From contig JAPEUD010000002.1 in the NCBI GenBank assembly GCA_026026165.1, forward strand, positions 186,001-250,000: a stretch of 64,000 nucleotides of DNA. Reading direction: 5' to 3'. The position numbers were made by a program, and so were the translations under genes. The stretch is from Sarea resinae (taxonomy: Eukaryota). Shown piece after piece: positions 1 through 64,000 of this stretch. Every line of letters begins with the position of its first letter. Positions within the stretch are counted from its first letter, which is position 1. The notes beneath the pieces are model-generated. The model did no database searches and was not told the DNA's origin. It saw nothing but the letters and a program-made list of their open reading frames with translations.

Positions 1-3000
1 TGCGTACGACGATGTGTTTCCTGACTATTCAAAAAACTAGGTGGCGGGCACTACCTCGAGCAGGTGTCTGTAGCGCCTATAAGACTGGTTGGGAAAAACA
101 CAGAGGAAGACTCGATAGAAAGTGTGACGCGAATAGATAAGCCTTTAGAGATGTCGCAAAGTCTGGACGTGAACTCCTAGACTGACCAGAAGTTAGAGAG
201 CCTGATCAGACAATTCCAGGCGCTGAAGGTAACAGAAGGGGAGACATTTCAGATGTCGAAAAGAATGCCGGATCCTGAGTTCGATCCGGGACCTAGGAAA
301 GACTCTGTTCGTGTAGAAACGCTGTACAAGAAGAAAGGGATAAAGGTGAAACCAGTCGATTAGTCAACCTCAGACAGGAGCACGCTAGGAGGAGCAAGGG
401 ATTGGAAAAAGGCCGCGAAGGAAGCTGATTAGGACGACCTGAAGAAGTCTAGAGGAGACAAGTTAGGCTAGGAAGCTTAGGATTTCGACGCCCTGTTAAT
501 TGAGAAGTTTTCAGACCTTCTACAAGGAACGAGACTCACCTTAGAGCGACTAGGAAAGATGATTGTTGGCGATGATATGACTGACCGAGAAAAGGAGATG
601 CTGACCGCTATGCTTTATAACCGCGAAAAGGCACTGGCATAGGAGTTCTCAGAAATTAGAAGGGTTTGTCCTAAGGTTGCGCCTCTGCAAGAGATCTGAA
701 CTATTCCACATGAGGCATGGCAGGCGAGCAGCTTCTTGGTTCCGCGGGCACTGACCGAAACGATTATCGAGATGCTTTAAGAAAGGCTTAAGAATGGTCT
801 CCTCGAACCCTGCCATAGGCCTTACCGAAACCCCTGGTTCCTAGTGAAGAAGAAATCCGGAAAATATCGCATGGTAAATGCAGCAATAGCAATCAACAAG
901 GTCACGATACGAGATGCGAACCTCCTACTGTCAGTAGAGGAGTTTTCAGAGGAATTTGCAGGAATGCAGGTGGCCTCCTTAATTGATTTCTTCTCTAGAT
1001 ACGACCAAATCGAGTTAGCAGAGCATTGCCGAGATTTGACCGCGTTTATAACACTACTTGGCTTGCTACGTCAGACTACCTTACCACAAGGGGCAACCAA
1101 CTCAGTGGCACAGTTCGTGAGGATTGTTACTAAAATCTTGGCCGACCATATACCAAGACTAGCTAGGCTGTTCCTTGACGATATCGGCGTAAAAGGGCCG
1201 AAGACAAATTACAACAATGAGGAGATCCTACCTAGCATAAGGCGCTTTATGGCGGAACATATTCAGGCACTAGACAAGGTCCTTGTTGACATCGAGCGGT
1301 CAGGATGCACAGTTTCTGGAGAAAAGTCACAGTTCGGCATGGGTGGCATAAAAATAGTCGGATATGTATGCGACTCAGACGGCAGGCATCCTGACAGCAC
1401 TAAGGTCCTAAAAATTGTCGAATGGCCAGAATGTAAGAACGTCACAGAAGCCTAGGCCTTTATTGGAATTTGCGTCTACTATCGAATTTTTATCCAGGAC
1501 TTCGCGATCATAGCCAGACCAATATTTATCCTATTCAAGAAGGATGTCGATTTTACCTAGGGACAAGACTAGATTTTCGCTATAGACCAGCTAAAGTACG
1601 CTCTGACTTCTGCACCCGCGCTTGTTACAATAGTCTATAGACTAGAAGGAGGAGAGATAATCCTAGCTGTCGACGCAAGCTTGTTAGGTTAGGGAGCAGT
1701 GCTAATGCAGATCAACCTACATACTAGAAAGCGACACCCTATCTGGTTTGAAAGTGGTCTGTAGAACGATGCTGAAAAGAAGTATGATGCTAGGAAGCGA
1801 GAATGCCGAGGACTACTCAAAGCGTTGAAGAAAGTACGAGTCTATTTGTACGGCTAAGAATTTACAGTGGAATCAGATGCTAATACGCTTGTGGCTCAAC
1901 TAAACATGCCAGCATCGGACCTCCCTAGAGCATTAGTTACGCGCTGGCTAGCCTGGATACAGCTATTTGACTTCACAGTCCGCTATGTCCCTAGACAGAA
2001 ACACAGTGCCGCGGACAGCCTGTCTAGACGACCTGCAACAGCAGAAGACCTAGTCGAAATGGAAAATGAAGTAGACATAGACGACGTCATCGATGCTGAG
2101 CTATATCCTGTGAGAGTTTTTCCTATATCAGTGGAAGGAGATGCAGGACCTGTCCTTGAAGAAGGACTCTACTCCGAAGAATCAGAACGGATCGCGCGCT
2201 GGCTCATACATCTAGACCGTCTAGAAGATATAGATAGCAAGGAATTTCGACACTTCAAAAACCATGCAGTCAAATTCCTTGTACGCGACCGCTATCTGTT
2301 TAAGAGAGCCTTAAAGAACATGCCTCTCTAAAGAGTTGTGGATAAAGAACAAGATCGCTGTCAAGTCCTTAAAGAAGCGCATGATAATAGTGGACACAGA
2401 GGCTAGGAAGGAACCTACTGAAGGATTGCAGACAAATACTAGTGGCTGAAACTGTTCCCTGAGGTTGCACAGTATGTTCGCAGCTGCGCGGAATGTTAAC
2501 AGAGGAAGCTAAATCGGCAAGAAGAAGCCTTACACCCTACATAGTCCTTTGCATGCTTTGAGAAAATCGGACTAGACATGATTCACATGCCGTAGTGCAA
2601 TCAGAAGAAAAATATTATAGTGGCTCGCGATGATTTCTCTGGATAGGTTGAAGCAAGGGCGCTGACTAATGCGACCTCAGAATCAGTTGCAAAGTTCCTC
2701 TAGGAGGATGTTATCTGTCGACACAGATGTTTCTAGAAACTTGTTACAGACAGAGGACTAGAGAATAAACGCGCTGTGGAAATTCTCGCCGAAAAGTACA
2801 AGATCAATCATGCAGTTGTCTCTGCTTATCACCCTCAGGCAAATAGACTCGTAGAAAGGGGCTATACCCCTATTGTTAATGCTTTATCTAAATTGACAGA
2901 AGGCGGCAGAAATAATTGGGTCGAACACCTTCCTGCAGTCTTATAGGCGGATCGAACCACTGTTCGTGCTAGCACTGGCAAGACACTGTACGAAGTTTTA

Positions 3001-3699
3001 TATAGCTATGATGCTGTCCTTCCTGTTGAGCTTAGACTTCCTACATAGCATATACTGGATTAGGGTTCGGTGCGCAGCACTGCTGACCTCTTAGCTCTTC
3101 GAGCTCGTCAACTAGAACGCTGTACTAAGGACCTTAAGAACACACGGCTCTACCTACGAAGAATCTGAGAAGAAAATAAGGAGTTATTCGACGACTCTTA
3201 TCAGCTCTGTCAAACACCCTTTATGGTCGGGAATATGGTATTGTTACACGATACTAAGCTGGACAACAATTACACGTCAAAGCTCGCCTTTCGCTAGATA
3301 GGACCCTATTAGGTCACGTGGGTAGACCTAGACAGAGGAACGCACAAATTAGAAGAGCTAGATGGCAGCCCCCTAGCTAGCACAGTTCATAGCAACAGGT
3401 TAAAGCTATTTGTTCAGCGAATTCAGCCTGAGACAGACTCTAGAGCCTCTTCGCCGCCGCCTAGCAGTCCTAATCAAGATCAACGTCTGACTACTCCTTG
3501 CAGTCCACAAACCCCTCAGTCACCACGCACCCTGCAGAGCCCTAACACGCTAGCTTTGTAAGAAACACTAATCGATAGTGATGCAGGAGATAACAACAAT
3601 GAAATCACTGCTGAGGATGCAGAAGCCCTTTAAGCATATGTGCTGCCACGAAGCCGTCGCTTTGCAGCCAGGGTAGTTATTCACCGCCAGCCACGATAA
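1..3699 (+). pseudogene. pol: Gypsy pol (reverse transcriptase, RNase H, integrase), broken by RIP stop codons
   Basis: One reading frame throughout. RT motifs IDFFS(G)YDQI, LPQGATNS, FLDD (844-1455). RNase H VDAS and ESDAN. Integrase HHCC (HDNSGH...CAEC) and core motifs GLD, VTD, YHPQAN.LVER. GPY-type C-terminus, no chromodomain seen. Stops fall at expected CAG/CAA/CGA/TGG codons. Confidence 0.95.
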
Positions 3700-4714
3700 G
3701 CTAGGTTATTAGAAACTACTGGACCGCCTAGCAGTTTCTAAGAAAAAGGGGGGGGTAGAGGTGCATGCATATGCACCGCTAATGCACGGAAACTCAATTG
3801 AAACCACCTACAAACGCCACATATAACACCTCACAATACGACTACTCATACCCGATTAAAACCACCAACAGAAACCTATTTACAGTGTTACAAGCTCGAA
3901 TATCCAGCGCAAGCATGAGATTACTACTGGCATCAACCTGCTAGCGAAGGAGCACAAGGCAATCAAAGGCGCAAAAGACTGCTCATTAAGCCGGCACTTA
4001 TGACTCAGCATATAGGAAAACACACGGCGCAACTGACTCGCTGCATGACTAAGCAACAAGATATAAGCCGGCGATGATCCTACTCGAGCAACCGCAGCAA
4101 TTTACCCGCGATTTACACACGGATTACACGCTATTCATACGTGGCTTAACATTACCTTACCTTTTGCAGCGTTCCTCACCAAAAAGTGAGGTGAGGCTAA
4201 GCGACAAACAAATAACAACAAAGCAACCACCACACACCTAGAATCAGCTATAGCACGCCAGCAACCGCTATAGCAATCAATAAAAGACAAAGAAAAAGAG
4301 TTTCTTACCGCCGATGTTCGACGATAATTATCTGGATATCCAGATCAGGCCAGCTAAGCGAGGAGTATAAATATCAGGCCGACCCTGCCTGCCTCTATCC
4401 TTCCTACATACTTCCTACATCTCTTTATGACTGCCTGCTGCCGCCGCTCTGTTCTTCTTTTACTGATTCTTCATACTCGATCCTCATTGGCTCGCTTACA
4501 GTCCTTATCCTCATTGGCTCGCTTAACATCCTATCTCTTGATTGGTTCGGTTATGTCCTTCATCCTAATTGGTTCGCTTAATCCGGCATCTTCTGAAAGA
4601 AACTCCGCCCTTGTCATTACAGACAGCTATACTATCCGATGACAAGCTCCTTCTGCATTCCTATCCAAATCACTATTAGCAACTTCTAGACAGTCTAGTA
4701 GTTAGAATCACAAC

Positions 4715-7700
4715 ATGTCAGACACTGAAGAAACAATTGTTCTGTCTACCCCTGCGCCGCCCTCCACATCTTCTCATTCTAAAGGCTAAGCCCTCTTTCT
4801 CACACTGAACGTACCGCTTCCCTAAACCAACGATGACGATGTCAACATGACAGACGACCCGGCAAATATGGCAGAAGCACAGCCCGAAGAAACCGCTCAA
4901 CCACATAAACCTGTCACAGAATCTTTAGGACCGTCTAGAAGTTCAGAAAGCTAAAGCCGCGAGGAACCGATCACTGATCTAGCCACACAACTCGCTCTCG
5001 CTCCTACTAATGCTGTGCAGCATCCCCCGCCTACAGCCCAGTCAATGCTCACAATTCACAGAGTGAACTTTCAAAATGTTGAGCACTTTCTGTCGTACAT
5101 TAGGACCCTGGACGAGGAACTACAGAAGGAATGGTTCGCCTGATTTGTGGAAGAGATAGGAACGAAGATCGCCGAGTTCGCCTATTTGTTTACGCTTGCC
5201 GAGGATAGGATCCAACAGTATCCGGCTTTAGTCAAGTTACTCAATAGGAAGGACGCGTCCATGCAAGAATTCCGCCGAGTTGCGGCCACAGGCAGAACAG
5301 CACATAAACGAATAGCCAAGGCGAGAGCAGTTATCTAGAAAGAATAGGGATTAGACGACTCAGCGAAGCTCATGCCCCCGGATAAAATGGCAAGGAATGT
5401 CTTAGATGCTATGAAGGCCGTAGCACTGAAACATTCGTTTAAGGAATCAATGAAAATGGTCAACACAGCCGCCATCCTCCGATTACGCAAAGGCAGAGGG
5501 AGAGGAGCAAACATGATAGCAGTAGGACAGATCTCGGCTGACTGGACTGCTGTGGCCACGGCGGTAAAAGCCAAAAATCGGACTCTGACAGTCATAGACA
5601 TCACTGACGCAGAACTCGCCAAATTCAATGGTTATATTGACGGCCATAGCATCCTTCGAAAAGCGGAACCAGGGTACAACAGAAGACGAATATTTTTGAC
5701 CCAGGAAATCGAGCCGGCAGCTACCACAGAACATCAGGACAGTCCAGAAGTTGCGGACGACCATGAATCTGATCACAAAGCAGATCTGCCAGAAGCGGGC
5801 ACGCTAAACATCGGGACGGTCCAGAAGTCTGAGGATACAGAAACCCTAGACAAGAAGAAGGAAATTCCAAAAGACTGTCGCTGCTCTAAGATCGTGACCA
5901 CTGAATTCAAGACAAACATCACTAGCAAGAAAGAGGTGTCCACGACCACAGCGATGGCATATGTCGATCAATAGGCTAGATGGGTGCAGGATAGCGATGC
6001 AAGTCTCTGCCAAAGTCATTTACAAGCACTTGCCAGCCGATTTGGCCTACAGACCTCACGGCGTGACGAAGAATTAATCGAGCGCCTATCGACTATTCAG
6101 ACAACCCAGGACGTGATAGGACTTAAGGTTCGAAGAGACTCTTATTTTTGGTTTCTAAAAGATCATCGCCCAGCCTGAGAAAGTGACGCACGCGGCCTTT
6201 ATCGCTTGAAACCAGAAAACGAAGACCAGGACTATGTCCCTAGTTTGCAAGGGATTCGGAGCCAACTGACCGCTGACATGCACACCAAATGGAAAAAGGA
6301 GGGCTCAGTCATAATTCCGAACGTGGTAGCTTGGTTTGAGAAAGCAGGCCTTAGACACATTGTGAACGACGAATTCGACATGTATAGGCATTATCAGCGA
6401 GCGATAAATAGGGCGACTGACATAGGGTAGAGTCGTGCTATAATGCACTCTATTATACAACAAGTCATCCGGCAGGACCCTATAGTTTACGCGATTACAG
6501 TATTGCACAGACCAGACCACGCCACCAGTTTAGTCTCATATCCCTATTACGCTCGTCATGTCTGTCCAAACGACCGAATTGCGTTTTTCCACTTAGATCA
6601 GAACATCTGGCAAATCGTCGAAGAGGGACAAGGAGCAAACATGATACAGGTAGCTGTTTCTATAGATGAAGAAGACAACGACAATTGTGTTAGACTCCTG
6701 CTAGGCATGCATGATAAGATCGGCGATTAGGCAAAAGAAATCGCAGTCTAGGAGCCAAGGCGATACCAACAAGTTAGTAAAATTCAAGAAGTGGATACGA
6801 AATTATGGACTAAAGCGGACAAAGACAAGCTGCACCTAAAAGTGCAAAGACAGCCCTGCTCTAGATATGGCCTTCGAGTAACTATGCCTACGATTCCCCA
6901 CGGACCAGCCCTGAAACCAACAAAAGTTCGGCGCGTGATCTTCCTATGGCTCGTCAGGGTCGAGAAGGACCACAATACACTAGAGATACCCGAATCAGGG
7001 AGCTGGAATGACATAGCAATTGCGCACAGGGATTTGGTACCAGCGCCTAGCAGCCTATCAGGACATCCGAATACGCACGGTTCAGTTCCCCACAAATTCT
7101 TGGCTAGTGTAGCGGTCACTAGGCTCAGGGCCCTATCTGATGCATTGGTTAGCTAGAGGCGATAGGATGACCCTGCAGTAATCGAAGAAAGAGATATCGT
7201 TCTAGGAAGTGAGGCGCGAAAGCTGAGAGAATTTGTCGAGGAATGGCAGAGCACGGCTATAAAAATAATTAAGAAGAGTTGGACCCTAGTGGAAAAGGAG
7301 GAAAGACGCATCTACAGCCAGAAATCATTCTTTTAGGCAAGAGATCACAACGTGAACGTCACAAGCGATGATAAAGATCTAGAACCGTCTGACTACAAAT
7401 ATGACAGCGATAAGTCTGCCGAAGAAACACCTAGACTGTCTAGGAGTTTGCCCGGCACTCTAGCCAAAAGCTCAACCTCAATTCCGAAGTTAACATCACC
7501 TCAACAAACACCGTTCGAACAGGTCGCTCAGAGAGTCTGCGAAGCTAAGAATGCGCAGCAACCGCCTACTAAACCCACCACAGTCTCCTCTCTGGCAGGA
7601 GCTACGTCCCTGTCTGTTCGCCCGTCTCCCTTCGGCATAGTTACAAGTCCTATTCAGTTTGGCACCACCGTTCTTCGCCGCCGCATACCACTACGCCTAG

Positions 7701-7984
7701 TTGAGCTTCTAGAGGGCACACTAGTACTGCCACCAATCAAAGATGTTTTCGACAAGACCGTCTCCTGTCTGACCCGTGCCGCCGAGAATATAGAGCTTGA
7801 TGTGGCATTACAGCAGTTTGCCACTGTATCACCTTTAGGATCAGAGCCAGCTAGGACAACGAACAAGAGAGATCGATCAGATTCTGACGACGCGCTAGAT
7901 CCGAAACGTGTTTGTCGCTCCTCTAGAATTAGGGCTACACACCCTTCTGCTAAGCACAACGATAATGATCTTGTTGAAAGTTAA
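4715..7984 (+). pseudogene. Gypsy A cargo ORF (~1089 codons) with a PhyH-like 2OG-Fe(II) dioxygenase core
   Basis: ATG at 4715 and track ORFs 5147, 5372, 5984, 6206, 6443, 6791 and 7352 are all in one frame, separated only by RIP-type stops. FFHLDQN (HxD, 6590-6598) ... NMIQVAVSID ... NC...LGMH ... IPHG (distal His ~6899) ... RR match the double-stranded beta-helix dioxygenase pattern. Confidence 0.8.
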
Positions 7985-8015
7985 GGGGCACCTTTCACTT
8001 TGTAGAGGGGAAGGA

Positions 8016-8415
8016 TGTCATGGGTCAGAATGGTTCGGTCAGGATTAGTCAGCAAGTCACGTGCATTGTTCTTAGGGCATATGGTTCAAGGAGGATGGTG
8101 TTACGTTAAGGGGTCAGGATCAATTTAGAAGTTCATCAGTTCAGTCATGTTTAGTTTTTCAGGCAGCTTTCAAGCGCAGAGCAGTTCTTCATTCTTTAGT
8201 TAAATCAATCAATCGAGAGCTCTCCCACCACTTCCTTCCTAGAGGAGCAGTCACCTTCTGATCCCTCTGCTTCGTGCTATTCCACCGATTATGCCTCAGT
8301 AGTAGGTTGTTAAGTAGTTGTTATAGCTATCTCGTCGACTACACAAGGAGTCATCAGGACCGTCTAAGTGTTCCGCTTCAGCACTGATTTGGTGCGTCTA
8401 TTTCGTCCCTCTATA
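8016..8415 (+). repeat. 3' LTR of Gypsy A (400 bp), preceded by the polypurine tract
   Basis: TG...TA(CA) ends. The 3' end GTGCG.TCTA.TTTCGTCCCTCTATA resembles the end of LTR B. PPT at about 8004-8015. Confidence 0.85.
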
Positions 8416-10200
8416 ACGTTAGGAATGCACATTCTCTTAATTAAATTTTAGCTGTATAAACTCTCTCCTAATAACTCTAGTAGATAGCTGTATTGTATTA
8501 CTCTCTCTATAGTCTCTCTGCTATATTTATTTAGTTATGCTAAACCTAGCAACCTTTAATGTTAATATTTAAGCAAATACTTAGATAGTACACAAAGGTC
8601 TATAGCTATTAAGTCTAAACCTATAACTATTACTTTAGCTTTAATTCACTATGTTCTAAAGGTGTTACAAAGAGATCCTATATAGCGAATAGTTATCTAG
8701 CAGCAATTATATTATAATACTTTTATCTTCTAGTAGTAGCAGACTGCTTATACAGATATAGGTTAATATAGAAGCCCTTAATAGGATTCTAAGATGTAGA
8801 AAAGCACAACCTAGTCTCTCTTCTACTAAGTTGCTAATGTTATAACTAGCTGCCTAAGAGTAATGTGTTAATAATACAGATATTAGTAAGAGTATCCTAG
8901 TCTTAAAAAGACAAGCACTTCTATAATACAACAGCACTATAGCTCTTTAGAGTATACTTAGTCTCTTATAACAGGTATAATACATACACTTAAGGCTCTT
9001 TAGACTATAGTAAGATATTGCTATATGTAATAAATCTCTTAACTAATACCTCTATCCTTAATACTAGTAATATGCTTTAGCACTAAAGACTCTCTAAACC
9101 TTAGAGCTATTTTCTTAGTTAAGCTAGTAACGCTTTCTCCTTAAGATAATTCTATTAGCAAATCTTCTATAGCAGATTATAGAAAACTACTAGTTTAAAC
9201 AATGCTTTCTTCTTTACTAGCTAGGCCTTTGAATTCTAAGGCGATAATAGGTTTATAATAACATTTATAATTAATATACAAAGATCTTACTAAGGATTCT
9301 ATAGAGACTAGGCCTAGAAACTAAAATTTCTATTGCACTAGATATATAGCAGAGTCTAAATAAGATATCCTTTCTTTCTATAATAGAGTATTTTATTAAT
9401 AAAGACTAGAATTACTAGGAAGTCCTTCTAGGGTTTAAAAAGATAACTAGAGAGCACTCTAGTTGTAATATAGCTACATTACTACTTAATTAACTTTAGT
9501 GTTTTAACATTTAGGTTTGTCTTTAATGTTTATAGTAATGCTTTTAGGTAACATTACATTGTAGGATTATATACTAGCTGTAATAACAGATAACGCAGGT
9601 AATAACAACATAATGCGTTAAGAGCTAATAAGTCTACTTACTAATCACTATTAGATTGTATAGGATTATAAGGTTGCTTATATACCTTACCTTACGCATA
9701 TTATTTAGCTTGTAGTTGTGGCTTTTAATAAGTGCCTAAAAATTACTGCTTTAAATAAGTCTATATAAGATACCTAGTTAGATACAGACTAAGAGCTGCT
9801 TTAGCAGCTTCCTTCTAAAGACTCTTTTAGCAGCACGTTATAAAAGGTAAGTGCTAATAACCCTTATCTATTACTACCTCTAAAGTTTCTAGATTTATAC
9901 ACTTACTATCTATATTACTACTTTATTATAGCAAACTACGCGCTTTTATAATCTGCAGCTAACGCTAGTTAATATAATCTAAGATGTTAAAACTTAATAG
10001 AACTTAATATATAATATGCTAAAGCAGGCCTAGCAGCTATAAGATACTCTTTAGATGTTTTTTATTAGTAAAACTAGTCTTATTATATGTAGAACTTATG
10101 TCTCTCCTACTAGTTAGGACTATATTCGCTATCTAATTATCTTACTAAAGCTATTTAATAATTAGATAAGAGCTATGTCTTAGACTAAAGGCGTAACTAT
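8416..10200 (+). mobile_element. Oldest hAT copy (copy 3), internal fragment with the 5' part of the transposase, heavily RIP'd and with internal deletions
   Basis: Reverse-complement match to ~14680-16595 of copy 1 (e.g. aggaatgcacattctcttaa). Interrupted by Gypsy A on the left and Gypsy B on the right. Confidence 0.9.
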
Positions 10201-10589
10201 TATAAGAGATTAAACTAGATTGCACTAGATAAGTGCTAGACAGTCCTAAAGATATAGGAACTACTAAATTGTAATAGCGCTGCTATGCTTAATAGTTGTT
10301 GAGTGTGTTATTGTCTTAGGTCTCTCTGCTAATATATCTTAGAGAACTTAAATAGGCAGCAGAACAAGCGTATTAATTAATAGGAGCTATTAGCCTATAG
10401 CTTAGTAACTAAGTAATAAGAAGAAGAGAAGAAAACTAACGCGCTAACTGCTTGCTTAACTAAATGCTAGAAAACTAATAACTAAATACATGCTTAAAGA
10501 ACTAATAATGCCTCCTTTTAAACCCCTAAGGAACACAACCCTACTACTAACACCTAATAACTAAGCTATTACTAGTTTACCCTATCACA
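10201..10589 (-). repeat. 3' LTR of Gypsy B
   Basis: Near-identical to 36813-37201. On the minus strand it begins TGTGATAGGG after the purine tract AGGAGAGAAAGA. Confidence 0.92.
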
Positions 10590-13510
10590 TCTTTCTCTCC
10601 TATAAAAATAAAGTTAGCCCTTAACTTTACTAACACACAAAAGACATGTCTGTTAAGGAAAAGGTAGGAAAAGCGTTCCTATAACTTGTTGCCCCTACGC
10701 TTCCTAGTTAAGCAGCAGAGAGATAGGTCTGTTACCTGTCTATACAATTATAGCATTTCTTACATAGTCTAGCTATCGAACAGATTAGACAACTTATTCC
10801 CTAGTAGCAGAGCTTCTTAAACACTTTTATAAGGAGATGTTTTAGGATTTAATAATGCTGCAGTTTTCTGCTTCTTTAAAGGACAGGCTAGGAATAGTCC
10901 TTGTTGTTTACACTTATTAGGTTTAGAACTCCTAGCCTGTCTAGAAGAACCTTTGCTAATCATGTTATAAGTAAGGTCTTAAGAGAGTTAGTCTATTAGA
11001 TTAAGCAACTGCATTGCTTTTGTTATTAGTTAGTCTTAGACTTAGGCAAACTCTTTGCTTGCTGCCTTTTCTATATTATTATTAGCAAAGACTAGCTTAA
11101 TATCTAATTTAACAGCGAACTTTCCCTTAGCTAGGCTAGAGGAAACAATTTTATAGAGGTCTTCTAAAACATCTAATTCTTCTAACTGTTTAGAGTCTGT
11201 GTCATTATTAGATACATGTGTTCTGTGTTCTATAGAGTAGAAATATAATTTGTTTCTATAGAGGCGCATTTCTATTCGCTTAAATACCTTAAAGGCTTTG
11301 CAGTATTAGCTTAGGGCTTAGTGTCTCTATCGCTAAAGATATCTAGTGACCTTGTCTGCATTGTCCTCTATAAGAATTCTTCGCTCCTCTATAACTTCTA
11401 GCTTATTAAATCTCCTCTTTCTAACTAAGTAATTAGATGTAGCCCCTAACTCTATTAATAAGACTGCTGCTAGAAATTTACCTAGGACCTCTCTATACAT
11501 ATTAGGATGCCTGCTTAGGCTGTTTAGTAGAGGTGTTAGGTCTCTAAAACATGCAGATATGTTCTCCTAAGTTCCTAACTCTAAAGCCTCTAGAGTCTAG
11601 TAGTTAGTATAGACACAAACTTTCTATAGATAAATAACGCGGCAGCAAGCTATTAGCTTTTTAGTAGTCCTATAGGCAGCCTTAGGATTTGTAACTCAGA
11701 GGTCCTAGGCTTAAAGAGGCTGCGCAGTCTTTATTATGCTAAATCTTTCTTTGTCTGCTTTTATAACCTATCTTCTATTAATAGTAGTAACTTTCCTAGT
11801 GTGTGTGTATAGCTTTAGGTTGTGTTTCTTAACTTCTTTAGCCTAAAGTTTAAAGGAATAACTTATGCTAAAGTAGACTATAGTGCAATTTTGTTTATCC
11901 TTAGGTTTAATAGCAATAGCAAATTAAATTATATTTGCGCCTTAGTCCTCCTTAGCTAGCTTGCAGACATTCTAGTCTAAATAGTAGAATCCTATATAGT
12001 TGCCTTTAGATAAGGATTTAGTATAGTAAGGATAGCTAATAAGCTGTATGTTCTAGTCTAGCTAGTAGAAAACAGTAATTAGGTAATACTACAGGTCTAT
12101 GTTAATTAGCTGCTAGAAAAGAGAGTAGAACATTATCTAAACCTAACTCTAATTAGCTTTCTTATTAACCTTATGTTAATAATGTTTGTAGCACGCAAAT
12201 TCTTCCTTTACTATATCTGCTAGTCTAGGTGCTAACTCTATCTATTAGTAAGCTTTGTTAATAATAACTAATCTATTTTTATCCTAGTCTGCTATATATG
12301 TCTTAAACTGCTGTTTAGTGTAGGTATAGGTAGGTATAAACTCCTCTATATTAGTTTCTGCCTTTAACTAGTATAACCCTCTAGTATCTGCTAGGCGCTT
12401 AGGTTAGATCTTCTTACTAAACTAAACGTAGGTTTCTTTCTTAACTATAAAATCCACGAAATCTCCTAGCTAGGCTAGGAGCTCCTGAAATTGTTGTCTT
12501 AATTCTATGTCTAAAGCATTATTCTTTATGCTAATACGCGATGCAAGTGCCTTTATATAGTTTTAGCAAAGCTGTTTAGTATTATATGTCGTGTTAATTG
12601 TCTCCTACGTTTGTAATAGCTTAATCGCGATTGTAGAGGTGGCTAGTTTCTTGCTTGCAACTGTATCTAGGAGCAAAGCTAGGACCTATAGAGTATATTT
12701 ACAGCCTTTAACAACTAGCTTCTGTTTGACTTTAGATTCCTTTAACAGAATCTTCTAGCCTGTCTAGGAGTTCTTAACTAGCTGTGATACTCTAATAGTT
12801 AAATTTAACATAATATTCTTAGCCCTAAGCAATAACAACTTAGTAGCAAGTGCTTTCTTTTCTAATTCCTCTTCTAGAAACTCCTTAGGTTTCTTCTCTT
12901 TATTATTGTTAGTAGTAAGTCTCTCCTTTATAGCGTCTTTATAATCTGTCTTCTTCTTTAGTAGATCTTACAGGCTATTCTATTCTAGGTCAGCTTCTCT
13001 AAGGATCCTATACATATTAACAAGTGCTTCTACTATCTAAAGGTCTTTCTTAGTGAATAAGAAGATTTCTAACTAGGCTGTCCACTTGGGTTTAGGTACT
13101 CGGCCTAAATTAAGGTTTGGGCGGGTTAGCCCGCCCGATTACATAATCAGGTTGGGTTTGGGCGGGCTCAATTGGCTGTAGGGCCCACGGCCTACCCATC
13201 GGGTATATGCGGGTTGATTGATAAGATAAGGAGTAGATTGATAAGATAAGATTATTGAAAGGTAACACATAGAGGTAACATCTAGAGGGTAAATGCGATG
13301 AAACTATAGGAATTGTAGAATAAGAATAATAGTATAATAATACACTCTATATGTTTAGTTTATAGTGCCCTACATAATCTACACTATATGAAAACCACTA
13401 AATCATCCTCTAAACCTTTATGATGTAGTATGTTTTACCAGAACTAATTCTACTCTAACAGAGATAAATATATGCTGTAGCACATACAAAGCAAACTACT
13501 ACAGGTGTAA

Positions 13511-16338
13511 CTATTCACGCAATTGAGAAGGAAATAGACTAGTTCTAGAAGAGAGCCTCTGTGCCTTTGACCTAACAAATAAATCATCCACAGTTGAACG
13601 CGGGCGCTTTCTTTGAGACAATATAGATTGAGCGTTGTCGTGCCTAGAGCGTTAAAGCAAAGACTGCTGCTGTAAAGCAGGTTTATCTGGCTGCACTGTA
13701 GGTAGAGGTGGAAGTGGTAAAGAGTGCTCATCACTAGAAAACCTATACAGGTCTGTGTCATCCTGTATCGCAGGCCCACTATTGATTAAGGTTGGCTCAT
13801 TATCATCACTAATAACAAGTAAATGATCATCAAATTCAGCTGATAGCGTGTGTTGATAATCAGTGTCCTTAGAAATACTGTCAGATTCATCTTCACCTAT
13901 GTGGAAGCAGAGTTCATCGCGATCAAAGTACTTCACAACCATAGTGTTCCGAACTGTTTCTGCTGAAAGGCGACTTCGACAAAAGGTAATAAGGTCTCGT
14001 GCCTCATTGAAAGTCCGTTCAACACTAACAGCAGCTCTAGGTATAGCAAGAATGTCTTTTGCCATTTGTTTAAGCGAGGGCTAGTAGTGTGATCGCTAGA
14101 ACTAGTAGAATGTCAGCACCTGCACACAGAAATGTTACCCGAAAGTGTTACCTGCAAAGGATCCTTGTGATCTGTAGCTGGCGAAGATAGATACTGACTG
14201 ACTAGATCTGTAACAGAGTGATGTTGTTTCTGAAGCGTCTTGGCCTGTGCAAGTGAATTGACATCTAATGCTGATATAGAGAGTGCAGCAACATCTGAGG
14301 AGGCAACTTTAGTTCTTGCATAATGCAACTGATAATAGTCCTCAAATTCGCGCCGGTACTTTCGCAAATATTCATGGCCCTAGTCATCAGACTTCTCAGC
14401 TATTAGCAAAACATTCCTAGAGGACGAGGTAAAGGTAACAGATTTAGGTAACATACTTTATATAGATCAAGCCTTGTTAAGGGATCAAGGATGCATGCTA
14501 AATTGAACATTCTCCCTTGTACTCCTTCAGTATCTCGGTAGTACTTAGAGAGCTTAGTCTTTGCTGCTTCTATAGCAGAAGTAAGCTCTTGTTTCTAGGG
14601 TGTCCGCTTAGGCCGCATCTTGTTTAGATGCTTCTCTAAGTGCTCAAAAATCTGAGAGTATACAAACCAGGTCTTGTAGATAGTTACGCCTTTAGTCTGA
14701 GACACAGCTCTTGTCCAATCATCAAATGGCTTTAGTAAGACAATCAGATAGCGAATATAGTCCTAACCAGTAGGAGAGACACGAGTTCTGCGTATAGCAG
14801 GACTAGTTTCGCTAACAAGAAACATCTGAAGGGCATCTCGCAGCTGCCAGGCCCGCTTCAGCATATTATATGTTGAGTTCCATCGAGTTTTAACATCTTG
14901 GATCATATTGACTAGCGTTAGCTGCAGATCACAAAAGCACGCAGTTCGCTGTGATAAAGCAGCAATATAGACAGCAAGTGCACGAATCTAGAAACTTTAG
15001 AGGTAGTAATAGACAAGGGTTGTTAGCACTTACCTTTTGCAACGTGCTGCTAAAAGAGTCTTCAGAAGGAAGCTGCTGAAGCAGCTCTTAGTCTGCATCT
15101 GACTAGGTATCTTGTATAGACTCGTTCGAAGCAGTAATTTTCAGGCACTTATTAAAAGCCACGACTGCAAGCTGAATGACATGCGCAAGGCAAGGCACAC
15201 GAGCAACCTCATGATCCTATACAATCTGATGGTGATTAGCGAGTAGACTTGTCAGCTCTCGACGCATTGTGTTGTTGTTGCCTGCGTTATCTGTTGTCAC
15301 AGCCAGTATGCGATCCTACAATGTAATGTTACCTAAAAGCGTTACTATAAACATTAAAGACAAACCTGAATGTTGAAACACTGAAGTCGATTGAGTAGTA
15401 ACGTAGCTATGTTGCGACTAGAGTGCTCCCTAGTCATCTTTTCAAACCCTAGGAGGACTTCCTAGTAATTCCAGTCTTCGTCAATAAAATACCCTATTAT
15501 AGAAAGAAAGGATATCTTATTTAGACTCTGCTATGCATCTAGTGCGATAGAAATTTTGGTTTCTAGGCCTAGTCTCTGCAGGATCCTTGGTAAGATCTCT
15601 GTATATCGATTATAAATGTTATTATGAACCCATTGTCGCCCTGGAATTCGAAGGCCTGGCTAGCAAAGGAGGAAGCATTGTTTGAACCAGTGGTTTTCTA
15701 TGATCCGCCATAGAAGATTTGCTGATAGAATTATCTTAAGGAGGAGGCGTTGCCAGCTTAACTAAGAGAATGGCTCTGAGGTTTAGGGAGTCTTTAGTGC
15801 TAAAGCACGTTGCTAGCATTAAGGATAGAGGTATTAGTTAAGAGATCTATTACATATAGCGATATCTTACTGTAGTCTAAAGAGCCTCAAGTGTGCGCAT
15901 TGTGCCTGCTGCAGGAGACTGAGCACACTCTAGAGAGCTATAGTGCTGTTTCATTGCAGAAGTGCCTGTCCCCTTAAGACTAGGATGCTCTTGCCGACGT
16001 CTGCATCGTCGACACATTACCCCTAGGCGGCCAGTTGCAACATCAGCAACCTGGTAGAAGAGAGACTAGGTTGTGCTTTTCCGCGTCCTAGAATCCTATT
16101 GAGGGCTTCTATGTTGACCTATATCTGCATAAGCAGTCTGCTGCCACCAGAAGATAAAAGTATCATGATATGATTGCTGCCAGATAACCATTCGCCGTGT
16201 AGGATCCCTCTGTAACACCTCTAGAACATAGTGAATCGAAGCTGAAGTAATAGTCGTAGGTTTAGACTCAATAGCTGTAGACCTTTGTGTACTATCCCTA
16301 AGTTCCTTATAGTCTGATGTTTCAAACGAATTAGACAT
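13511..16338 (-). pseudogene. hAT transposase (spliced, RIP-damaged)
   Basis: C-terminal hAT dimerisation motif MAKDILAIP..AVSVERTFNEARDLIT..RSRLSAETV. AVTTDNAGNN, RVPCLAHVIQL and DVKTRWNSTY core motifs on the minus strand. Cys/His BED-like N-terminal region near 15.9-16.05 kb. 3' end approximate. Confidence 0.9.
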
Positions 16339-16724
16339 TGTAAAGGAGAAATTTGCAGCGATAAGAAAGTGCAGAAGGCCTCAGAACGTACAGCAGAGTG
16401 AAGAGGTAGGAAGTGCCCTTAACTAGAGAAGTATTTGCTCAAATGTCGACATTAAAGGTTGCTAGGTTTAGCATAACTAAACAAACACAGCAGGGAGACT
16501 ACAGAGAGAGTAATACAATACAGCTGTCTACTAGAGTCATTAGGAGAGAGTTTATGCAGCTAAAATTTGATTAAGAGAATGTGCATTCCTGACGTGATTA
16601 ATGTACGCAATGTTACTAGTAAGTGTTACCTTTTTAGTAAACCAAATTCCAGAGAAAAAGTGAAAATCCACCCCTAGGCAGACACAGACCAATAAAGAAA
16701 AGCCACTCGGCTATAACTGCCCCC

Positions 16725-18584
16725 CTACTTATCGCCATCCCTAGCAGCACTAGAACTAGAGTCCTCCCCTTCAGCATTGTCAGCAGAGTCATCCTTACTC
16801 TCCTCTGCATTGACAGGAACATTCTCAGCCGTTGTCAGCAGAGCCTCCTCTATAGCAGATCCAGCAATAGCAGGGTCCTCTCCTTTAGGAATGTCCTCTA
16901 GCTGAGTTTTCTCTCCCATAGTCGGCAGCACAAAGTCTTCCTTATCACTTGAGATTGGGTCAATATCCTTATCAGATGACAGAAACACTTCTGCTTCTGA
17001 ATTGCTGAACCTAGCAAAATCAGTCCCAGCCTCTGTGTCACTGTCAGAGAGGGTTGCACGGTCCTTAACCCGCTCTACAAACTCTAACATTGCCTCCTTT
17101 GGATTGAGATCACCAGCTTCCACCAGATCATCATAGCTATAGCGGTGGATGTCTCTCTTATAGCGGCGGACCACTTTTAGCAAGCGACTTCTAATGCGTT
17201 TGCCCTATGCTCTAAATGACAAGTCAGGCTCATCTGAATTTTGTCCCTGCTGAACCAATTAGACAAATGCTGCAAAGAAACGTTACCTAAAAGTGTTACC
17301 TTAGGATCGGCACCACTATCAGGTTAGCTATCTCTATTGTCTTTAAGTAGCAAGATATTAACAACATCCTTAACTATCTGCTTGTCGTCCTTAGCCTTTG
17401 CTTTCTCTGCCTTGATAGCCTTTTGCTGCTGCATAGTAACCCACTCAGCAGACTGGTGGAGGAAAAAGCGTCGTTCTATCAATTTGTCTATTTCAGGGTC
17501 CACAACAGTCTCCTCAAAGTCTTGTCGTTGTGCTGTTGTCATACTAGCGTAATTATTCTCGCGACAGAGTTTGCCTCTCAGGGTGGATTTTGCTTTCCTA
17601 TCTGCTCTATCTGCTTTTTTCAGTGTCTTCTTAAACTCAGTATCGCTGAGTTTACTATCTAGCTCTAACTCTAATGCTTCAGACTTCGCTTCCTTAAGCT
17701 GCGCTCTGGCGATCTGTTGTTGTTTGCTGTAGGGAACCATCCTAGGCCTTATCTCACTAGCATGACGTCTTTGTGGGCGGGCTTTCACACGTTCTACTAG
17801 GCTAGCCATCTCTAGGTCGAATGTTCCCTTAGGATGAGAGGAAGTTGTAGGGGTTGCACTGCAAGTTGCACTGATGTCAGTCACTGGCAAACAATGTTAC
17901 CTGAATGTGTTACCTTAGACGTCTCTTCCTAGGAGCAGGAGAGTCTAAGCTCTCTAGCTCATTATCAAGGTCAATCTCCTTCTGCTTCTGTCCCTTAGAT
18001 ATAGTCCTATTGCTTCATTAGCTTTGTGTTTAGAAGTGTTACTAGGATGTGTTACTGCTTCTGCTTCTTATAAGCCTTTCCTACTTTGTCTGAAAACTTT
18101 GCTTTTCTAACCTTGTCTGAGAAATTTGCTTTTGTCTTCTTAACAACAGAGACTATCTCAACTTTATCGCTGCTGTTATTACTAGAGTAGCACTGTCAGC
18201 AGATATCTACAGAATGTGTTACCTAAATGCGTTACCTAGCCTCACTATCTGTCTTCTTATTACCACTTCCTTTCTGACTGCTGCTACTATGCAAGGAATT
18301 GTTCATAACCCTATCCTCAAGATCTATAGGCAGTTAGTTATTGTCTTTGTGTTCTTCTATATCTAGACTTAGCGCAGTTGTGCTGGATTTAGCTTTCTCA
18401 AGCTTTTGCTGTTTCCTGAACTAATGTAAGCCTTCTGTAGTACTATTGTTACCTTAATGTGTTACCCTTAGCTCTGAGCTGCTAGTAGGCTATGATTTCT
18501 AGGAAGAAGTAAGTTTCACCTCACTTTTATCTCACTTAGAAGTCTAGAACTCACCTCTTCTTTATGATAACAGTTTTCTCTATA
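16725..18584 (-). pseudogene. hAT cargo ORF2, multi-exon, Lys/Glu-rich with an acidic C-terminus, function unknown
   Basis: Track ORFs 17324-17890 and 16725-17183, plus upstream exons separated by short GT-AG introns with CTRAY branch sites. Conserved in copy 2. Start codon inferred from a RIP'd ATG and approximate. Confidence 0.6.
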
Positions 18585-18707
18585 GCTGCCTTGTCTTAAG
18601 AGGAGCTTGTAAGAGATGTAAGTGATTTAGAGGGTAATTAGCCAGCTATCTTATCACTTTCTACTGCCTAAACAGTTAGGGAGTTGATAGGATTAATGAA
18701 ATTGATG

Positions 18708-19163
18708 AAATCTTAATGATGTTGATGACAGAAGTGATGAAATTAGAGAGAAAGAGCAACCCTCCTGCTATAGGAGAAGGTTGCTGATGATGTAGGTGGT
18801 AAGGTTGAATTGCGTAGTGGATTTAGGCACGCAAGATTCAGGCGGAAGGTACGTACCTTATTGAACGGTCAATAACATTCACTGCAAGGTACGTACCTTA
18901 TTAAACAGTCAATAACATTCACTGCAAGGTACGTACCTTATTGACCAGCCAATAACACTGACTGAGGTACGTACCTTGCAGTGAATGTTTACCTTAATAT
19001 CACACAGGTCTACCACTCAATTCAACCTTACCACCTACATCATCAGCAACCTTCTCCTATAGCAGGAGGATTGCTCTCTCTTATCAACTTCGTCACTTCT
19101 GTTATCAAACTGACAAGACTTGATAAACTTTATCACTTCTGTTATCAGCATCATTAAGATTTC
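18708..19163. promoter_or_regulatory. Quasi-palindromic intergenic region (putative bidirectional promoter) between divergent ORF2 and the H3-like gene
   Basis: Inverted arms (~18708-18820 versus ~19008-19163) enclose three 40-bp tandem units carrying the palindrome AAGGTACGTACCTT, plus one inverted unit. Confidence 0.6.
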
Positions 19164-19443
19164 TCTCTTAGTGCTCTTTAAGTTTTAAGGTTAAGGTGAG
19201 TTTCAGAACTACTGCTTGATAGTAACACATTTAGGTAACATTTGAGACTGCAAAGGCACTCAGCTAATTATTCCTAACTACAGACAACTCTCTGGATTCT
19301 TTCTTCAATACCAACTAAAGATTCTCCTTTAGCACTCTCTACACTACACTCTCACTCTCTTGACATAATCATAGTCACTAATACAGTAAGTTATTCTTTC
19401 CTGCCTCTACTAGTAACACTTAATAGTAACATTTTACTAGACA

Positions 19444-20176
19444 ATGGCTTGTACTAAGCGTACTGCCCGCAAGACTGTCCCTAGTACTAGTGGGAAAGGA
19501 AAAGGAAAAGGCAAGGGAATGTCTGCTGCTAAGGCTCATCGTGTTACTAGTGGCAAATCCCCACGCAAGAACTTGGCTAGCATGGCAGCACGCAAAGGTC
19601 GTCTTGCTACTAGACAATGCTTCACTACTAGCACATATGCTGAACGCTAAAAGGCCTACAAAGATGCTATGAAAGCATAGGTTCGTGAGGATACTGCCTT
19701 TTATGGTCGTGGTGAGGTTTATAGTGTGCCTAAACCAATCCAACCCTGTCGCACTCGTCTAGGCAGTAAGTCTCAGTCTCTAAACTCTAAGGGTAACACA
19801 TTATAGTAACATTTGAACACCACAGCATCCGCACTCTGTGAAATCAAGAGATTGCAAAAATCTGTTGATTTAGTCATTCTAAAGCTCCCTTTCCAGCGCC
19901 TGGTCTGCGAGGTTACATCTTATCACCGCTACCTCCCTAGAGAGCTCTGTTTTCAGTCATCAGCTATGTATGCCTTGCAAGAAGCCACTAAGGCTTTCAT
20001 AGTTAGGTTCTTTGAAAGTGAGTTTTTCTATCTCTTCTTCTATCCTATACTTAATTTTTCTAGATGTGCTTTAGGCCTGCATTCATCAGAACCGTGTGAC
20101 TATCAATCACAAAGACACTCAGTTTATCAAGGCTTTGATGAAGGGCTTTGGTATCTAGATCTCTAGTGACACATAG
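19444..20176 (+). pseudogene. Divergent histone H3-like gene inside hAT copy 1 (coding exons ~19444-19765, 19826-20017, 20064-20158/20176)
   Basis: MA(R)TKRTARK...T(G)GKSPRKNLASMAARK tail. After splicing: (P)GT-SAL(R)EIKRLQKSVDLVI(P)KLPFQRLV(R)EV...EL(R)FQSSAMYALQEAT(E)AF...FE-NVL.ACIH(R)NRVTINHKDTQ, a complete H3 histone fold. A few RIP-type stops. Confidence 0.93.
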
Positions 20177-22654
20177 GTTAAGTTTCTATAGCATTGGCTC
20201 TAAGGTTTTACTGGTCCTAGTGGCGCAATTAGGGATGCAATTAGGGATGCAGTTAGGGATGCAATCAGGGCTTCTCTAGTCTTCTAGTCACAGGTCATAG
20301 GAAGTCATAAGAGGCTTATAGTTTTTCTCTGCCTTTTAGCATTTTCAGTCTTTACTTTACTTAGTCTACAATAAAGACTCAATAGACTTAGTAACACATA
20401 TAGGTAACATTCGTAGGGTAATAGCGGCTTTTTAATGCTCTGTGAAACATGCCCTGCAATCTATGCTATTTTAGCTACCATCTTTATGTCACGTGACAGG
20501 TACCCACGCCCACCTACTAGGTCCTGTCAGGCGGGTTGATTAGGGCATAGGTACTCGATACCTATGCCTAGGCGGGTTCTTCTACCCCTACCCGCCTAGT
20601 GGGTACCTAAGTGGACACCCTATTTCTAACTTTTTGCCTTTCTCTAACTTTTTAAGAGCCTTTGCTAGTCGTTCCTAATCCTTAGAAGTTTGCTTAACAA
20701 CAGATTTAGAAAGCCCTTGCTTTCTTCCTCCTATAAGTTATTGTATAGCTTCTAAGTTTACTATTCTTATCGCCTTATTAAATAGATACTAAGCTGTAAC
20801 ATGCTTTATATTGTCTAGGTGATTTCTAGACATTTCTGCTTCTAGCAGATAACAGGCATTATTATCTCTCTACTTATTTCTAATCTTTTGTCTTCCTTTA
20901 GCAATGCGCTTCTTCTTATTATAGGATTCCTTAGTAAGATTAAATATCTTAAGGATGTTGCCTATCTAGTGCGTCTTAATATACTTAGCTAACACTAAGT
21001 CCTTTTTAACTTCTTTAACACTCTATTTATACATCTACAAATAACAGGTATAGTGCTTACTTATCTTATTAATAAAAGTCTTATAGAAGTTGACTTTTTC
21101 TTAGGGGTTAGCTATTATGCTTATATAAGTGTAAATAGATTCTACATTCTAGAATAGGATGCTAGAAATAGTTATAAACATATCTTTTGCCTTAAGCGCT
21201 GTTGTACTAGGTGTAGCTAGTGTAAGAGAGGTGTAGGGCAAGGTAGAAGACATATTAGTCCTCTAGTTTTCTTCTAGTTAGTCCTAGAGATTAGACTGTG
21301 TGATATGTCTTAGAGAACTTAACTTAGCTGCTAGCGCTTCTAATATTAAGGTGTCTACTTCTTCTTCCTAGGTATTGCTAAGTGATTGCTTAATGTATGC
21401 TTACCTAGCAAGTAGTTCTTTAGCTAGTTTAGTTTAGCTATGTGATTTAAGGGCTTCTTCTAGTCCTTTGCCTTTAAATTCTTCACAGATAATAGAGAGA
21501 TTAAGCTGTGTAGTAAGGGTAATAAAGAGGTCCTAGCTGTTGCCTTTAGATAAGGTAGATAGAGGTGCTAGGGTTTCTTCTTATATAGACAATTGCTAGC
21601 CAGCTATTTTTAGCGATTCTTATCTCCTAGACTATCTAGAAGATTAGAGAGAGCAAATATCCTTAAGAGTATAAAAAGATTTTTCTCCTAGGAATGCTAA
21701 GAGATTATAAATAACTATAGAGCGTGATTAGATAAGAGAGGCAATTATGCAGATTTTCGCTTATTATCTAATAAGGCGTTAGACAGCAAGTGCTAATAGT
21801 AAGCAAGCTAATAAGGTAAGAAGCATAAGCAAGCTAATTAAGAAGAGAGGTCTATAATAGGTAAATAATATAGGAAGAGCAGATAAGACAGCAGCAGCAG
21901 AAATTGCATAAGAAGTAGGAAAATATTTAGAGAAGATAGAGGCAAGCAGGCAGAAGATGTTTTCTTATAGTCCTTGCTTAGAGTGTATATAACTAGATTC
22001 CTGCTAATAATTGTTAGATATTAGCGTAAAAAAAGTGTTATCTTGCTTTTCTTTATAGTGAATTTTAGCGTGTTATTAAGCTAAAGTAGTAGCTGCAGCG
22101 TTAGTGATGCGCTTAAGCAAGGTTCTTTGTTATCTGTATTGCTTCTTTATTTACCCTTACTTTTATGCGTGTTTCGCACCTAAAAGTAAGGTGAAAGTGA
22201 GATAAATTTAAGATAAGGTTAAGCGAGTAGTAAAAACAATCTTTGCAACGCTAACTAAGGCGAATAGTAGCTGTAAGGCAGATATATAGTGCTTATATAA
22301 GTTAGGAATGCTTGTCATGCGATTTTACTAACTTATAGCGTGTTGTTAAATTTAGATAGAGGCTGCATGCTTTGTAGTGTTACCCTTTAGGTCTGACTAG
22401 AAGATTAGGCTAGTAGAGTCTGTTTTGCCTTAATATAAGCTAAAGAAGTAAAGTAATATAATGTGTAATAAATTAGAAATGTTATTGCAGATTGTTAGGT
22501 ATACTATGCTATACAATATAAGCTACGCCTCTTACACCTCTAGCAAGGTAGACTATAGTTAAAAAGATCTAGCTAGATAAGGTTATGCATATACACACCT
22601 CTCTCTAGTTTCTTTTAAAACTTCTAGCTAGGCTAGAAAGTTTTGTGCTATATA

Positions 22655-25600
22655 ATTAGCTAAGGTAGGATAATAACAGCGAACAATCTTCTGCAAGGCA
22701 CTAAGGTCTATAAGGCTTTGTATTCTTCTTAAGTTACTTAATTATTATTATCCTTAAGGTCCTTAGACTAAGTATTATTAGTATTATCTGCAGACTTATC
22801 TTTAATCAGATAATTAGGTATAGAGGTAGGCAATCGTGTGTTCCTTACAGAATTAGGTAGAGAAGGTTAGCATATAAATTTCTTTAGACAATTTCTAGGT
22901 GCAGTGCTGTTTAACTTAGCGCTGTTAAGTTTAGCAAGCTAGTAAGTTCCTTAGACAGAGTCAGCCTATATAACACGATAGAGGCCTATCTACCTATAGC
23001 AGAGTTTGCTTTAGAGCGAGTAGTCTATAGCAAGCTTAGTGTTATGTAGTAATACTATATTATTAACGTTAAATTTATCTAGGTAGAGATTATAAACTTT
23101 ATTAAATACTTCTTTGCCTTATTTATACATGCAGTGTAAATATAGCTAGGTCTTCTATAGATCTTTGTTGTAGCGTTGTATTTGCTAAGCCTATAATGCT
23201 AGTAATTCTATAGTAGTTCAGACTAAGTTCTAGTCTAATACGTGCTAGGTAGGAAGGTCTAATTTAATAGGCAAGACTGTGTTATATCTATATAGCACTT
23301 AATAAGGTGTCTAGCTAATAGAAACTTAAACTGTAGTGCAGTCAGCCTATAGGACTATGTGTAAGTTCTAGACCTAATTCCCTATACCTCTGTCTGTTAT
23401 CTTAGCTAGTGCATTAATAATAGAGGTATAACCTCTTTCTACTAGGCTATTTGCTTGCAGGTAGTATACTAAGACTATAACGTGATTGATTTTATACTTC
23501 TTTATAAGAATATATATAGACTGCTTGTTCTCTAGTCCTTTGTTAGTAACTAGCTTCTAAAAGCATCTGTAGCAGCAGATAATATCCTTGTAAAGGAATT
23601 TAGCAATAGTAGCAGAGGTAGCGTCTCTTATAGCGCGTGCTTCTACCTAGCTAGAAAAGTCATCCTAGGTAACAATAATGTTCTTCTTATTCTAGCAAGC
23701 TAGCATATGTATTATGTTAAGGCTAACCTTCTCCTAATAGGCAAAAGACTAGGTTAGGTGCAAGGCCTTCTCTTCTTATTTAAGGGCTCTCTCTTAACAC
23801 TTCTAGCAGCTCCTAATGTATGTTACTACTTCTAGATATAGATTGCTCTACTAGTATCTATCTGCAATGCGCTAATAGGTGCTTTCTTAGCCTCTATATC
23901 CTCTTTAATTGTAGGCCTCCTCTAGGATGCAGGCTTTGTTAGTGTCTTAGTTAATAACTCTTTAAAGTAGTATATTCTTAGAGGCATGCTTAAACAAGTG
24001 TTAGTCGCGAACTAAGAATTTTAGGGCGTGATTCTTAAACTTATAGAACTCTTTTGCGCTTATTTCTGCTAGCTACACTAGAGAAAGAAGCTATTATACA
24101 ATCTTCTGCGATTTATCTAAGTAACTATCCTTAAGAGGTAATAGAGGTTCTGCCTCTACGCTATCGCTATTCACAGATACAGAAAAGACTTAAACAAGGT
24201 ATAACTCTAAGTCTATTACGTTGTTAATGTCTGCCTTGTTTTCTATATTAGCGATATCTTCTGCAGTAGCTAGCTAACAAGATAATCTATTAGCAGCACT
24301 ATGCTTTTAACTAAGAACATGTTAAATAGTAAAGTTAAAAAGGCGAATCTATACAAGCTATTAAGTGATAAGAGCACTAGAAAGGTTAGCTGCAGGCATA
24401 TTAAGTTGTGCAACTAGGGTATTAGCATTAAGTTCTACTATAAAGGTCTAACTATATAGGTAGACTTAGACTTTCTTTAGCGCCTTTAGCAGGCCTTAGT
24501 ATTCTTGCTTTCCTACATTGTACTTTTTCTCTGCGTTATTCTAGAGTCTACTCTTAAATCAAACAGAGTGCTGTTTTCTAGTCTCTAGATTAACTTGTAT
24601 AAGGTTTGCTCTCTAGCCTTCTCTACTAGCATTAACTCTAAGTATAATCTCTCCTTCTCTTAGTCTATAGATAATTATCACTAGTGCTAGCGCAGTAGTA
24701 AGAGTGTACTTTAGCTTATCTATAGCTAACACCTAATCTAGTCTTTAGACAAATTTAATATCCTTCTTAAATAAGATAAAGATTAGCCTAGTAATAATAG
24801 CAAACCTGTTAATAAAGATCTTATAGTAGATGTATATACTGATAAAAGCCCTAGCTTCTATAACATTCTAACAATTAGGCTATTTAACAATCTTTAGCAC
24901 TTTAGTGCTGTTAGAGTGTTAGCTGTCTAAGTTGCAGACATAGCTAACAATCTTAATGCCTCCTATATAGAATTAAGATTTCTTGCTAGATACTATGTAG
25001 CTAGACTGCTCTATGTCTGCTAGAACCTTATTAAGTGATTAGATATGCTTAGCTATATAGCGCCTGATTCTAGGTAAAATTTCTTTGCCTCTATAGTTAG
25101 ATTAAGGCCCTTTAACACTAATATTGTCTAGAAAAGGTTAAGTAAGATTAGGAATGTAGTCGCTAAGAATCTTTGTAACAATGCAGACAAATTACACAAC
25201 TAAGTTTATAGCTCCTTAAGGTAAAGTTGTCTAGCAAAGCAGGCCTAGAGGTGTTATAAAGGCAGTTATATCCTAGCATTCTTCTACTAGTTTAATCTAA
25301 TTATATCCTAAGAAGAAATTAATAAGTGAGGCAACTTATATGCTAGCAAATTCCTTAGAAAATTCTTCTACTAAAGGCAGAAGGTTTGTATCTTAAATTA
25401 TAACCTTATTTATTGCTATTACTGTGTTAACTATACAATACTTTCTAGACTTCTTCTTAACTAAGAACTATAGGTTTTAGTACAGTCTGTAGCAGTGTTC
25501 TAGTAACCTATTCTTTAATTGTTCTTATAGCATTTTAATAACTACTCTGTTTAGTGCTTATAGAACTAAAAAACTATTAGCTTGCTAAGCAGTATGCAGA

Positions 25601-26845
25601 ATAGTTTGTATCTCTTGCGCTAGCACTACCTTCTTTTAGACCTTGCTAATTTCTAAGAAGTCCTACACAAGGGCCTTCTTATAATTATAAAGCATTACAG
25701 TAAGCATCTCTTTCTCTTAATCTAATATGCTGTCTCCTACAACTATTATCTCTAATCTTTTAGGTGTAATACAAGATCTCTTTTACAACTTTAAAAACTT
25801 TAGAATTAGCAACGTGTTAAAGTCTTCTTCTAGACAGTCTAGGTCTTTTTTGTGTAACGTTCTGTAGTTTAACGTGTCTTTCTCTTCTAACTCTCTTTTC
25901 TAGTCTTTTACTCCTCTAGGCTTGCTACTATCTAACACTAAAGTGTTAACTAGTCTAACTTTATCTCTCTTTTTCTTATACATTGTATAGATATAGGCTA
26001 AGTTAACATTTCCTTTCAGATTTAACTCTAGATTAAGCATCCTCTTAGAAAACTAGTAAGTTTCTCCTTAACCTATGTGTAACGCTTTAAACTCCTTAAC
26101 TAAATCATTATTCTTCTAGTCTGTCCTAGAGAAATCCCTAGCCTTATTATCTAGTTTCTATCTGTCTTTTTCTTCTAAGCCTTGCTGTGTTAGTCTTATA
26201 GTTATAGCAAACACCTGCTTAGGATAGCGTCTGCTATCTAGTTTAAACAGTTCTAGCTAGAGAACATATTAGTATGCCTCTTATTAGACAAACTTCCTAC
26301 CTATGCTGCACTAAACATCTTTAAATAATGTTAGTCCTCTAAGAACACAGTGTATATTGTTATTCTGTTATCCTATACCTTAGTGTGTATACAAGCAGCA
26401 ATCTAATACAGTTAACTAAGGATAAGCAGTTAATCTAGTTAAGTAGTGATAAAAATAGGTACCTTGCTAGTAATACCTCTAATATCGACTTTAATATCTT
26501 TAGCGCATCCTATAAATAGTGCTGGCTTTCCTTTAATGCTAATTATTGTAGTAGCTAGTTAAGGAGTCTAACTTAGCCTAAGATTCTTTGCTGTTAATAG
26601 ACTTATTAGATATATCTTAGCACTACTATCTAATAGTCCTCTTATTCTCCTTTTTCCTTTAATGCTCACTTCTACTATTATACACCTAGCAGCATATAAC
26701 GTGGAATTTAGTATTTCTTTATCAGTATAATTATTGCTTTCTATCTTTCTAACTATTACTAGGCGATCTATATTATACTGTCTAGCTGCGAGATAGCCTT
26801 CTAACCTTCTGCCTAAAGGGTACAACTTATCTCTAAGGTTCTTAA
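22655..26845 (-). pseudogene. pol: Gypsy B pol (protease, RT, RNase H, integrase), heavily RIP'd
   Basis: Protease-like LLDS(G)A(E)I near 26630. Minus-strand sequence is collinear with pol A (e.g. VKKKS(G)KY, NLLPLVEEFS(E)EFA, integrase SVAKFL region). Confidence 0.9.
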
Positions 26846-27290
26846 AGAAAAGCTAGGCTGTCTACTTAGGTTTAGGTACTCAGCCTAAATTAAGGTTTAG
26901 GCAGGTTAGCCCGCCTGATTACATAATCGGGTTGGGTTTAGGCGGGCTCAATTGGCTGTAGGGCCTACAGCCTACCTATTAAGTATATGCAGGTTGATTA
27001 ATAAGATAAGGAGTAGATTAATAAGATAAGATTATTGAAAGGTAACATATAGAGGTAACATCTAGAGGGTAAATGCGATAAAACTATAGGAATTGTAGAA
27101 TAAGAATAATAGTATAATAATACACTCTATATGTTTAGTTTATAGTGTCCTACATAATCTACACTATATAAAAACCACTAAATCATCCTCTAAACCTTTA
27201 TAATGTAGCATGTTTTACTAGAACTAATTCTACTCTAACAGAGACAAATATATGCTGTAGCACATACAAAGCAAACTACTACAGGTGTAA

Positions 27291-30118
27291 CTATTCACGC
27301 AATTGAGAAGGAAATAGACTAGTTCTAGAAGAGAGCCTCTGTGCCTTTGACCTAACAAATAAATTATCTACAGTTAAACGCAGGCGCTTTCTTTAAGACA
27401 ATATAGATTGAGCGTTGTTGTGCCTAGAGCGTTAAAGCAAAGACTGCTGCTGTAAAGCAGGTTTATCTAGCTGCACTATAGGTAGAGGTAGAAGTAGTAA
27501 AGAGTGCTTATCACTAGAAAACCTATACAGGTCTGTGTTATCCTGTATCGCAGGCCTACTATTGATTAAGGTTAGCTTATTATTATCACTAATAACAAGT
27601 AAATAATCATCAAATTCAGCTGATAGCGTGTGTTAATAATTAGTGTCCTTAGAAATACTGTCAGATTTATCTTCACCTATATAGAAGCAGAGTTTATCGC
27701 GATTAAAGTGCTTTACAACTATAGTGTTCTGAACTGTTTCTGCTAAAAGGCGACTTTAATAAAAGGTAATAAGGTCTTATGCCTTATTAAAAGTCTGTTC
27801 AACACTAATAGCAGCTCTAGGTATAGCAAGAATGTCTTTTGCTATTTGTTTAAGCGAGGGCTAGTAGTGTGATCGCCAGAACTAGTAGAATGTTAGCACC
27901 TGCACACAGAAATGTTACCTGAAAGTGTTACCTGCAAAGGATCCTTGTAATCTGTAGCTAGCGAAGATAGATACTGACTGACTAGATCTGTAACAAAGCG
28001 ATGTTGTTTCTGAAGCGTCTTAGCCTATGCAAGTGAATTGACATCTAATGCTGATATAAGGAGTGCAGCAACATCTAAGGAGGCAACTTTAGTTCTTGCA
28101 TAATGCAACTGATAATAGTCCTTAAATTCGCGCCGGTACTTTCGCAAATATTCATGGCCCTAGTTATTAGACTTCTTAGCTATTAGCAAAACATTCCTAG
28201 AGGATAAGGTAAAGGTAATAGATTTAGGTAACATACTTTATATAGATTAAGCCTTGTTAAGGGATTAAGGATGCATGCTAAATTAAACATTCTCCTCTGT
28301 ACTCCTTTAGTATCTTAGTAGTACTTAGAGAGCTTAGTCTTTGCTGCTTCTATAGCAGAAGTAAGCTCTTGTTTCTAAGGTGTCTGCTTAAGCCGTATCT
28401 TGTTTAGATGCTTCTCTAAGTGCTTAAAAATCTGAGAGTATACAAACTAGGTCTTGTAGATAGTTACGCCTTTAGTCTAAGACACAGCTCTTGTCTAATC
28501 ATTAAATAGCTTTAGTAAGACAATTAGATAGCGAATATAGTCCTAACTAGTAGGAGAGACACGAGTTCTGCGTATAGCAGGACTAGTTTCGCTAATAAGA
28601 AACATCTAAAGGGCATCTCGCAGCTGCTAGGCCTGCTTCAGCATATTATATGTTGAGTTCTATTAAGTTTTAACATCTTAGATCATATTGACTAGCGTTA
28701 GCTACAGATCACAAAAGCGCGTAGTTCGCTGTGATAAAGCAGCAATATAGACAGCAAGTGCACAAATCTAGAAACTTTAGAGGTAGTAATAGACAAGGGT
28801 TGTTAGCACTTACCTTTTGCAACGTGCTGCTAAAAGAGTCTTTAGAAGGAAGCTGCTAAAGCAGCTCTTAGTCTGTATCTAACTAGGTATCTTGTATAGA
28901 CTTGTTTAAAGCAGTAATTTTTAGGCACTTATTAAAAGCCACGACTGCAAGCTGAATAACATGCGTAAGGCAAGGCATATAAGCAACCTTATAATCCTAT
29001 ACAATCTAATAGTGATTAGCGAGTAGACTTGTTAGCTCTTAACGCATTGTGTTGTTATTGCCTGCGTTATCTGTTGTCACAGCTAGTATGCAATCCTACA
29101 ATGTAATGTTACCTAAAAGCGTTACTATAAACATTAAAGACAAACCTAAATGTTGAAACACTAAAGTCGATTAAGTAGTAACGTAGCTATGTTGCGACTA
29201 GAGTGCTCTCTAGTTATCTTTTCAAACCCTAGGAGGACTTCCTAGTAATTCTAGTCTTTGTCAATAAAATACCCTATTATAGAAAGAAAGGATATCTTAT
29301 TTAGACTCTGCTATACATCTAGTGCGATAGAAATTTTGGTTTCTAGGCCTAGTCTCTGCAGGATCCTTAGTAAGATCTCTGTATATCGATTATAAATGTT
29401 ATTATAAACCTATTGTCGCCCTAGAATTCGAAGGCCTAGCTAGCAAAGGAGGAAGCATTGTTTAAACCAGTGGTTTTCTATGATCTGCTATAGAAGATTT
29501 GCTGATAGAATTATCTTAAGGAAGAGGCGTTGCTAGCTTAACTAAGAGAATAGCTCTAAGGTTTAGAGAGTCTTTAGTGCTAAAGCACGTTGCTAGCATT
29601 AAGGATAGAGGTATTAGTTAAGAGATCTATTACATATAGCGATATCTTACTGTAGTCTAAAGAGCCTTAAGTGTGCGCATTGTGCCTGCTGTAAGAGACT
29701 AAGCACACTCTAGAGAGCTATAGTGCTGTTTTATTGCAGAAGTGCCTGTCCCTTTAAGACTAGGATGCTCTTGCTAACGTCTGCATTGTCGACATATTAC
29801 CCCTAGGCGGCTAGTTGCAACATTAGTAACTTAGTAGAAGAGAGACTAGGTTGTGCTTTTCCGCGTCCTAGAATCCTATTAAGGGCTTCTATGTTGACCT
29901 ATATCTGCATAAGCAGTCTGCTGCCACTAGAAGATAAAAGTATCATGATATAATTGCTGCTAGATAACTATTCGCTGTGTAGGATCCCTCTGTAACACCT
30001 CTAGAACATAGTGAATCGAAGCTGAAGTAATAGTCGTAGGTTTAGACTTAATAGCTGTAGACCTTTGTGTACTATCCCTAAGTTCCTTATAGTCTGATGT
30101 TTCAAACGAATTAGATAT
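27291..30118 (-). pseudogene. hAT transposase, copy 2
   Basis: Collinear with 13511-16338 (offset 13780). Start codon mutated to ATA. Confidence 0.88.
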
Positions 30119-30504
30119 TGTAAAGGAGAAATTTGCAGCGATAAGAAAGTGCAGAAGGCCTTAGAACGTACAGCAGAGTGAAGAGGTAGGAAGTGCCCTT
30201 AACTAGAGAAGTATTTGCTTAAATGTTGACATTAAAGGTTGCTAGGTTTAGCATAACTAAACAAACACAGCAGAGAGACTATAGAGAGAGTAATACAATA
30301 CAGCTGTCTACTAGAGTCATTAGGAGAGAGTTTATGCAGCTAAAATTTGATTAAGAGAATGTGCATTCCTAACGTGATTAATGTACGCAATGTTACTAGT
30401 AAGTGTTACCTTTTTAGTAAACTAAATTCTAGAGAAAAAGTGAAAATCCACCCCTAGGCAGACACAGACTAATAAAGAAAAGCCACTTAGCTATAACTGC
30501 CTCT

Positions 30505-32391
30505 CTACTTATCGCTATCCCTAGCAGCACTAGAACTAGAGTCCTCCTCTTTAGCATTGTTAGCAGAGTTATCCTTACTCTCCTCTACATTAACAGGAAC
30601 ATTCTCAGCCGTTGCTAGCAGAGGCTCCCCTATAGCAGACCTAGCAATAGCAGATTCCTCTCTTTCAAGTCCTTCACAAATGTCCTCTCCTTTAGGAATG
30701 TCCTTTAGCTGAGTTTTCTCTCCTATAGTCGGCAGCACAAAGTCCTTCTTATCACTTGACATTAGGTCAATATCCTTATCAGATGACAGAAATACTTCTG
30801 CTTCTAAATTGCTAAACCTAGCAAAATTAGTCCTAGCCTCTGTGTCACTGTTAGAGAGGGTCGCATAGTCCTTAACCCGCTCTACAAACTCTAACATCGC
30901 TTCCTTTAGATTAAGATCACTAGCTTCCACTAGGTCATTGTAGCTATAGCAGTAGATATCTCTCTTATAGCGGCGAACCACTTTTAGCAAGCGACTTCTA
31001 ATGCGTTTGCCCTATGCTCTAAATGACAAGTCAGGCTTATCTGGATTTTCTCTCTGCTAAGCTAGTTAGACAGATGCTGCAAAGAAATGTTACCTAAAAG
31101 TGTTACCTTAGGATTAGCGCTACTATTAGGTTAGCTATCTCTATTGTCTTTAAGTAGCAAGATATTAACAACATCCTTAACTGTCTGCTTGTCGTCCTTA
31201 GCCTTTGCTTTCTCTGCCTTAATAGCCTTTTACTGCTGTATAGTAACCTACTTAGCAGACTAGTAGAGGAAAAAGCGTCGTTCTATTAGTTTGTCTATTT
31301 TAGGGTCTACAACAGTCTCCTTAAAGTCTTGTTGTTTTGCTGTTGTTATACTAGCGTAACTATTCTCACGACAGAGTTTGCCTCTTAGGGTAGATTTCGC
31401 TTTCCTATCTACTCTATCTGCTTTTTTCAGTGTCTTCTTAAACTTAGTATCGCTGAGTTTGCTATCTAGCTCTAACTCTAATGCTTTAGACTTCGCTTCT
31501 TTAAGCTGCGCTCTAGCGATCTGTTGTTGTTTGCTGTAGGGAATCATCCTAGGCCTTATCTTACTAGCATAATGTCTTTGTAGACAGGCTTTCACACGTT
31601 CGACTAGGCTAGCTATCTCTAGGTCGAATATTCCCTTAGAGTGAGAGGAAGTTGTAGGGGTTGCACTGTAAGTTGCACTAATATCAGTCACTAGCAAATA
31701 ATGTTACCTGAATATGTTACCTTAGATGTCTCTTCCTTAGAGCAGGAGAGTCTAAGCTCTCTAGCTTATTATTAAGGTTAATCTCCTTCTGCTTCTGTCC
31801 CTTAGATATAGTCCTATTAGTTTATTAGCTTTGTGTTTAGAAGTGTTACTAGGATGTGTTACTGCTTCTGCTTCTTATAAGCCTTTCCTACTTTGTCTGA
31901 AAACTTTGCTTTTCTAACCTTGTCTGAGAAATTTGCTTTTGTCTTCTTAACAACAGAGACTATCTCAACTTTATCGCTGCTGTTATCACTAGAGTAGCAC
32001 TGTCAGCAGATATCTACAGAATGTGTTACCTAAATGCATTACCTAGCCTCACTATCTGTCTTCTTATTACTACTTCTTTTCTGACTGCTGCTACTATGCA
32101 AGGAATTGTTTATAACCCTATCCTTAAGATCTATAGGCAGTTAGTTATTGTCTTTATGTTCTTCTATATCTAGACTTAGCGTAGTTGTGCTAGATTTAGC
32201 TCTCTTAAGCTTTTGCTGTTTCCTAAACTAATGTGAGCCTTCTGTAGTACTATTGTTACCTTAATGTGTTACCCTTAGCTCTAAGCTGCTAGTAGGCTAT
32301 GATTTCTAGGAAGAAGTAAGTTTTACCTCACTTTTATCTCACTTAGAAGTCTATAACTCACCTCTTCTTTATGATAACAGTTTTCTCTATA
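30505..32391 (-). pseudogene. hAT cargo ORF2, copy 2
   Basis: Track ORFs 30505-30990 and 31260-31697 match 16725-17183 and 17324-17890. Confidence 0.6.
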
Positions 32392-33250
32392 GCTGCCTTG
32401 TCTTAAGAGGAGCTTGTAGGAGATGTAAGTGATTTAGAGAGTAATTAGCTAGCTATCTTATCACTTTCTACTGCCTAAACAGTTAGAGAGTTGATAGGAT
32501 TAATGAAATTAATGAAATCTTAATGATGTTAATAATAGAAGTGATGAAATTAGAGAGAAAGAGCAACCCTCCTGCTATAGGAGAAGGTTGCTAATGATGT
32601 AGGTAGTAAGGTTGAATTGCGTAGTAGATTTAGGCACGCAAGATTCAGGCAGAAGGTACGTACCTTATTAAACAGTCAATAACATTCACTGCAAGGTACG
32701 TACCTTATTAAACAGTTAATAACATTCACTGCAAGGTACGTACCTTATTGACCAGCTAATAACACTGACTAAGGTACGTACCTTGCAGTGAATGTTTACC
32801 TTAATATTATATAGGTCTACTACTTAATTCAACCTTACCACCTACATTATCAGCAACCTTCTCCTATAGCAGGAGGATTGCTCTCTCTTATCAACTTTGT
32901 CACTTCTGTTATCAAACTAATAAGACTTGATAAACTTTATCACTTCTGTTATCAGCATCATTAAGATTTCTCTCTTAGTGCTCTTTAAGTTTTAAGGTTA
33001 AGGTGAGTTTTAGAACTACTGCTTAATAGTAACACATTTAGGTAACATTTAAGACTGCAAAGGCACTCAGCTAATTATTCCTAACTACAGATAACTCTCT
33101 AGATTCTTTCTTTAATACTAACTAAAGATTCTCCTTTAGCACTCTCTACACTACACTCTCACTCTCTTAACATAATTATAGTCACTAATACAGTAAGTTA
33201 TTCTTTCCTGCCTCTACTAGTAACACTTAATAGTAACATTTTACTAGACA

Positions 33251-33983
33251 ATAGCTTGTACTAAGCGTACCGCCTGCAAGACTGTCCCTAGTACTAGTAG
33301 GAAAGGAAAAGGAAAAGGCAAGGGAATGTCTGCTGCTAAGGCTTATCGTGTTACTAGTAGCAAATCCCTACGCAAGAACTTAGCTAGCATAGCAGCACGT
33401 AAAGGTCGTCTTGCTACTAGACAACGCTTCACTACTAGCACATATGCTGAACGCTAAAAGGCCTACAAAGATGCTATAAAAGCATAGGTTTGTAAGGATA
33501 CTGCCTTTTGTGGTTGTAGTAAGGTTTATAGTGTGCCTAAACTAATCTAACCCTGTCGCACTCGTCTAGGCAGTAAGTCTTAGTCTCTAAACTCTAAGGG
33601 TAACACATTATAGTAACATTTGAACACCACAGCATCCGCACTCTGTGAAATTAAGAGATTATAAAAATCTGTTGATTTAGTCATTCTAAAGCTCTCTTTC
33701 TAGCGCCTGGTCCGCAAGGTTACATCTTATCACCGCTACCTCTCTAGAGAGCTCTGTTTTTAGTCATTAGCTATGTATGCCTTGCAAGAAGCCACTAAGG
33801 CTTTCATAGTTAGGTTCTTTAAAAGTGAGTTTTTCTATCTCTTCTTCTATCCTATACTTAATTTTTCTAGATGTGCTTTAGGCCTGCATTTATCGGAACT
33901 GTGTGACTATTAATCACAAAGACACTTAGTTTATTAAGGCTTTAATAAAGGGCTTTAGTATCTAGATCTCTAGTGACACATAG
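33251..33983 (+). pseudogene. Histone H3-like gene, copy 2 (ATG mutated to ATA)
   Basis: Collinear with 19444-20176. Keeps some ancestral codons lost in copy 1 (e.g. LVR, RN, QRF). Confidence 0.9.
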
Positions 33984-34437
33984 GTTAAGTTTCTATAGCA
34001 TTAGCTCTAAGGTTTTACTAGTCCTAGTGGCGCAATTAGGGATGCAATTAGAGATGCAGTTAGGGATACAATCAGGGCTTTTCTAGTCTTCTAGTCACAG
34101 GTTATAGGAAGTCATAAGAGGCTTATAGTTTTTCTCTGCCTTTTAGCATTTTCAGTCTTTACTTTACTTAGTCTACAATAAAGACTTAATAGACTTAGTA
34201 ACACATATAGGTAACATTTGTAGGGTAATAGCGGCTTTTTAATGCTCTGTGAAACATGCCCTGCAATCTATGCTATTTTAGCTACTATCTTTATGTCACG
34301 TGACAGGTACCTACGCCTACCTACTAGGTCCTATCAGGCAGGTTGATTAGGGCATAGGTACTTGATACCTATGCCTAGGCAGGTTCTTCTACCCCTACCC
34401 GCCTAGTAGGTACCTAAGTAGACACTCTAAGAAAAGC

Positions 34438-36700
34438 TTCTAAACTTTAGGCGCATTTAAAAGAAGATCCTTTACTATAACGTAGTTAAGCTGCTAATCT
34501 AGTATTATATCTATAATAGAAGCAAGGTTAGCGTCTTCTCTAAGGTAATTAGATAATTAGCATTGATAAGCCTTTTGCTAATGTGTTTCTTCTACCTTAT
34601 CTATTAGCTCTAGCTTAGCAAACTCTACTCTCTTCTTAGAACTGCTAGCTAGACTAGGATATTACAGAGGCTGTTCTTTATAACAGACTATATCTCTCTT
34701 CTTAAGAACACAACTGCTCTAGTACGTCCTAGGGCAGATGTTCTTAGCTGCAGGCAACTTTTCTTCCTTCTAAATTCGCCTCTTATAGACTCTAGCATCT
34801 AGGTCTTATACAGGTTTCTATGTAGCAGAGTTAGATCCTTACCTAAGGATCCTCTTAGGTTGTCTTACTAAATAGACATTTGATTAGTTATAGTTATTAG
34901 CTTCTACATCTATGTTATCTAGCTTAAGATCTGCTGCACAAATAGAAACTAACTCTTACTAAGTTAACCCTTAAACTAAGGCTTAGTTGCTCTTTCCTTT
35001 TATTATACATCCTTTTCTATTCTCTATTAGTAAACAAGGCTTAATATTTGCTAGGAGGAATATGCAACTCTGCTCTACCTTGTCCTTTAGGACCCTAACA
35101 CATTTAACAACGTTTGTTAAAATAAATCTTTCTACTTATAAAGAGCTGCTGTATTAGCAGGCAATTAGCGAATCTATAGCGCTAGTCACTGCATCTAAAA
35201 CATCTAGTCAATTAAGCATAGTTTGTATTGCGAGCTAGATCTGCTCTATTATTCTGCTAGCTAGTCTAGTAGTTTAGTGCGCTTGTGACTTTTAGGGCAG
35301 AAGATAGTATCTAAGTAAAGAGCTTAGCAGTGTTTACAGCACTTGCTATAACTGCCTTAATTAGAATTATTAAGCTAGCTAACCTATCTGCTAATTTGTC
35401 TATAACCTTATTAACCTTCTTACTTGCTGTTCTTTCTATATAATCTTATATAACTAGAGGTTAGAGTAGCTCTACTATAGCAGCCTTTAGAGCTAGGTGC
35501 TGTCTCTTAATTAAGGTCTTTACTATCTTTATTAGCTTTGTCTTATTCAGCTTCTACAGTGCCTATATAGATTGATATTGCTTAATAGCAATGTTAAAGA
35601 TCTTCTTAAAGTTAATATTAGTAGGGTTGTAATTGTCTAGGTTAATATAGCCTCGCGTGATAACTTTGACTTAGATCTCTTAGAGAAGGCCTTAGAGGAA
35701 CTATAACATACAAGTATAGGTATTAAGCTTGTTTTTCTAGCATAGAGTTTAAGAGATGCTCTAGAACTAACAACAATATTAACAGATCTCCTTTGCATTT
35801 AAATAGAGTTTCTCTTTAAAGGCTTTAAGGTAAGTTTAAGAGTTGATTTGCTGCTCTACATCCTAATTAGAGTAGTCTTTTAGCAGCGATTTCTTAAACT
35901 CATCCTAATCTACAAGATACTCTAGTATAGTCTTAATACTGTAAGACATAATACTCTTATAATAACGTAGGAGCTGCTTAAACATCTCTGTTTAGTTAAG
36001 CTAGTAATTCTTACACAGTTCTTTATATCTCTTAAAGAACTCTATAGCGTTTACCCTGTTAAAATATAGTACGCTATAGGTCCTAAGAGACAGTATAGGA
36101 GTAAGATAATATATAGTAGGTAGGAATGCAGTGCTAGCAGCTATTATAGGTAGTGTTAGTAATTCTAGTGAATTGTCTCCTAAAAAGTGCAGAGAGGAAC
36201 GCGTTTGCATAGCAGTAACAATCGCAGCTGCAACAGAGTTTGCTGTTTCTTAAATAATTGCTTAAACAAATCGTGTTAACTTATAAAGGCACTTGTCTTA
36301 TTTGCTGCTTTTAACTTTCTTATGTTTAGACCTTGTCTTACTCTTGCTAATCTACTTATCTCTAGTAGCGCCTTAAACATCCCTTAGCGCACTCTTTAAT
36401 GCATAATAAAGCTGTTTCTTCTGTCTATTCTCTCTATATACTGTGTAATAAACTGCCTTATCGCTGAATAAACTGTAAGCTGTTAAGGATCGCCTCTAAC
36501 CTCCTTAGATAAATAGCTGCTGCCTAACTATTTTAACAATAAGATCTAGCTAGTCTAGTAGAATTTTTTGTTGTGTAATCTCTAAACTTTATGTCTTTGT
36601 TTCTAAATTCTTTTAGAGTCTCTACAATCCCTACTTTCTTATCTCTCTTATATTGTGCTAACCTTTTAGAGTCTTAATTGTACAGGCTAGGTTTTGTACT
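34438..36700 (-). pseudogene. gag: Gypsy B gag region
   Basis: CCHC knuckle C-F-x-C-S-D-x-R-(H)-R-F-A-N-C at ~35160-35205. YFN(G)VNA.EFF(E)RY(E)ELC segment of the type seen in fungal Gypsy gag. Lies between the 5' LTR/PBS and pol. 5' end approximate. Confidence 0.75.
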
Positions 36701-36787
36701 AGCCTTGCAGATCTAGCCACCCTTCTATATATCTTTTAAGCAGTGTTTATACTTATCTGCAAAGCACTTTCTAGTTAAATCTATGTT

Positions 36788-36811
36788 GTTTAAGCCCTAT
36801 ATAGGTCACTA
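36788..36811 (-). other. Putative primer-binding site of Gypsy B
   Basis: One base from the 5' LTR. The plus strand GTTTAAGCCCTATATAGGTCACTA reverts by RIP-type changes to a tRNA-3'-end-like GTTCGAGCCC....GGTCACCA. Confidence 0.6.
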
Positions 36812-36812
36812 A

Positions 36813-37201
36813 TATAAGGGATCAAACTAGATCGCACTAGATAAGTGCTAGACAGTCCTAAAGATACTAGAACTGCTAAATTGTAATAGCACTGCTATGC
36901 TTAATAGTTGTTAAGTGTGTCACTATCTTAGGTCTCTCTACTAATATATCTTAAAGAACTTAAATAGGCAGCAGAATAAGCGTATCAATTAATAGGAGCT
37001 ATTAGCCTATAGCCTAGTAACTAAGCGATAAGAAGAAGAGAAGAAAACTAACGCGCTAACTGCTTGCTTAACTAAATGCTAGAAAACTAATAACTAAATA
37101 CATGCTTAAAGAACTAATAATACCTCTTTTTAAACCCCTAAGGAACACAACCCTACTACTAACACCTAATAACTAAGCTATTACTAGTTTACTCTATTAC
37201 A
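36813..37201 (-). repeat. 5' LTR of Gypsy B
   Basis: Direct repeat of 10201-10589, same length (389 bp). Confidence 0.92.
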
Positions 37202-38818
37202 CTATCTATTAGACCTAGTTTATATACTCTTAGATTTTTAAGCACTTAGAGAAGCATCTAAATAAGATGCAGCCTAAGCAGACACCTTAGAAATAAGAGC
37301 TTACTTCTACTATAGAAGTAGTAAAGACTAAGCTCTCTAAGTACTACTAAGATACTAAAGAAGTATAAGAGAGAATGTTTAATTTAGCATGTATCTTTAA
37401 TCTCTTAATAAGGCTTAATCTATATAAAGTATATTACTTAAATCTATTACCTTTACCTTATTCTCTAGGAATGTTTTGCTAATAGCTAAGAAGTCTAATA
37501 ACTAGGGCTATAAATATTTGCGAAAGTACTAGCGCGAATTTAAGGACTATTATTAGTTGCATTATATAAGAACTAAAGTTACCTCTTTAGATATTACTAC
37601 ACTCCTTATATTAGTATTAGATATTAATTCACTTATATAAGCTAAGACGCTTTAGAAACAATATCGCTTTATTATAGATCTAGTTAGTTAGTATCTATCT
37701 TTACTAGCTACAGATTATAAGGATCCTTTATAGGTAACACTTTTAGGTAACATTTCTATATGTAGGTGCTAATATTCTACTAGTTCTAGCGATTACACTA
37801 CTAGCTCTTGCTTAAACAAATAGCAAAAGATATTCTTACTATATCTAGAGCTGCTATTAGTGTTAAACAGACTTTTAATAAGGTATAAAACCTTATTACC
37901 TTTTATTAAAGTCGCTTTTTAATAGAAATAGTTTAGAACACTATAGTTATAAAGCACTTTAATTGCGATAAACTCTGCTTCTATATAGGTAAAGATAAAT
38001 CTAACAGTATTTCTAAGGACACTAATTATTAACACATGCTATTAGCTGAATTTAATAATTATTTACTTATTATTAGTAATAATAATAAGCTAACCTTAGT
38101 TAATAGTAGGCCTATAATATAGGATAACATAGACCTATATAGGTTTTCTAGTAATAAGCACTCTTTACTACTTCTACCTCTACTTATAGTGCAGCTAGAT
38201 AAACCTGCTTTATAGCAGCAGTCTTTGCTTTAACACTCTAGGTATAACAATGCTTAATCTATATTGTCTTAAAGAAAGCGCCTGCGTTTAACTATAGATA
38301 ATTTATTTATTAGGTTAAAGGTATAGAGGCTCTCTTCTAGAACTAGTCTATTTCCTTCTTAATTATGTGAATAGTTACACCTATAGTAGTTTGCTTTGTA
38401 TATACTACAGCATATATTTATCTCTATTAGAGTAGAATTAGTTCTAGTAAAACATACTATATTATAAAGGTTTAGAGAATAATTTAGTGGTTTTTATATA
38501 GTGTAGATTATATAGGACACTATAAACTAAATATATAGAGTGTATTATTATACTATTATTTTTATTCTATAATTCCTATAGTTTTATTGCATTTACTCTT
38601 TAGATATTACCTCTATATTATATATATTACCTTTTAATAATCTTATCTTATTAATCTACTCTTTATCTTATTAATCAACCTATATATACCTAATAGGTAG
38701 GCTATAGGCCTTATAGCTAATTAAGCCTGCCTAAACCTAACCTAATTATATAATTAGGTAGGCTAACCTACCTAAACCTTAATTTAGGCTAAGTACCTAA
38801 ACCTAAGTAGATAGCCTA
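37202..38818 (+). mobile_element. hAT copy 3, terminal fragment (transposase 3' part and TIR)
   Basis: Continues exactly where 10200 stops. Reverse complement of 13074-14685. Ends CCTAAGTAGATAGCCTA (RIP'd TIR) at 38818. Confidence 0.9.
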
Positions 38819-40700
38819 ACTATAACCTAAATAAATTGTTAAAGGTATACTCTATATTTTATATACCTAGTTACTAGATAACACTTTAAAATCTATTAAC
38901 TATTAGATACTATTAATTAGATAAGAGCTTTTCTAGCTAGTAAATAATAGGCCTAGTATTATAAAGAATATTAATAGAGTTAGATACAAATTTATTAAGT
39001 GTCTATATATAAATTATATATACTTAATATAATCTTACTAATAATTAGCAGAGAGCTTAAACTTCTTATCTAATTCTAACACTAGTTTATAATCTAATTT
39101 AGCTATAAAAGGACTAGAAAATAAAAGGTATAAAGAGAGCCTATAAAGTTCTAAAATATAATAATTAAGAGAGAGATAATATAAGAGTCTAATAGAGAAA
39201 GGCCTATATATATCTATAGTAAGGATAATAAAAAGACTAAAAGTAGTCTACTACTTTCTATTTAAGTCTCTTTACTTTTAGAGACTCTTTAGAAAACATA
39301 GCTTATCTCTTTAAAGACTATTTTCCTTTAATTTTACTACTCTCTTATTAAGAAACAGTTTGTATTTAGCCTTAGGAATTTTACTATCCTTATCTTTTTA
39401 TACCTAATACTCTATCTTTTTCTATACTTAAAGCTAGTCTAGGAAATTTAAAGAAGGTTTTACCTTATTCTGTCTTAAACAGACTAATTCTATTATCTCT
39501 TTAATACTACTATTATACTCACACATTAAATATATAATAATAACTGTTAAAGACTAAGATATTCTATAATTATATTAAATAAGAACACTAGTATAAGTGT
39601 GTATACCTCTAATACTATTAGTTATCTTAAAAAGAGAGTTAGAGAAAAGATATATATATAATAAAAGTACTCTATTAATAAACTTACAGATTTAATTTAT
39701 ATAAACTAAGAGATCCTATGTTAGTAATCCTAAGTATTTAATAAATAGATAATAATCCTTTAAAACAATCTCTAAAAAATATTCCTAGCTCTATAGTCTA
39801 TTTAGAGCATTTGTAAGAGAGATAACAGTGTCTATATAAAGCTCTTAAAGAGTATTTATATTATAAAAGGCTCTAATATTACTAAGGAAAATAGCTAATA
39901 TTATTTTTAATAGTAATAGTATGTTTTATTTCTAGAATAATTACTCTCTCCTTTAATAATAAGAATTAAATATAGTAGTTAATATCCTTCTATATTAAAA
40001 GGAATAGAAATAGGTCCTTTATATTTGCTTTAGCACTATAATAAGAGTATAGAGACTCCTTAGCGCTTTTTAATAAGATTAGGTAATATTTGCAATTTAT
40101 AATATAAATATAAGAGCTACTACTAATAGAGGTGCTATATATAGCTTAGTGTAGTGTAGAGTAACTACCTAGTGTAATTTAGCAACGTTTAAGTAAGCTA
40201 AGCAAAGTTATTAGTTATATAGATTACTAGAGGCGCTAGCTATTAGGGCTAGCGTTTAGTGCAATTATAAAGTTAGTGCTTACTAGTAATATCTATATCT
40301 ATAGTATTAGTTCTGTATTGCTAGAGTGATAACAGCACGTTATAGTGCACTAGCCTATTTAATTATACTATTCCTACCTACTCTACTATAGCTAGAAGTC
40401 TAAGAGGCGGCCTAATAATAAAAGAGGAGTTAAAATAGAGTAATATCTAGGAAATAGCTAAATACACTAGATTAATGTTTGCTATAGATATAGAAAATAT
40501 CTTAGGTGCTATATAGTAGCTCTTAATATAGAGTTTAGCTTATATTATATATAGCGGCTTTATTGTTGTATTATATAATATAAGGTAGCTTATTCACCTA
40601 TAAAGAATAGAGATAGAGGCAAATAAGGAGTTAGGTGCTGCAGGCGCTATTAAAAGCTACATAGGATGTTACTATAGATAAATTTGTGAATTACATGCTT
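38819..40700. other. Extremely AT-rich RIP relic of unidentifiable origin
   Basis: Saturated with TA/TAG/CTA and depleted in TCA/CCA/TCG/CCG. No recognisable motif. Confidence 0.5.
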
Positions 40701-41170
40701 TAACATTTTTGGTCCCTGCCACTTAGATCTCCTGCTAAGTGTATCCAGCTCAAAACTCACGCCCTCGCCCGGAAATCATAGCCTGACTTACTAATTCAAC
40801 ACAATATCAAAGCGGGTAAAGGTGAAGATAGGCTGAGCGGTATTCTATTATCCGCACCAGTAGTTCTTTCGCTCTAATCCGTTATAGTAATCGAATTTTC
40901 TGGTGACCTAGATTAGTATGATTCTGTCGCAGAAACAACGAGCGAGTGGCCTTACCTATACTGCTAATAGCTGCAGGATCATTATTAACCTCAGTCTCTC
41001 TCAAGTCTCTGCGCTGCCAAATCAGGGCGTATCTCTCTAAGAGCTCTTTGACAGAGGGGAGGTTGTCACTATCACTATCGCCACTACAAGACCAGCGGTC
41101 ATTCTCCTCCGCTGCATTCGTCAGCAACAGACGCTGCAAGACCGGCAAACTTTAACTCATTCTCCTATAG

Positions 41171-44100
41171 CATAACCTCGAACGGCCTTTCTGGTTCTCG
41201 GAGCCTCTCATATCTTCATCGACCTCGCAGCCAATCGCGAGACCTCTTGAAGGGGGCCGGCCCATTGATCGTCGCGTCCGCTATGAATGGCCTTCGACGC
41301 TGCCTCCATCCCCGGGAGTGGCTATAGAGAATTTGTTCCCTTCCCCTCATGCATACCGGGAAGGTGACTCGAGACTGGGGGCACCGGCTCAAAATCGTCC
41401 TCGAACATCTCAGGTGTCAGTGGGTGGTGGTGGTGCAGCAGCAGATAAGGTAGAGACAGATCTGATCTGGAGGTTCTACACTGATAATAATGGACCGTGG
41501 AATCAACACAAGGTGCCTGAAATCGTCAATGCTCTTCTGTCAACCCGACACTGTGACCCACGAGCAACTGGCATGCCAAATCTAACCGTGGGTCAGTATT
41601 GTGGAGGCCTAAAGTCAGAGGTAGCAAGCAATGCGACAGGCCCCTACCTTTCAGACTCTGGGTACGGAAGTCAGAGCCAGGCTGCAACCTCAGTCTTTAG
41701 CGCCGATCCGCCAGCTAATCAACAGCGCTTAGAGTTAACTAATCGCGCCAACAGTGTGCAGATGTACTCCACGAGGGACGAATTAGTGGCAAGCCAACAT
41801 CTTGAGAATCGCCTAGAGTATTTCCAATTTTTGGGTCTCCCTACATAAAACTTTTCCTAGGAATCTAGAGATCTAGAGTGTACTATCTGTTATATCAAAC
41901 TTAAATGCTAGTCTGAACTTAAGTCTGTTTAGATATTTAGCTTGTATGTACTTGACTAATTCTCGATGAACAGGAAGCACATGCGTTGACATGTGAAGCT
42001 ATACAGATGTGACATTCAAGGATGTTCTAGGAAGGAAGGCTTCAGCACAATAAATGATTAGGATAGACATAAGAAGAGCTTGCATCGAATTAAGCCAGTA
42101 CATAGCACCGATAAATACTATATGTGTGCTGTTAAGGACTGTAAAAATCAAAAAAAGATCTGGCCACGTCTGGACAACTTTCGGCAGCACATCAAACAAA
42201 TGCACCCTGAGTCAGACGTCGACAAGCTACTGCAGCGGTACGTCGCGGAGCTTTGCGTATCTTCCTAAGCAATCACTGACAATAGCAGGTCCGAAATCCA
42301 GTCAGAGGCCGAAGTGGAGGGAGACGCGAGCGACTCCGACCTGTCATCGTTTAGTCGGTCAAGCACCGGCTTACTTGCGTCTTCAGGATGCGTTGGCCAG
42401 GAACTTTGGGGTGGATCCCCACATGAGGGATACAAACCTTCCACGACTGATCCTGCCATTCGAGGTTCACCACCACGAGTGGCTTGGCAACATAACGATA
42501 TTCCAAAAAGGCAATTCTACACAGCAGGACAATCTTTCTTGGATTCATCCGCTTCTCAAGGATGTCATCTTGCGAACAACAGGAGCGTGACTGCTCTCGA
42601 ACAAGTATCATCAAATGCGGCCTCTATTGGTACGAGGGGCCGTCCTAGCAGCATTGGCACCTCGGTGTCAGGACAGCCACTGTCTGCTGACAGATTGAGA
42701 CCTCATGGCGCACAAAGCACTGATAGACATAACGGCGAAGCTACCCGAGCAGCTGCGCAATCCCAGGATCCGCAATTATTCGACGATTCGCTTCTTAGAA
42801 GCCTCAGCGAAATTGCAGGCCTCGTCACGGCCGCTGACTCTGAGAAGAACGATTCCGCCGGTCCTTCTGCTATCGCTTCAGCATTGGCTGAACGGGAGCG
42901 CGCTTCAATGATTGAACATGATAGATTTGGTAAGGATGAGGTTGGTGGCGGCAGGGCACTAGAGCTCAGTAGCCGGCTGGAACAGCAGGTGCTACGGATC
43001 AAATCCGGCCTTGAAAGCCTTTTGAATATGAAAACAGAGTTGAGTAACCTTCCAGGCACTGAAGGTAACGCTGGATCTTCACGAGGGCCAAGAAAAGGCA
43101 TCAGGTGTAAACACTGTCCCAAAATTCTGCCACGCCAAAGTGACATGAAGTCTGTTTTACCTTAAGCTTCTCAGCTTTGTCAGTCCACTGATTGTTGTTT
43201 GCAGTAAACACCAAAAACGCTATCTCTGTCCCTACAGCTGCACATTTGCGAATAAAGGCTGCTATAAGGCCTTTGGCAGTAAGAATGACTGGAAACAGCA
43301 TGAGAACGTACGGCACTTCCAGCAGGAGGCTTAGCGTTGTCATGAGATGGTCGCTCTTCCTGAAGTCAATAATATACAAGCAAAGAGACAATGTGCCAAG
43401 ATCTTCTACCGCTGTAAAGCTTTTCAAAACCATCTCTGAAACTAACACAAGGTTGACTCAGTGGCGAAGCTTAAAGACAAGTGTCAAACTCGCCGCATTG
43501 GCCGCAATTGGCAGGACCAATTCTAGTGCGGTTTCTGTCAAAGGATAAAACGACTTCAAGGTCGAAGTCGTGAGGCATAGGACGAACAGGCCGATCATAT
43601 TTGTAGACATTTTAATGATGGACTCCGGATGGCCCAATAGGTACCTGTCGATGGGAATAGACCAAAAGGGGACTTTGAGGGAGAGTCTGACCCCGACGAC
43701 GACAGCAATCATAGCGAGGATGAACAGATTCAAACTTTGAGTCCCGTCGGGGTGAAGCCTCCGCCGCCTATGTTCAGGCAAGCATCCCAGCAACTGGCTG
43801 GTGAGAATCGCCGACCACCACCCGACCACCGTCTTGAGACGTCTTCGGGCCTTTCCAGCATCAACCCGGCTCCTCCGCCTCTTTCTGTGCCAGGCTCCCC
43901 AAAGCATATGCATGGTCAGAAGCGTTCACATCCCTCTACGGACGAGGGACCACCTGCGAAGAAGCTATCTAGAGGCGACCTCATGGTCTACTGCGTACGT
44001 TCTCCCCGTGTGGTGTGATGTTCAGTACTGATGATATCTACAGTGCAAGTGTTATGCCGGGCCTCAGCTGAGGTCGAATGCGTCGAGGTGTTCCGGGGGC

Positions 44101-44187
44101 ATTGCCGGCGACCTGTGTATGGGGCATGAATTCTGTGCCCAGTGCAAGTACGAGTATCCGCCCAAGCCCAAGGACGACGGCACGTAA
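41171..44187 (+). pseudogene. Multi-C2H2 zinc-finger transcription factor gene with RIP-type nonsense mutations (5' end uncertain)
   Basis: Fingers CTIC..KHMR.H, YRCDIQGC..RHKKSLH, YMCAVKDC..RLDNFRQHIKQMH, IRCKHC..KHQKR, YSCTF..KNDWKQHENVRH and F(W)CGFC..DHICRHF. Introns ~41923-41973, 42238-42288, 43150-43204, 43995-44043. Several TAG/TAA/TGA at Trp/Gln/Arg positions. Confidence 0.85.
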
Positions 44188-44945
44188 AAACGTTGGCGCT
44201 GCTTTTTGTAAATCAATAGGGAAAACGTCTTGGAAATGGCGTCGTGCCCATCATATTTTTTCAACGCGGGAGGGCGGTTTTCAAGCTTCCTCGGGGGGGG
44301 GGTGGGGGGGATGTATGTAGCACTACTTTGATTTTGTTTTCTTGATATTTTGCAGATCGTCTCGTCGTATGATATCCATGCATGTATGCTATATCATAGG
44401 CGGGGAATAGGTTCTTCTGGTCAAAGTCGTCTATCATCTAGATTTCAATTGGCATCACGGGTCGAACCGTTCTTCCCATCCGTGTTGTTGTGATTGTTAT
44501 TATTATCTTTCAAATCTAGATCTTATTAGGAAATAGTTTTTTTTTCCTAATTGGGAAAAAGATGATGATTAATATTGTGGATTTATTTGTTGGTTTTTCT
44601 GGCTGTGATGGGATTAGAGGCGAAATACTGATCTACTCGAGTTACGAGTGAGTGAGTACCTGGACAGGTTTGTACGAGCGAGTGAGTGAGGTAAGGACGA
44701 CCGTAAGGTACCTTACTATGTATGTACTCTAAGGTATCTCATAAGACTAATGTACATACCTACCTACCTACATAGGTACCTAGAGTAACTTCGTACCTAC
44801 TGTAAGCGTCAAACTACACCCGATGAAGCATTTAATCTACAGAGTTTTTTTTGGCGATGCGACCACGTCGAGTTGACGACGTATCGGCCAAGGCCCAAAG
44901 GTGCCACCTTTTTCTTATCTGAATCTGATATGACACAACCACTAC

Positions 44946-44984
44946 CCACCTACCTACCTACCTACCTACCTACCTACCTACCTA
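44946..44984. repeat. (TACC)n microsatellite
   Basis: Direct tandem array of about 9 units. Confidence 0.85.
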
Positions 44985-45221
44985 TTAAACATTCACTCCG
45001 TTCGCGGACTGATTCCTCTTCTTGTGAATGCTTCTCAAGCCCCTTCTCCACATCTCCAAATGAGAGAAGGAAAAAAAAAGGATCATTTCCGAATCCACTG
45101 ATTGCTGTTCCTCCGTGCCACAAATTGAACACCCAACTGCCGCTAGCAACGAATGGCTGCCTGTACTCCTCCCTCCGCCGCATCCCTCTCCCCTAACAAA
45201 AAATCGTCCTCGAAGAAAGCA

Positions 45222-46082
45222 ATGTCTGCTGGGAAAGAAAACGTCAATCCAAGCTCAAGACAGAAGTCTATGCCACCCGCTCGCGACCGCATCGCCGCCG
45301 CCGCCAGATCTTTGCAGGAAAATGGCATCACTATTGTCGAGTACGGCGAGCAGCTGCATGCACGATTGGGAGATCCCGTCGCCCTTCAGGTGAGATGACA
45401 CTGCCTTCAATTTCTCTACTTTGACTTCTTCCCGTCTCCTCTCCCCCACTCTCTAAATATAGAATACAACGTGTTCATGACTTCTGACTATGAAACTGTC
45501 TTCCAGACCATTGAATGGGTGATTCCTGATCTTCAGCTCAAATCCGCATCCGAGCTTCTTCTCCAGCAAAAGCTCCCCTTGACTGCGCCCTCGCCTGTCC
45601 TCGTCCCTATCTTCGGCGAGTGGGAAACGAATGGCATCATCCACAAGATCCCGGGCACAAACGACACAGAAGACTATTACATGCGTATCCACCTCTATCC
45701 ACTTTCCTTCGTGGGGCTCTCGCTGGAAGATACCTTGGAGACCACAGCAGTCTTTGACAGACGACAAAAAATCCGGACACCAGAACCACAGAGATACCTC
45801 CTTTCGTTGATACGCTATTTGTTAAGCCACCCTCTTGGCCATATCGGCCGACGAAGAGTGTGCAGCAATCTGATTTCATTCGTGACGTATTATATATTCA
45901 ATGAGCCTGACGATTATGACGAGGAGGCCGAGAGCGAGGAGGATTTTCAGATGAGAGTCGAAGAAGCGATATCCGCCGTGCAAAAGTGGGAGTGGGACTC
46001 TCCCATCTCAAAGAGAGAAATCGATATCGTGCAAAATATCATCCGTGACTGCCGGTCTATAAACACATTGACTGGTTCCTAG
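45222..46082 (+). CDS. Hypothetical protein, possibly a degenerate nucleotidyltransferase fold (2 exons; intron ~45390-45507)
   Basis: Spliced sequence AAARSLQENGITIVEYGEQLHARLGDPVALQ-TIEWVIPD. Canonical GT/CTGAC/CAG intron signals. An in-frame upstream ATG at 45153 is an alternative start. Confidence 0.6.
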
Positions 46083-46948
46083 GTAGACTCAAATGCAATC
46101 TGTTCATAATCCTCTTTTCTCATCGCTTCACGTAAGCATGACCTGATTTGTGGATGCTTGACGTATAGGAGATGAAATCCCGGTAGCAGTTCTGATACGG
46201 GCTTGGACCCATAATTTGTAAAATCGATTCGAACTTGATTGGCAACCAGCCAGTTCAGAATCACTTCAATGTCTTGGAAATCTGAATCTGCCTTTCTAAT
46301 ACTTTTCGGTCGCGTTGAGTCCGCGATATGTCGCCACCGATTCACTTTCGTGATAACGAGTACCATTGGATGGATGATCGGTACTTGGTTCTTCAGGTTA
46401 GCTAGATAAACAGGGACAGTAAAGAACCTCTTACCTCCATTTTCCGTTGGATAGACAGGCGTAGTACTGAGATCGGGAAGCTTAAGCTGTTGTTGCGCAC
46501 CGCCCTGTAGTAACTCGACAACGACGTCCTTAGTTCCAGATGCGGCATGTCCTCGCTGCTCTATTTGTCAATAGGTATATAGCGTGGACTGGGAAGTAGG
46601 GTTTGCTCACATTCCGATACTTTAATTGATATGCTCCAGACATAACAAAGTTATCATTGGCGGCTAGCAACTCCGAACAAATCTCCTCTGCAGGCCGGTC
46701 TACGATGACGTCGATGTCCTTTCATCTTGAGTTAGATTGAGCACACATCAAACGTCAGTCAATAAACGATGGATGAGAGCTTTAGGTACCTGGGTATACC
46801 TCAGACCTCCGAGTTGTGAGACGGCAAAGCCACCAATGTAGGCATGTCGGTGACCGCCGGCATCAAGTATCGCGGACACGGCTTGTGCAGCAGTATCGAG
46901 ATCGTACTGTGCCGGGGCGTTCTCATCATGTGTTTTGGTCATCTCCAT
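46079..46948 (-). CDS. Nucleotidyltransferase-superfamily protein (AbiEii-like motif pattern), 4 exons
   Basis: HAYIGGFAVSQLGGLRYTQ-DIDVIV (GG...R.T.DxD), VELL, then LVITK..RW and KADSDFQDI. Three short GT-AG introns (~46789-46739, 46610-46563, 46434-46385). Confidence 0.75.
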
Positions 46949-48219
46949 GTTTATTGAGGCTATCGCGAAGTGAACTGAAGAAGCTGTGAAGGTGGCTGAT
47001 CAAGACTTGAGATGAAGAGCTTCCGGTAATAGTGATGATAATTGTACGAAGTGGAGTGACGACGATGGAGAAAAGACGCTCCAGCTGTAAACCTGTGGTT
47101 GCGAGAAGACTTTCAAGTAACAGTGAACGAGAAGCTTATTCGAAACGGAGATATTCAAATCGATCAAGAGAATCTGATAATGATGATAGATGATGGATGA
47201 TGAGGATGATGATGGATGATGATAAAGACCAAGGACTAGACACGAACTCGATTGGAGACAAGGATGAACACCTGTTCGATTGAAGAGGAGACTGGTCATA
47301 GAAGCGGACGCGAAGGCACTCGTTACAGAGGTGACGCGAATGAAGAAAATAAACAGAGGCAAGGAACTTGGAAGGCACTCAGCCGTTCGATGAGGAAAGC
47401 GCTGCCGTCTAGGTATCATAGTGAATATCTATATCACGATGCGATTCTTTACACGCCTGCCATAGTATTACATGAGGTTACCATAAGACACTTAAATATG
47501 ATGTGTGTATGTATGGGTGTGGACATGGACGAGTTGAGTTGAGGCTCTTACAGTGAGATGAATAAACATACCTTAATACTCACATCGGCCTCTCCGATCC
47601 TTTGACCCCTCATCCAGTAGTGATCGACGCATCAACGCAATTATGATTGTCGCGACTATTGTCTGCGCATCTTTACCTATTACCGACCTACCTACCTAGG
47701 GACCTTACTCACCTTAGTACTACAAAGTACAAAGTACGAAGTACTCGAGGAAGGCACGCGCGAGGCTGCCCTGCGCAGCGAGGCTGAATCAGCTCGGGAA
47801 ACCAAGGCATGGATTATTGCACCCAGCATCATTCTGCAGCTTCTGCCATAAATAAGTTTCTAGCAAAACTTCTTGGTAAGCAACGATTCATTGATACAAC
47901 ACATACCGCAATAGCATATCTGCCGCTGAAACATCGCGAGAAATACTATGAGTGATTTGATTGCACTCAAAGACTGACTCCTGAAATATAGCGGGGATTG
48001 ACGTAATGCCTATTCGTCGGGTGCTATCACATCATATAGACGCAGGTAGAATATAACCTCATCGCTGATAGTGAGAACGATAATCTTAGATCAGGTAGGC
48101 CTCTGGAAGCCCGGATGGCTTCGTCGCATTGATTGACACTAGATAAATTTGATGAACAGTAGGAATGAAACATGCACGAGGCACGGGTAAGAGAGCGGAA
48201 AACAGAGAAAGATTAACCT

Positions 48220-50082
48220 AACCTTGTTCTCGGCCCGCGAAATTAGATTCTGATGCGTAGGGCGATTGCTTTTGAGGGGGGATCGCGAAAGAATGATTGT
48301 CTCCGCGCGGAGACTTTGCACTAGGATCTGAACCCAGCCGATGTAGAATAGACGAGAAAGCAAGACAAGCGCCCAGACCAGCAACGGCCTCGAGATGTAG
48401 CGATTCGCGAGGGTCGGCGGCGAGGTTTGATATCAATCGCTTACCTTTTCAACTCATATATTAGAGCTGAAAGTCGCGATATTGAGGGAAAAGGAGCTCC
48501 ATAATACTTTCGAATACCAGTGTTTAGGTGAACACTCTGGTTGTTTGCAAGGGTCGCATTGGACATTTGAATCCGCGTCAGGCAATCATCAACTGGGAGA
48601 GGCGCTTCGCGTCCTGCGGATGCTCGACCAAAAACTGCCAAAGAAGACACGCAGATAGTGCTCAATGTTGATTCAACCTGGGAAGAGTTTGAAGACGTCG
48701 CATTTGAAGAAAAAAGATCGCTATGCCTTCTAGCCAAAAACCTGTCCATGGGACTGACCATCTGTTGTCAAAAGCCGAAGCTATGCTCACCGTCGGGCCA
48801 CCATTGGCACAAATCTCGTCGGTAATTCTGAAATATTCTGGTTCCTCTAGATCAAAGACCTCTGGGCCCAAAGTCCCACCAAAGACAATTTCCACTCGTA
48901 GTCATCCCCTTCCCAAGTCTTGCGAGAAGCCAGATTCAAGCAGGAATGCCAGCCAACAAGAGGACCGAGGTTAGCGCCCAGATATGCTTGGAGCGACTCC
49001 GGGTAAGGGCGTTTCATCGGTCGAAGGCAGAACAGGACCGAGACCCATGATACTGTCGACGGGCAATCCGGCTTCCAAAGCGCATCCAAAGTCGGATAAT
49101 TGAATGACTGTGCTGGCCTGACATGTCTGACTGTGATTCTCGGCACTTTTGAAGCACATCGCGTCCTTTCCATAGGAGACCTCAAAAGCTTCCCGAAAGC
49201 CGGGCAAGTATGCGGTATTTGTACCGGCCCAGATCCGGCAAATAAATATTGCTGTAAGTCTCTTAACCGTGTTCGTTGGAAAAGCCCATTCCTGAGAGAT
49301 GCATCTCGAGAAGTTGTAGCTGCGCCTCAATGAGCGGAGCGAGTGAACAAGGACATTCATGTCCAATCACTGAGCACGGTCAGTCATCGGGGTGGTGCCC
49401 CCACAGTGACATTAAACAGAGGGCCAAGTGCTAAACTGGTCAGAATGACCGCAATCGACGTTGCAAACGCATTGTGACGGTGTGTCGGAAGGCTTTGAGA
49501 TGCTAGTGGCGCATGCGAGAGAAGTGAAAGCGGACGCAACTGCAAGTAGAAGGAAAAGTGAAGTTCTGATAGACTAGGACTGGAGAAGATGCGTCTTGCC
49601 GCCTGTGTACAGGAAATCATTCGTCATTTTGCTTGGACGACTATGTGCATACACGCCGAAAGACTGATTCAGGGGATGATCTTCTCCTTTTTGATATCTC
49701 GCCCAAGATTTCTTACATGCAATTTCGTTTCTCTCTCAACCTTACCTATGCGACCGCTGTGGCTTCTTTTTGGAAATAGTCTGGGATCAATCTTGTTTAT
49801 AAGAACCTTGATGTCTTTCGGGCTTGTGGATGATGATGCTTCATGTTGAGCCTTCTCTTGCCCCTTGCTGACAAGGGCGTCTCCGATTAACTCTACGCTG
49901 TCTCTCAGCAACCAGTCGACCACCCTCCTATGCTTCTCCCTCGTTGGTCCATCAATGCAGTACATGGAGCCCCAATACAGGACTGCCGCTGACGTTAGAT
50001 CTGCTAGGCTCGACTCTTCCCCTTCCGCATAAAGGATTCGGGGATTGGAGAGATACGTGTAGGGGGTTCTGGACGGTGCCAT
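48220..50082 (-). pseudogene. Degenerate or heavily spliced hypothetical gene
   Basis: Chain of minus-strand ORF pieces starting with a good ATG at 50082 (49669-50082, 49384-49620, 48971-49366, 48662-48895, 48441-48761). No recognisable domain; exon structure not resolved. Confidence 0.3.
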
Positions 50083-50713
50083 AGTTGATAGTTGAGAGGA
50101 CGGCTAGTCCGCATCGGAAATCACGAGTTGAATATCATTGCAGACTGGAAAACCGGCGTGAGAACACTGAGAATTTTCATGAGAATAACAACAGAATCTT
50201 GCTATTACACGGTGGACCGTGAGTACGAAGGGAAAGAGGGGATAGTGACAGGAAGCATCATGTCTTTCTAAACCCGCTCCTGCATCATCCCGTACCTGTG
50301 CAGCCGGTGTCACTACCCGACCTGAGGAACTTCTGTTCCATTGCAACCCGAAGGCATCCACTGGAGATAATAGAAAGCGTTTGGTGTTTCCCAAAGTAAG
50401 TGTCCATTGACGTCGTACTTTTATGTACCGGGGAGAACTTGGAATGCGGGGAGGGGTAGCTTAGTACTAGTATGGTAAAGGTATGGCGGGGCGGGGCGGG
50501 GCGGGGCGGCGATCGGAGGGGTCCGTACAGTAATTGAGGCAAGGTAAACACTCATCTACCTACCTTACCTTACCCTGCCTACTTGATTCTGCGGACGAAG
50601 ATCAAAACACCACCGCATTGCCTCCAATTGCCCGGGTCTACAGCCTGCCTCTCCTATCACCACCATCACCACCACCAGTATCACTACCACTACCACTGCC
50701 CCCACCTTCGACA

Positions 50714-51978
50714 ATGGCATCGCACACGCACTCGCACGACGGCCTCTCGCAGCACTCTCACTCTCACGACAGCGCCGCCATCGACCACGGACACACGCAC
50801 GAGATCCTCGACGGGCCGGGCTCGTTCACGGCGCGCGAGATGCCAATCATCGCAGGCCGAGACTGGCGCGAACGGGCGTTTACAGTGGGAATTGGCGGGT
50901 AAGCCTCCCCCGATCGAATTCAATGCAGTAATGCACCCCAGGTCTCGAAATGCCCATGCATGCGTGAACCGCGCAAAAATCGGTTTACTAATAGCTATAC
51001 CCCAGGCCGGTCGGATCAGGCAAGACAGCACTGATGCTGGCGCTGTGTCTGGCGCTGCGAGACACGCACTCGATAGCCGCGGTGACAAACGACATCTTCA
51101 CGCGCGAAGACGCCGAGTTCCTCACGACGCACGAGGCGCTGCCGGCGGCGCGGATTCGGGCGATCGAGACGGGCGGGTGTCCGCACGCGGCGGTGCGCGA
51201 GGACATCAGCGCCAACCTGGCGGCGCTGGAGGACCTGCACGCCGAGTTCGCCACGGACATGCTGCTGATCGAGAGCGGCGGCGACAACCTGGCGGCCAAC
51301 TACAGCCGCGAGTTGGCGGATTATATCGTCTATGTCATCGATGTCAGCGGCGGCGATAAGATCCCGCGGAAGGGCGGGCCCGGCATCACACAGAGCGATC
51401 TCTTGGTGGTTAATAAGACGGATCTGGCGCCGTACGTGGGCGCGGATCTGGGCGTCATGGAGAGGGATGCTGGGAAGATGAGGTGCGTGCGTTTGTCTTT
51501 CTGCTTCCTCTACTTTCTTCATCTTTTTCTCTTTTCGAGTCCACTGCCTCCATGGCCCTTATTCCCCGTTTCCCGTCCCCACTCTATCCACATCATCCAC
51601 ATCATCCACATCATTCACATCATCCACACCCTCCACACCATCCACTCTACCCGCCTCAATCCCATCATCCCCCTTATCTCTCTTATCCCCCTCACCCCCC
51701 CCCTCCCACACCTACACAAACCATCCCCCTACACAAACCACCCACCCCCCCAATCTATCCACCACAAACCCCCAACCCAATCCCGTCAACTCCCATCCAA
51801 CTAACACTTTGGCCCTCCCTCTCCCCCTCACAGAGAAGGCGGCCCAACTATCTTCGCCGAGGTCAAGAACGGCAAGAACGTCGACCACATCGTGCGGCTG
51901 ATCCTGAGCGCGTGGAAAGCGAGCGGGGCACAGAGCGTCTGTTTGCAACGGCAACGAGAACGGCAGCAGAAGGAGTAA
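50714..51978 (+). CDS. ureG: Urease accessory GTPase UreG (exons 50714-50898, 51006-51482, 51834-51978)
   Basis: His-rich N-terminus, P-loop [49 protein letters not shown], and a C-terminal [11 protein letters not shown] exon. Confidence 0.97.
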
Positions 51979-52013
51979 GAGGGGGGTATGGGGCAGGAAG
52001 GCGTGGAGATTTC

Positions 52014-52015
<2 letters not shown>

Positions 52016-52077
<62 letters not shown>
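52016..52077 (+). repeat. Poly-G homopolymer (62 nt)
   Basis: Seen directly in the sequence. Length may be an assembly artefact. Confidence 0.8.
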
Positions 52078-52079
<2 letters not shown>

Positions 52080-52701
52080 TATGGGGCATGGGATATGTTG
52101 TTCCGGCTCGATAGCTGTTGTGGGCCAGGGTCAGGGTCAGGGTCAGGGTCAAGGTGTAGGGTCAAGGTGTAGGGTGGTGTAGGGGGTGTTGACGGGAGAG
52201 CACGTTTGCCTCGGTCTCAATCTCAAATCTCAATCTCGGTCTCAATTCTCACATCTCAAATCTCACCCTCAATCCCGACTTCAGTACAAAGTGCCCACAT
52301 GAGATTCAACGAGTTGGTAAAGAAAAAAGGAGCCATGAAAATCGCCCGAGACGAAAAGGACAAGACAAGGCCAGACCAGACCAGACGAGACGATTCATGG
52401 GCGCATCAAAGTGCACGCATGGCATGATAAGCTATATATGAGCTCGCGCAGCCTATGACAAAGAACCCGGCGCGAGGTTGACAAAACAAGGTAAAGGGGT
52501 CGCTTATCCCTCCTTTCCCATCTGCCACTGCGTTCGATGATGTCGGCGTCTTGTATCTCGCCCCCTTCCCCCGTACCCTCTTCCGCCACTGGCCCTGGTC
52601 CCGCCACTGGGGCCTTATCCACACGCCCCCTCTTCACACACACATCCCACACACACACCCCACATGCATATCCATCTCCAAAGTCCACCTCGCTCACTCA
52701 C

Positions 52702-53782
52702 TCACTGCTCCACCAACGGCTTCTTATCGATGTGGCCGTTGAACCACTCGGATTGATGCACGGCCTCTTTCTCAATCAGGCCCTTGGCCTTGAGCTCGGC
52801 CACGATGTCTTTGTACGGGCTTGACGACTGCAGTTTCGTGAAGGTGGCTTGGGTGGGTGTTCTAGAAAGCAGAGAGTGAGCGGAGGGGCGGGATAAGGGA
52901 GGGAGGGTGAGAAAGTGAGAGAAATGGTGATGGGGAGGGGAGGGGTGGTGTTGTATGTCTGGGCTCTGTGTTTGGGGGTTTGAGGGGGGAAGGGAGGGGG
53001 AAAGGGGGGATAGGATGGGATGCTGGTGATGGAGTGGTGTAGTGTGTTCGGTGCTAGGAGGACTGAGAGGAATGATGCATAAAAAGAGAGAAAAGGTACC
53101 TAATCCACAGAGTAACCAAGCCATCCCAACCCTTCGGTCCCTCAACCTCCCTGAGCACAAGGAAACTTCTGATATCGCGATCCGCCTTCGCCTGCTCGGC
53201 CAATTGATCAAAAGCCTTGATTACCTCAGCCTGGCCCCCCTTCTCCTTGCCGCCCTTGATGTAAAAGTGCACCACGCTGATGATACCGTCCGCGCCGTCG
53301 CTCTTGCCCTTTTCGGGGCCGCCCTCGCCCGTGCCCTCGCCCTCGCGCCGCAGGAACCCGCCCTCGCTCCAGTAGTGGTGCAGATCGTAGTCGGCGCGCA
53401 GCAGCTTCTGGTCGTCGACAATCTGCATCTGCTCCTTGAAGACGTCCGAGGCCGGGTGGCCGTCGAAGAACCCGGCCGCGTCCGTGTAGCCTTCTAGGCC
53501 CCAGAGCGATTCGCGTTCGACTTTGTCCGGAGACAGGGAGCGGGCCCAGTGGTAGGATGTCCCTCGTGGTTCGGTGGCGGAGACGGCGCAGAGGTGGATC
53601 AGGCGCTCGTACCACTGAAAGGGGAGAGGATGTTAGTTCCGAGTGAGGGTTGGGATTGGGATTGGGAATAAGATCGAGGAGGGAGAGGGCCGACGTACGC
53701 TGGGGAATGAGTTCTCGCTGCCCGGCACACGCGCGACGACATAGTAGCGGGACACGGGGGGGTAATTTGTAGTGGCTGCCAT
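52702..53782 (-). CDS. Putative ABM/dimeric alpha-beta barrel protein (3 exons)
   Basis: Spliced product MAATTNYPPVSRYYVVAR...WYERLIHLCAVSATEPRGTSYHWAR...LWGLEGYTDAAGFFDGHPAS... The EP.GT..Y, E.Y.D and H..S pattern resembles ABM-family monooxygenases, with a second degenerate repeat. Confidence 0.6.
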
Positions 53783-55220
53783 TGTGGCGGATTGGCTGTT
53801 CTCGTTGACGTTCTTCTTCTGCTTCTGTCTCTGCTCTGCGTATGCGCGCCTGTTCCGAGGATTTGTATCTCTGCAAGAGACGGTTCTCTGTCTGGTATAA
53901 AGGATGTCTGGTGTAAGAGGCCGTCCCCGATTAGTCAATGCCTCGGATGGATGGCGTCAGGTATCGAATCAGTGATGTTTATAAGCCAGGTAGGGTTGGG
54001 GAGGGGGGAGTGGGGTGGGCGGACGGGCGGGCGGTCTGGCGTCGTGTTATATCGTCAAGCGGGATGCTTCAGTCGTCCATCTGGCTCTCGAGTATACGTA
54101 TCAAATTACAACTGCACTGGCAGGTGAGCATAGAAGAGCGTCTTGAGAAAAGCTGGGGGAAGGAGGTCTATTTCGCGCAGAAAGGTCTGTAAGCACCGGG
54201 CGAACCTGGGATGCATTGACTGGTCTAAGCGTCTTCTTCTCCATCGACCTACCTAGGTGGTAGTACTGTTCTGTTCTGCTCTGCTCTGCTCTAGATTATC
54301 GGATTCTCTGCATGACCAATTGCGGAGGAAATGCCTGCTGGACTGCGCCTTGGTCGCCTTGGCCAACGTGAACCCCGCGGTGATATTGTGGGGAAGATGG
54401 CAGCTGGCGGGGTGCCGTGGTGGCGATCGTACAAAGTCCTCCCGCACAAGTATCCGATACAGGATCACTCTTCCGAGGTTGTTTGGCCGAGCCCCCTCCC
54501 TCCAGGTATTCGTACTCGACTGTTCAAGAGACACCGGGCAGCTTCCAGCTTAGCTTTGTCGTCTTCTCCCTCCAGTTCCCCCGCGGCATCCAGGTCCAAG
54601 TGGTTTGCCGGCAGCACTGCGCCTTCATGGCCCTCATCGCTCTGACCTTGGGTCGACCTTGGGTCGACCTTGGGTCGGTACTAGGTACTAGGTACCCTGT
54701 TCGGGGAGGTATTCGTAGTAGTCCGGAGCAGTCTTCACATCGTGCTCGTGCTGGATGCATTCATCCATGGATGGCTTCTCCCTGGGGTTGGAAGATGAAT
54801 CCATACTACTGAAGACGAAAAGTTCTGGAGACGAAAAGTTACAGGTCCGCTCGGAACCGAGGAAGCGCGTCGTCCCAGTCGTTCTGCGTCGGATAAATAT
54901 CGTCGTCTGGGTATGGATTTTGTGGGGGAGGGGGGGAGGCATGAGGTGGGGCCGCCCGGCTGACTCGTGAGTGAGTCGAGTCGCGAGCGAGTATGATGAT
55001 GGTGACGATCAAGCGAGTATCAAATGGTCAACAACGTCAATGAGCAGACTTTCACCGGGCAGTCTAGAACGCTGGATGATGCTCATGACTGAGCCACTCG
55101 ATTCAAGTCTACGGCATGACAGTGTCTATTACTCGATTCTAGAAATGATGTTTGGGTCTGTGTGGATGTGCTCCCGTTACCCATCTGCGCAGAACAAACA
55201 AACAGCCAATCACCATCTTA

Positions 55221-56206
55221 TCAAGCCGTGTAGCCTCCATCCACGGTCCATTTTCCTGCAGGAAAGAACATCATCAGCAAATGATACCAGATAGAAGGAA
55301 ATGATAGAGCCTCACCCCCTGTTACATATGATGCATCGTCGCTCAGTAAGAAGACCAAGACCTTGGCAACTTCCTCGGCCTTGCCCATGCGGCCGAGGAT
55401 GGTATCGCCGCCCATGGTATCGGCGGAGAAGAGACCCTTTGCCTCGCCATCGCGGAAGATCTGGGTATCAATCGGTCCACTAATTTGATCCCGTGTCAGC
55501 AGAGAGTCATCGAAAAAGCCCCCTCCCAAGTCTGTTGAAACGTACGGTAACAGTGAATTTATGCGCACGCCCTTCTTTCCGAACTCGCCAGCCGCCGACG
55601 ACGTCAACCCAATGACACCATGCTTGCTCGCGGCGTAGGCGGCACTGTGCGGTAGGCCGTGAATGCCCGACGTACTCGACACATTGACGATAGAACCGCC
55701 TGGCTTGGTGATCTTGGCCAGCTGGGCTCGCATGCACTGCATGACTCCCGTGAGGTTGATGTTCATGATAAACTCCCAATCTTTTTGTCTCTGCACTTGC
55801 ACATTAGCGCCATCACGGACACTCTTGGAACCTTTTCCGCTTACAATGGTCTCGACGGTGGTATCGCCTTCTCCTCCAGCTACACCAGCCACATTTGCGG
55901 CCCCGTCCAGTCTTCCAAATTCAGCGTAGGTATCCTCAATCCATTTCTCGACGTCCTCGTTGATCCGGACATCGAGTTTGCGAATTGTCACTTTGGCCTT
56001 GGGGGCGTATTTCTTGCCTATGCTGATCAGCTTTGCGGTGCCAATTTTCGAAGGACTGACTCACACAGCTCTTCGGTCGTCTTCAAACCAGCTTCGTTCA
56101 CGTCGCTGATAGCGACGCCAGCTGCTCCGAGCTCAGCGAGCCGGACGGCGGTGGCTTGTCCAATGCCCGAGGCTGCTCCGGTGACTGTGTAGACTCTGCC
56201 TTCCAT
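55221..56206 (-). CDS. Short-chain dehydrogenase/reductase (multi-exon)
   Basis: TGAASGIG, N.AG, IVNVSS, YAASK, RINSLLP-GPIDT, ASYVTG, VDGG. Confidence 0.93.
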
Positions 56207-56694
56207 TTTGTATGTGTTATATATGATATCCTGAGAAAGCTAATATCAAGATACGAGGAGTAATTTGACGATCTTGTTGCGATGGGAGTATGCACCCTAA
56301 TAAACAAGGCGGCCTGAGCCATTGAATGCGGGGGATCGGAGCGGCCCCTCCCCGTTTGGACAGGGCTTCAGGCCATTTGGCCGAATTGTGGCACAAACGG
56401 GATGCGGGACTGCCAGGCCTTGACTCGCTCCCTCAGTGCATCCGTGGGGTTTTGTCAGGGACCACCTCCAAAAGTGGACCATACTTGAAGGACGAGGGAG
56501 CTTTCTGTCATCCATGCCTGACGCAGCACAGCACAGGAGAGCTCGGTTCGCCCGTCAGCGCCTCGGAGAAACTTTGGGACGTGGAGTCCAAGGAACCTCG
56601 ATCTAATTCAAGGGCGTTACCCCACAATCCATATTTTGCACCTAAGCTATGCATGCACACAGGTATCTCTACTCCGGAGTATGTACCCGGTACT

Positions 56695-57580
56695 TTAGTT
56701 CCCCGCAGGGATCCCCAACGTCATTCCTCCATCTACAGGAAGCAACTGCCCGGTGATCCACTGCGACTGCGGCAGACAGAAAAATAGCACGGCACCAGCG
56801 ATATCCGCAGCCTTCCCCAACCTTGGCCAAGGAGTCGCTTTGTTCATCACAGAGACAATATCCTTGTTCTCAATATTTCCTCGTGCCATGCCCGTGGCTA
56901 CCACTCCCGGAGCCACGCAGTTGATGTTGATGGCGTCCTTGGCGTGATCAATGGCACCAGCACGGGTCATATGGTTGATAGATGCTTTCGTAGCAGAATA
57001 GGCCACCTCTCCAGCGAAGGCGATATGACCGGCGCAAGATGAGATGTTCACGATGCGGCCACGGCTCCCCCACACCGGATCGACTTCTTGCTTGAGGAAT
57101 TGGCGGATTGCAAGCCGCGAAGCCTTGGCTGTGCCCAAAGTGTTGACCGCCACCATCTTCTCCCACAACGTATCGTCTTCCTCGACGAAGTCGCGGAACG
57201 GTGCCCAGTATCCCGCACAGTTGATCAGGATATCGAGTCGTCCGAATTCCTGGTGGATGCCCATCAATATCCTCACGTAGCCCGTAATCAAGTTGTTAGG
57301 GCTCTCTTACCGATATGCCTTTGGCAAAAGCGGCCTCTACTTCATCCGGCTTGGAGAGGTCGGTTTTTTGGAAGATAGCATGTCCACCGTTGCGGACGAT
57401 GAGATCTGAGGTCGTCGTATCCAAGTTTTCTTCATAGCCACGCGGATTGGCCTCTGCCCTTAGATCACAGCAGACAAGCTTTGCCCCTTCCTGAGCAAGT
57501 CCCAGAGCGATCGCTCGGCCCATCCCAGAAGAAGCTCCCGTCACCAGCGCGACTTTGTTATCCAATGGTCTAGCGGACAT
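56695..57580 (-). CDS. Short-chain dehydrogenase/reductase (one intron near 57253-57310)
   Basis: TGASSGMG, LDILINCAG, IVNISS, YSATK, INCVAPG, WITGQLLPVDGG. Confidence 0.93.
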
Positions 57581-58234
57581 GATGGGCAGGATTGACGATG
57601 AAAAGCTGAAGAACCGAAAAAACGTGAATGAAGCAATCAGAAAACTCAAGCCTCAATGTTGTGGGGAGTTGACGGGTATATCATGGATGGATACTTGGAC
57701 CGGACGCTTAGGTCAACAAAAGTATTATAGCCATTAGCGTAGCACAAATCTCGACCTCTCCACTTCAGAGTAGCCGCGGGTGCACGCACATAGGACCTCG
57801 GGCCCGAGGGCCCACAGCGCCCATGGCACTCGAGACCCTCGGCTCCGCAGGACCTCGATTAGCAATCTCAAAGCTATTACTCTATCTCTCGAACAATTGA
57901 TGTTGCTGTGGCAGAAGATGGCCCGAGTAATCTGTAGATACGCGCCTTGCTGCCTACAGGAGTACCTAAAGTAGCCTTCGGACTAACATTGACACCCTGT
58001 GACGATTATCAATTTGGCGAGTCGCGGGGTCGTGGGGTTTGTGGAGAAATCTGGGGCTTGCAGGTCGATCCCGACTCAGTCACCCCTAATGCCAAGAAGC
58101 AAGATATAAACAATGGCTCCCCACAGCATCTTCGGAGTCTGGCATTGAAATCAGAAAATATTCATCAGACCTATCCTGTACTTCTTCCTAAAGCCACACT
58201 TCCGTTCCAACTCAACAGCTACAAGCAATTCAAG

Positions 58235-58951
58235 ATGCCTAACGCCGCCGGCTGGGTTCAAGATGACGTAAAATTCCTTCTCTTCCTCTCTGTGCATACA
58301 AAAATCAACTAACATTCCAGAATTACAGAAGGAGTACAGCTCCGTCGACGCAGAGCTGAAGCTGCTAGACATGCCCAAGAGCAGGGTGGGCCATTTTATT
58401 CTTCACAAGATCAATCTATTCCCTAGTACTGGAACCGCAGACTAACATACTCCGCCTTGTCCATCCAGGACCACGACCCTCGCTTCAAGAAAGAGGAAGA
58501 AGAGGTCCTCGAGTTCTACAAGGGCTGGCTCCACTACTGGAACCACATCTCGCGGCACGACGCTAAGAACGGCATGGCTGGAGCCCGCGAGTTCTACGAC
58601 TTTGACGAAGCCCTCAGCTACGACATGTTTGGCAACACAAACCGCGGCCGTTTCTCGGAGCACTTTGAGGCCATCTTTCCCTACTGGGTCGACGGCCACA
58701 TGGAGTACAAGGACCTCGAGATCACCGTGGTATCGCCCGACTTTGCGTACTCGACCATGTTGCAGCATACGTGGGGCACAGCTGGAGGATCGGCATTTGA
58801 CACCGCCTTCAGGCGGACAGGCATTGCTAAGAAGAGGGATGGAAAGTGGAAGTGGATCCATGAACATCTGTCTTTCCCGGTCGATATGAAGACGAGACAG
58901 GGAGACTTCACTGCGAGCTTGAAGCCTGAGGACGCTTTCAAGCTCCAGTAG
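58235..58951 (+). CDS. SnoaL-like / NTF2-fold protein (3 exons)
   Basis: Small protein with DLEITVVSPDFAYS...RRTGIAKKRDGKWKWIHEHLSFPVDM, the C-terminal pattern of SnoaL/ketosteroid-isomerase-like proteins. Two short introns before 58469. Confidence 0.75.
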
Positions 58952-59360
58952 AGGTGTCGGGCGTGTCGTCGTATGTGGGGCCCTGTAACGCTTTGTAGCT
59001 AGCTATGTCCGCTCTTTCGAGCCATCTTATGAAATAACATTCTGCATGCAAAACAGACAAGTCCGTTCTGGCTCAGATCGCGGGATCTGTTTGATAATTG
59101 TGAAATGCGGGCCTGTGCTTGGTAAAAGGGAAATTGATAGAGGGAACCCAATTCTTGCTTGACTGGTTGGTATTCAAGCACCGGTCCGTCTGAAGACACA
59201 AGGAAGATGGCCAGGAGGGAACCATGGCGTCTATTTTGGAGGTGTGCATTCCTTCATCATCTATATGCTTTTTGATTCACTCGTTTCCTCTTAACCCTTG
59301 GCGAGTGGCGCGGCTATGTCAGGTTTCCCCTGAATGCTCGATCGCCGTAATGCGTCATCG

Positions 59361-60146
59361 TTACAAGTCCCGAATCTTTATTTCATCCAGATGCTTCGGA
59401 TCCATGGGGTTTGGTGGCGGATCATTTCGATCATTCCCGCTACGGTAAACTGCCATAATCAATTTTGCGAGCTTGTCGGTGTCACTTCCCAACAGAGGCA
59501 GATTGTGGCCACCAGAGAAATCCATAACGGAGGCATGGAGTGGGTCGAAGAAACGAGCGAGAAGAAGCTTGCTCTCCATGCGCCAAGGGTCATGAGACCC
59601 ATGGAGATGAACGGTCGGTGTCGAGACGAGATCATGGCGACGAACATCGGATTTCGAGACCGATTGAGGTGATGGAGTGCTCCATTGTATGGCTGGAAAG
59701 GTTCCGCAAAGGAACACTCCGAAATGAAGGTAATCTCTACAGATGCCAGTTCTCTCGTCTTCGAGGCGTTGCTCTTCCTCTCTAAGTAACAGACCCGCCG
59801 CAATTCGAGCACCTTGCGAGAACCCCAGCACGCCAGCAAAGGGTCCTTGCTCTTGAAGGACGTCATCCAGAATAGCTTGGACGACTTCCAATTGCTTTGC
59901 CTCTTGCTGTTCACTTTGCCCATCCCTCAGCCATTCGGAGAAGGGCCCCGAACCTTCGAAAATAGGAAGCACGCCAGGTCCAGCCTCGCACTCGAATGGA
60001 GCGTCCACAAAGACGAAACGGAAGTCATTACGCAGCGCATGTCGCAATTTGCGAGTCTGGATAGAGAAGATGGCCGCAGATGAACCACCACCGTGAAGGC
60101 ATAGTATCTTGGGTAGACGATGATCTTTTGAGATAAGACCAGACAT
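59361..60146 (-). CDS. FSH1-family serine hydrolase (LovG-like esterase)
   Basis: KILCLHGGGSS, FRFVFVDAPF, GVLGFSQG (nucleophile), HLHG.HDPW, GGHNLP. Likely start MSGLISK at 60146. Confidence 0.9.
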   Translation of the reverse strand: MSGLISKDHRLPKILCLHGGGSSAAIFSIQTRKLRHALRNDFRFVFVDAPFECEAGPGVLPIFEGSGPFSEWLRDGQSEQQEAKQLEVVQAILDDVLQEQGPFAGVLGFSQGARIAAGLLLREEEQRLEDERTGICRDYLHFGVFLCGTFPAIQWSTPSPQSVSKSDVRRHDLVSTPTVHLHGSHDPWRMESKLLLARFFDPLHASVMDFSGGHNLPLLGSDTDKLAKLIMAVYRSGNDRNDPPPNPMDPKHLDEIKIRDL

Positions 60147-60310
60147 GTTCGTTTTGGTTCTGATCTGGGGAGCCCGTCGGGTATGTGTGCCGACCGATGG
60201 ATGGGCAATCCATCTGCTTCCCGGGCATATGAATAACCGCTTACCCTCGATTCGGCGACTTGTTCTCGGGCGTCCAAAAGCCGCCGAAATGGCCGAGGCA
60301 CCACCACGAC

Positions 60311-60357
60311 CATAAGATCCATAAGATCCATAAGATCCATAAGATCCATAAGATCCT
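60311..60357. repeat. 9-bp tandem repeat (CATAAGATC)x5
   Basis: Seen directly upstream of the FSH1 gene. Confidence 0.85.
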
Positions 60358-61444
60358 TGAAATCCATGGATGGCAGCCAAAGTACGGCAAACAATCTAGA
60401 CATGATGGGGGCCAACAGGTCGGATGTGTAGATGGGGGCCAACAGGTCGAATGTGTATGAAGTAGATGGGCATCGATAGATGACTCCATTCTGGTGCCCG
60501 CCTGGGAGCAGGTGGCTGCGGCACAAGATGCAGACCAGTCGAGTTTACATACTACCTACTGCGTCTGTAGTACAGCTGTCCAGATTGATTACCTAGTCGA
60601 TACCCTAAGGTATAGTAGGTAGCACTCGGATTATCCGAGCCAGAATGAGACCGACATAGCCCGTCGTCATTCGTACATGAGTCCTTCATACGTCGTGAGG
60701 TGGTGATGGATCAATTCCTGTTCCTTGCTCATGCATTCAGGCCTCCCCTATGTTCCCCTTGTCCGCCTTGAGATCCAACTTTCGCCCTGTCAGGATCAGC
60801 TCCGGGAAGAGCGCTGGGACGACGTGCATTGACGACGTCCTGTCCTTGACCGTCACCTTCGTCCCTCTTGCGCGGCATCTGAGATCTCTTTCGCGGGAAT
60901 TGACGCGAATGAAAGCGGTAGCGAAGAAATGGTAACATTATTTGCTGACCGGAACAAGGAGTCTGACATGCGACGTTCATTCATCGGGTCTCGAGAGAGA
61001 GTCAATTGCTGGTTTGACGAGCCATGGATGGATTGTACGCTGTTGCGATCGCCGTACCACTGCTCTACCATCTTCACCTTCCGCAATAGGAAGATGCATG
61101 ACATCCATGGATGGAGAATGCGGCTGTTGGCTGCGGTATGGATCAAATGCATCCTCTAATTCATGTCTCGCGGGCTGCGTGCAAGCGTCATCAGGTGAGA
61201 TTGACTGCTCTGGAATCGGTCTTACAGCCTGGAAGTACGTGGTTACCTACCTCCTACCTTGCGAAATGTGCCTTGTGTTACCGCGCGAAGGGAAAAGAGT
61301 CAGCGCGCTTCTGGGGCCTCTCTGAGTTCGCATCTGAGGATGTTGGAAAAATGTACGGCTGAACCAGATTGGTACGAGTTAAATTCGGAGCAGTAGCCCG
61401 GCGAAATCTAAGCGTGTCAGGGCTCGTCGAGCAACTCAGTCACG

Positions 61445-63418
61445 ATGGATTCACCGTGCGATGCAGAGAGAGTCGGAGAGCCGCCGAAGAGGTTGGCATG
61501 CGATCGATGCCACTCCCAGAAACTGCGCTGCCGGCGAGGAACGTCCGACGCCGGATCATGTGCTCGATGTCTCAGAGCGGGTGCCAAATGTGTCTATAGC
61601 CCACCACTGCGTAGTGGCAGGCCCAGCAATGAAAGTAGACAAAAAGCCAAAGATGGAAAAGCACAAAGGAAGGGAGAAAGAGTGCTATCGTCGAGGTCCT
61701 CGAGCTCCTCGAGCTCCTCGAGCTCCTCGAGCTCGTCGGGGTCGTCGGGGTCATCGGGGCCGTCGAGATCGCCGTCAGAACACAGATGCACGCACGCCCA
61801 GGAGGCTTCAGCTGAACGGCAGACTGCCATAGTCGATAGGAATGCCAAGCGAAGGCGAATCGTCCCGGAGGACTTGAGCCACGAGGACGATCTTCAACTC
61901 CTGTTCACCTCTTCAGACGGCCAATTCCAAGCTCCGGAGGGTGCGCCTGCAAACACTCCCGCGGATGTGTTACTACCATCGAAAGACCACAACCTTGGCC
62001 TCTTGTCGCCACCATCAACGACCTACTTTGGCACCGAGCAGTCCGAAACATTCGACTGGTTGACTCCTCTTGACGACTATGCCTCGCCGTCTCAACAGCC
62101 CTGTCCGTGGTGGGGCCACCAGGTCGATCCAGCTCTTGGCCAAATCCCCTCACTTCCCAGCACATCCGTTGCCGAGAGCTCCATGGATCCATTTGAGACT
62201 TTCGTTGACTCCTCGATGCCCTCGCCCCAGACCGACTTCTCGACGCCGAATCATCGGCCTAATAAGCCACACCTGCTCCTTTCCGGTAGTGGCACCAGTC
62301 CAGATGAACAGAGTAAGACGCGAGAGGATCAGAGTTCAGTTCAACGGCAAGCCCACGACGAGCTTCACTCTGCTGCCCAGGATACTCCTATACTCCCGGC
62401 GGTGGATGTCAAGTACGGATGTATTCGGCACCTATCTGATCTCCACCTCCACCTTTACCAACTCTCCACGTGCATTACACCATCCATAGTCCAGGACCAA
62501 GGATGCGGTTCTCCGCCGCGCAACTCGTCAAGCACCAGAAGACCTCTTCACTCCTCTGAAGAGCACATTTCGAAGCCGCAACGTCGAGAATTTCGCATCG
62601 ACGCGATCCTCGTAGCTTCTCAAACCCTGGTCGAGATCCTTCGAAAGCTGGCCCAAGCAACCTCGGCATGTCCCTCGCAGAGCCAGCCGTCGAACTCACC
62701 AACCATCGCAGACACTCCGCACCCTCATCGGTCCTTCACAGAGCTCCCTCACCATGCTCGTGAACCATTTCCGCCATCTCCCAACTCATCTGGTCCCGTA
62801 CCATCGCCGTCACCGTCCTCGCACCGCCACCAATCCTTCGACACCGCAACCGCACTCCTGATCCTCACCGTCTACACGCGCCTGCACCAGATCTACGACA
62901 CCTTCCTCCGCTCCCTACATGACTCGCTCGACCCATCCGCCCCGCTCTCCAGCACCGGCCTCAGCCTGCCCGGGATCCAAGTCGGCGCCTTCTCCACGAC
63001 GGCCACCACGACATCGGCCTCGCACCTCGAAGTCGTCGTCACCCTGCAGCTGATCTCGCACTCCTTGCTCGACATCGAAAAGGCCGTGCAGAGATTGCCC
63101 ACCGCATCCACATGCTGTGCTGTCGTCGGGGTCGCCAACGACGGCGGTAGCCTAGGCAGCAATGGCGGGCCCCGCCCCCGTTCGCTGAAAACGGGCCGCC
63201 GCGCAGCAGCAGAGAGGATCAAAGGAACCACCACCACCTCCTCCTCCTCCTCCTCCTCCTCCTTCTCTTGTCCTTTCCATTCCCCAGCCGTGGCTGGCAG
63301 TCGGACCCAGCCCGCCCTGTCCTACGTGTGTGAGCGAGTGGTGGCGGACGTGCGGAGCGGGGCCAAGGCTCTGAGACAACGGATCCGAACCGTCAAGGCG
63401 CTGATCAGACATTCATGA
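61445..63418 (+). CDS. Zn(II)2Cys6 transcription factor, pathway-specific-regulator type
   Basis: ACDRCHSQKLRC...CARCLRAGAKCVYS...GRP. Intronless 657 aa. C-terminal helical region (LSDLHLHLY, DTATALLILTVYTRL, LPGIQVGAF) of the kind seen in cluster regulators. Confidence 0.93.
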   Translation: MDSPCDAERVGEPPKRLACDRCHSQKLRCRRGTSDAGSCARCLRAGAKCVYSPPLRSGRPSNESRQKAKDGKAQRKGERVLSSRSSSSSSSSSSSSSSGSSGSSGPSRSPSEHRCTHAQEASAERQTAIVDRNAKRRRIVPEDLSHEDDLQLLFTSSDGQFQAPEGAPANTPADVLLPSKDHNLGLLSPPSTTYFGTEQSETFDWLTPLDDYASPSQQPCPWWGHQVDPALGQIPSLPSTSVAESSMDPFETFVDSSMPSPQTDFSTPNHRPNKPHLLLSGSGTSPDEQSKTREDQSSVQRQAHDELHSAAQDTPILPAVDVKYGCIRHLSDLHLHLYQLSTCITPSIVQDQGCGSPPRNSSSTRRPLHSSEEHISKPQRREFRIDAILVASQTLVEILRKLAQATSACPSQSQPSNSPTIADTPHPHRSFTELPHHAREPFPPSPNSSGPVPSPSPSSHRHQSFDTATALLILTVYTRLHQIYDTFLRSLHDSLDPSAPLSSTGLSLPGIQVGAFSTTATTTSASHLEVVVTLQLISHSLLDIEKAVQRLPTASTCCAVVGVANDGGSLGSNGGPRPRSLKTGRRAAAERIKGTTTTSSSSSSSSFSCPFHSPAVAGSRTQPALSYVCERVVADVRSGAKALRQRIRTVKALIRHS

Positions 63419-63935
63419 GCCACGAGCCACGAGCCGCGAACCCTGCCGGGAGCAGGGTAGACGCGAATCGTAAAAAAGCAAAAAGGGGGGGGGGGGGGAA
63501 TAAATGGAAATGAAAATGCAATCTACAGGGCTCTCTCTCCTAGACGCCTGGATTCGAGAAAAACCCTCTTCCCTCGAACGAGAAACACAATCTCTCCTTT
63601 TCATGTATATACAAACCCCCCCTTTCCGCTTCTAGATAGACCAGCATAGACCAGCATAATAGAAGAAGACAGGTAGATGTGTGCGTCAGCGATATGATGT
63701 GAACGAATGAATGGATCTAATGAAGGAGACATGGATGGCTGTTGTTATGTTCTGGGATACGAGCTACGAGCTACGAGCTACGGGGTCTGGTTATACGATC
63801 AAGTCGGGGGCCGGGGGGTTTCGGTCGGATATGGCCTCTCCTTTCGGTTTCGTGCTTGATATAGTAGTGAGTAAGTTGTACGGTACTTTACTTTACTGGA
63901 CTCCTTTCTGCTTCACTACCTTGGGTACGGTTCAG

Positions 63936-64000
63936 TACTCACTACTCACTGCTCACTACTCACTGCTCACTACTCACTGCTCACTACTCACTGCTCACTA
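63936..64000. repeat. Minisatellite (CACTACTCACTGCT)n running off the window end
   Basis: Alternating 7-mers CACTACT and CACTGCT. Confidence 0.85.

Follow-up and report, generated by a model that had tools for sequence, protein, structure and literature searches.

hAT transposons that carry a histone H3 gene have been in print since 2013, though only as cases of accidental gene capture. The element of Pyrenophora tritici-repentis was described as combining a transposase, a central ORF and an H3-like gene termed H3L, with ESTs reported for the latter and a product that, according to the same report, fits neither H3 nor CenH3 (Manning 2013, PMC3538342). H3-carrying hATs were likewise described in six Mycosphaerellaceae (Dhillon 2019, PMC6710886), and both reports, in their published descriptions, label such elements ‘transduplications’ (PMC3538342, PMC6710886). 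The first-pass annotation of the locus considered here, in Sarea resinae, had recorded a hAT element with its own divergent H3 gene, stated that no described example was known, and asked whether the family was already catalogued. The statement was wrong in view of the published Pyrenophora (PMC3538342) and Mycosphaerellaceae (PMC6710886) elements, and, as far as their descriptions extend, the literature already holds this type of element in substance. What is added here is a distant member with the same layout, together with metagenome relatives that show a conserved H3L.

A RIP-decayed hAT element with three genes

The window, by which we mean the whole stretch of 64,000 nucleotides that was analyzed, contains two full-length copies of the element. 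Copy A is a 7,549-bp hAT element at 13074-20622, flanked by a perfect 8-bp TSD, TTTCTAAC, at 13066-13073 on the left and, as an identical 8-mer, at 20623-20630 on the right. Its left TIR (13074-13090, + strand), TAGGCTGTCCACTTGGG, and its right TIR (20606-20622, − strand), with the reverse complement TAGGGTGTCCACTTAGG, match over about 17 bp with 2 mismatches and begin TAGGC/TAGGG, ends that we take to agree with the usual hAT terminal consensus. Copy B (26854-34429, + strand) has a perfect TSD of a different sequence, AGAAAAGC, at 26846-26853 and 34430-34437, and aligns with copy A over its full length, with 94.1% identity and a single 27-bp indel. Each full copy contains a transposase, a middle ORF (ORF2) and a two-intron H3-like gene; as the latter lies inside the TIRs of two copies with different perfect TSDs, the proposal that the histone gene moved as part of the element is upheld.

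Copy B is the more heavily RIP-mutated of the two: 371 of the 416 differences between them are C>T or G>A in B, with CpA as the context of 152 of the 208 C>T changes and TpG as that of 117 of the 163 G>A changes. Among 1,946 contig pieces from the element’s family in a public DNA run, the variable places comprise 253 C>T and 245 G>A, as against 31 T>C and 18 A>G. Every copy of the element in the window has decayed by RIP.

The 8-bp TSDs, the TIRs and a hAT dimerization domain place the element in the hAT superfamily, as the first-pass annotation had it. The transposase gene (13652-16338, − strand), delineated by Pfam and tblastn matches, has several exons and RIP-derived stops. The Dimer_Tnp_hAT domain (PF05699) is recovered in 13652-14065 (−) with 22.9 bits against a cut-off of 21.4; for the RNase-H-like catalytic core, a read-through segment gives PF14372 a score of 16.7 bits, short of the 27 required, and the RIP-damaged gene gave no Pfam match to an N-terminal zinc finger. 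The translation shows DVKTRWNSTY, TTDNAGNNNTM and CLAHVIQL. In tblastn comparisons, residues 27-677 of the Pyrenophora hAT transposase P0178 align to 15743-13748, and residues 71-150 of a second Pyrenophora protein, P0176, align to 16158-15916, which corresponds to an N-terminal segment of the transposase. In a search with a transposase segment, the only named matches, at about 31% identity, were to three hAT proteins from P. tritici-repentis.

The central ORF (16725-17809, −) includes an open part of 161 aa at 17324-17809 and may continue in an acidic ORF of 121 aa at 16725-17090; HMMs of later central-ORF exons gave no match to the latter interval. BLASTP aligns ORF2 with the central-ORF part of P0177 (32% over 65 aa, E 4e-5), one of the three Pyrenophora proteins matched by the transposase segment, which fuses a non-transposase N-terminus, the part to which ORF2 aligns, to a transposase C-terminus, a structure matching the chimera in the published description (Manning 2013, PMC3538342). 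A central-ORF HMM built without the window recovers copy A with an E-value of 7.4e-9 among 7,530 ORFs and copy B with 6.6e-6. These comparisons identify ORF2 as a homolog of the Pyrenophora central ORF, with detectable conservation limited to a domain of about 65 aa; searches of the central ORF revealed no Pfam family and no recognizable fold. Between ORF2 and the divergently oriented H3L lies an intergenic region (18722-19108), kept in copy B, in which inverted arms of 100 nt (18722-18821 and 19009-19108) flank a 40-bp tandem repeat of 3.3 units (18846-18977), and which we would conjecture to be a promoter.

On the evidence of these alignments, the window element and the Pyrenophora H3L hAT belong to one type, as distant relatives. 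The gene order is the same, while the transposases are about 30-40% identical. By the published description, the Pyrenophora element is smaller (5.6 kb as against 7.5 kb), and its copies are near-identical and expressed, whereas those in the window are RIP-mutated.

The H3-like gene

H3L lies on the + strand of copy A. Exon 1 (19444-19765) encodes the tail, with a GK repeat and a 39-aa insertion; intron 1 (19766-19825, GTAAGT...CACAG) falls in phase 1 in the Thr codon of PG-T-VAL; exon 2 (19826-20017) encodes alphaN, alpha1, a long loop 1 and alpha2 of the histone fold; intron 2 (20018-20063, GTGAGT...TCTAG) is again in phase 1, in the codon after F-E; and exon 3 (20064-20158) supplies alpha3 and a divergent C-terminus that ends with TAG at 20156-20158. 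The Pfam Histone domain (PF00125) is detected in 19810-20019 (+) with an E-value of 1.6e-12 and 48.2 bits.

The 202-aa product aligns with H3 through the ARTK, ARK, GGK-PRK, AARK, PGTVALREI and YQKS motifs; in the window, changes of the RIP type have blurred several of these, as in codon 3 (C for R) and ALCEI. Most of the tail and fold features first read from this gene stand, namely the GK repeat (with STSGK and VTSGK), the insertion of 39 aa after AARKG (that is, after K27), a loop 1 that is 3 residues longer than the canonical one, the substitutions S10>T and S28>G, and the loss of the K79 context. The exception is the ARTK start, since the DNA reads M-A-C-T-K, with TGT as codon 3. As judged from the description of the Pyrenophora H3L, the two proteins share N-terminal tail insertions and a variable histone fold, and the window protein, with its 202 aa and 39-aa insertion after K27, is the longer. 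In copy A, H3L has three in-frame stops, at 19648 (TAA), 19678 (TAG) and 20072 (TAG), and in copy B it has eight, with ATA in place of the ATG; consequently, both are pseudogenes as they stand.

CenH3 proteins have an unalignable N-terminal tail and are encoded by a single centromeric gene. Like CenH3/CENP-A, H3L is a divergent variant of H3 in which loop 1 is lengthened, but it keeps canonical tail motifs (an ARTK-type start, GGK-PRK and AARK) and has a replaced C-terminus. The canonical tail motifs, along with the location in a multicopy transposon, rule out H3L as a CenH3.

Metagenome relatives and selection on H3L

We fetched 80 metagenome loci with a transposase alignment, of which 22 hold at least 3.3 kb of upstream sequence, and in 6 of these 22 an H3-like gene is present on the opposite strand. 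Four loci (L001-L003 and L062) contain the complete three-gene unit; in the direction of the transposase all four have, like the window element, the order H3-like gene (opposite strand), central ORF and transposase, and their central ORFs are recognized by 36-41% identity to that of Pyrenophora (L001-L003) or by an HMM E-value of 1.1e-7 (L062). L002 contains a whole element, both TIRs included, whose terminal TAGGCTG also makes up the first 7 nt of the left TIR of copy A, and so bears out the linkage of H3 gene and transposase within one pair of TIRs. A 17-row subclade of related transposases is without H3-like genes, nine of its loci having long upstream flanks.

The H3-like ORFs are intact and retain their splice sites in L001, L002, L003, L062 and L040. 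The position and phase of intron 1 are common to the window, L001, L002 and L062, and those of intron 2 to the window, L001, L002, L003, L062, L023 and L040. The intact relatives retain the DNA-contact arginines R49, R69, R72, R83 and R116, and H113. The increase in loop 1 over the canonical length is 3 residues in L002, as in the window, and 1 residue in L001 and L062.

Over the fold region of the proteins from L001, L002, L003 and L062, pN is 0.22-0.35 as against a pS of 0.70-0.94, and dN/dS is 0.13 where computable; most pairs yield bounds rather than estimates because dS is saturated. For L023 versus L040, dN/dS is 0.14 over 149 codons, and for the recent copies L023 and L048 it is 1.29. 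These ratios indicate that the H3L protein is strongly constrained between element lineages and decays neutrally between recent copies. The intact ORFs, common intron positions and low dN/dS therefore make H3L look like a selected, conserved working gene of the element and not like cargo in decay. The first-pass annotation had named an unexpressed, neutrally evolving fragment confined to one lineage as the case against its proposal; on two of these three points the data differ, as the relatives are found in several lineages, with between-lineage ratios of about 0.13-0.14.

The published reading is that a host H3 gene or transcript was captured by accident, amplified, and has been decaying without a role in the element (Manning 2013, PMC3538342; Dhillon 2019, PMC6710886, as worded in their descriptions). 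It accommodates the RIP-dead state of all H3L copies in the window and the neutral ratio between L023 and L048, but such single-copy decay is expected of any transposon gene, the transposase included. It fares poorly with the intact ORFs and splice sites at five loci and with a low non-synonymous divergence in the face of saturated synonymous divergence. Moreover, the place, strand and introns of H3L are constant even though the transposases share only about 30% identity, and conservation of place, structure and protein over such distances is the signature of a gene that the element needs. We accordingly regard a purely passive capture as quite improbable.

An effect of H3-like transcripts rather than of the protein, whereby small RNAs or titration would alter host H3 expression, was raised in the Pyrenophora study, which in its published discussion calls it unlikely (Manning 2013, PMC3538342). 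The multicopy state of the family would suit it, but the constraint acts on the protein, as seen in the pN far below pS, the intact frames and the conserved splice sites. Nucleotide identity to canonical H3 is also probably too low for homology-dependent silencing; for the H3-like copies of Pseudocercospora fijiensis it is reported as 51-55% (Dhillon 2019, PMC6710886). We deem this explanation extremely unlikely.

One capture or several

Within the fold, the window H3L is 44-52% identical to other H3Ls and about 55-56% to canonical H3, and it falls in a polytomy of the H3 tree. The H3Ls of L001, L002, L003 and L062 form a clade with support of 80/91. A single clade of all five H3Ls, including that of the window, is present in 32% of the bootstrap trees and is not rejected (AU p 0.43).

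Host H3 genes might thus have been taken up several times, such that the H3Ls of the window and of the Pyrenophora type are not orthologous, whether or not they are useful. The resemblance of the window H3L to canonical H3, as great as to other H3Ls, suits this scenario, and the common intron positions could have come from host H3 genes. Separate events in Pyrenophora and the Mycosphaerellaceae have been argued for, and an intron-less retrocopy was reported in P. fijiensis (Dhillon 2019, PMC6710886, in the sections describing these elements). Against it, the window, L001-L003 and L062 agree in the order and orientation of H3L and the homologous central ORF next to it, and the supported clade of the four metagenome proteins can be joined by the window H3L without rejection. 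Hence, we hold recurrent captures to be unlikely.

The Mycosphaerellaceae family (P. fijiensis, Cercospora zeae-maydis, Sphaerulina and relatives), as described, resembles the window element in being a hAT with an 8-bp TSD and H3-like sequence that is restricted to AT-rich blocks, with all copies RIP-inactivated with a CpA>TpA bias. Its members are about 9.5 kb long with one or two H3-like copies (PMC6710886). The published account presents their H3 as an intron-less retrocopy and, in the part available, mentions no central ORF, whereas the window H3L has two introns. In consensus, the elements of C. zeae-maydis and P. fijiensis have termini (TAGAGGTTAG... and TAGACCCCGT...) unlike that of the window element, TAGGCTGTCC, a difference that also favors independent captures, and none of the consensus sequences in that study’s supplement contains the window TIR core (Dhillon 2019, PMC6710886). 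The differing termini, the absent TIR core and the two introns rule out membership of the window element in that family.

A probable role for H3L in active copies

Our preferred interpretation, which we consider rather probable, is that the window holds a RIP-inactivated three-gene hAT that is distant kin of the Pyrenophora type, and that in active copies H3L is a variant that enters nucleosomes and serves the element. In such copies, H3L would be transcribed divergently from the central ORF, and its protein would pair with H4 and be incorporated into nucleosomes, which the altered tail, longer loop 1 and replaced C-terminal helix are predicted to make distinct. These nucleosomes would most likely serve the element by blunting H3K9/K27-based silencing, or else by marking the element’s chromatin, with the helical, acidic central-ORF protein as a candidate partner of H3L.

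A more far-reaching form of this proposal, which we advance as a tentative and rather unlikely possibility, is that H3L and the central ORF make up a two-gene chromatin module, ancient and under selection, in a hAT lineage that spans the Pyrenophora type, the window family and several metagenome lineages. The central-ORF protein would handle or deposit H3L, and the resulting nucleosomes, specific to the element, would withstand or divert RIP or the methylation of DNA or of H3K9/K27. If so, a transposon would counter silencing by supplying the histone itself, the replaced helix being that of the four-helix bundle.

Fungal DNA transposons, including hAT7, are described as carrying TET/JBP dioxygenases, Phytophthora HarbingerS/MuDR elements as carrying SET methyltransferases, and VANDAL as having anti-silencing proteins (Kojima 2025, PMC12730594). 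As described, these DNA transposons keep an extra gene against host silencing marks and provide a working model for H3L; however, their genes encode enzymes or sequence-specific regulators, whereas the extra gene in the window, known from its sequence, encodes a histone substrate. A virus-encoded histone, CvBV-H4, is described in a bracovirus (Talbert et al. 2022, PMC9145170). From its description, it resembles H3L in that a mobile parasite bears a variant core histone whose tail is modified and which could enter host chromatin. The viral H4 is reportedly delivered into a different organism, whereas H3L, a variant of H3, belongs to a cut-and-paste transposon and would act, if at all, in the nucleus of its own host.

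Should H3L be needed by these elements, they would amount to a natural experiment, one where a parasite of the genome furnishes a variant of a core histone, with a bearing on how fungal transposons evade H3K9me3, DNA methylation and RIP. Chromatin research would gain a new variant of H3 and, possibly, a protein that partners it, and the intact metagenome and Pyrenophora sequences make the role of H3L testable.

A third, broken copy

The window element itself is defunct and of interest chiefly for building up the AT-rich repeat block. A broken third copy, copy C, is missing from the earlier description of the locus. It lies on the − strand in two parts, the first (37201-38818) corresponding to positions 1-1611 of copy A at 85.6% identity and the second (8413-10207) to positions 1599-3525. 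Copy C is truncated before ORF2 and H3L, so that both genes are absent from it, and it is interrupted by an insertion of about 27 kb that holds copies A and B.

A hAT element that moves three genes as one unit

The hAT element at 13074-20622 (copy A) is complete: it starts with TAGGCTGTCCACTTGGG, ends with the reverse complement of TAGGGTGTCCACTTAGG and is flanked on either side by TTTCTAAC. A second copy at 26854-34429 (copy B), with AGAAAAGC at both flanks, aligns with it over the whole length at 94.1% identity with a single 27-bp indel. A third (copy C) is on the minus strand and is broken into two parts, 38818-37201 and 10207-8413, by an insertion of about 27 kb (10193-37104) that is bounded by 300-bp direct repeats (10193-10492 and 36805-37104, 93% identical) and holds both copies A and B. 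From this arrangement, the family has transposed on at least two separate occasions. Copy C breaks off at the point corresponding to position 3525 of copy A, and the central ORF (ORF2) and the histone gene are therefore absent from it. The element is demonstrably of the cut-and-paste type, moving three genes as one unit; an Rfam search with it matched no family. The ~27-kb insertion itself resembles a heavily RIP-mutated LTR retrotransposon, with a retropepsin-like stretch at 26568-26852 on the minus strand, and positions 1-8400 hold a second retroelement, with fewer mutations and a reverse-transcriptase-like ORF (871-1455).

The transposase gene (about 16338-13652, minus strand) has several exons and the Pfam hAT dimerisation domain, and gives a multi-exon alignment with annotated hAT transposases over residues 27-677, interrupted by several RIP-type stops. 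The open part of ORF2 (17809-17324, minus strand) encodes 161 amino acids. The H3-like gene (H3L), on the plus strand, consists of exons 19444-19765, 19826-20017 and 20064-20158 separated by GT-AG introns of 60 and 46 nt, and its spliced product has 202 residues; read directly from the DNA, the gene of copy A encodes Cys at codon 3 and is interrupted by three in-frame stops, and that of copy B contains eight and lacks its ATG. A third intron within the 39-residue insertion of the protein was rejected, since at 44 nt it would shift the reading frame. The first-pass annotation had described a hAT element with an H3-like gene, and the complete copies bounded by terminal inverted repeats, their target-site duplications and the gene model all bear this out. 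The protein features that it listed are likewise present, namely a GK repeat with a second T/SGK motif, 39 residues added after AARKG, a loop 1 longer by three residues, and alterations at S10, S28 and the K79 context, with the exception of the ARTK start, where codon 3 of copy A encodes Cys.

The copies seen in this genome have been inactivated by RIP, the process that mutates repeats by C>T and G>A changes with a CpA bias. Copies A and B differ by 416 substitutions, 371 of which are C>T or G>A in B, with 152 of the 208 C>T changes at CpA and 117 of the 163 G>A changes at TpG; the TpA/ApT ratio, 0.65 in the gene-rich flank, rises to 1.29 in A and 1.73 in B. Further, one public DNA run, perhaps from the very sample behind the window, yielded 1,946 contig pieces matching the element at 80% identity or more, and at the variable places among them C>T (253) and G>A (245) far outnumber T>C (31) and A>G (18), so that, within a multicopy family affected by RIP, copy A ranks with the least mutated members. 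Two further runs from that study gave no coverage of the element, a result that does not speak against its presence there. RIP, together with the gene content, points to a filamentous ascomycete as the probable source.

Previously described elements of this kind

The first-pass annotation knew of no described example, and in this respect its interpretation fails, although the three-gene hAT unit that it recognized stands: two papers already describe H3-carrying hAT elements. The relevant passages of Manning 2013 (PMC3538342) on Pyrenophora tritici-repentis report 26 near-identical H3L genes with tail insertions, EST support for H3L, and a 2.3-kb derivative encoding a chimera of the central ORF and the transposase. 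Those of Dhillon 2019 (PMC6710886) report a 9.5-kb hAT element with an H3-like sequence in Pseudocercospora fijiensis, where every one of 784 H3-like copies is RIP-inactivated, and similar events in five further Mycosphaerellaceae, read there as transcript capture separate from the Pyrenophora event. The published termini of the Mycosphaerellaceae family differ from those of the Sarea element, whose terminal inverted repeat core is absent from the consensus file of that family; hence, the Sarea element lies outside it. The kind of element is thus already known, and the one in the window is a new, distant and dead member. A full-text literature search retrieved no functional study of a transposon H3L and no paper calling H3L a conserved element gene.

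A segment of the window transposase, with two stops read as X, matches only five proteins; those with a name are three hAT proteins of P. tritici-repentis, about 31% identical to it. One Pyrenophora hAT protein, P0177, is a fusion of 315 non-transposase residues with the C-terminal two thirds of P0178, a transposase; this structure fits the published chimera and thereby makes the Pyrenophora central ORF accessible. When aligned with the central ORFs of three metagenome loci (L001-L003; alignment A2, columns about 222-237), P0177 lacks a conserved 16-residue block (of the type GGALE-IMR--Y--G) that the three loci encode in frame; in the annotated gene model, the block has probably been removed as an intron.

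Metagenome relatives and the central ORF

The transposase alignment retrieved 80 metagenome-contig loci, of which seven have H3-like genes by tblastn with H3 queries. This count is a lower bound, because L076 and L080 align as DNA over the H3-like region of another locus, L023, and were missed by the protein search. Only 22 of the 80 loci include 3.3 kb or more upstream of the transposase; in six of these, an H3-like gene lies upstream on the opposite strand, and the seventh, at L048, is in an adjoining copy. The transposases of L001-L003 are 55-71% identical to those of Pyrenophora, and all three loci have a central ORF between H3L and transposase (36-41% identity). L002, a contig of 5,902 bp, begins with TAGGCTGGCAAAAA and ends with its reverse complement, and is therefore a whole element, sharing the terminal TAGGCTG with the Sarea copies. 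In a quick-search transposase tree of 68 rows, every H3-linked row falls within one clade of 55 rows (SH-aLRT 99), where the window transposase forms a long branch in an unresolved part; in one subclade of 17 rows, none of the nine long-flank loci has an H3-like gene.

ORF2 by itself has no Pfam family, no homologue of near length and no usable match in the protein atlas. Its relationship emerges from the Pyrenophora central ORF, i.e., the N-terminal part of P0177, to which it is 32% identical over 65 residues (E 4e-5). It is reinforced by an HMM of the first central-ORF exon, built with the window and a further locus, L062, left out and run against 7,530 six-frame ORFs: it matches only L001-L003, ORF2 in both full copies (E 7.4e-9 for A, 6.6e-6 for B) and, at the position corresponding to ORF2, an ORF of L062 (1.1e-7). 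HMMs of central-ORF exons B and C match only L001-L003, and for this reason we do not claim 16725-17090 as a homologous acidic tail. An AlphaFold2 model of the central ORF consists of long helices (pLDDT 70.6, pTM 0.34), and a Foldseek search of the PDB with this model found nothing at E <= 0.001.

A further set of loci (L023, about 850-16540; L040, L048, L076, L080, L060) represents an element family of about 15.7 kb with a related hAT transposase. About 7 kb upstream of the transposase lies an H3-fold gene that is very divergent and extended at its C-terminus by a proline-rich stretch, and no homologue of the central ORF was detected in this family.

Conservation and ancestry of the histone gene

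Judged by its reading frames, introns and substitutions, the histone gene is conserved and non-decaying in the metagenome relatives. L001, L002, L003 and L062 have intact H3L genes of 142-164 residues, and that of L040 is intact too. Intron 1, in phase 1 within the Thr codon of PG-T-VAL, is common to the window, L001, L002 and L062, with L003 lacking it; intron 2, also in phase 1, in the codon after F-E, is found in the window and all four of these loci, as well as in the very divergent genes of L023 and L040. In H3 numbering, the DNA-contact arginines R49, R69, R72, R83 and R116, along with H113, are retained in L001, L002, L003 and L062. The window H3L retains R69, R116 and H113; Cys stands in place of R49 and R83 in both copies, and of R72 in copy A alone. 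In the H3Ls generally, R63 is often missing, loop 1 is longer and the last helix (RRIRGERA) is replaced. Over 81-82 fold codons, pN is 0.22-0.35 versus a pS of 0.70-0.94 (Nei-Gojobori), and dN/dS of the fold region is 0.13 for the two pairs with computable dS. In the ~15.7-kb family, dN/dS is 0.14 between two subfamilies (149 codons) and 1.29 between two recent copies; low values between subfamilies with near-neutral ones between recent copies are the usual pattern of a gene needed by active elements and lost in dead copies.

The fold of the window H3L is 44-52% identical to other H3Ls and about 55-56% to canonical H3. An H3 tree groups L001, L002, L003 and L062 (support 80/91), with the window H3L unresolved beside them. 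Forcing all five into one clade costs 0.42 log-likelihood units (AU p 0.43), and this clade is present in 32% of bootstrap trees; on these grounds, a single origin of the five is compatible with the sequences, and we put it no higher. A HMMER search with the H3L read-through found concatenated canonical H3s as its best matches and no specific relative, and the Pyrenophora H3L did not appear among the best 150 of 3,086 matches. The best word-indexed matches to the window H3L fold (up to 62%) belong to a separate multicopy family of H3-like proteins (P0001, P0002, P0004, P0006, P0010-P0012, P0014-P0018, P0020, P0021) with long N-terminal extensions, the motif QKSVDLLIPLLPFQRL, a C-terminus ending in INLWW and, in many members, R>C/W/H/Q changes.

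A possible role for a transposon-borne histone

What is new here is the comparative evidence for the histone and the central ORF as conserved genes of the element. The published reading, an accidental capture of H3 by a hAT element, has this conservation against it; the evidence alters that reading and makes the function of H3L worth testing. We lean, with some reservation, towards a three-gene element in which H3L serves a selected, protein-level function of the element itself.

Fungal repeats are silenced via H3K9me3, HP1 and DNA methylation, and mutated by RIP. In active relatives, H3L and the central ORF might be expressed from their common divergent intergenic region; H3L would then pair with H4 and enter chromatin, where its altered tail, loop 1 and C-terminal helix could yield a nucleosome differently read or written by the silencing machinery. 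A histone that blunted H3K9me3, HP1, DNA methylation or RIP would profit the element. That H3L is specifically an anti-silencing module, with the central ORF as its partner, strikes us as rather improbable.

Repeats and motifs of the element and its flank

In the interval between ORF2 and H3L (18722-19108), inverted arms of 100 nt flank a tandem repeat of 40 bp x3.3, and 3' of H3L (20225-20270) lies a 12-bp x3.8 repeat (GCAATTAGGGAT); both are also found in copy B. A bipartite 20-bp motif, GTAACAC-N6-RGTAACAY, occurs nine times in copy A (13262, 14132, 16610, 17894, 18036, 19222, 19413, 19793 and 20391) and is absent from 33 kb of window sequence outside the element. It lies within introns of both H3L (intron 1) and the transposase, immediately 5' of the start codons of H3L and ORF2, and close to the two ends. 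At eight of the nine its strand is that of the nearby gene, the exception being the plus-strand site at 13262, which lies at the left end, past the minus-strand transposase. A comparable pair, TTATCACA-N-TTATCACA, is present at 4-6 sites in each of L001-L003, including H3L intron 1 of L001 and L002.

In the gene-rich flank, a urease-accessory (UreG-like) ORF at 51034-52172 continues into a His/Pro-rich low-complexity stretch and is overlapped by an ORF with a long poly-Gly run; an unspliced intron or low-complexity sequence probably accounts for this.

Follow-up and report, generated by a model that had tools for sequence, protein, structure and literature searches.

A paired GTAAC motif concentrated in predicted introns of a histone H3-carrying hAT transposon of Sarea resinae

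Known elements and their repeated motifs

En/Spm elements carry 12-bp subterminal motifs for TnpA, and Ac/Ds elements carry AAACGG subterminal repeats; both sets of motifs cluster within the subterminal few hundred base pairs and are bound by an element-encoded protein. The motif that we describe here, from the fungus Sarea resinae, is likewise a short repeat of a single transposon family, with binding that is putative, but 12 of its 14 copies in one element are internal and intronic, and two other sequences, GGCGGG and AGGTAC, occupy the element's ends. Sequence-specific regulators encoded by transposable elements, TnpA among them, are more widely known according to the available text of 10.64898/2026.08.24.746577.

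In Arabidopsis, VANC21 binds a family-specific 9-mer that lies in introns, intergenic DNA and terminal non-coding parts of VANDAL21, in tandem and in one orientation; the motif of VANDAL21 and VANDAL6 is rare elsewhere in the genome, and its binder is element-encoded (PMC5735166, available sections). The analogy with VANC and VANDAL drawn in a preliminary description of the present locus holds for distribution, as here too a family-specific short motif occurs as tandem units in introns, intergenic DNA and terminal non-coding DNA. However, the same sections describe VANDAL as a Mutator-like plant element with dense tandem arrays in long introns (PMC5735166), whereas here a single bipartite unit is fused to splice signals in each motif-bearing intron of ∼50 nt, and no VANC-like protein was detected.

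The architecture of transposase, second open reading frame and histone H3-like gene that we find is previously published for another fungus: a 5.6-kb hAT element of Pyrenophora tritici-repentis carries a transposase, a central ORF whose function is not known and a histone H3-like gene (PMC3538342). It is shorter than the 7.5-kb element here, and the available part of that account describes no intronic motif. In the Mycosphaerellaceae, an amplified hAT element with 8-bp TSDs, 18–20-bp TIRs and an H3-like sequence has been inactivated by RIP with a CpA>TpA pattern (PMC6710886, available text). All of these structural features, and the CpA>TpA RIP pattern, recur in the element described here. The Mycosphaerellaceae element differs in being ∼9.5 kb long with one or two intron-less H3 copies (PMC6710886); the H3-like gene here has modelled introns. 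The main text of that report, in its available parts, makes no mention of any ‘motif’, and in its consensus file (∼45 kb) GTAACAT and GTGTTAC each occur once, GTAACAC and ATGTTAC not at all. The TIR core of the present element is absent from the same file in a k-mer check, which is not an alignment, of four 9-mers in intact and RIP forms on both strands.

The transposon and its genes

The window analysed is the whole stretch of 64,000 nucleotides of contig JAPEUD010000002.1 from S. resinae, and all positions refer to it. It contains a transposon copy of 7549 bp (copy 1, 13074..20622), delimited by TIRs and by the 8-bp TSD TTTCTAAC at 13066–13073 and 20623–20630. The left terminal inverted repeat (13074..13091, plus strand) matches the reverse complement of the 18-bp right one (20605..20622, minus strand) at 16 of 18 positions. 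A second copy (copy 2, 26853..34429), more heavily RIP-mutated and 94% identical to the first, is flanked by the TSD AGAAAAGC; the TSDs of the two copies differ, so they are independent insertions. The element is a hAT transposon, as earlier identified and now borne out by TIRs, 8-bp TSDs and a Dimer_Tnp_hAT domain.

The transposase gene (13652..16338, minus strand) has five predicted introns, T1–T5, and RIP-type in-frame stops that fill its middle. Its last exon matches Dimer_Tnp_hAT (PF05699; E=2.4e-6, 27.7 bits vs a cut-off of 21.4). By eye, a CxxC...H...C pattern can be made out at the N-terminus, where Pfam returned no zinc-finger or zf-BED match with the exon read through with X. The neighbouring ORF2 (16725..18306, minus strand), whose exons are open in the frames that the splice models need, is an orphan: no relatives were found in 1.84 billion representative proteins, nor was there a Pfam domain or an Atlas match, and single-exon protein searches with ORF2 and transposase exons likewise found no relatives. 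The basic N-terminus of ORF2 bears a tandem FSDKVxKA repeat, and further features are long helices, a PRKRR that resembles an NLS and an acidic tail; the predicted structure of the central exon is all-helical, with long helices only. The histone H3-like gene (H3L, 19444..20158, plus strand) lies inside the element, contains three in-frame RIP-type stops and matches Pfam Histone (PF00125, E=6.8e-12). A tblastn alignment with H3-like proteins runs from 19831 to 20016–20019, stopping at the modelled exon edges. A central divergent promoter region (18722..19108) forms an imperfect palindrome in which AAGGTACGTACCTT units recur; these belong to another motif class.

A discrete paired motif private to the element

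The pattern GTAAC-N8-GTAAC has 27 exact matches on both strands of the window, where 100 dinucleotide shuffles gave a mean of 0.10 and a maximum of 2. All 27 belong to this hAT transposon: copy 1 has 14, copy 2 has 12 and a fragment has one. Exact matches are absent from the ∼45.4 kb of non-hAT DNA of the window, RIP-mutated AT-rich stretches included. Permitting one mismatch adds only four matches, three decayed orthologous sites and one elsewhere (40161), so the motif class is discrete and does not grade into a continuum of degenerate forms. Within the element, 28 of 36 GTAAC pentamers belong to pairs with a 13-bp period; this spacing is found in all 14 pairs of copy 1, and no GTAAC pair of any other spacing occurs. 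Neighbouring sites are 142–1284 bp apart and cover the whole element.

Each site is made of head-to-tail WRGTAACAY units, with two or three units at a 13–14-bp period, and both orientations occur. The consensus, rGTAACACwTtnagGTAACATt, includes conserved positions outside the search pattern, and the two units share the same extended 9-mer. G1 and C5 do not vary in any of the 28 units. The preliminary description had reported 14 sites in the hAT element and none in the Gypsy or host DNA; both claims agree with these counts, every position matching within 1–2 nt and every strand being the same. It had further called the motif conserved in copy 2. There, 12 sites are exact and two (28215 and 32025) are decayed by a single C>T in the first GTAAC, and two fragments of the element, both inverted, hold one exact site (37734) and two decayed ones (37433 and 9535). 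The sites are thus present in copy 2, but their persistence is no evidence of function, the comparison between copies giving no selection signal on the motif. The idea of a Reb1-like half-site, CGGGTAAC, with RIP products fits one site, where the copies read CGG, CAG and TAG, but not the other TAGG sites, which are identical across all copies.

These counts bear on whether the motif has any function of its own. Because GTAAC is similar to both splice signals, introns might be expected to be somewhat enriched in it, and the motif might arise from composition or chance in introns that are short, AT-rich and RIP-mutated. This explanation is effectively refuted by the match count (27 vs 0.10 expected), the fixed spacing and the one-mismatch search. 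The other 45 kb of DNA, with its own RIP-mutated AT-rich stretches, has no such site, four introns of the element itself lack it, and RIP could not give every copy identical letters at 14 sites.

We instead read the 14 sites, with a probability of about 0.45, as a cis-element private to this hAT family, made of putative double-stranded DNA sites for a sequence-specific protein. The same 9-mer in both units and the conservation of unsearched positions fit tandem protomers on a rigid duplex.

Concentration in modelled introns

By the gene models, all 14 sites of copy 1 are non-coding. Twelve of the 14 sites fall within sixteen short introns that together account for 11.5% of the element (p=4e-10); the introns are models, backed by homology for introns T5 and H3 and by open reading frames across the junctions for O3–O6, with the remaining introns predicted from splice signals alone and several UTR introns predicted partly, and so circularly, from the motif itself. 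The motif is ∼15-fold denser in introns than in other non-coding DNA of the element, with 12 sites in 870 nt vs two in ∼2225 nt (Fisher p=1.3e-5).

In seven introns the first GTAAC is the predicted 5′ splice site, starting exactly at intron base 1. These sites (minus strand throughout) lie at 14134..14151 in T5 (14102–14151, 50 nt, donor GTAACA), whose removal joins DPLQ in frame to FW..., where the hAT dimerisation region usually begins; at 16612..16629 in S1 (16589–16629), predicted from splice signals only in the spacer between ORF2 and transposase; and in the ORF2 introns at 17282..17299 in O6 (17250–17299), which keeps the frame provided that two RIP-type stops are read through, 17896..17913 in O5 (17859–17913), 18038..18055 in O4 (18007–18055), 18218..18235 in O3 (18182–18235, donor GTAACG) and 18448..18465 in O2 (18416–18465), a 5′UTR intron predicted from splice signals only. 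In three further introns, none with a CTRAY branch site, the second GTAAC stands at the expected branch-site position. The site at 15328..15345 (minus strand), at +21 of T2 (15316–15365), ends 12 nt ahead of the 3′ splice site; that at 19413..19430 (plus strand), at +28 of predicted intron H2 (19386–19440), ends 10 nt ahead; and that at 19793..19810 (plus strand), at +28 of the H3L coding intron H3 (19766–19825), ends 15 nt ahead. The remaining intronic sites are one in mid-intron (19222..19239, plus strand, at +27 of the predicted H3L 5′UTR intron H1, 19196–19283, 88 nt) and one antisense (14435..14452, plus strand), which overlaps +5/+6 of the GTATGT donor of T4 (about 14395–14456, approximate limits, as the model fixes neither acceptor nor phase).

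The models thus raise the earlier counts of 11 intronic sites and six donors to 12 and seven; the earlier report of others near the branch point and one antisense agrees with the three sites at branch-site position and the single antisense intronic site. The notion of introns as a platform keeps its intron preference, but introns as the only free platform would be an incomplete account, with just two sites in the ∼2.2 kb of non-coding DNA elsewhere in the element.

The overlap with splice signals could instead point to RNA. Tandem GUAAC units on the pre-mRNA might bind a host or element RNA-binding factor, or act as pseudo 5′ splice or branch sites, licensing or repressing the splicing of weak, non-consensus GTAACA introns and so gating expression of ORF2, transposase and H3L. 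We regard such RNA-level splicing control as unlikely, and rank it as the main rival to the DNA-binding reading. Sense orientation in 11 of the 12 intronic sites (p=0.006), seven sites at intron base 1, three at branch-site distance with no CTRAY alternative and the ∼15-fold intron density all speak for it; indeed, the sense bias and the seven sites at base 1 are explained more directly by an RNA-level or an intron-origin model, and the preference for introns over other non-coding DNA is not predicted by a pure DNA model unless the sites need transcribed gene bodies. Each unit is also AG|GUAA-like, a U1-complementary form, and one base off a fungal branch site of CTAACA type. Against this, the fully conforming sites at 13262 and 14435 are antisense to the sole genes there, and two sites lie outside every modelled intron; a duplex-binding factor explains antisense sites and a subterminal, non-intronic module, and a sense-RNA element does not. 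Moreover, no consistent splicing role emerges, as four motif-less introns are spliced in the models and another four, which bear the motif internally, have a separate canonical donor. Exact 13-nt spacing and a 9-mer unit are uncommon in RNA-binding proteins. Of the four sites supplying no splice signal, two are sense and two antisense, and with orientation balanced there, the overall sense bias follows from the splice-signal overlap. The C at +5 of the motif donors departs from the GTAAGT or GTGAGT of the element's motif-less introns, and the likely branch-site units have G in place of the C of CTRAY. G1 and C5 are constant even where they weaken a splice signal, so the reader is probably something other than the spliceosome.

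A second explanation for the shared intron starts is multiplication of one self-copying intron, introner-like or by reverse splicing, with the motif as an ancestral remnant. Seven introns begin with the same 21 nt and are of similar length (41–55 nt), and the pairwise local scores of their 3′ parts exceed those of mononucleotide shuffles (235 vs 193 ± 8.6, 0 of 500 as high). Introner-like elements are also known in Dothideomycetes (PMC4457414, available text), the class from which H3-carrying hAT elements are reported. However, the 3′ parts of motif introns are about as similar to those of motif-less introns as to one another (mean score 11.2 among motif introns vs 9.9 between motif and motif-less ones, Mann-Whitney p=0.08; identity 0.53 vs 0.51), so the excess over shuffles reflects common splice signals. 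Neutral decay would not have spared 28 of 28 pentamers beside randomised flanks, and selection would be needed in any case. Four introns carry the motif internally behind a separate canonical donor. Of the sites, one runs antisense and two lie outside introns. In the available description, introner-like elements are long, have >80% pairwise identity per family along their full length and occupy unrelated host genes, where regular introns measure 50–55 bp (PMC4457414). Several introns with common sequence are found here as well, but only 21 nt are common, the introns are of regular size and they belong to one transposon; whole-intron identity among motif introns averages 0.64 with a maximum of 0.72. 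We consider an origin by intron multiplication very unlikely, and introner-like spread, offered earlier as an alternative, was rejected for want of full-length similarity >80% and of extra length, the introns being alike in the motif only.

The element ends

Two sites are non-intronic. The left one (13262..13299, plus strand) is a subterminal three-unit module (GTAAC, GTAAC, GGGTAA) antisense to the transposase, and the right one (20391..20428, plus strand) is oriented as the left and lies 194–231 nt from the right end. They form a common 38-nt module that lies 188–232 nt from either end and faces the same way at both, without inversion. Confinement to subterminal repeats as in classic hAT elements was rejected for the GTAAC motif, two of 14 sites being within 250 bp of an end.

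The position of the modules would suit a distinctly unlikely alternative, in which the transposase binds the motif through its DNA-binding domain, with the internal copies involved in transposition or autoregulation. The modules fall within the usual zone of hAT subterminal repeats, taken from Ac/Ds, and the by-eye CxxC...H...C pattern could mark such a domain, although Pfam finds no zf-BED. Twelve of the 14 sites, however, lie >1 kb from an end, and the terminal modules are not inverted. Two other repeats are better suited to an end-binding role: GGCGGG/CCCGCC has six of its seven copies within 92 nt of an element end (0.09 expected), and AGGTAC stands 19–20 nt from each end, with eight more copies in the central promoter.

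Putative binding sites and their possible reader

We infer that the sites are bound as DNA rather than RNA. The putative protein would read them on the duplex as tandem protomers or tandem domains. Within ∼5 kb of gene bodies, introns alone would be free of coding constraint, and a 21-bp site would fit an intron of ∼50 nt solely by overlapping a splice signal. GTAAC permits this dual use: GTAA, its first four letters, can act as a 5′ splice site, and TAAC, its last four, as a branch site. Motif introns average ∼55 nt (41–62 nt, plus one of 88 nt) and motif-less introns ∼52 nt, which is what packing by overlap would predict.

A sequence-specific protein, as proposed in the preliminary description, remains our best reading, with both of its named binders weakened: the transposase because two other repeat classes mark the element ends, and ORF2 because it has no recognisable DNA-binding domain and no relatives were found. 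ORF2 or a host factor is nonetheless a more likely candidate than the end-binding domain of the transposase. Binding may serve element-wide transcriptional or chromatin control of a VANC- or TnpA-like kind, possibly tied to the element's H3-like histone.

A further possibility, which we consider quite improbable, is a private splicing code in which GTAAC units replace the host-consensus 5′ splice and branch sites and are read, on DNA, on nascent RNA or on both, by a factor that the element encodes; ORF2, with its basic N-terminus and tandem FSDKVxKA repeat, would be the candidate factor. If so, expression of the transposase, ORF2 and the H3 variant would depend on the element's own product. 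Alternatively, such a code would mean escape from host surveillance coupled to poorly spliced transposon transcripts.

A discrete bipartite motif confined to hAT sequence

The window contains 27 exact matches to GTAAC-N8-GTAAC, counting both strands of its 64 kb, against a mean of 0.10 and a maximum of 2 in 100 dinucleotide-preserving shuffles. Fourteen lie in the hAT transposon at 13074–20622 (copy 1; matches within 13262–20408), 12 in a second copy at 26853–34429 (copy 2), and one in a hAT-derived fragment. A preliminary description had listed 14 sites in the element and none in other DNA; matches occur within 1–2 nt of each of those positions and on the same strands, and the remaining ∼45.4 kb of the window contain no match. 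The two sites missing from copy 2 (28215 and 32025) are present there with a single C>T change each. Allowing one mismatch gives 31 matches (3.13 expected), the additions being decayed orthologous sites and one unrelated match. Because this relaxed search adds little beyond decayed orthologues, the sites form a discrete class.

Within the element, the 14 pairs account for 28 of the 36 GTAAC pentamers, and pairs at any other spacing are absent. The consensus, rGTAACACwTtnagGTAACATt, consists of two WRGTAACAY units 13 nt apart, with conserved letters beyond the pentamers used in the search; 38 of the 39 GTAACAYWT 9-mers in the window fall within hAT sequence. The excess of 27 over 0.10, the fixed spacing and the one-mismatch result together rule out a chance origin. 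An Rfam search of the whole window returned no match. In 41000–64000, GTAACA occurs seven times (5.8 expected), hexamer counts that are too few to define a host donor consensus.

Architecture and decay of the element

Copy 1 is bounded by 18-bp terminal inverted repeats (TIRs; 16/18 matching), outside which lies a perfect target duplication of 8 bp. Self-comparison shows 94% identity between 13073–20622 and 26853–34429; the target duplication of copy 2 differs, indicating two insertions rather than a segmental duplication. The transposase gene (minus strand) matches Pfam Dimer_Tnp_hAT above the curated cut-off, and the plus-strand histone H3-like gene (H3L) matches Pfam Histone above its cut-off. 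ORF2 is central and, like the transposase, on the minus strand; it and H3L point away from each other on either side of a central, palindromic promoter region. This promoter (18722–19108, units near 18847–18971) is an imperfect palindrome, ∼70% self-complementary, that holds four AAGGTACGTACCTT palindromes in ∼40-nt repeats. Searches with the H3L exon found six H3-like proteins as nearest relatives, with 50–61% identity over the fold. The H3-like protein (19444–19647) retains K4 and the ARK(9) context, followed by a GKGKGKGKG-rich insertion and a second tail-like stretch, SGKSPRKNLASMAARKG, ahead of the histone fold.

Two inverted fragments, 8400–10207 and 37201–38818, are 86–89% identical to parts of copy 1. 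Each adjoins one of a pair of repeats (10193–10492 and 36805–37104; 93% identical to each other), and fragments and repeats bracket the entire AT-rich block with both full copies. This bracketing may reflect a large inverted or nested arrangement.

Between the two copies, 416 of 7549 aligned positions differ. Transitions account for 408 of the 416 differences; 278 of the 416 are in CpA context, and 371 are C or G in copy 1 and T or A in copy 2. Many reading frames of the element hold stop codons. One public DNA run alone (X1) includes the element; its contigs contain 1946 pieces with this excess of C>T and G>A and 595 variable places along the element; at 80% likeness, the element was not found in runs X2 and X3, which come from other organisms in the same study. 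The transition and CpA differences, the stops and the 1946 pieces identify an abundant family inactivated by RIP (repeat mutation, CpA>TpA), and all element copies seen are dead. Four deletion variants, each in one X1 contig, have end points at 16537/16609, 17833/17921, 18108/18180 and 19244/19406. Of these eight end points, four are no more than 8 nt from the edge of a motif, a weak association given contigs gathered at 80% likeness with short sides. The last variant would merge introns H1 and H2 of H3L into one two-motif intron.

RIP-like change depends strongly on context. Between the copies, CpA in TCAG differs at 48 of 82 sites (59%); CpA in ACAA, ACAC, ACAG and ACAT differs at only 7–14%. 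Motif CpA sites changed in 3 of 35 cases, against 275 of 935 elsewhere (copy 1 versus copy 2, p=0.007), which would suggest selective protection. This explanation is rejected, as the effect is gone after matching for tetranucleotide context (3.7 changes expected, 3 observed): throughout the element, RIP seldom hits CpA in ACA context. The sites are present in copy 2, as had been noted, and their conservation there says nothing for or against function.

The motif and the splice signals of short predicted introns

We modelled 16 introns of 41–88 nt, totalling 870 nt or 11.5% of the element: T1–T5 in the transposase gene, S1 in a spacer, O1–O6 in ORF2 and H1–H4 in H3L. Several have support beyond their splice signals. 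Removal of T5 (14102–14151) restores in-frame DPLQ|FW..., with which the hAT dimerisation region usually starts; H3 and H4 flank exactly the stretch that aligns with H3-like proteins (19831 to 20016–20019); O3, O4 and O5 connect three small exons whose required frames are open; and O6 preserves the frame with read-through of two RIP-type stops. The remaining introns, including all those in UTRs, were modelled from splice signals only.

The modelled introns hold 12 of the 14 sites (binomial p=4e-10 against 11.5%), in agreement with the mainly intronic placement first described, although in O2 and S1 the motif is itself the donor and counting these two is partly circular. In seven introns (T5, S1, O6, O5, O4, O3 and O2) the first GTAAC begins at the first base of the intron, so that GTAAC[A/G] donors (GTAACA in six, GTAACG in one) serve 7 of the 16. 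T2, H1, H2 and H3 have canonical donors (GTTTGT, GTGAGT, GTAAGT and GTAAGT, respectively) 20–27 nt ahead of the motif. T2, H2 and H3 contain no CTRAY, and their second GTAAC ends 10–15 nt short of the 3′ splice site; for both reasons this second unit is likely the branch site. The T4 motif runs antisense and extends over positions +5/+6 of the donor. T1, T3, O1 and H4 are motif-free, with GTAAGA, GTAAGT or GTGAGT donors. The two non-intronic sites (13262 and 20391) are each part of a shared ∼38-nt module that includes GGGTAA as a degenerate third unit; the modules are oriented alike, one 188–225 nt from the left end and the other 194–231 nt from the right end.

The earlier description had offered introner-like spread as an alternative, in which the motif would be a relic of intron multiplication. 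Motif introns do resemble one another more than shuffled sequences do. They resemble motif-less introns to the same degree, so this excess reflects common branch and acceptor signals: beyond the 21-nt motif, identity is 0.53 among motif introns versus 0.51 to motif-less ones, and the mean local score is 11.2 versus 9.9 (p=0.08). Introner-like elements are described as long and >80% alike within a family in the available text of PMC4457414. The element's introns are of regular size and share no similarity beyond the motif; we therefore reject introner-like spread, and consider intron multiplication in general very unlikely.

A proposed duplex DNA-binding site packed into introns

The first and fifth letters of the GTAAC unit, G1 and C5, never vary among the 28 units, be they at a 5′ splice site, at a branch position or at neither. 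Position +5 is G in the element's other introns, and the branch signal CTRAY starts with C. The invariance of G1 and C5 in every unit rules out the motif as a mere splice signal.

The observation is robust and odd, and we infer a function from it. A protein that binds duplex DNA would need sites along the whole element, and inside gene bodies introns alone would be free to take them. A 21-bp site would fit a 50-nt intron only by overlapping the splice signals, an overlap that GTAAC would allow only in sense orientation. Motif introns are no longer than motif-less ones (means of ∼55 and ∼52 nt), which accords with a site packed in by overlap. Five further features favour recognition of DNA: the 13-bp spacing is rigid, the 9-mer unit is repeated, two three-unit modules lie outside introns, two antisense sites match the extended consensus in full, and the four sites without a splice-signal role split evenly (two sense, two antisense). 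Combining a duplex-binding protein with splice-signal overlap would cover the DNA-side and RNA-side facts in one model, to which we assign a probability of roughly 0.45.

Control of splicing through the motif at the RNA level would explain why 11 of the 12 sites in introns are in sense orientation (p=0.006), why the motif coincides exactly with intron starts, and why it is 15-fold denser in introns than in the remaining ∼2.2 kb of the element's non-coding DNA. The conforming antisense sites and the non-intronic modules weigh for DNA, and we regard RNA-level control as unlikely.

Candidate binding proteins

The preliminary description had named the transposase and ORF2 as candidate binders. Other repeats fit the end-binding role of a transposase better than GTAAC does. 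GGCGGG/CCCGCC subterminal repeats occupy 13120–13214 and 20530–20596; six of the element's seven copies are at most 92 nt from an end, while the terminal 500 nt would be expected to hold 0.09. AGGTAC occurs 12 times in the element: four copies near the ends (19–20 nt from each), eight in the central promoter and none elsewhere, making it a candidate transposase or autoregulatory site. That the GTAAC motif represents internal transposase sites is accordingly improbable.

ORF2 has no match among 1.84 billion representative proteins and none in the ESM Atlas; Pfam searches with ORF2 pieces and the transposase N-terminus, and protein searches with the transposase exons, likewise gave none. A single-sequence model of the central ORF2 exon predicts all long helices (pLDDT 75, pTM 0.38). 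The protein has a basic N-terminus with a tandem peptide repeat and an acidic tail. The second coding exon (18058–18180, minus strand) encodes a basic stretch with the repeat KANFSDKVRKA / KFSDKVGKA and SSDKVEIV; finding two to three repeats in the protein and two to three units in the DNA is a lead, not evidence. A host factor is equally possible as the binder. Here, a Reb1-like half-site, CGGGTAAC, had been pointed out, with TAGGTAAC forms as its potential RIP products. At one site RIP can indeed make TAGGTAAC, as three copies read CGG, CAG and TAG there; the other TAGG sites are identical in every copy, and the proposal does not extend to them.

Relation to known elements and implications

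A few plant transposon families (VANDAL/VANC and Spm/TnpA) are known to encode a regulator and to carry the arrays of sites to which it binds. VANC21 sites are a family-private tandem motif in introns, intergenic DNA and terminal non-coding DNA, bound by a VANDAL21-encoded protein (PMC5735166, available text). By distribution, the motif sites work most like VANC21 sites, and the analogy drawn at the outset holds to this extent. However, the hAT element is no member of the VANC system: it belongs to another superfamily, encodes no detected VANC-like protein and lacks dense arrays, and binding here is putative.

The combination of transposase, unknown ORF and H3L is already in print for a 5.6-kb Pyrenophora tritici-repentis element (PMC3538342, available text), and H3-carrying hAT elements are described in Mycosphaerellaceae (PMC6710886, available text). 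The Mycosphaerellaceae consensus file (∼45 kb) lacks the TIR core of the S. resinae element and contains GTAACAC 0, GTAACAT 1, GTGTTAC 1 and ATGTTAC 0 times. The passages covered of these two papers mention no splice-fused bipartite motif. In the transposon-focused literature searched we found no report of site arrays for a self-encoded regulator in a fungal hAT element, nor of a motif doubling as 5′ splice site and branch site to fit 50-nt introns. The element type is known. A report of splice signals fused with a bipartite motif in most introns of such an element did not surface in that literature.

A metagenome scan with the 21-nt degenerate motif returned at least 118 stretches. Among the matches listed, 117 loci were readable: 114 with a single bipartite site and three with two, the maximum. 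Such numbers are at chance level, with no relative of the element among the matches listed. One 2526-nt metagenome contig (L018) carries an identical bipartite site, GTAACACTTTTGGGTAAC, in inverted orientation ∼100 nt from each end; the pair may represent the terminal repeat in a small element of unrelated type.

The motif introns offer a clean test case of how far a splice signal bends for a second reader. A distributed, sequence-specific label would also open a testable route to whether the element controls its own chromatin, where the role of the H3 variant has been in question since 2013.
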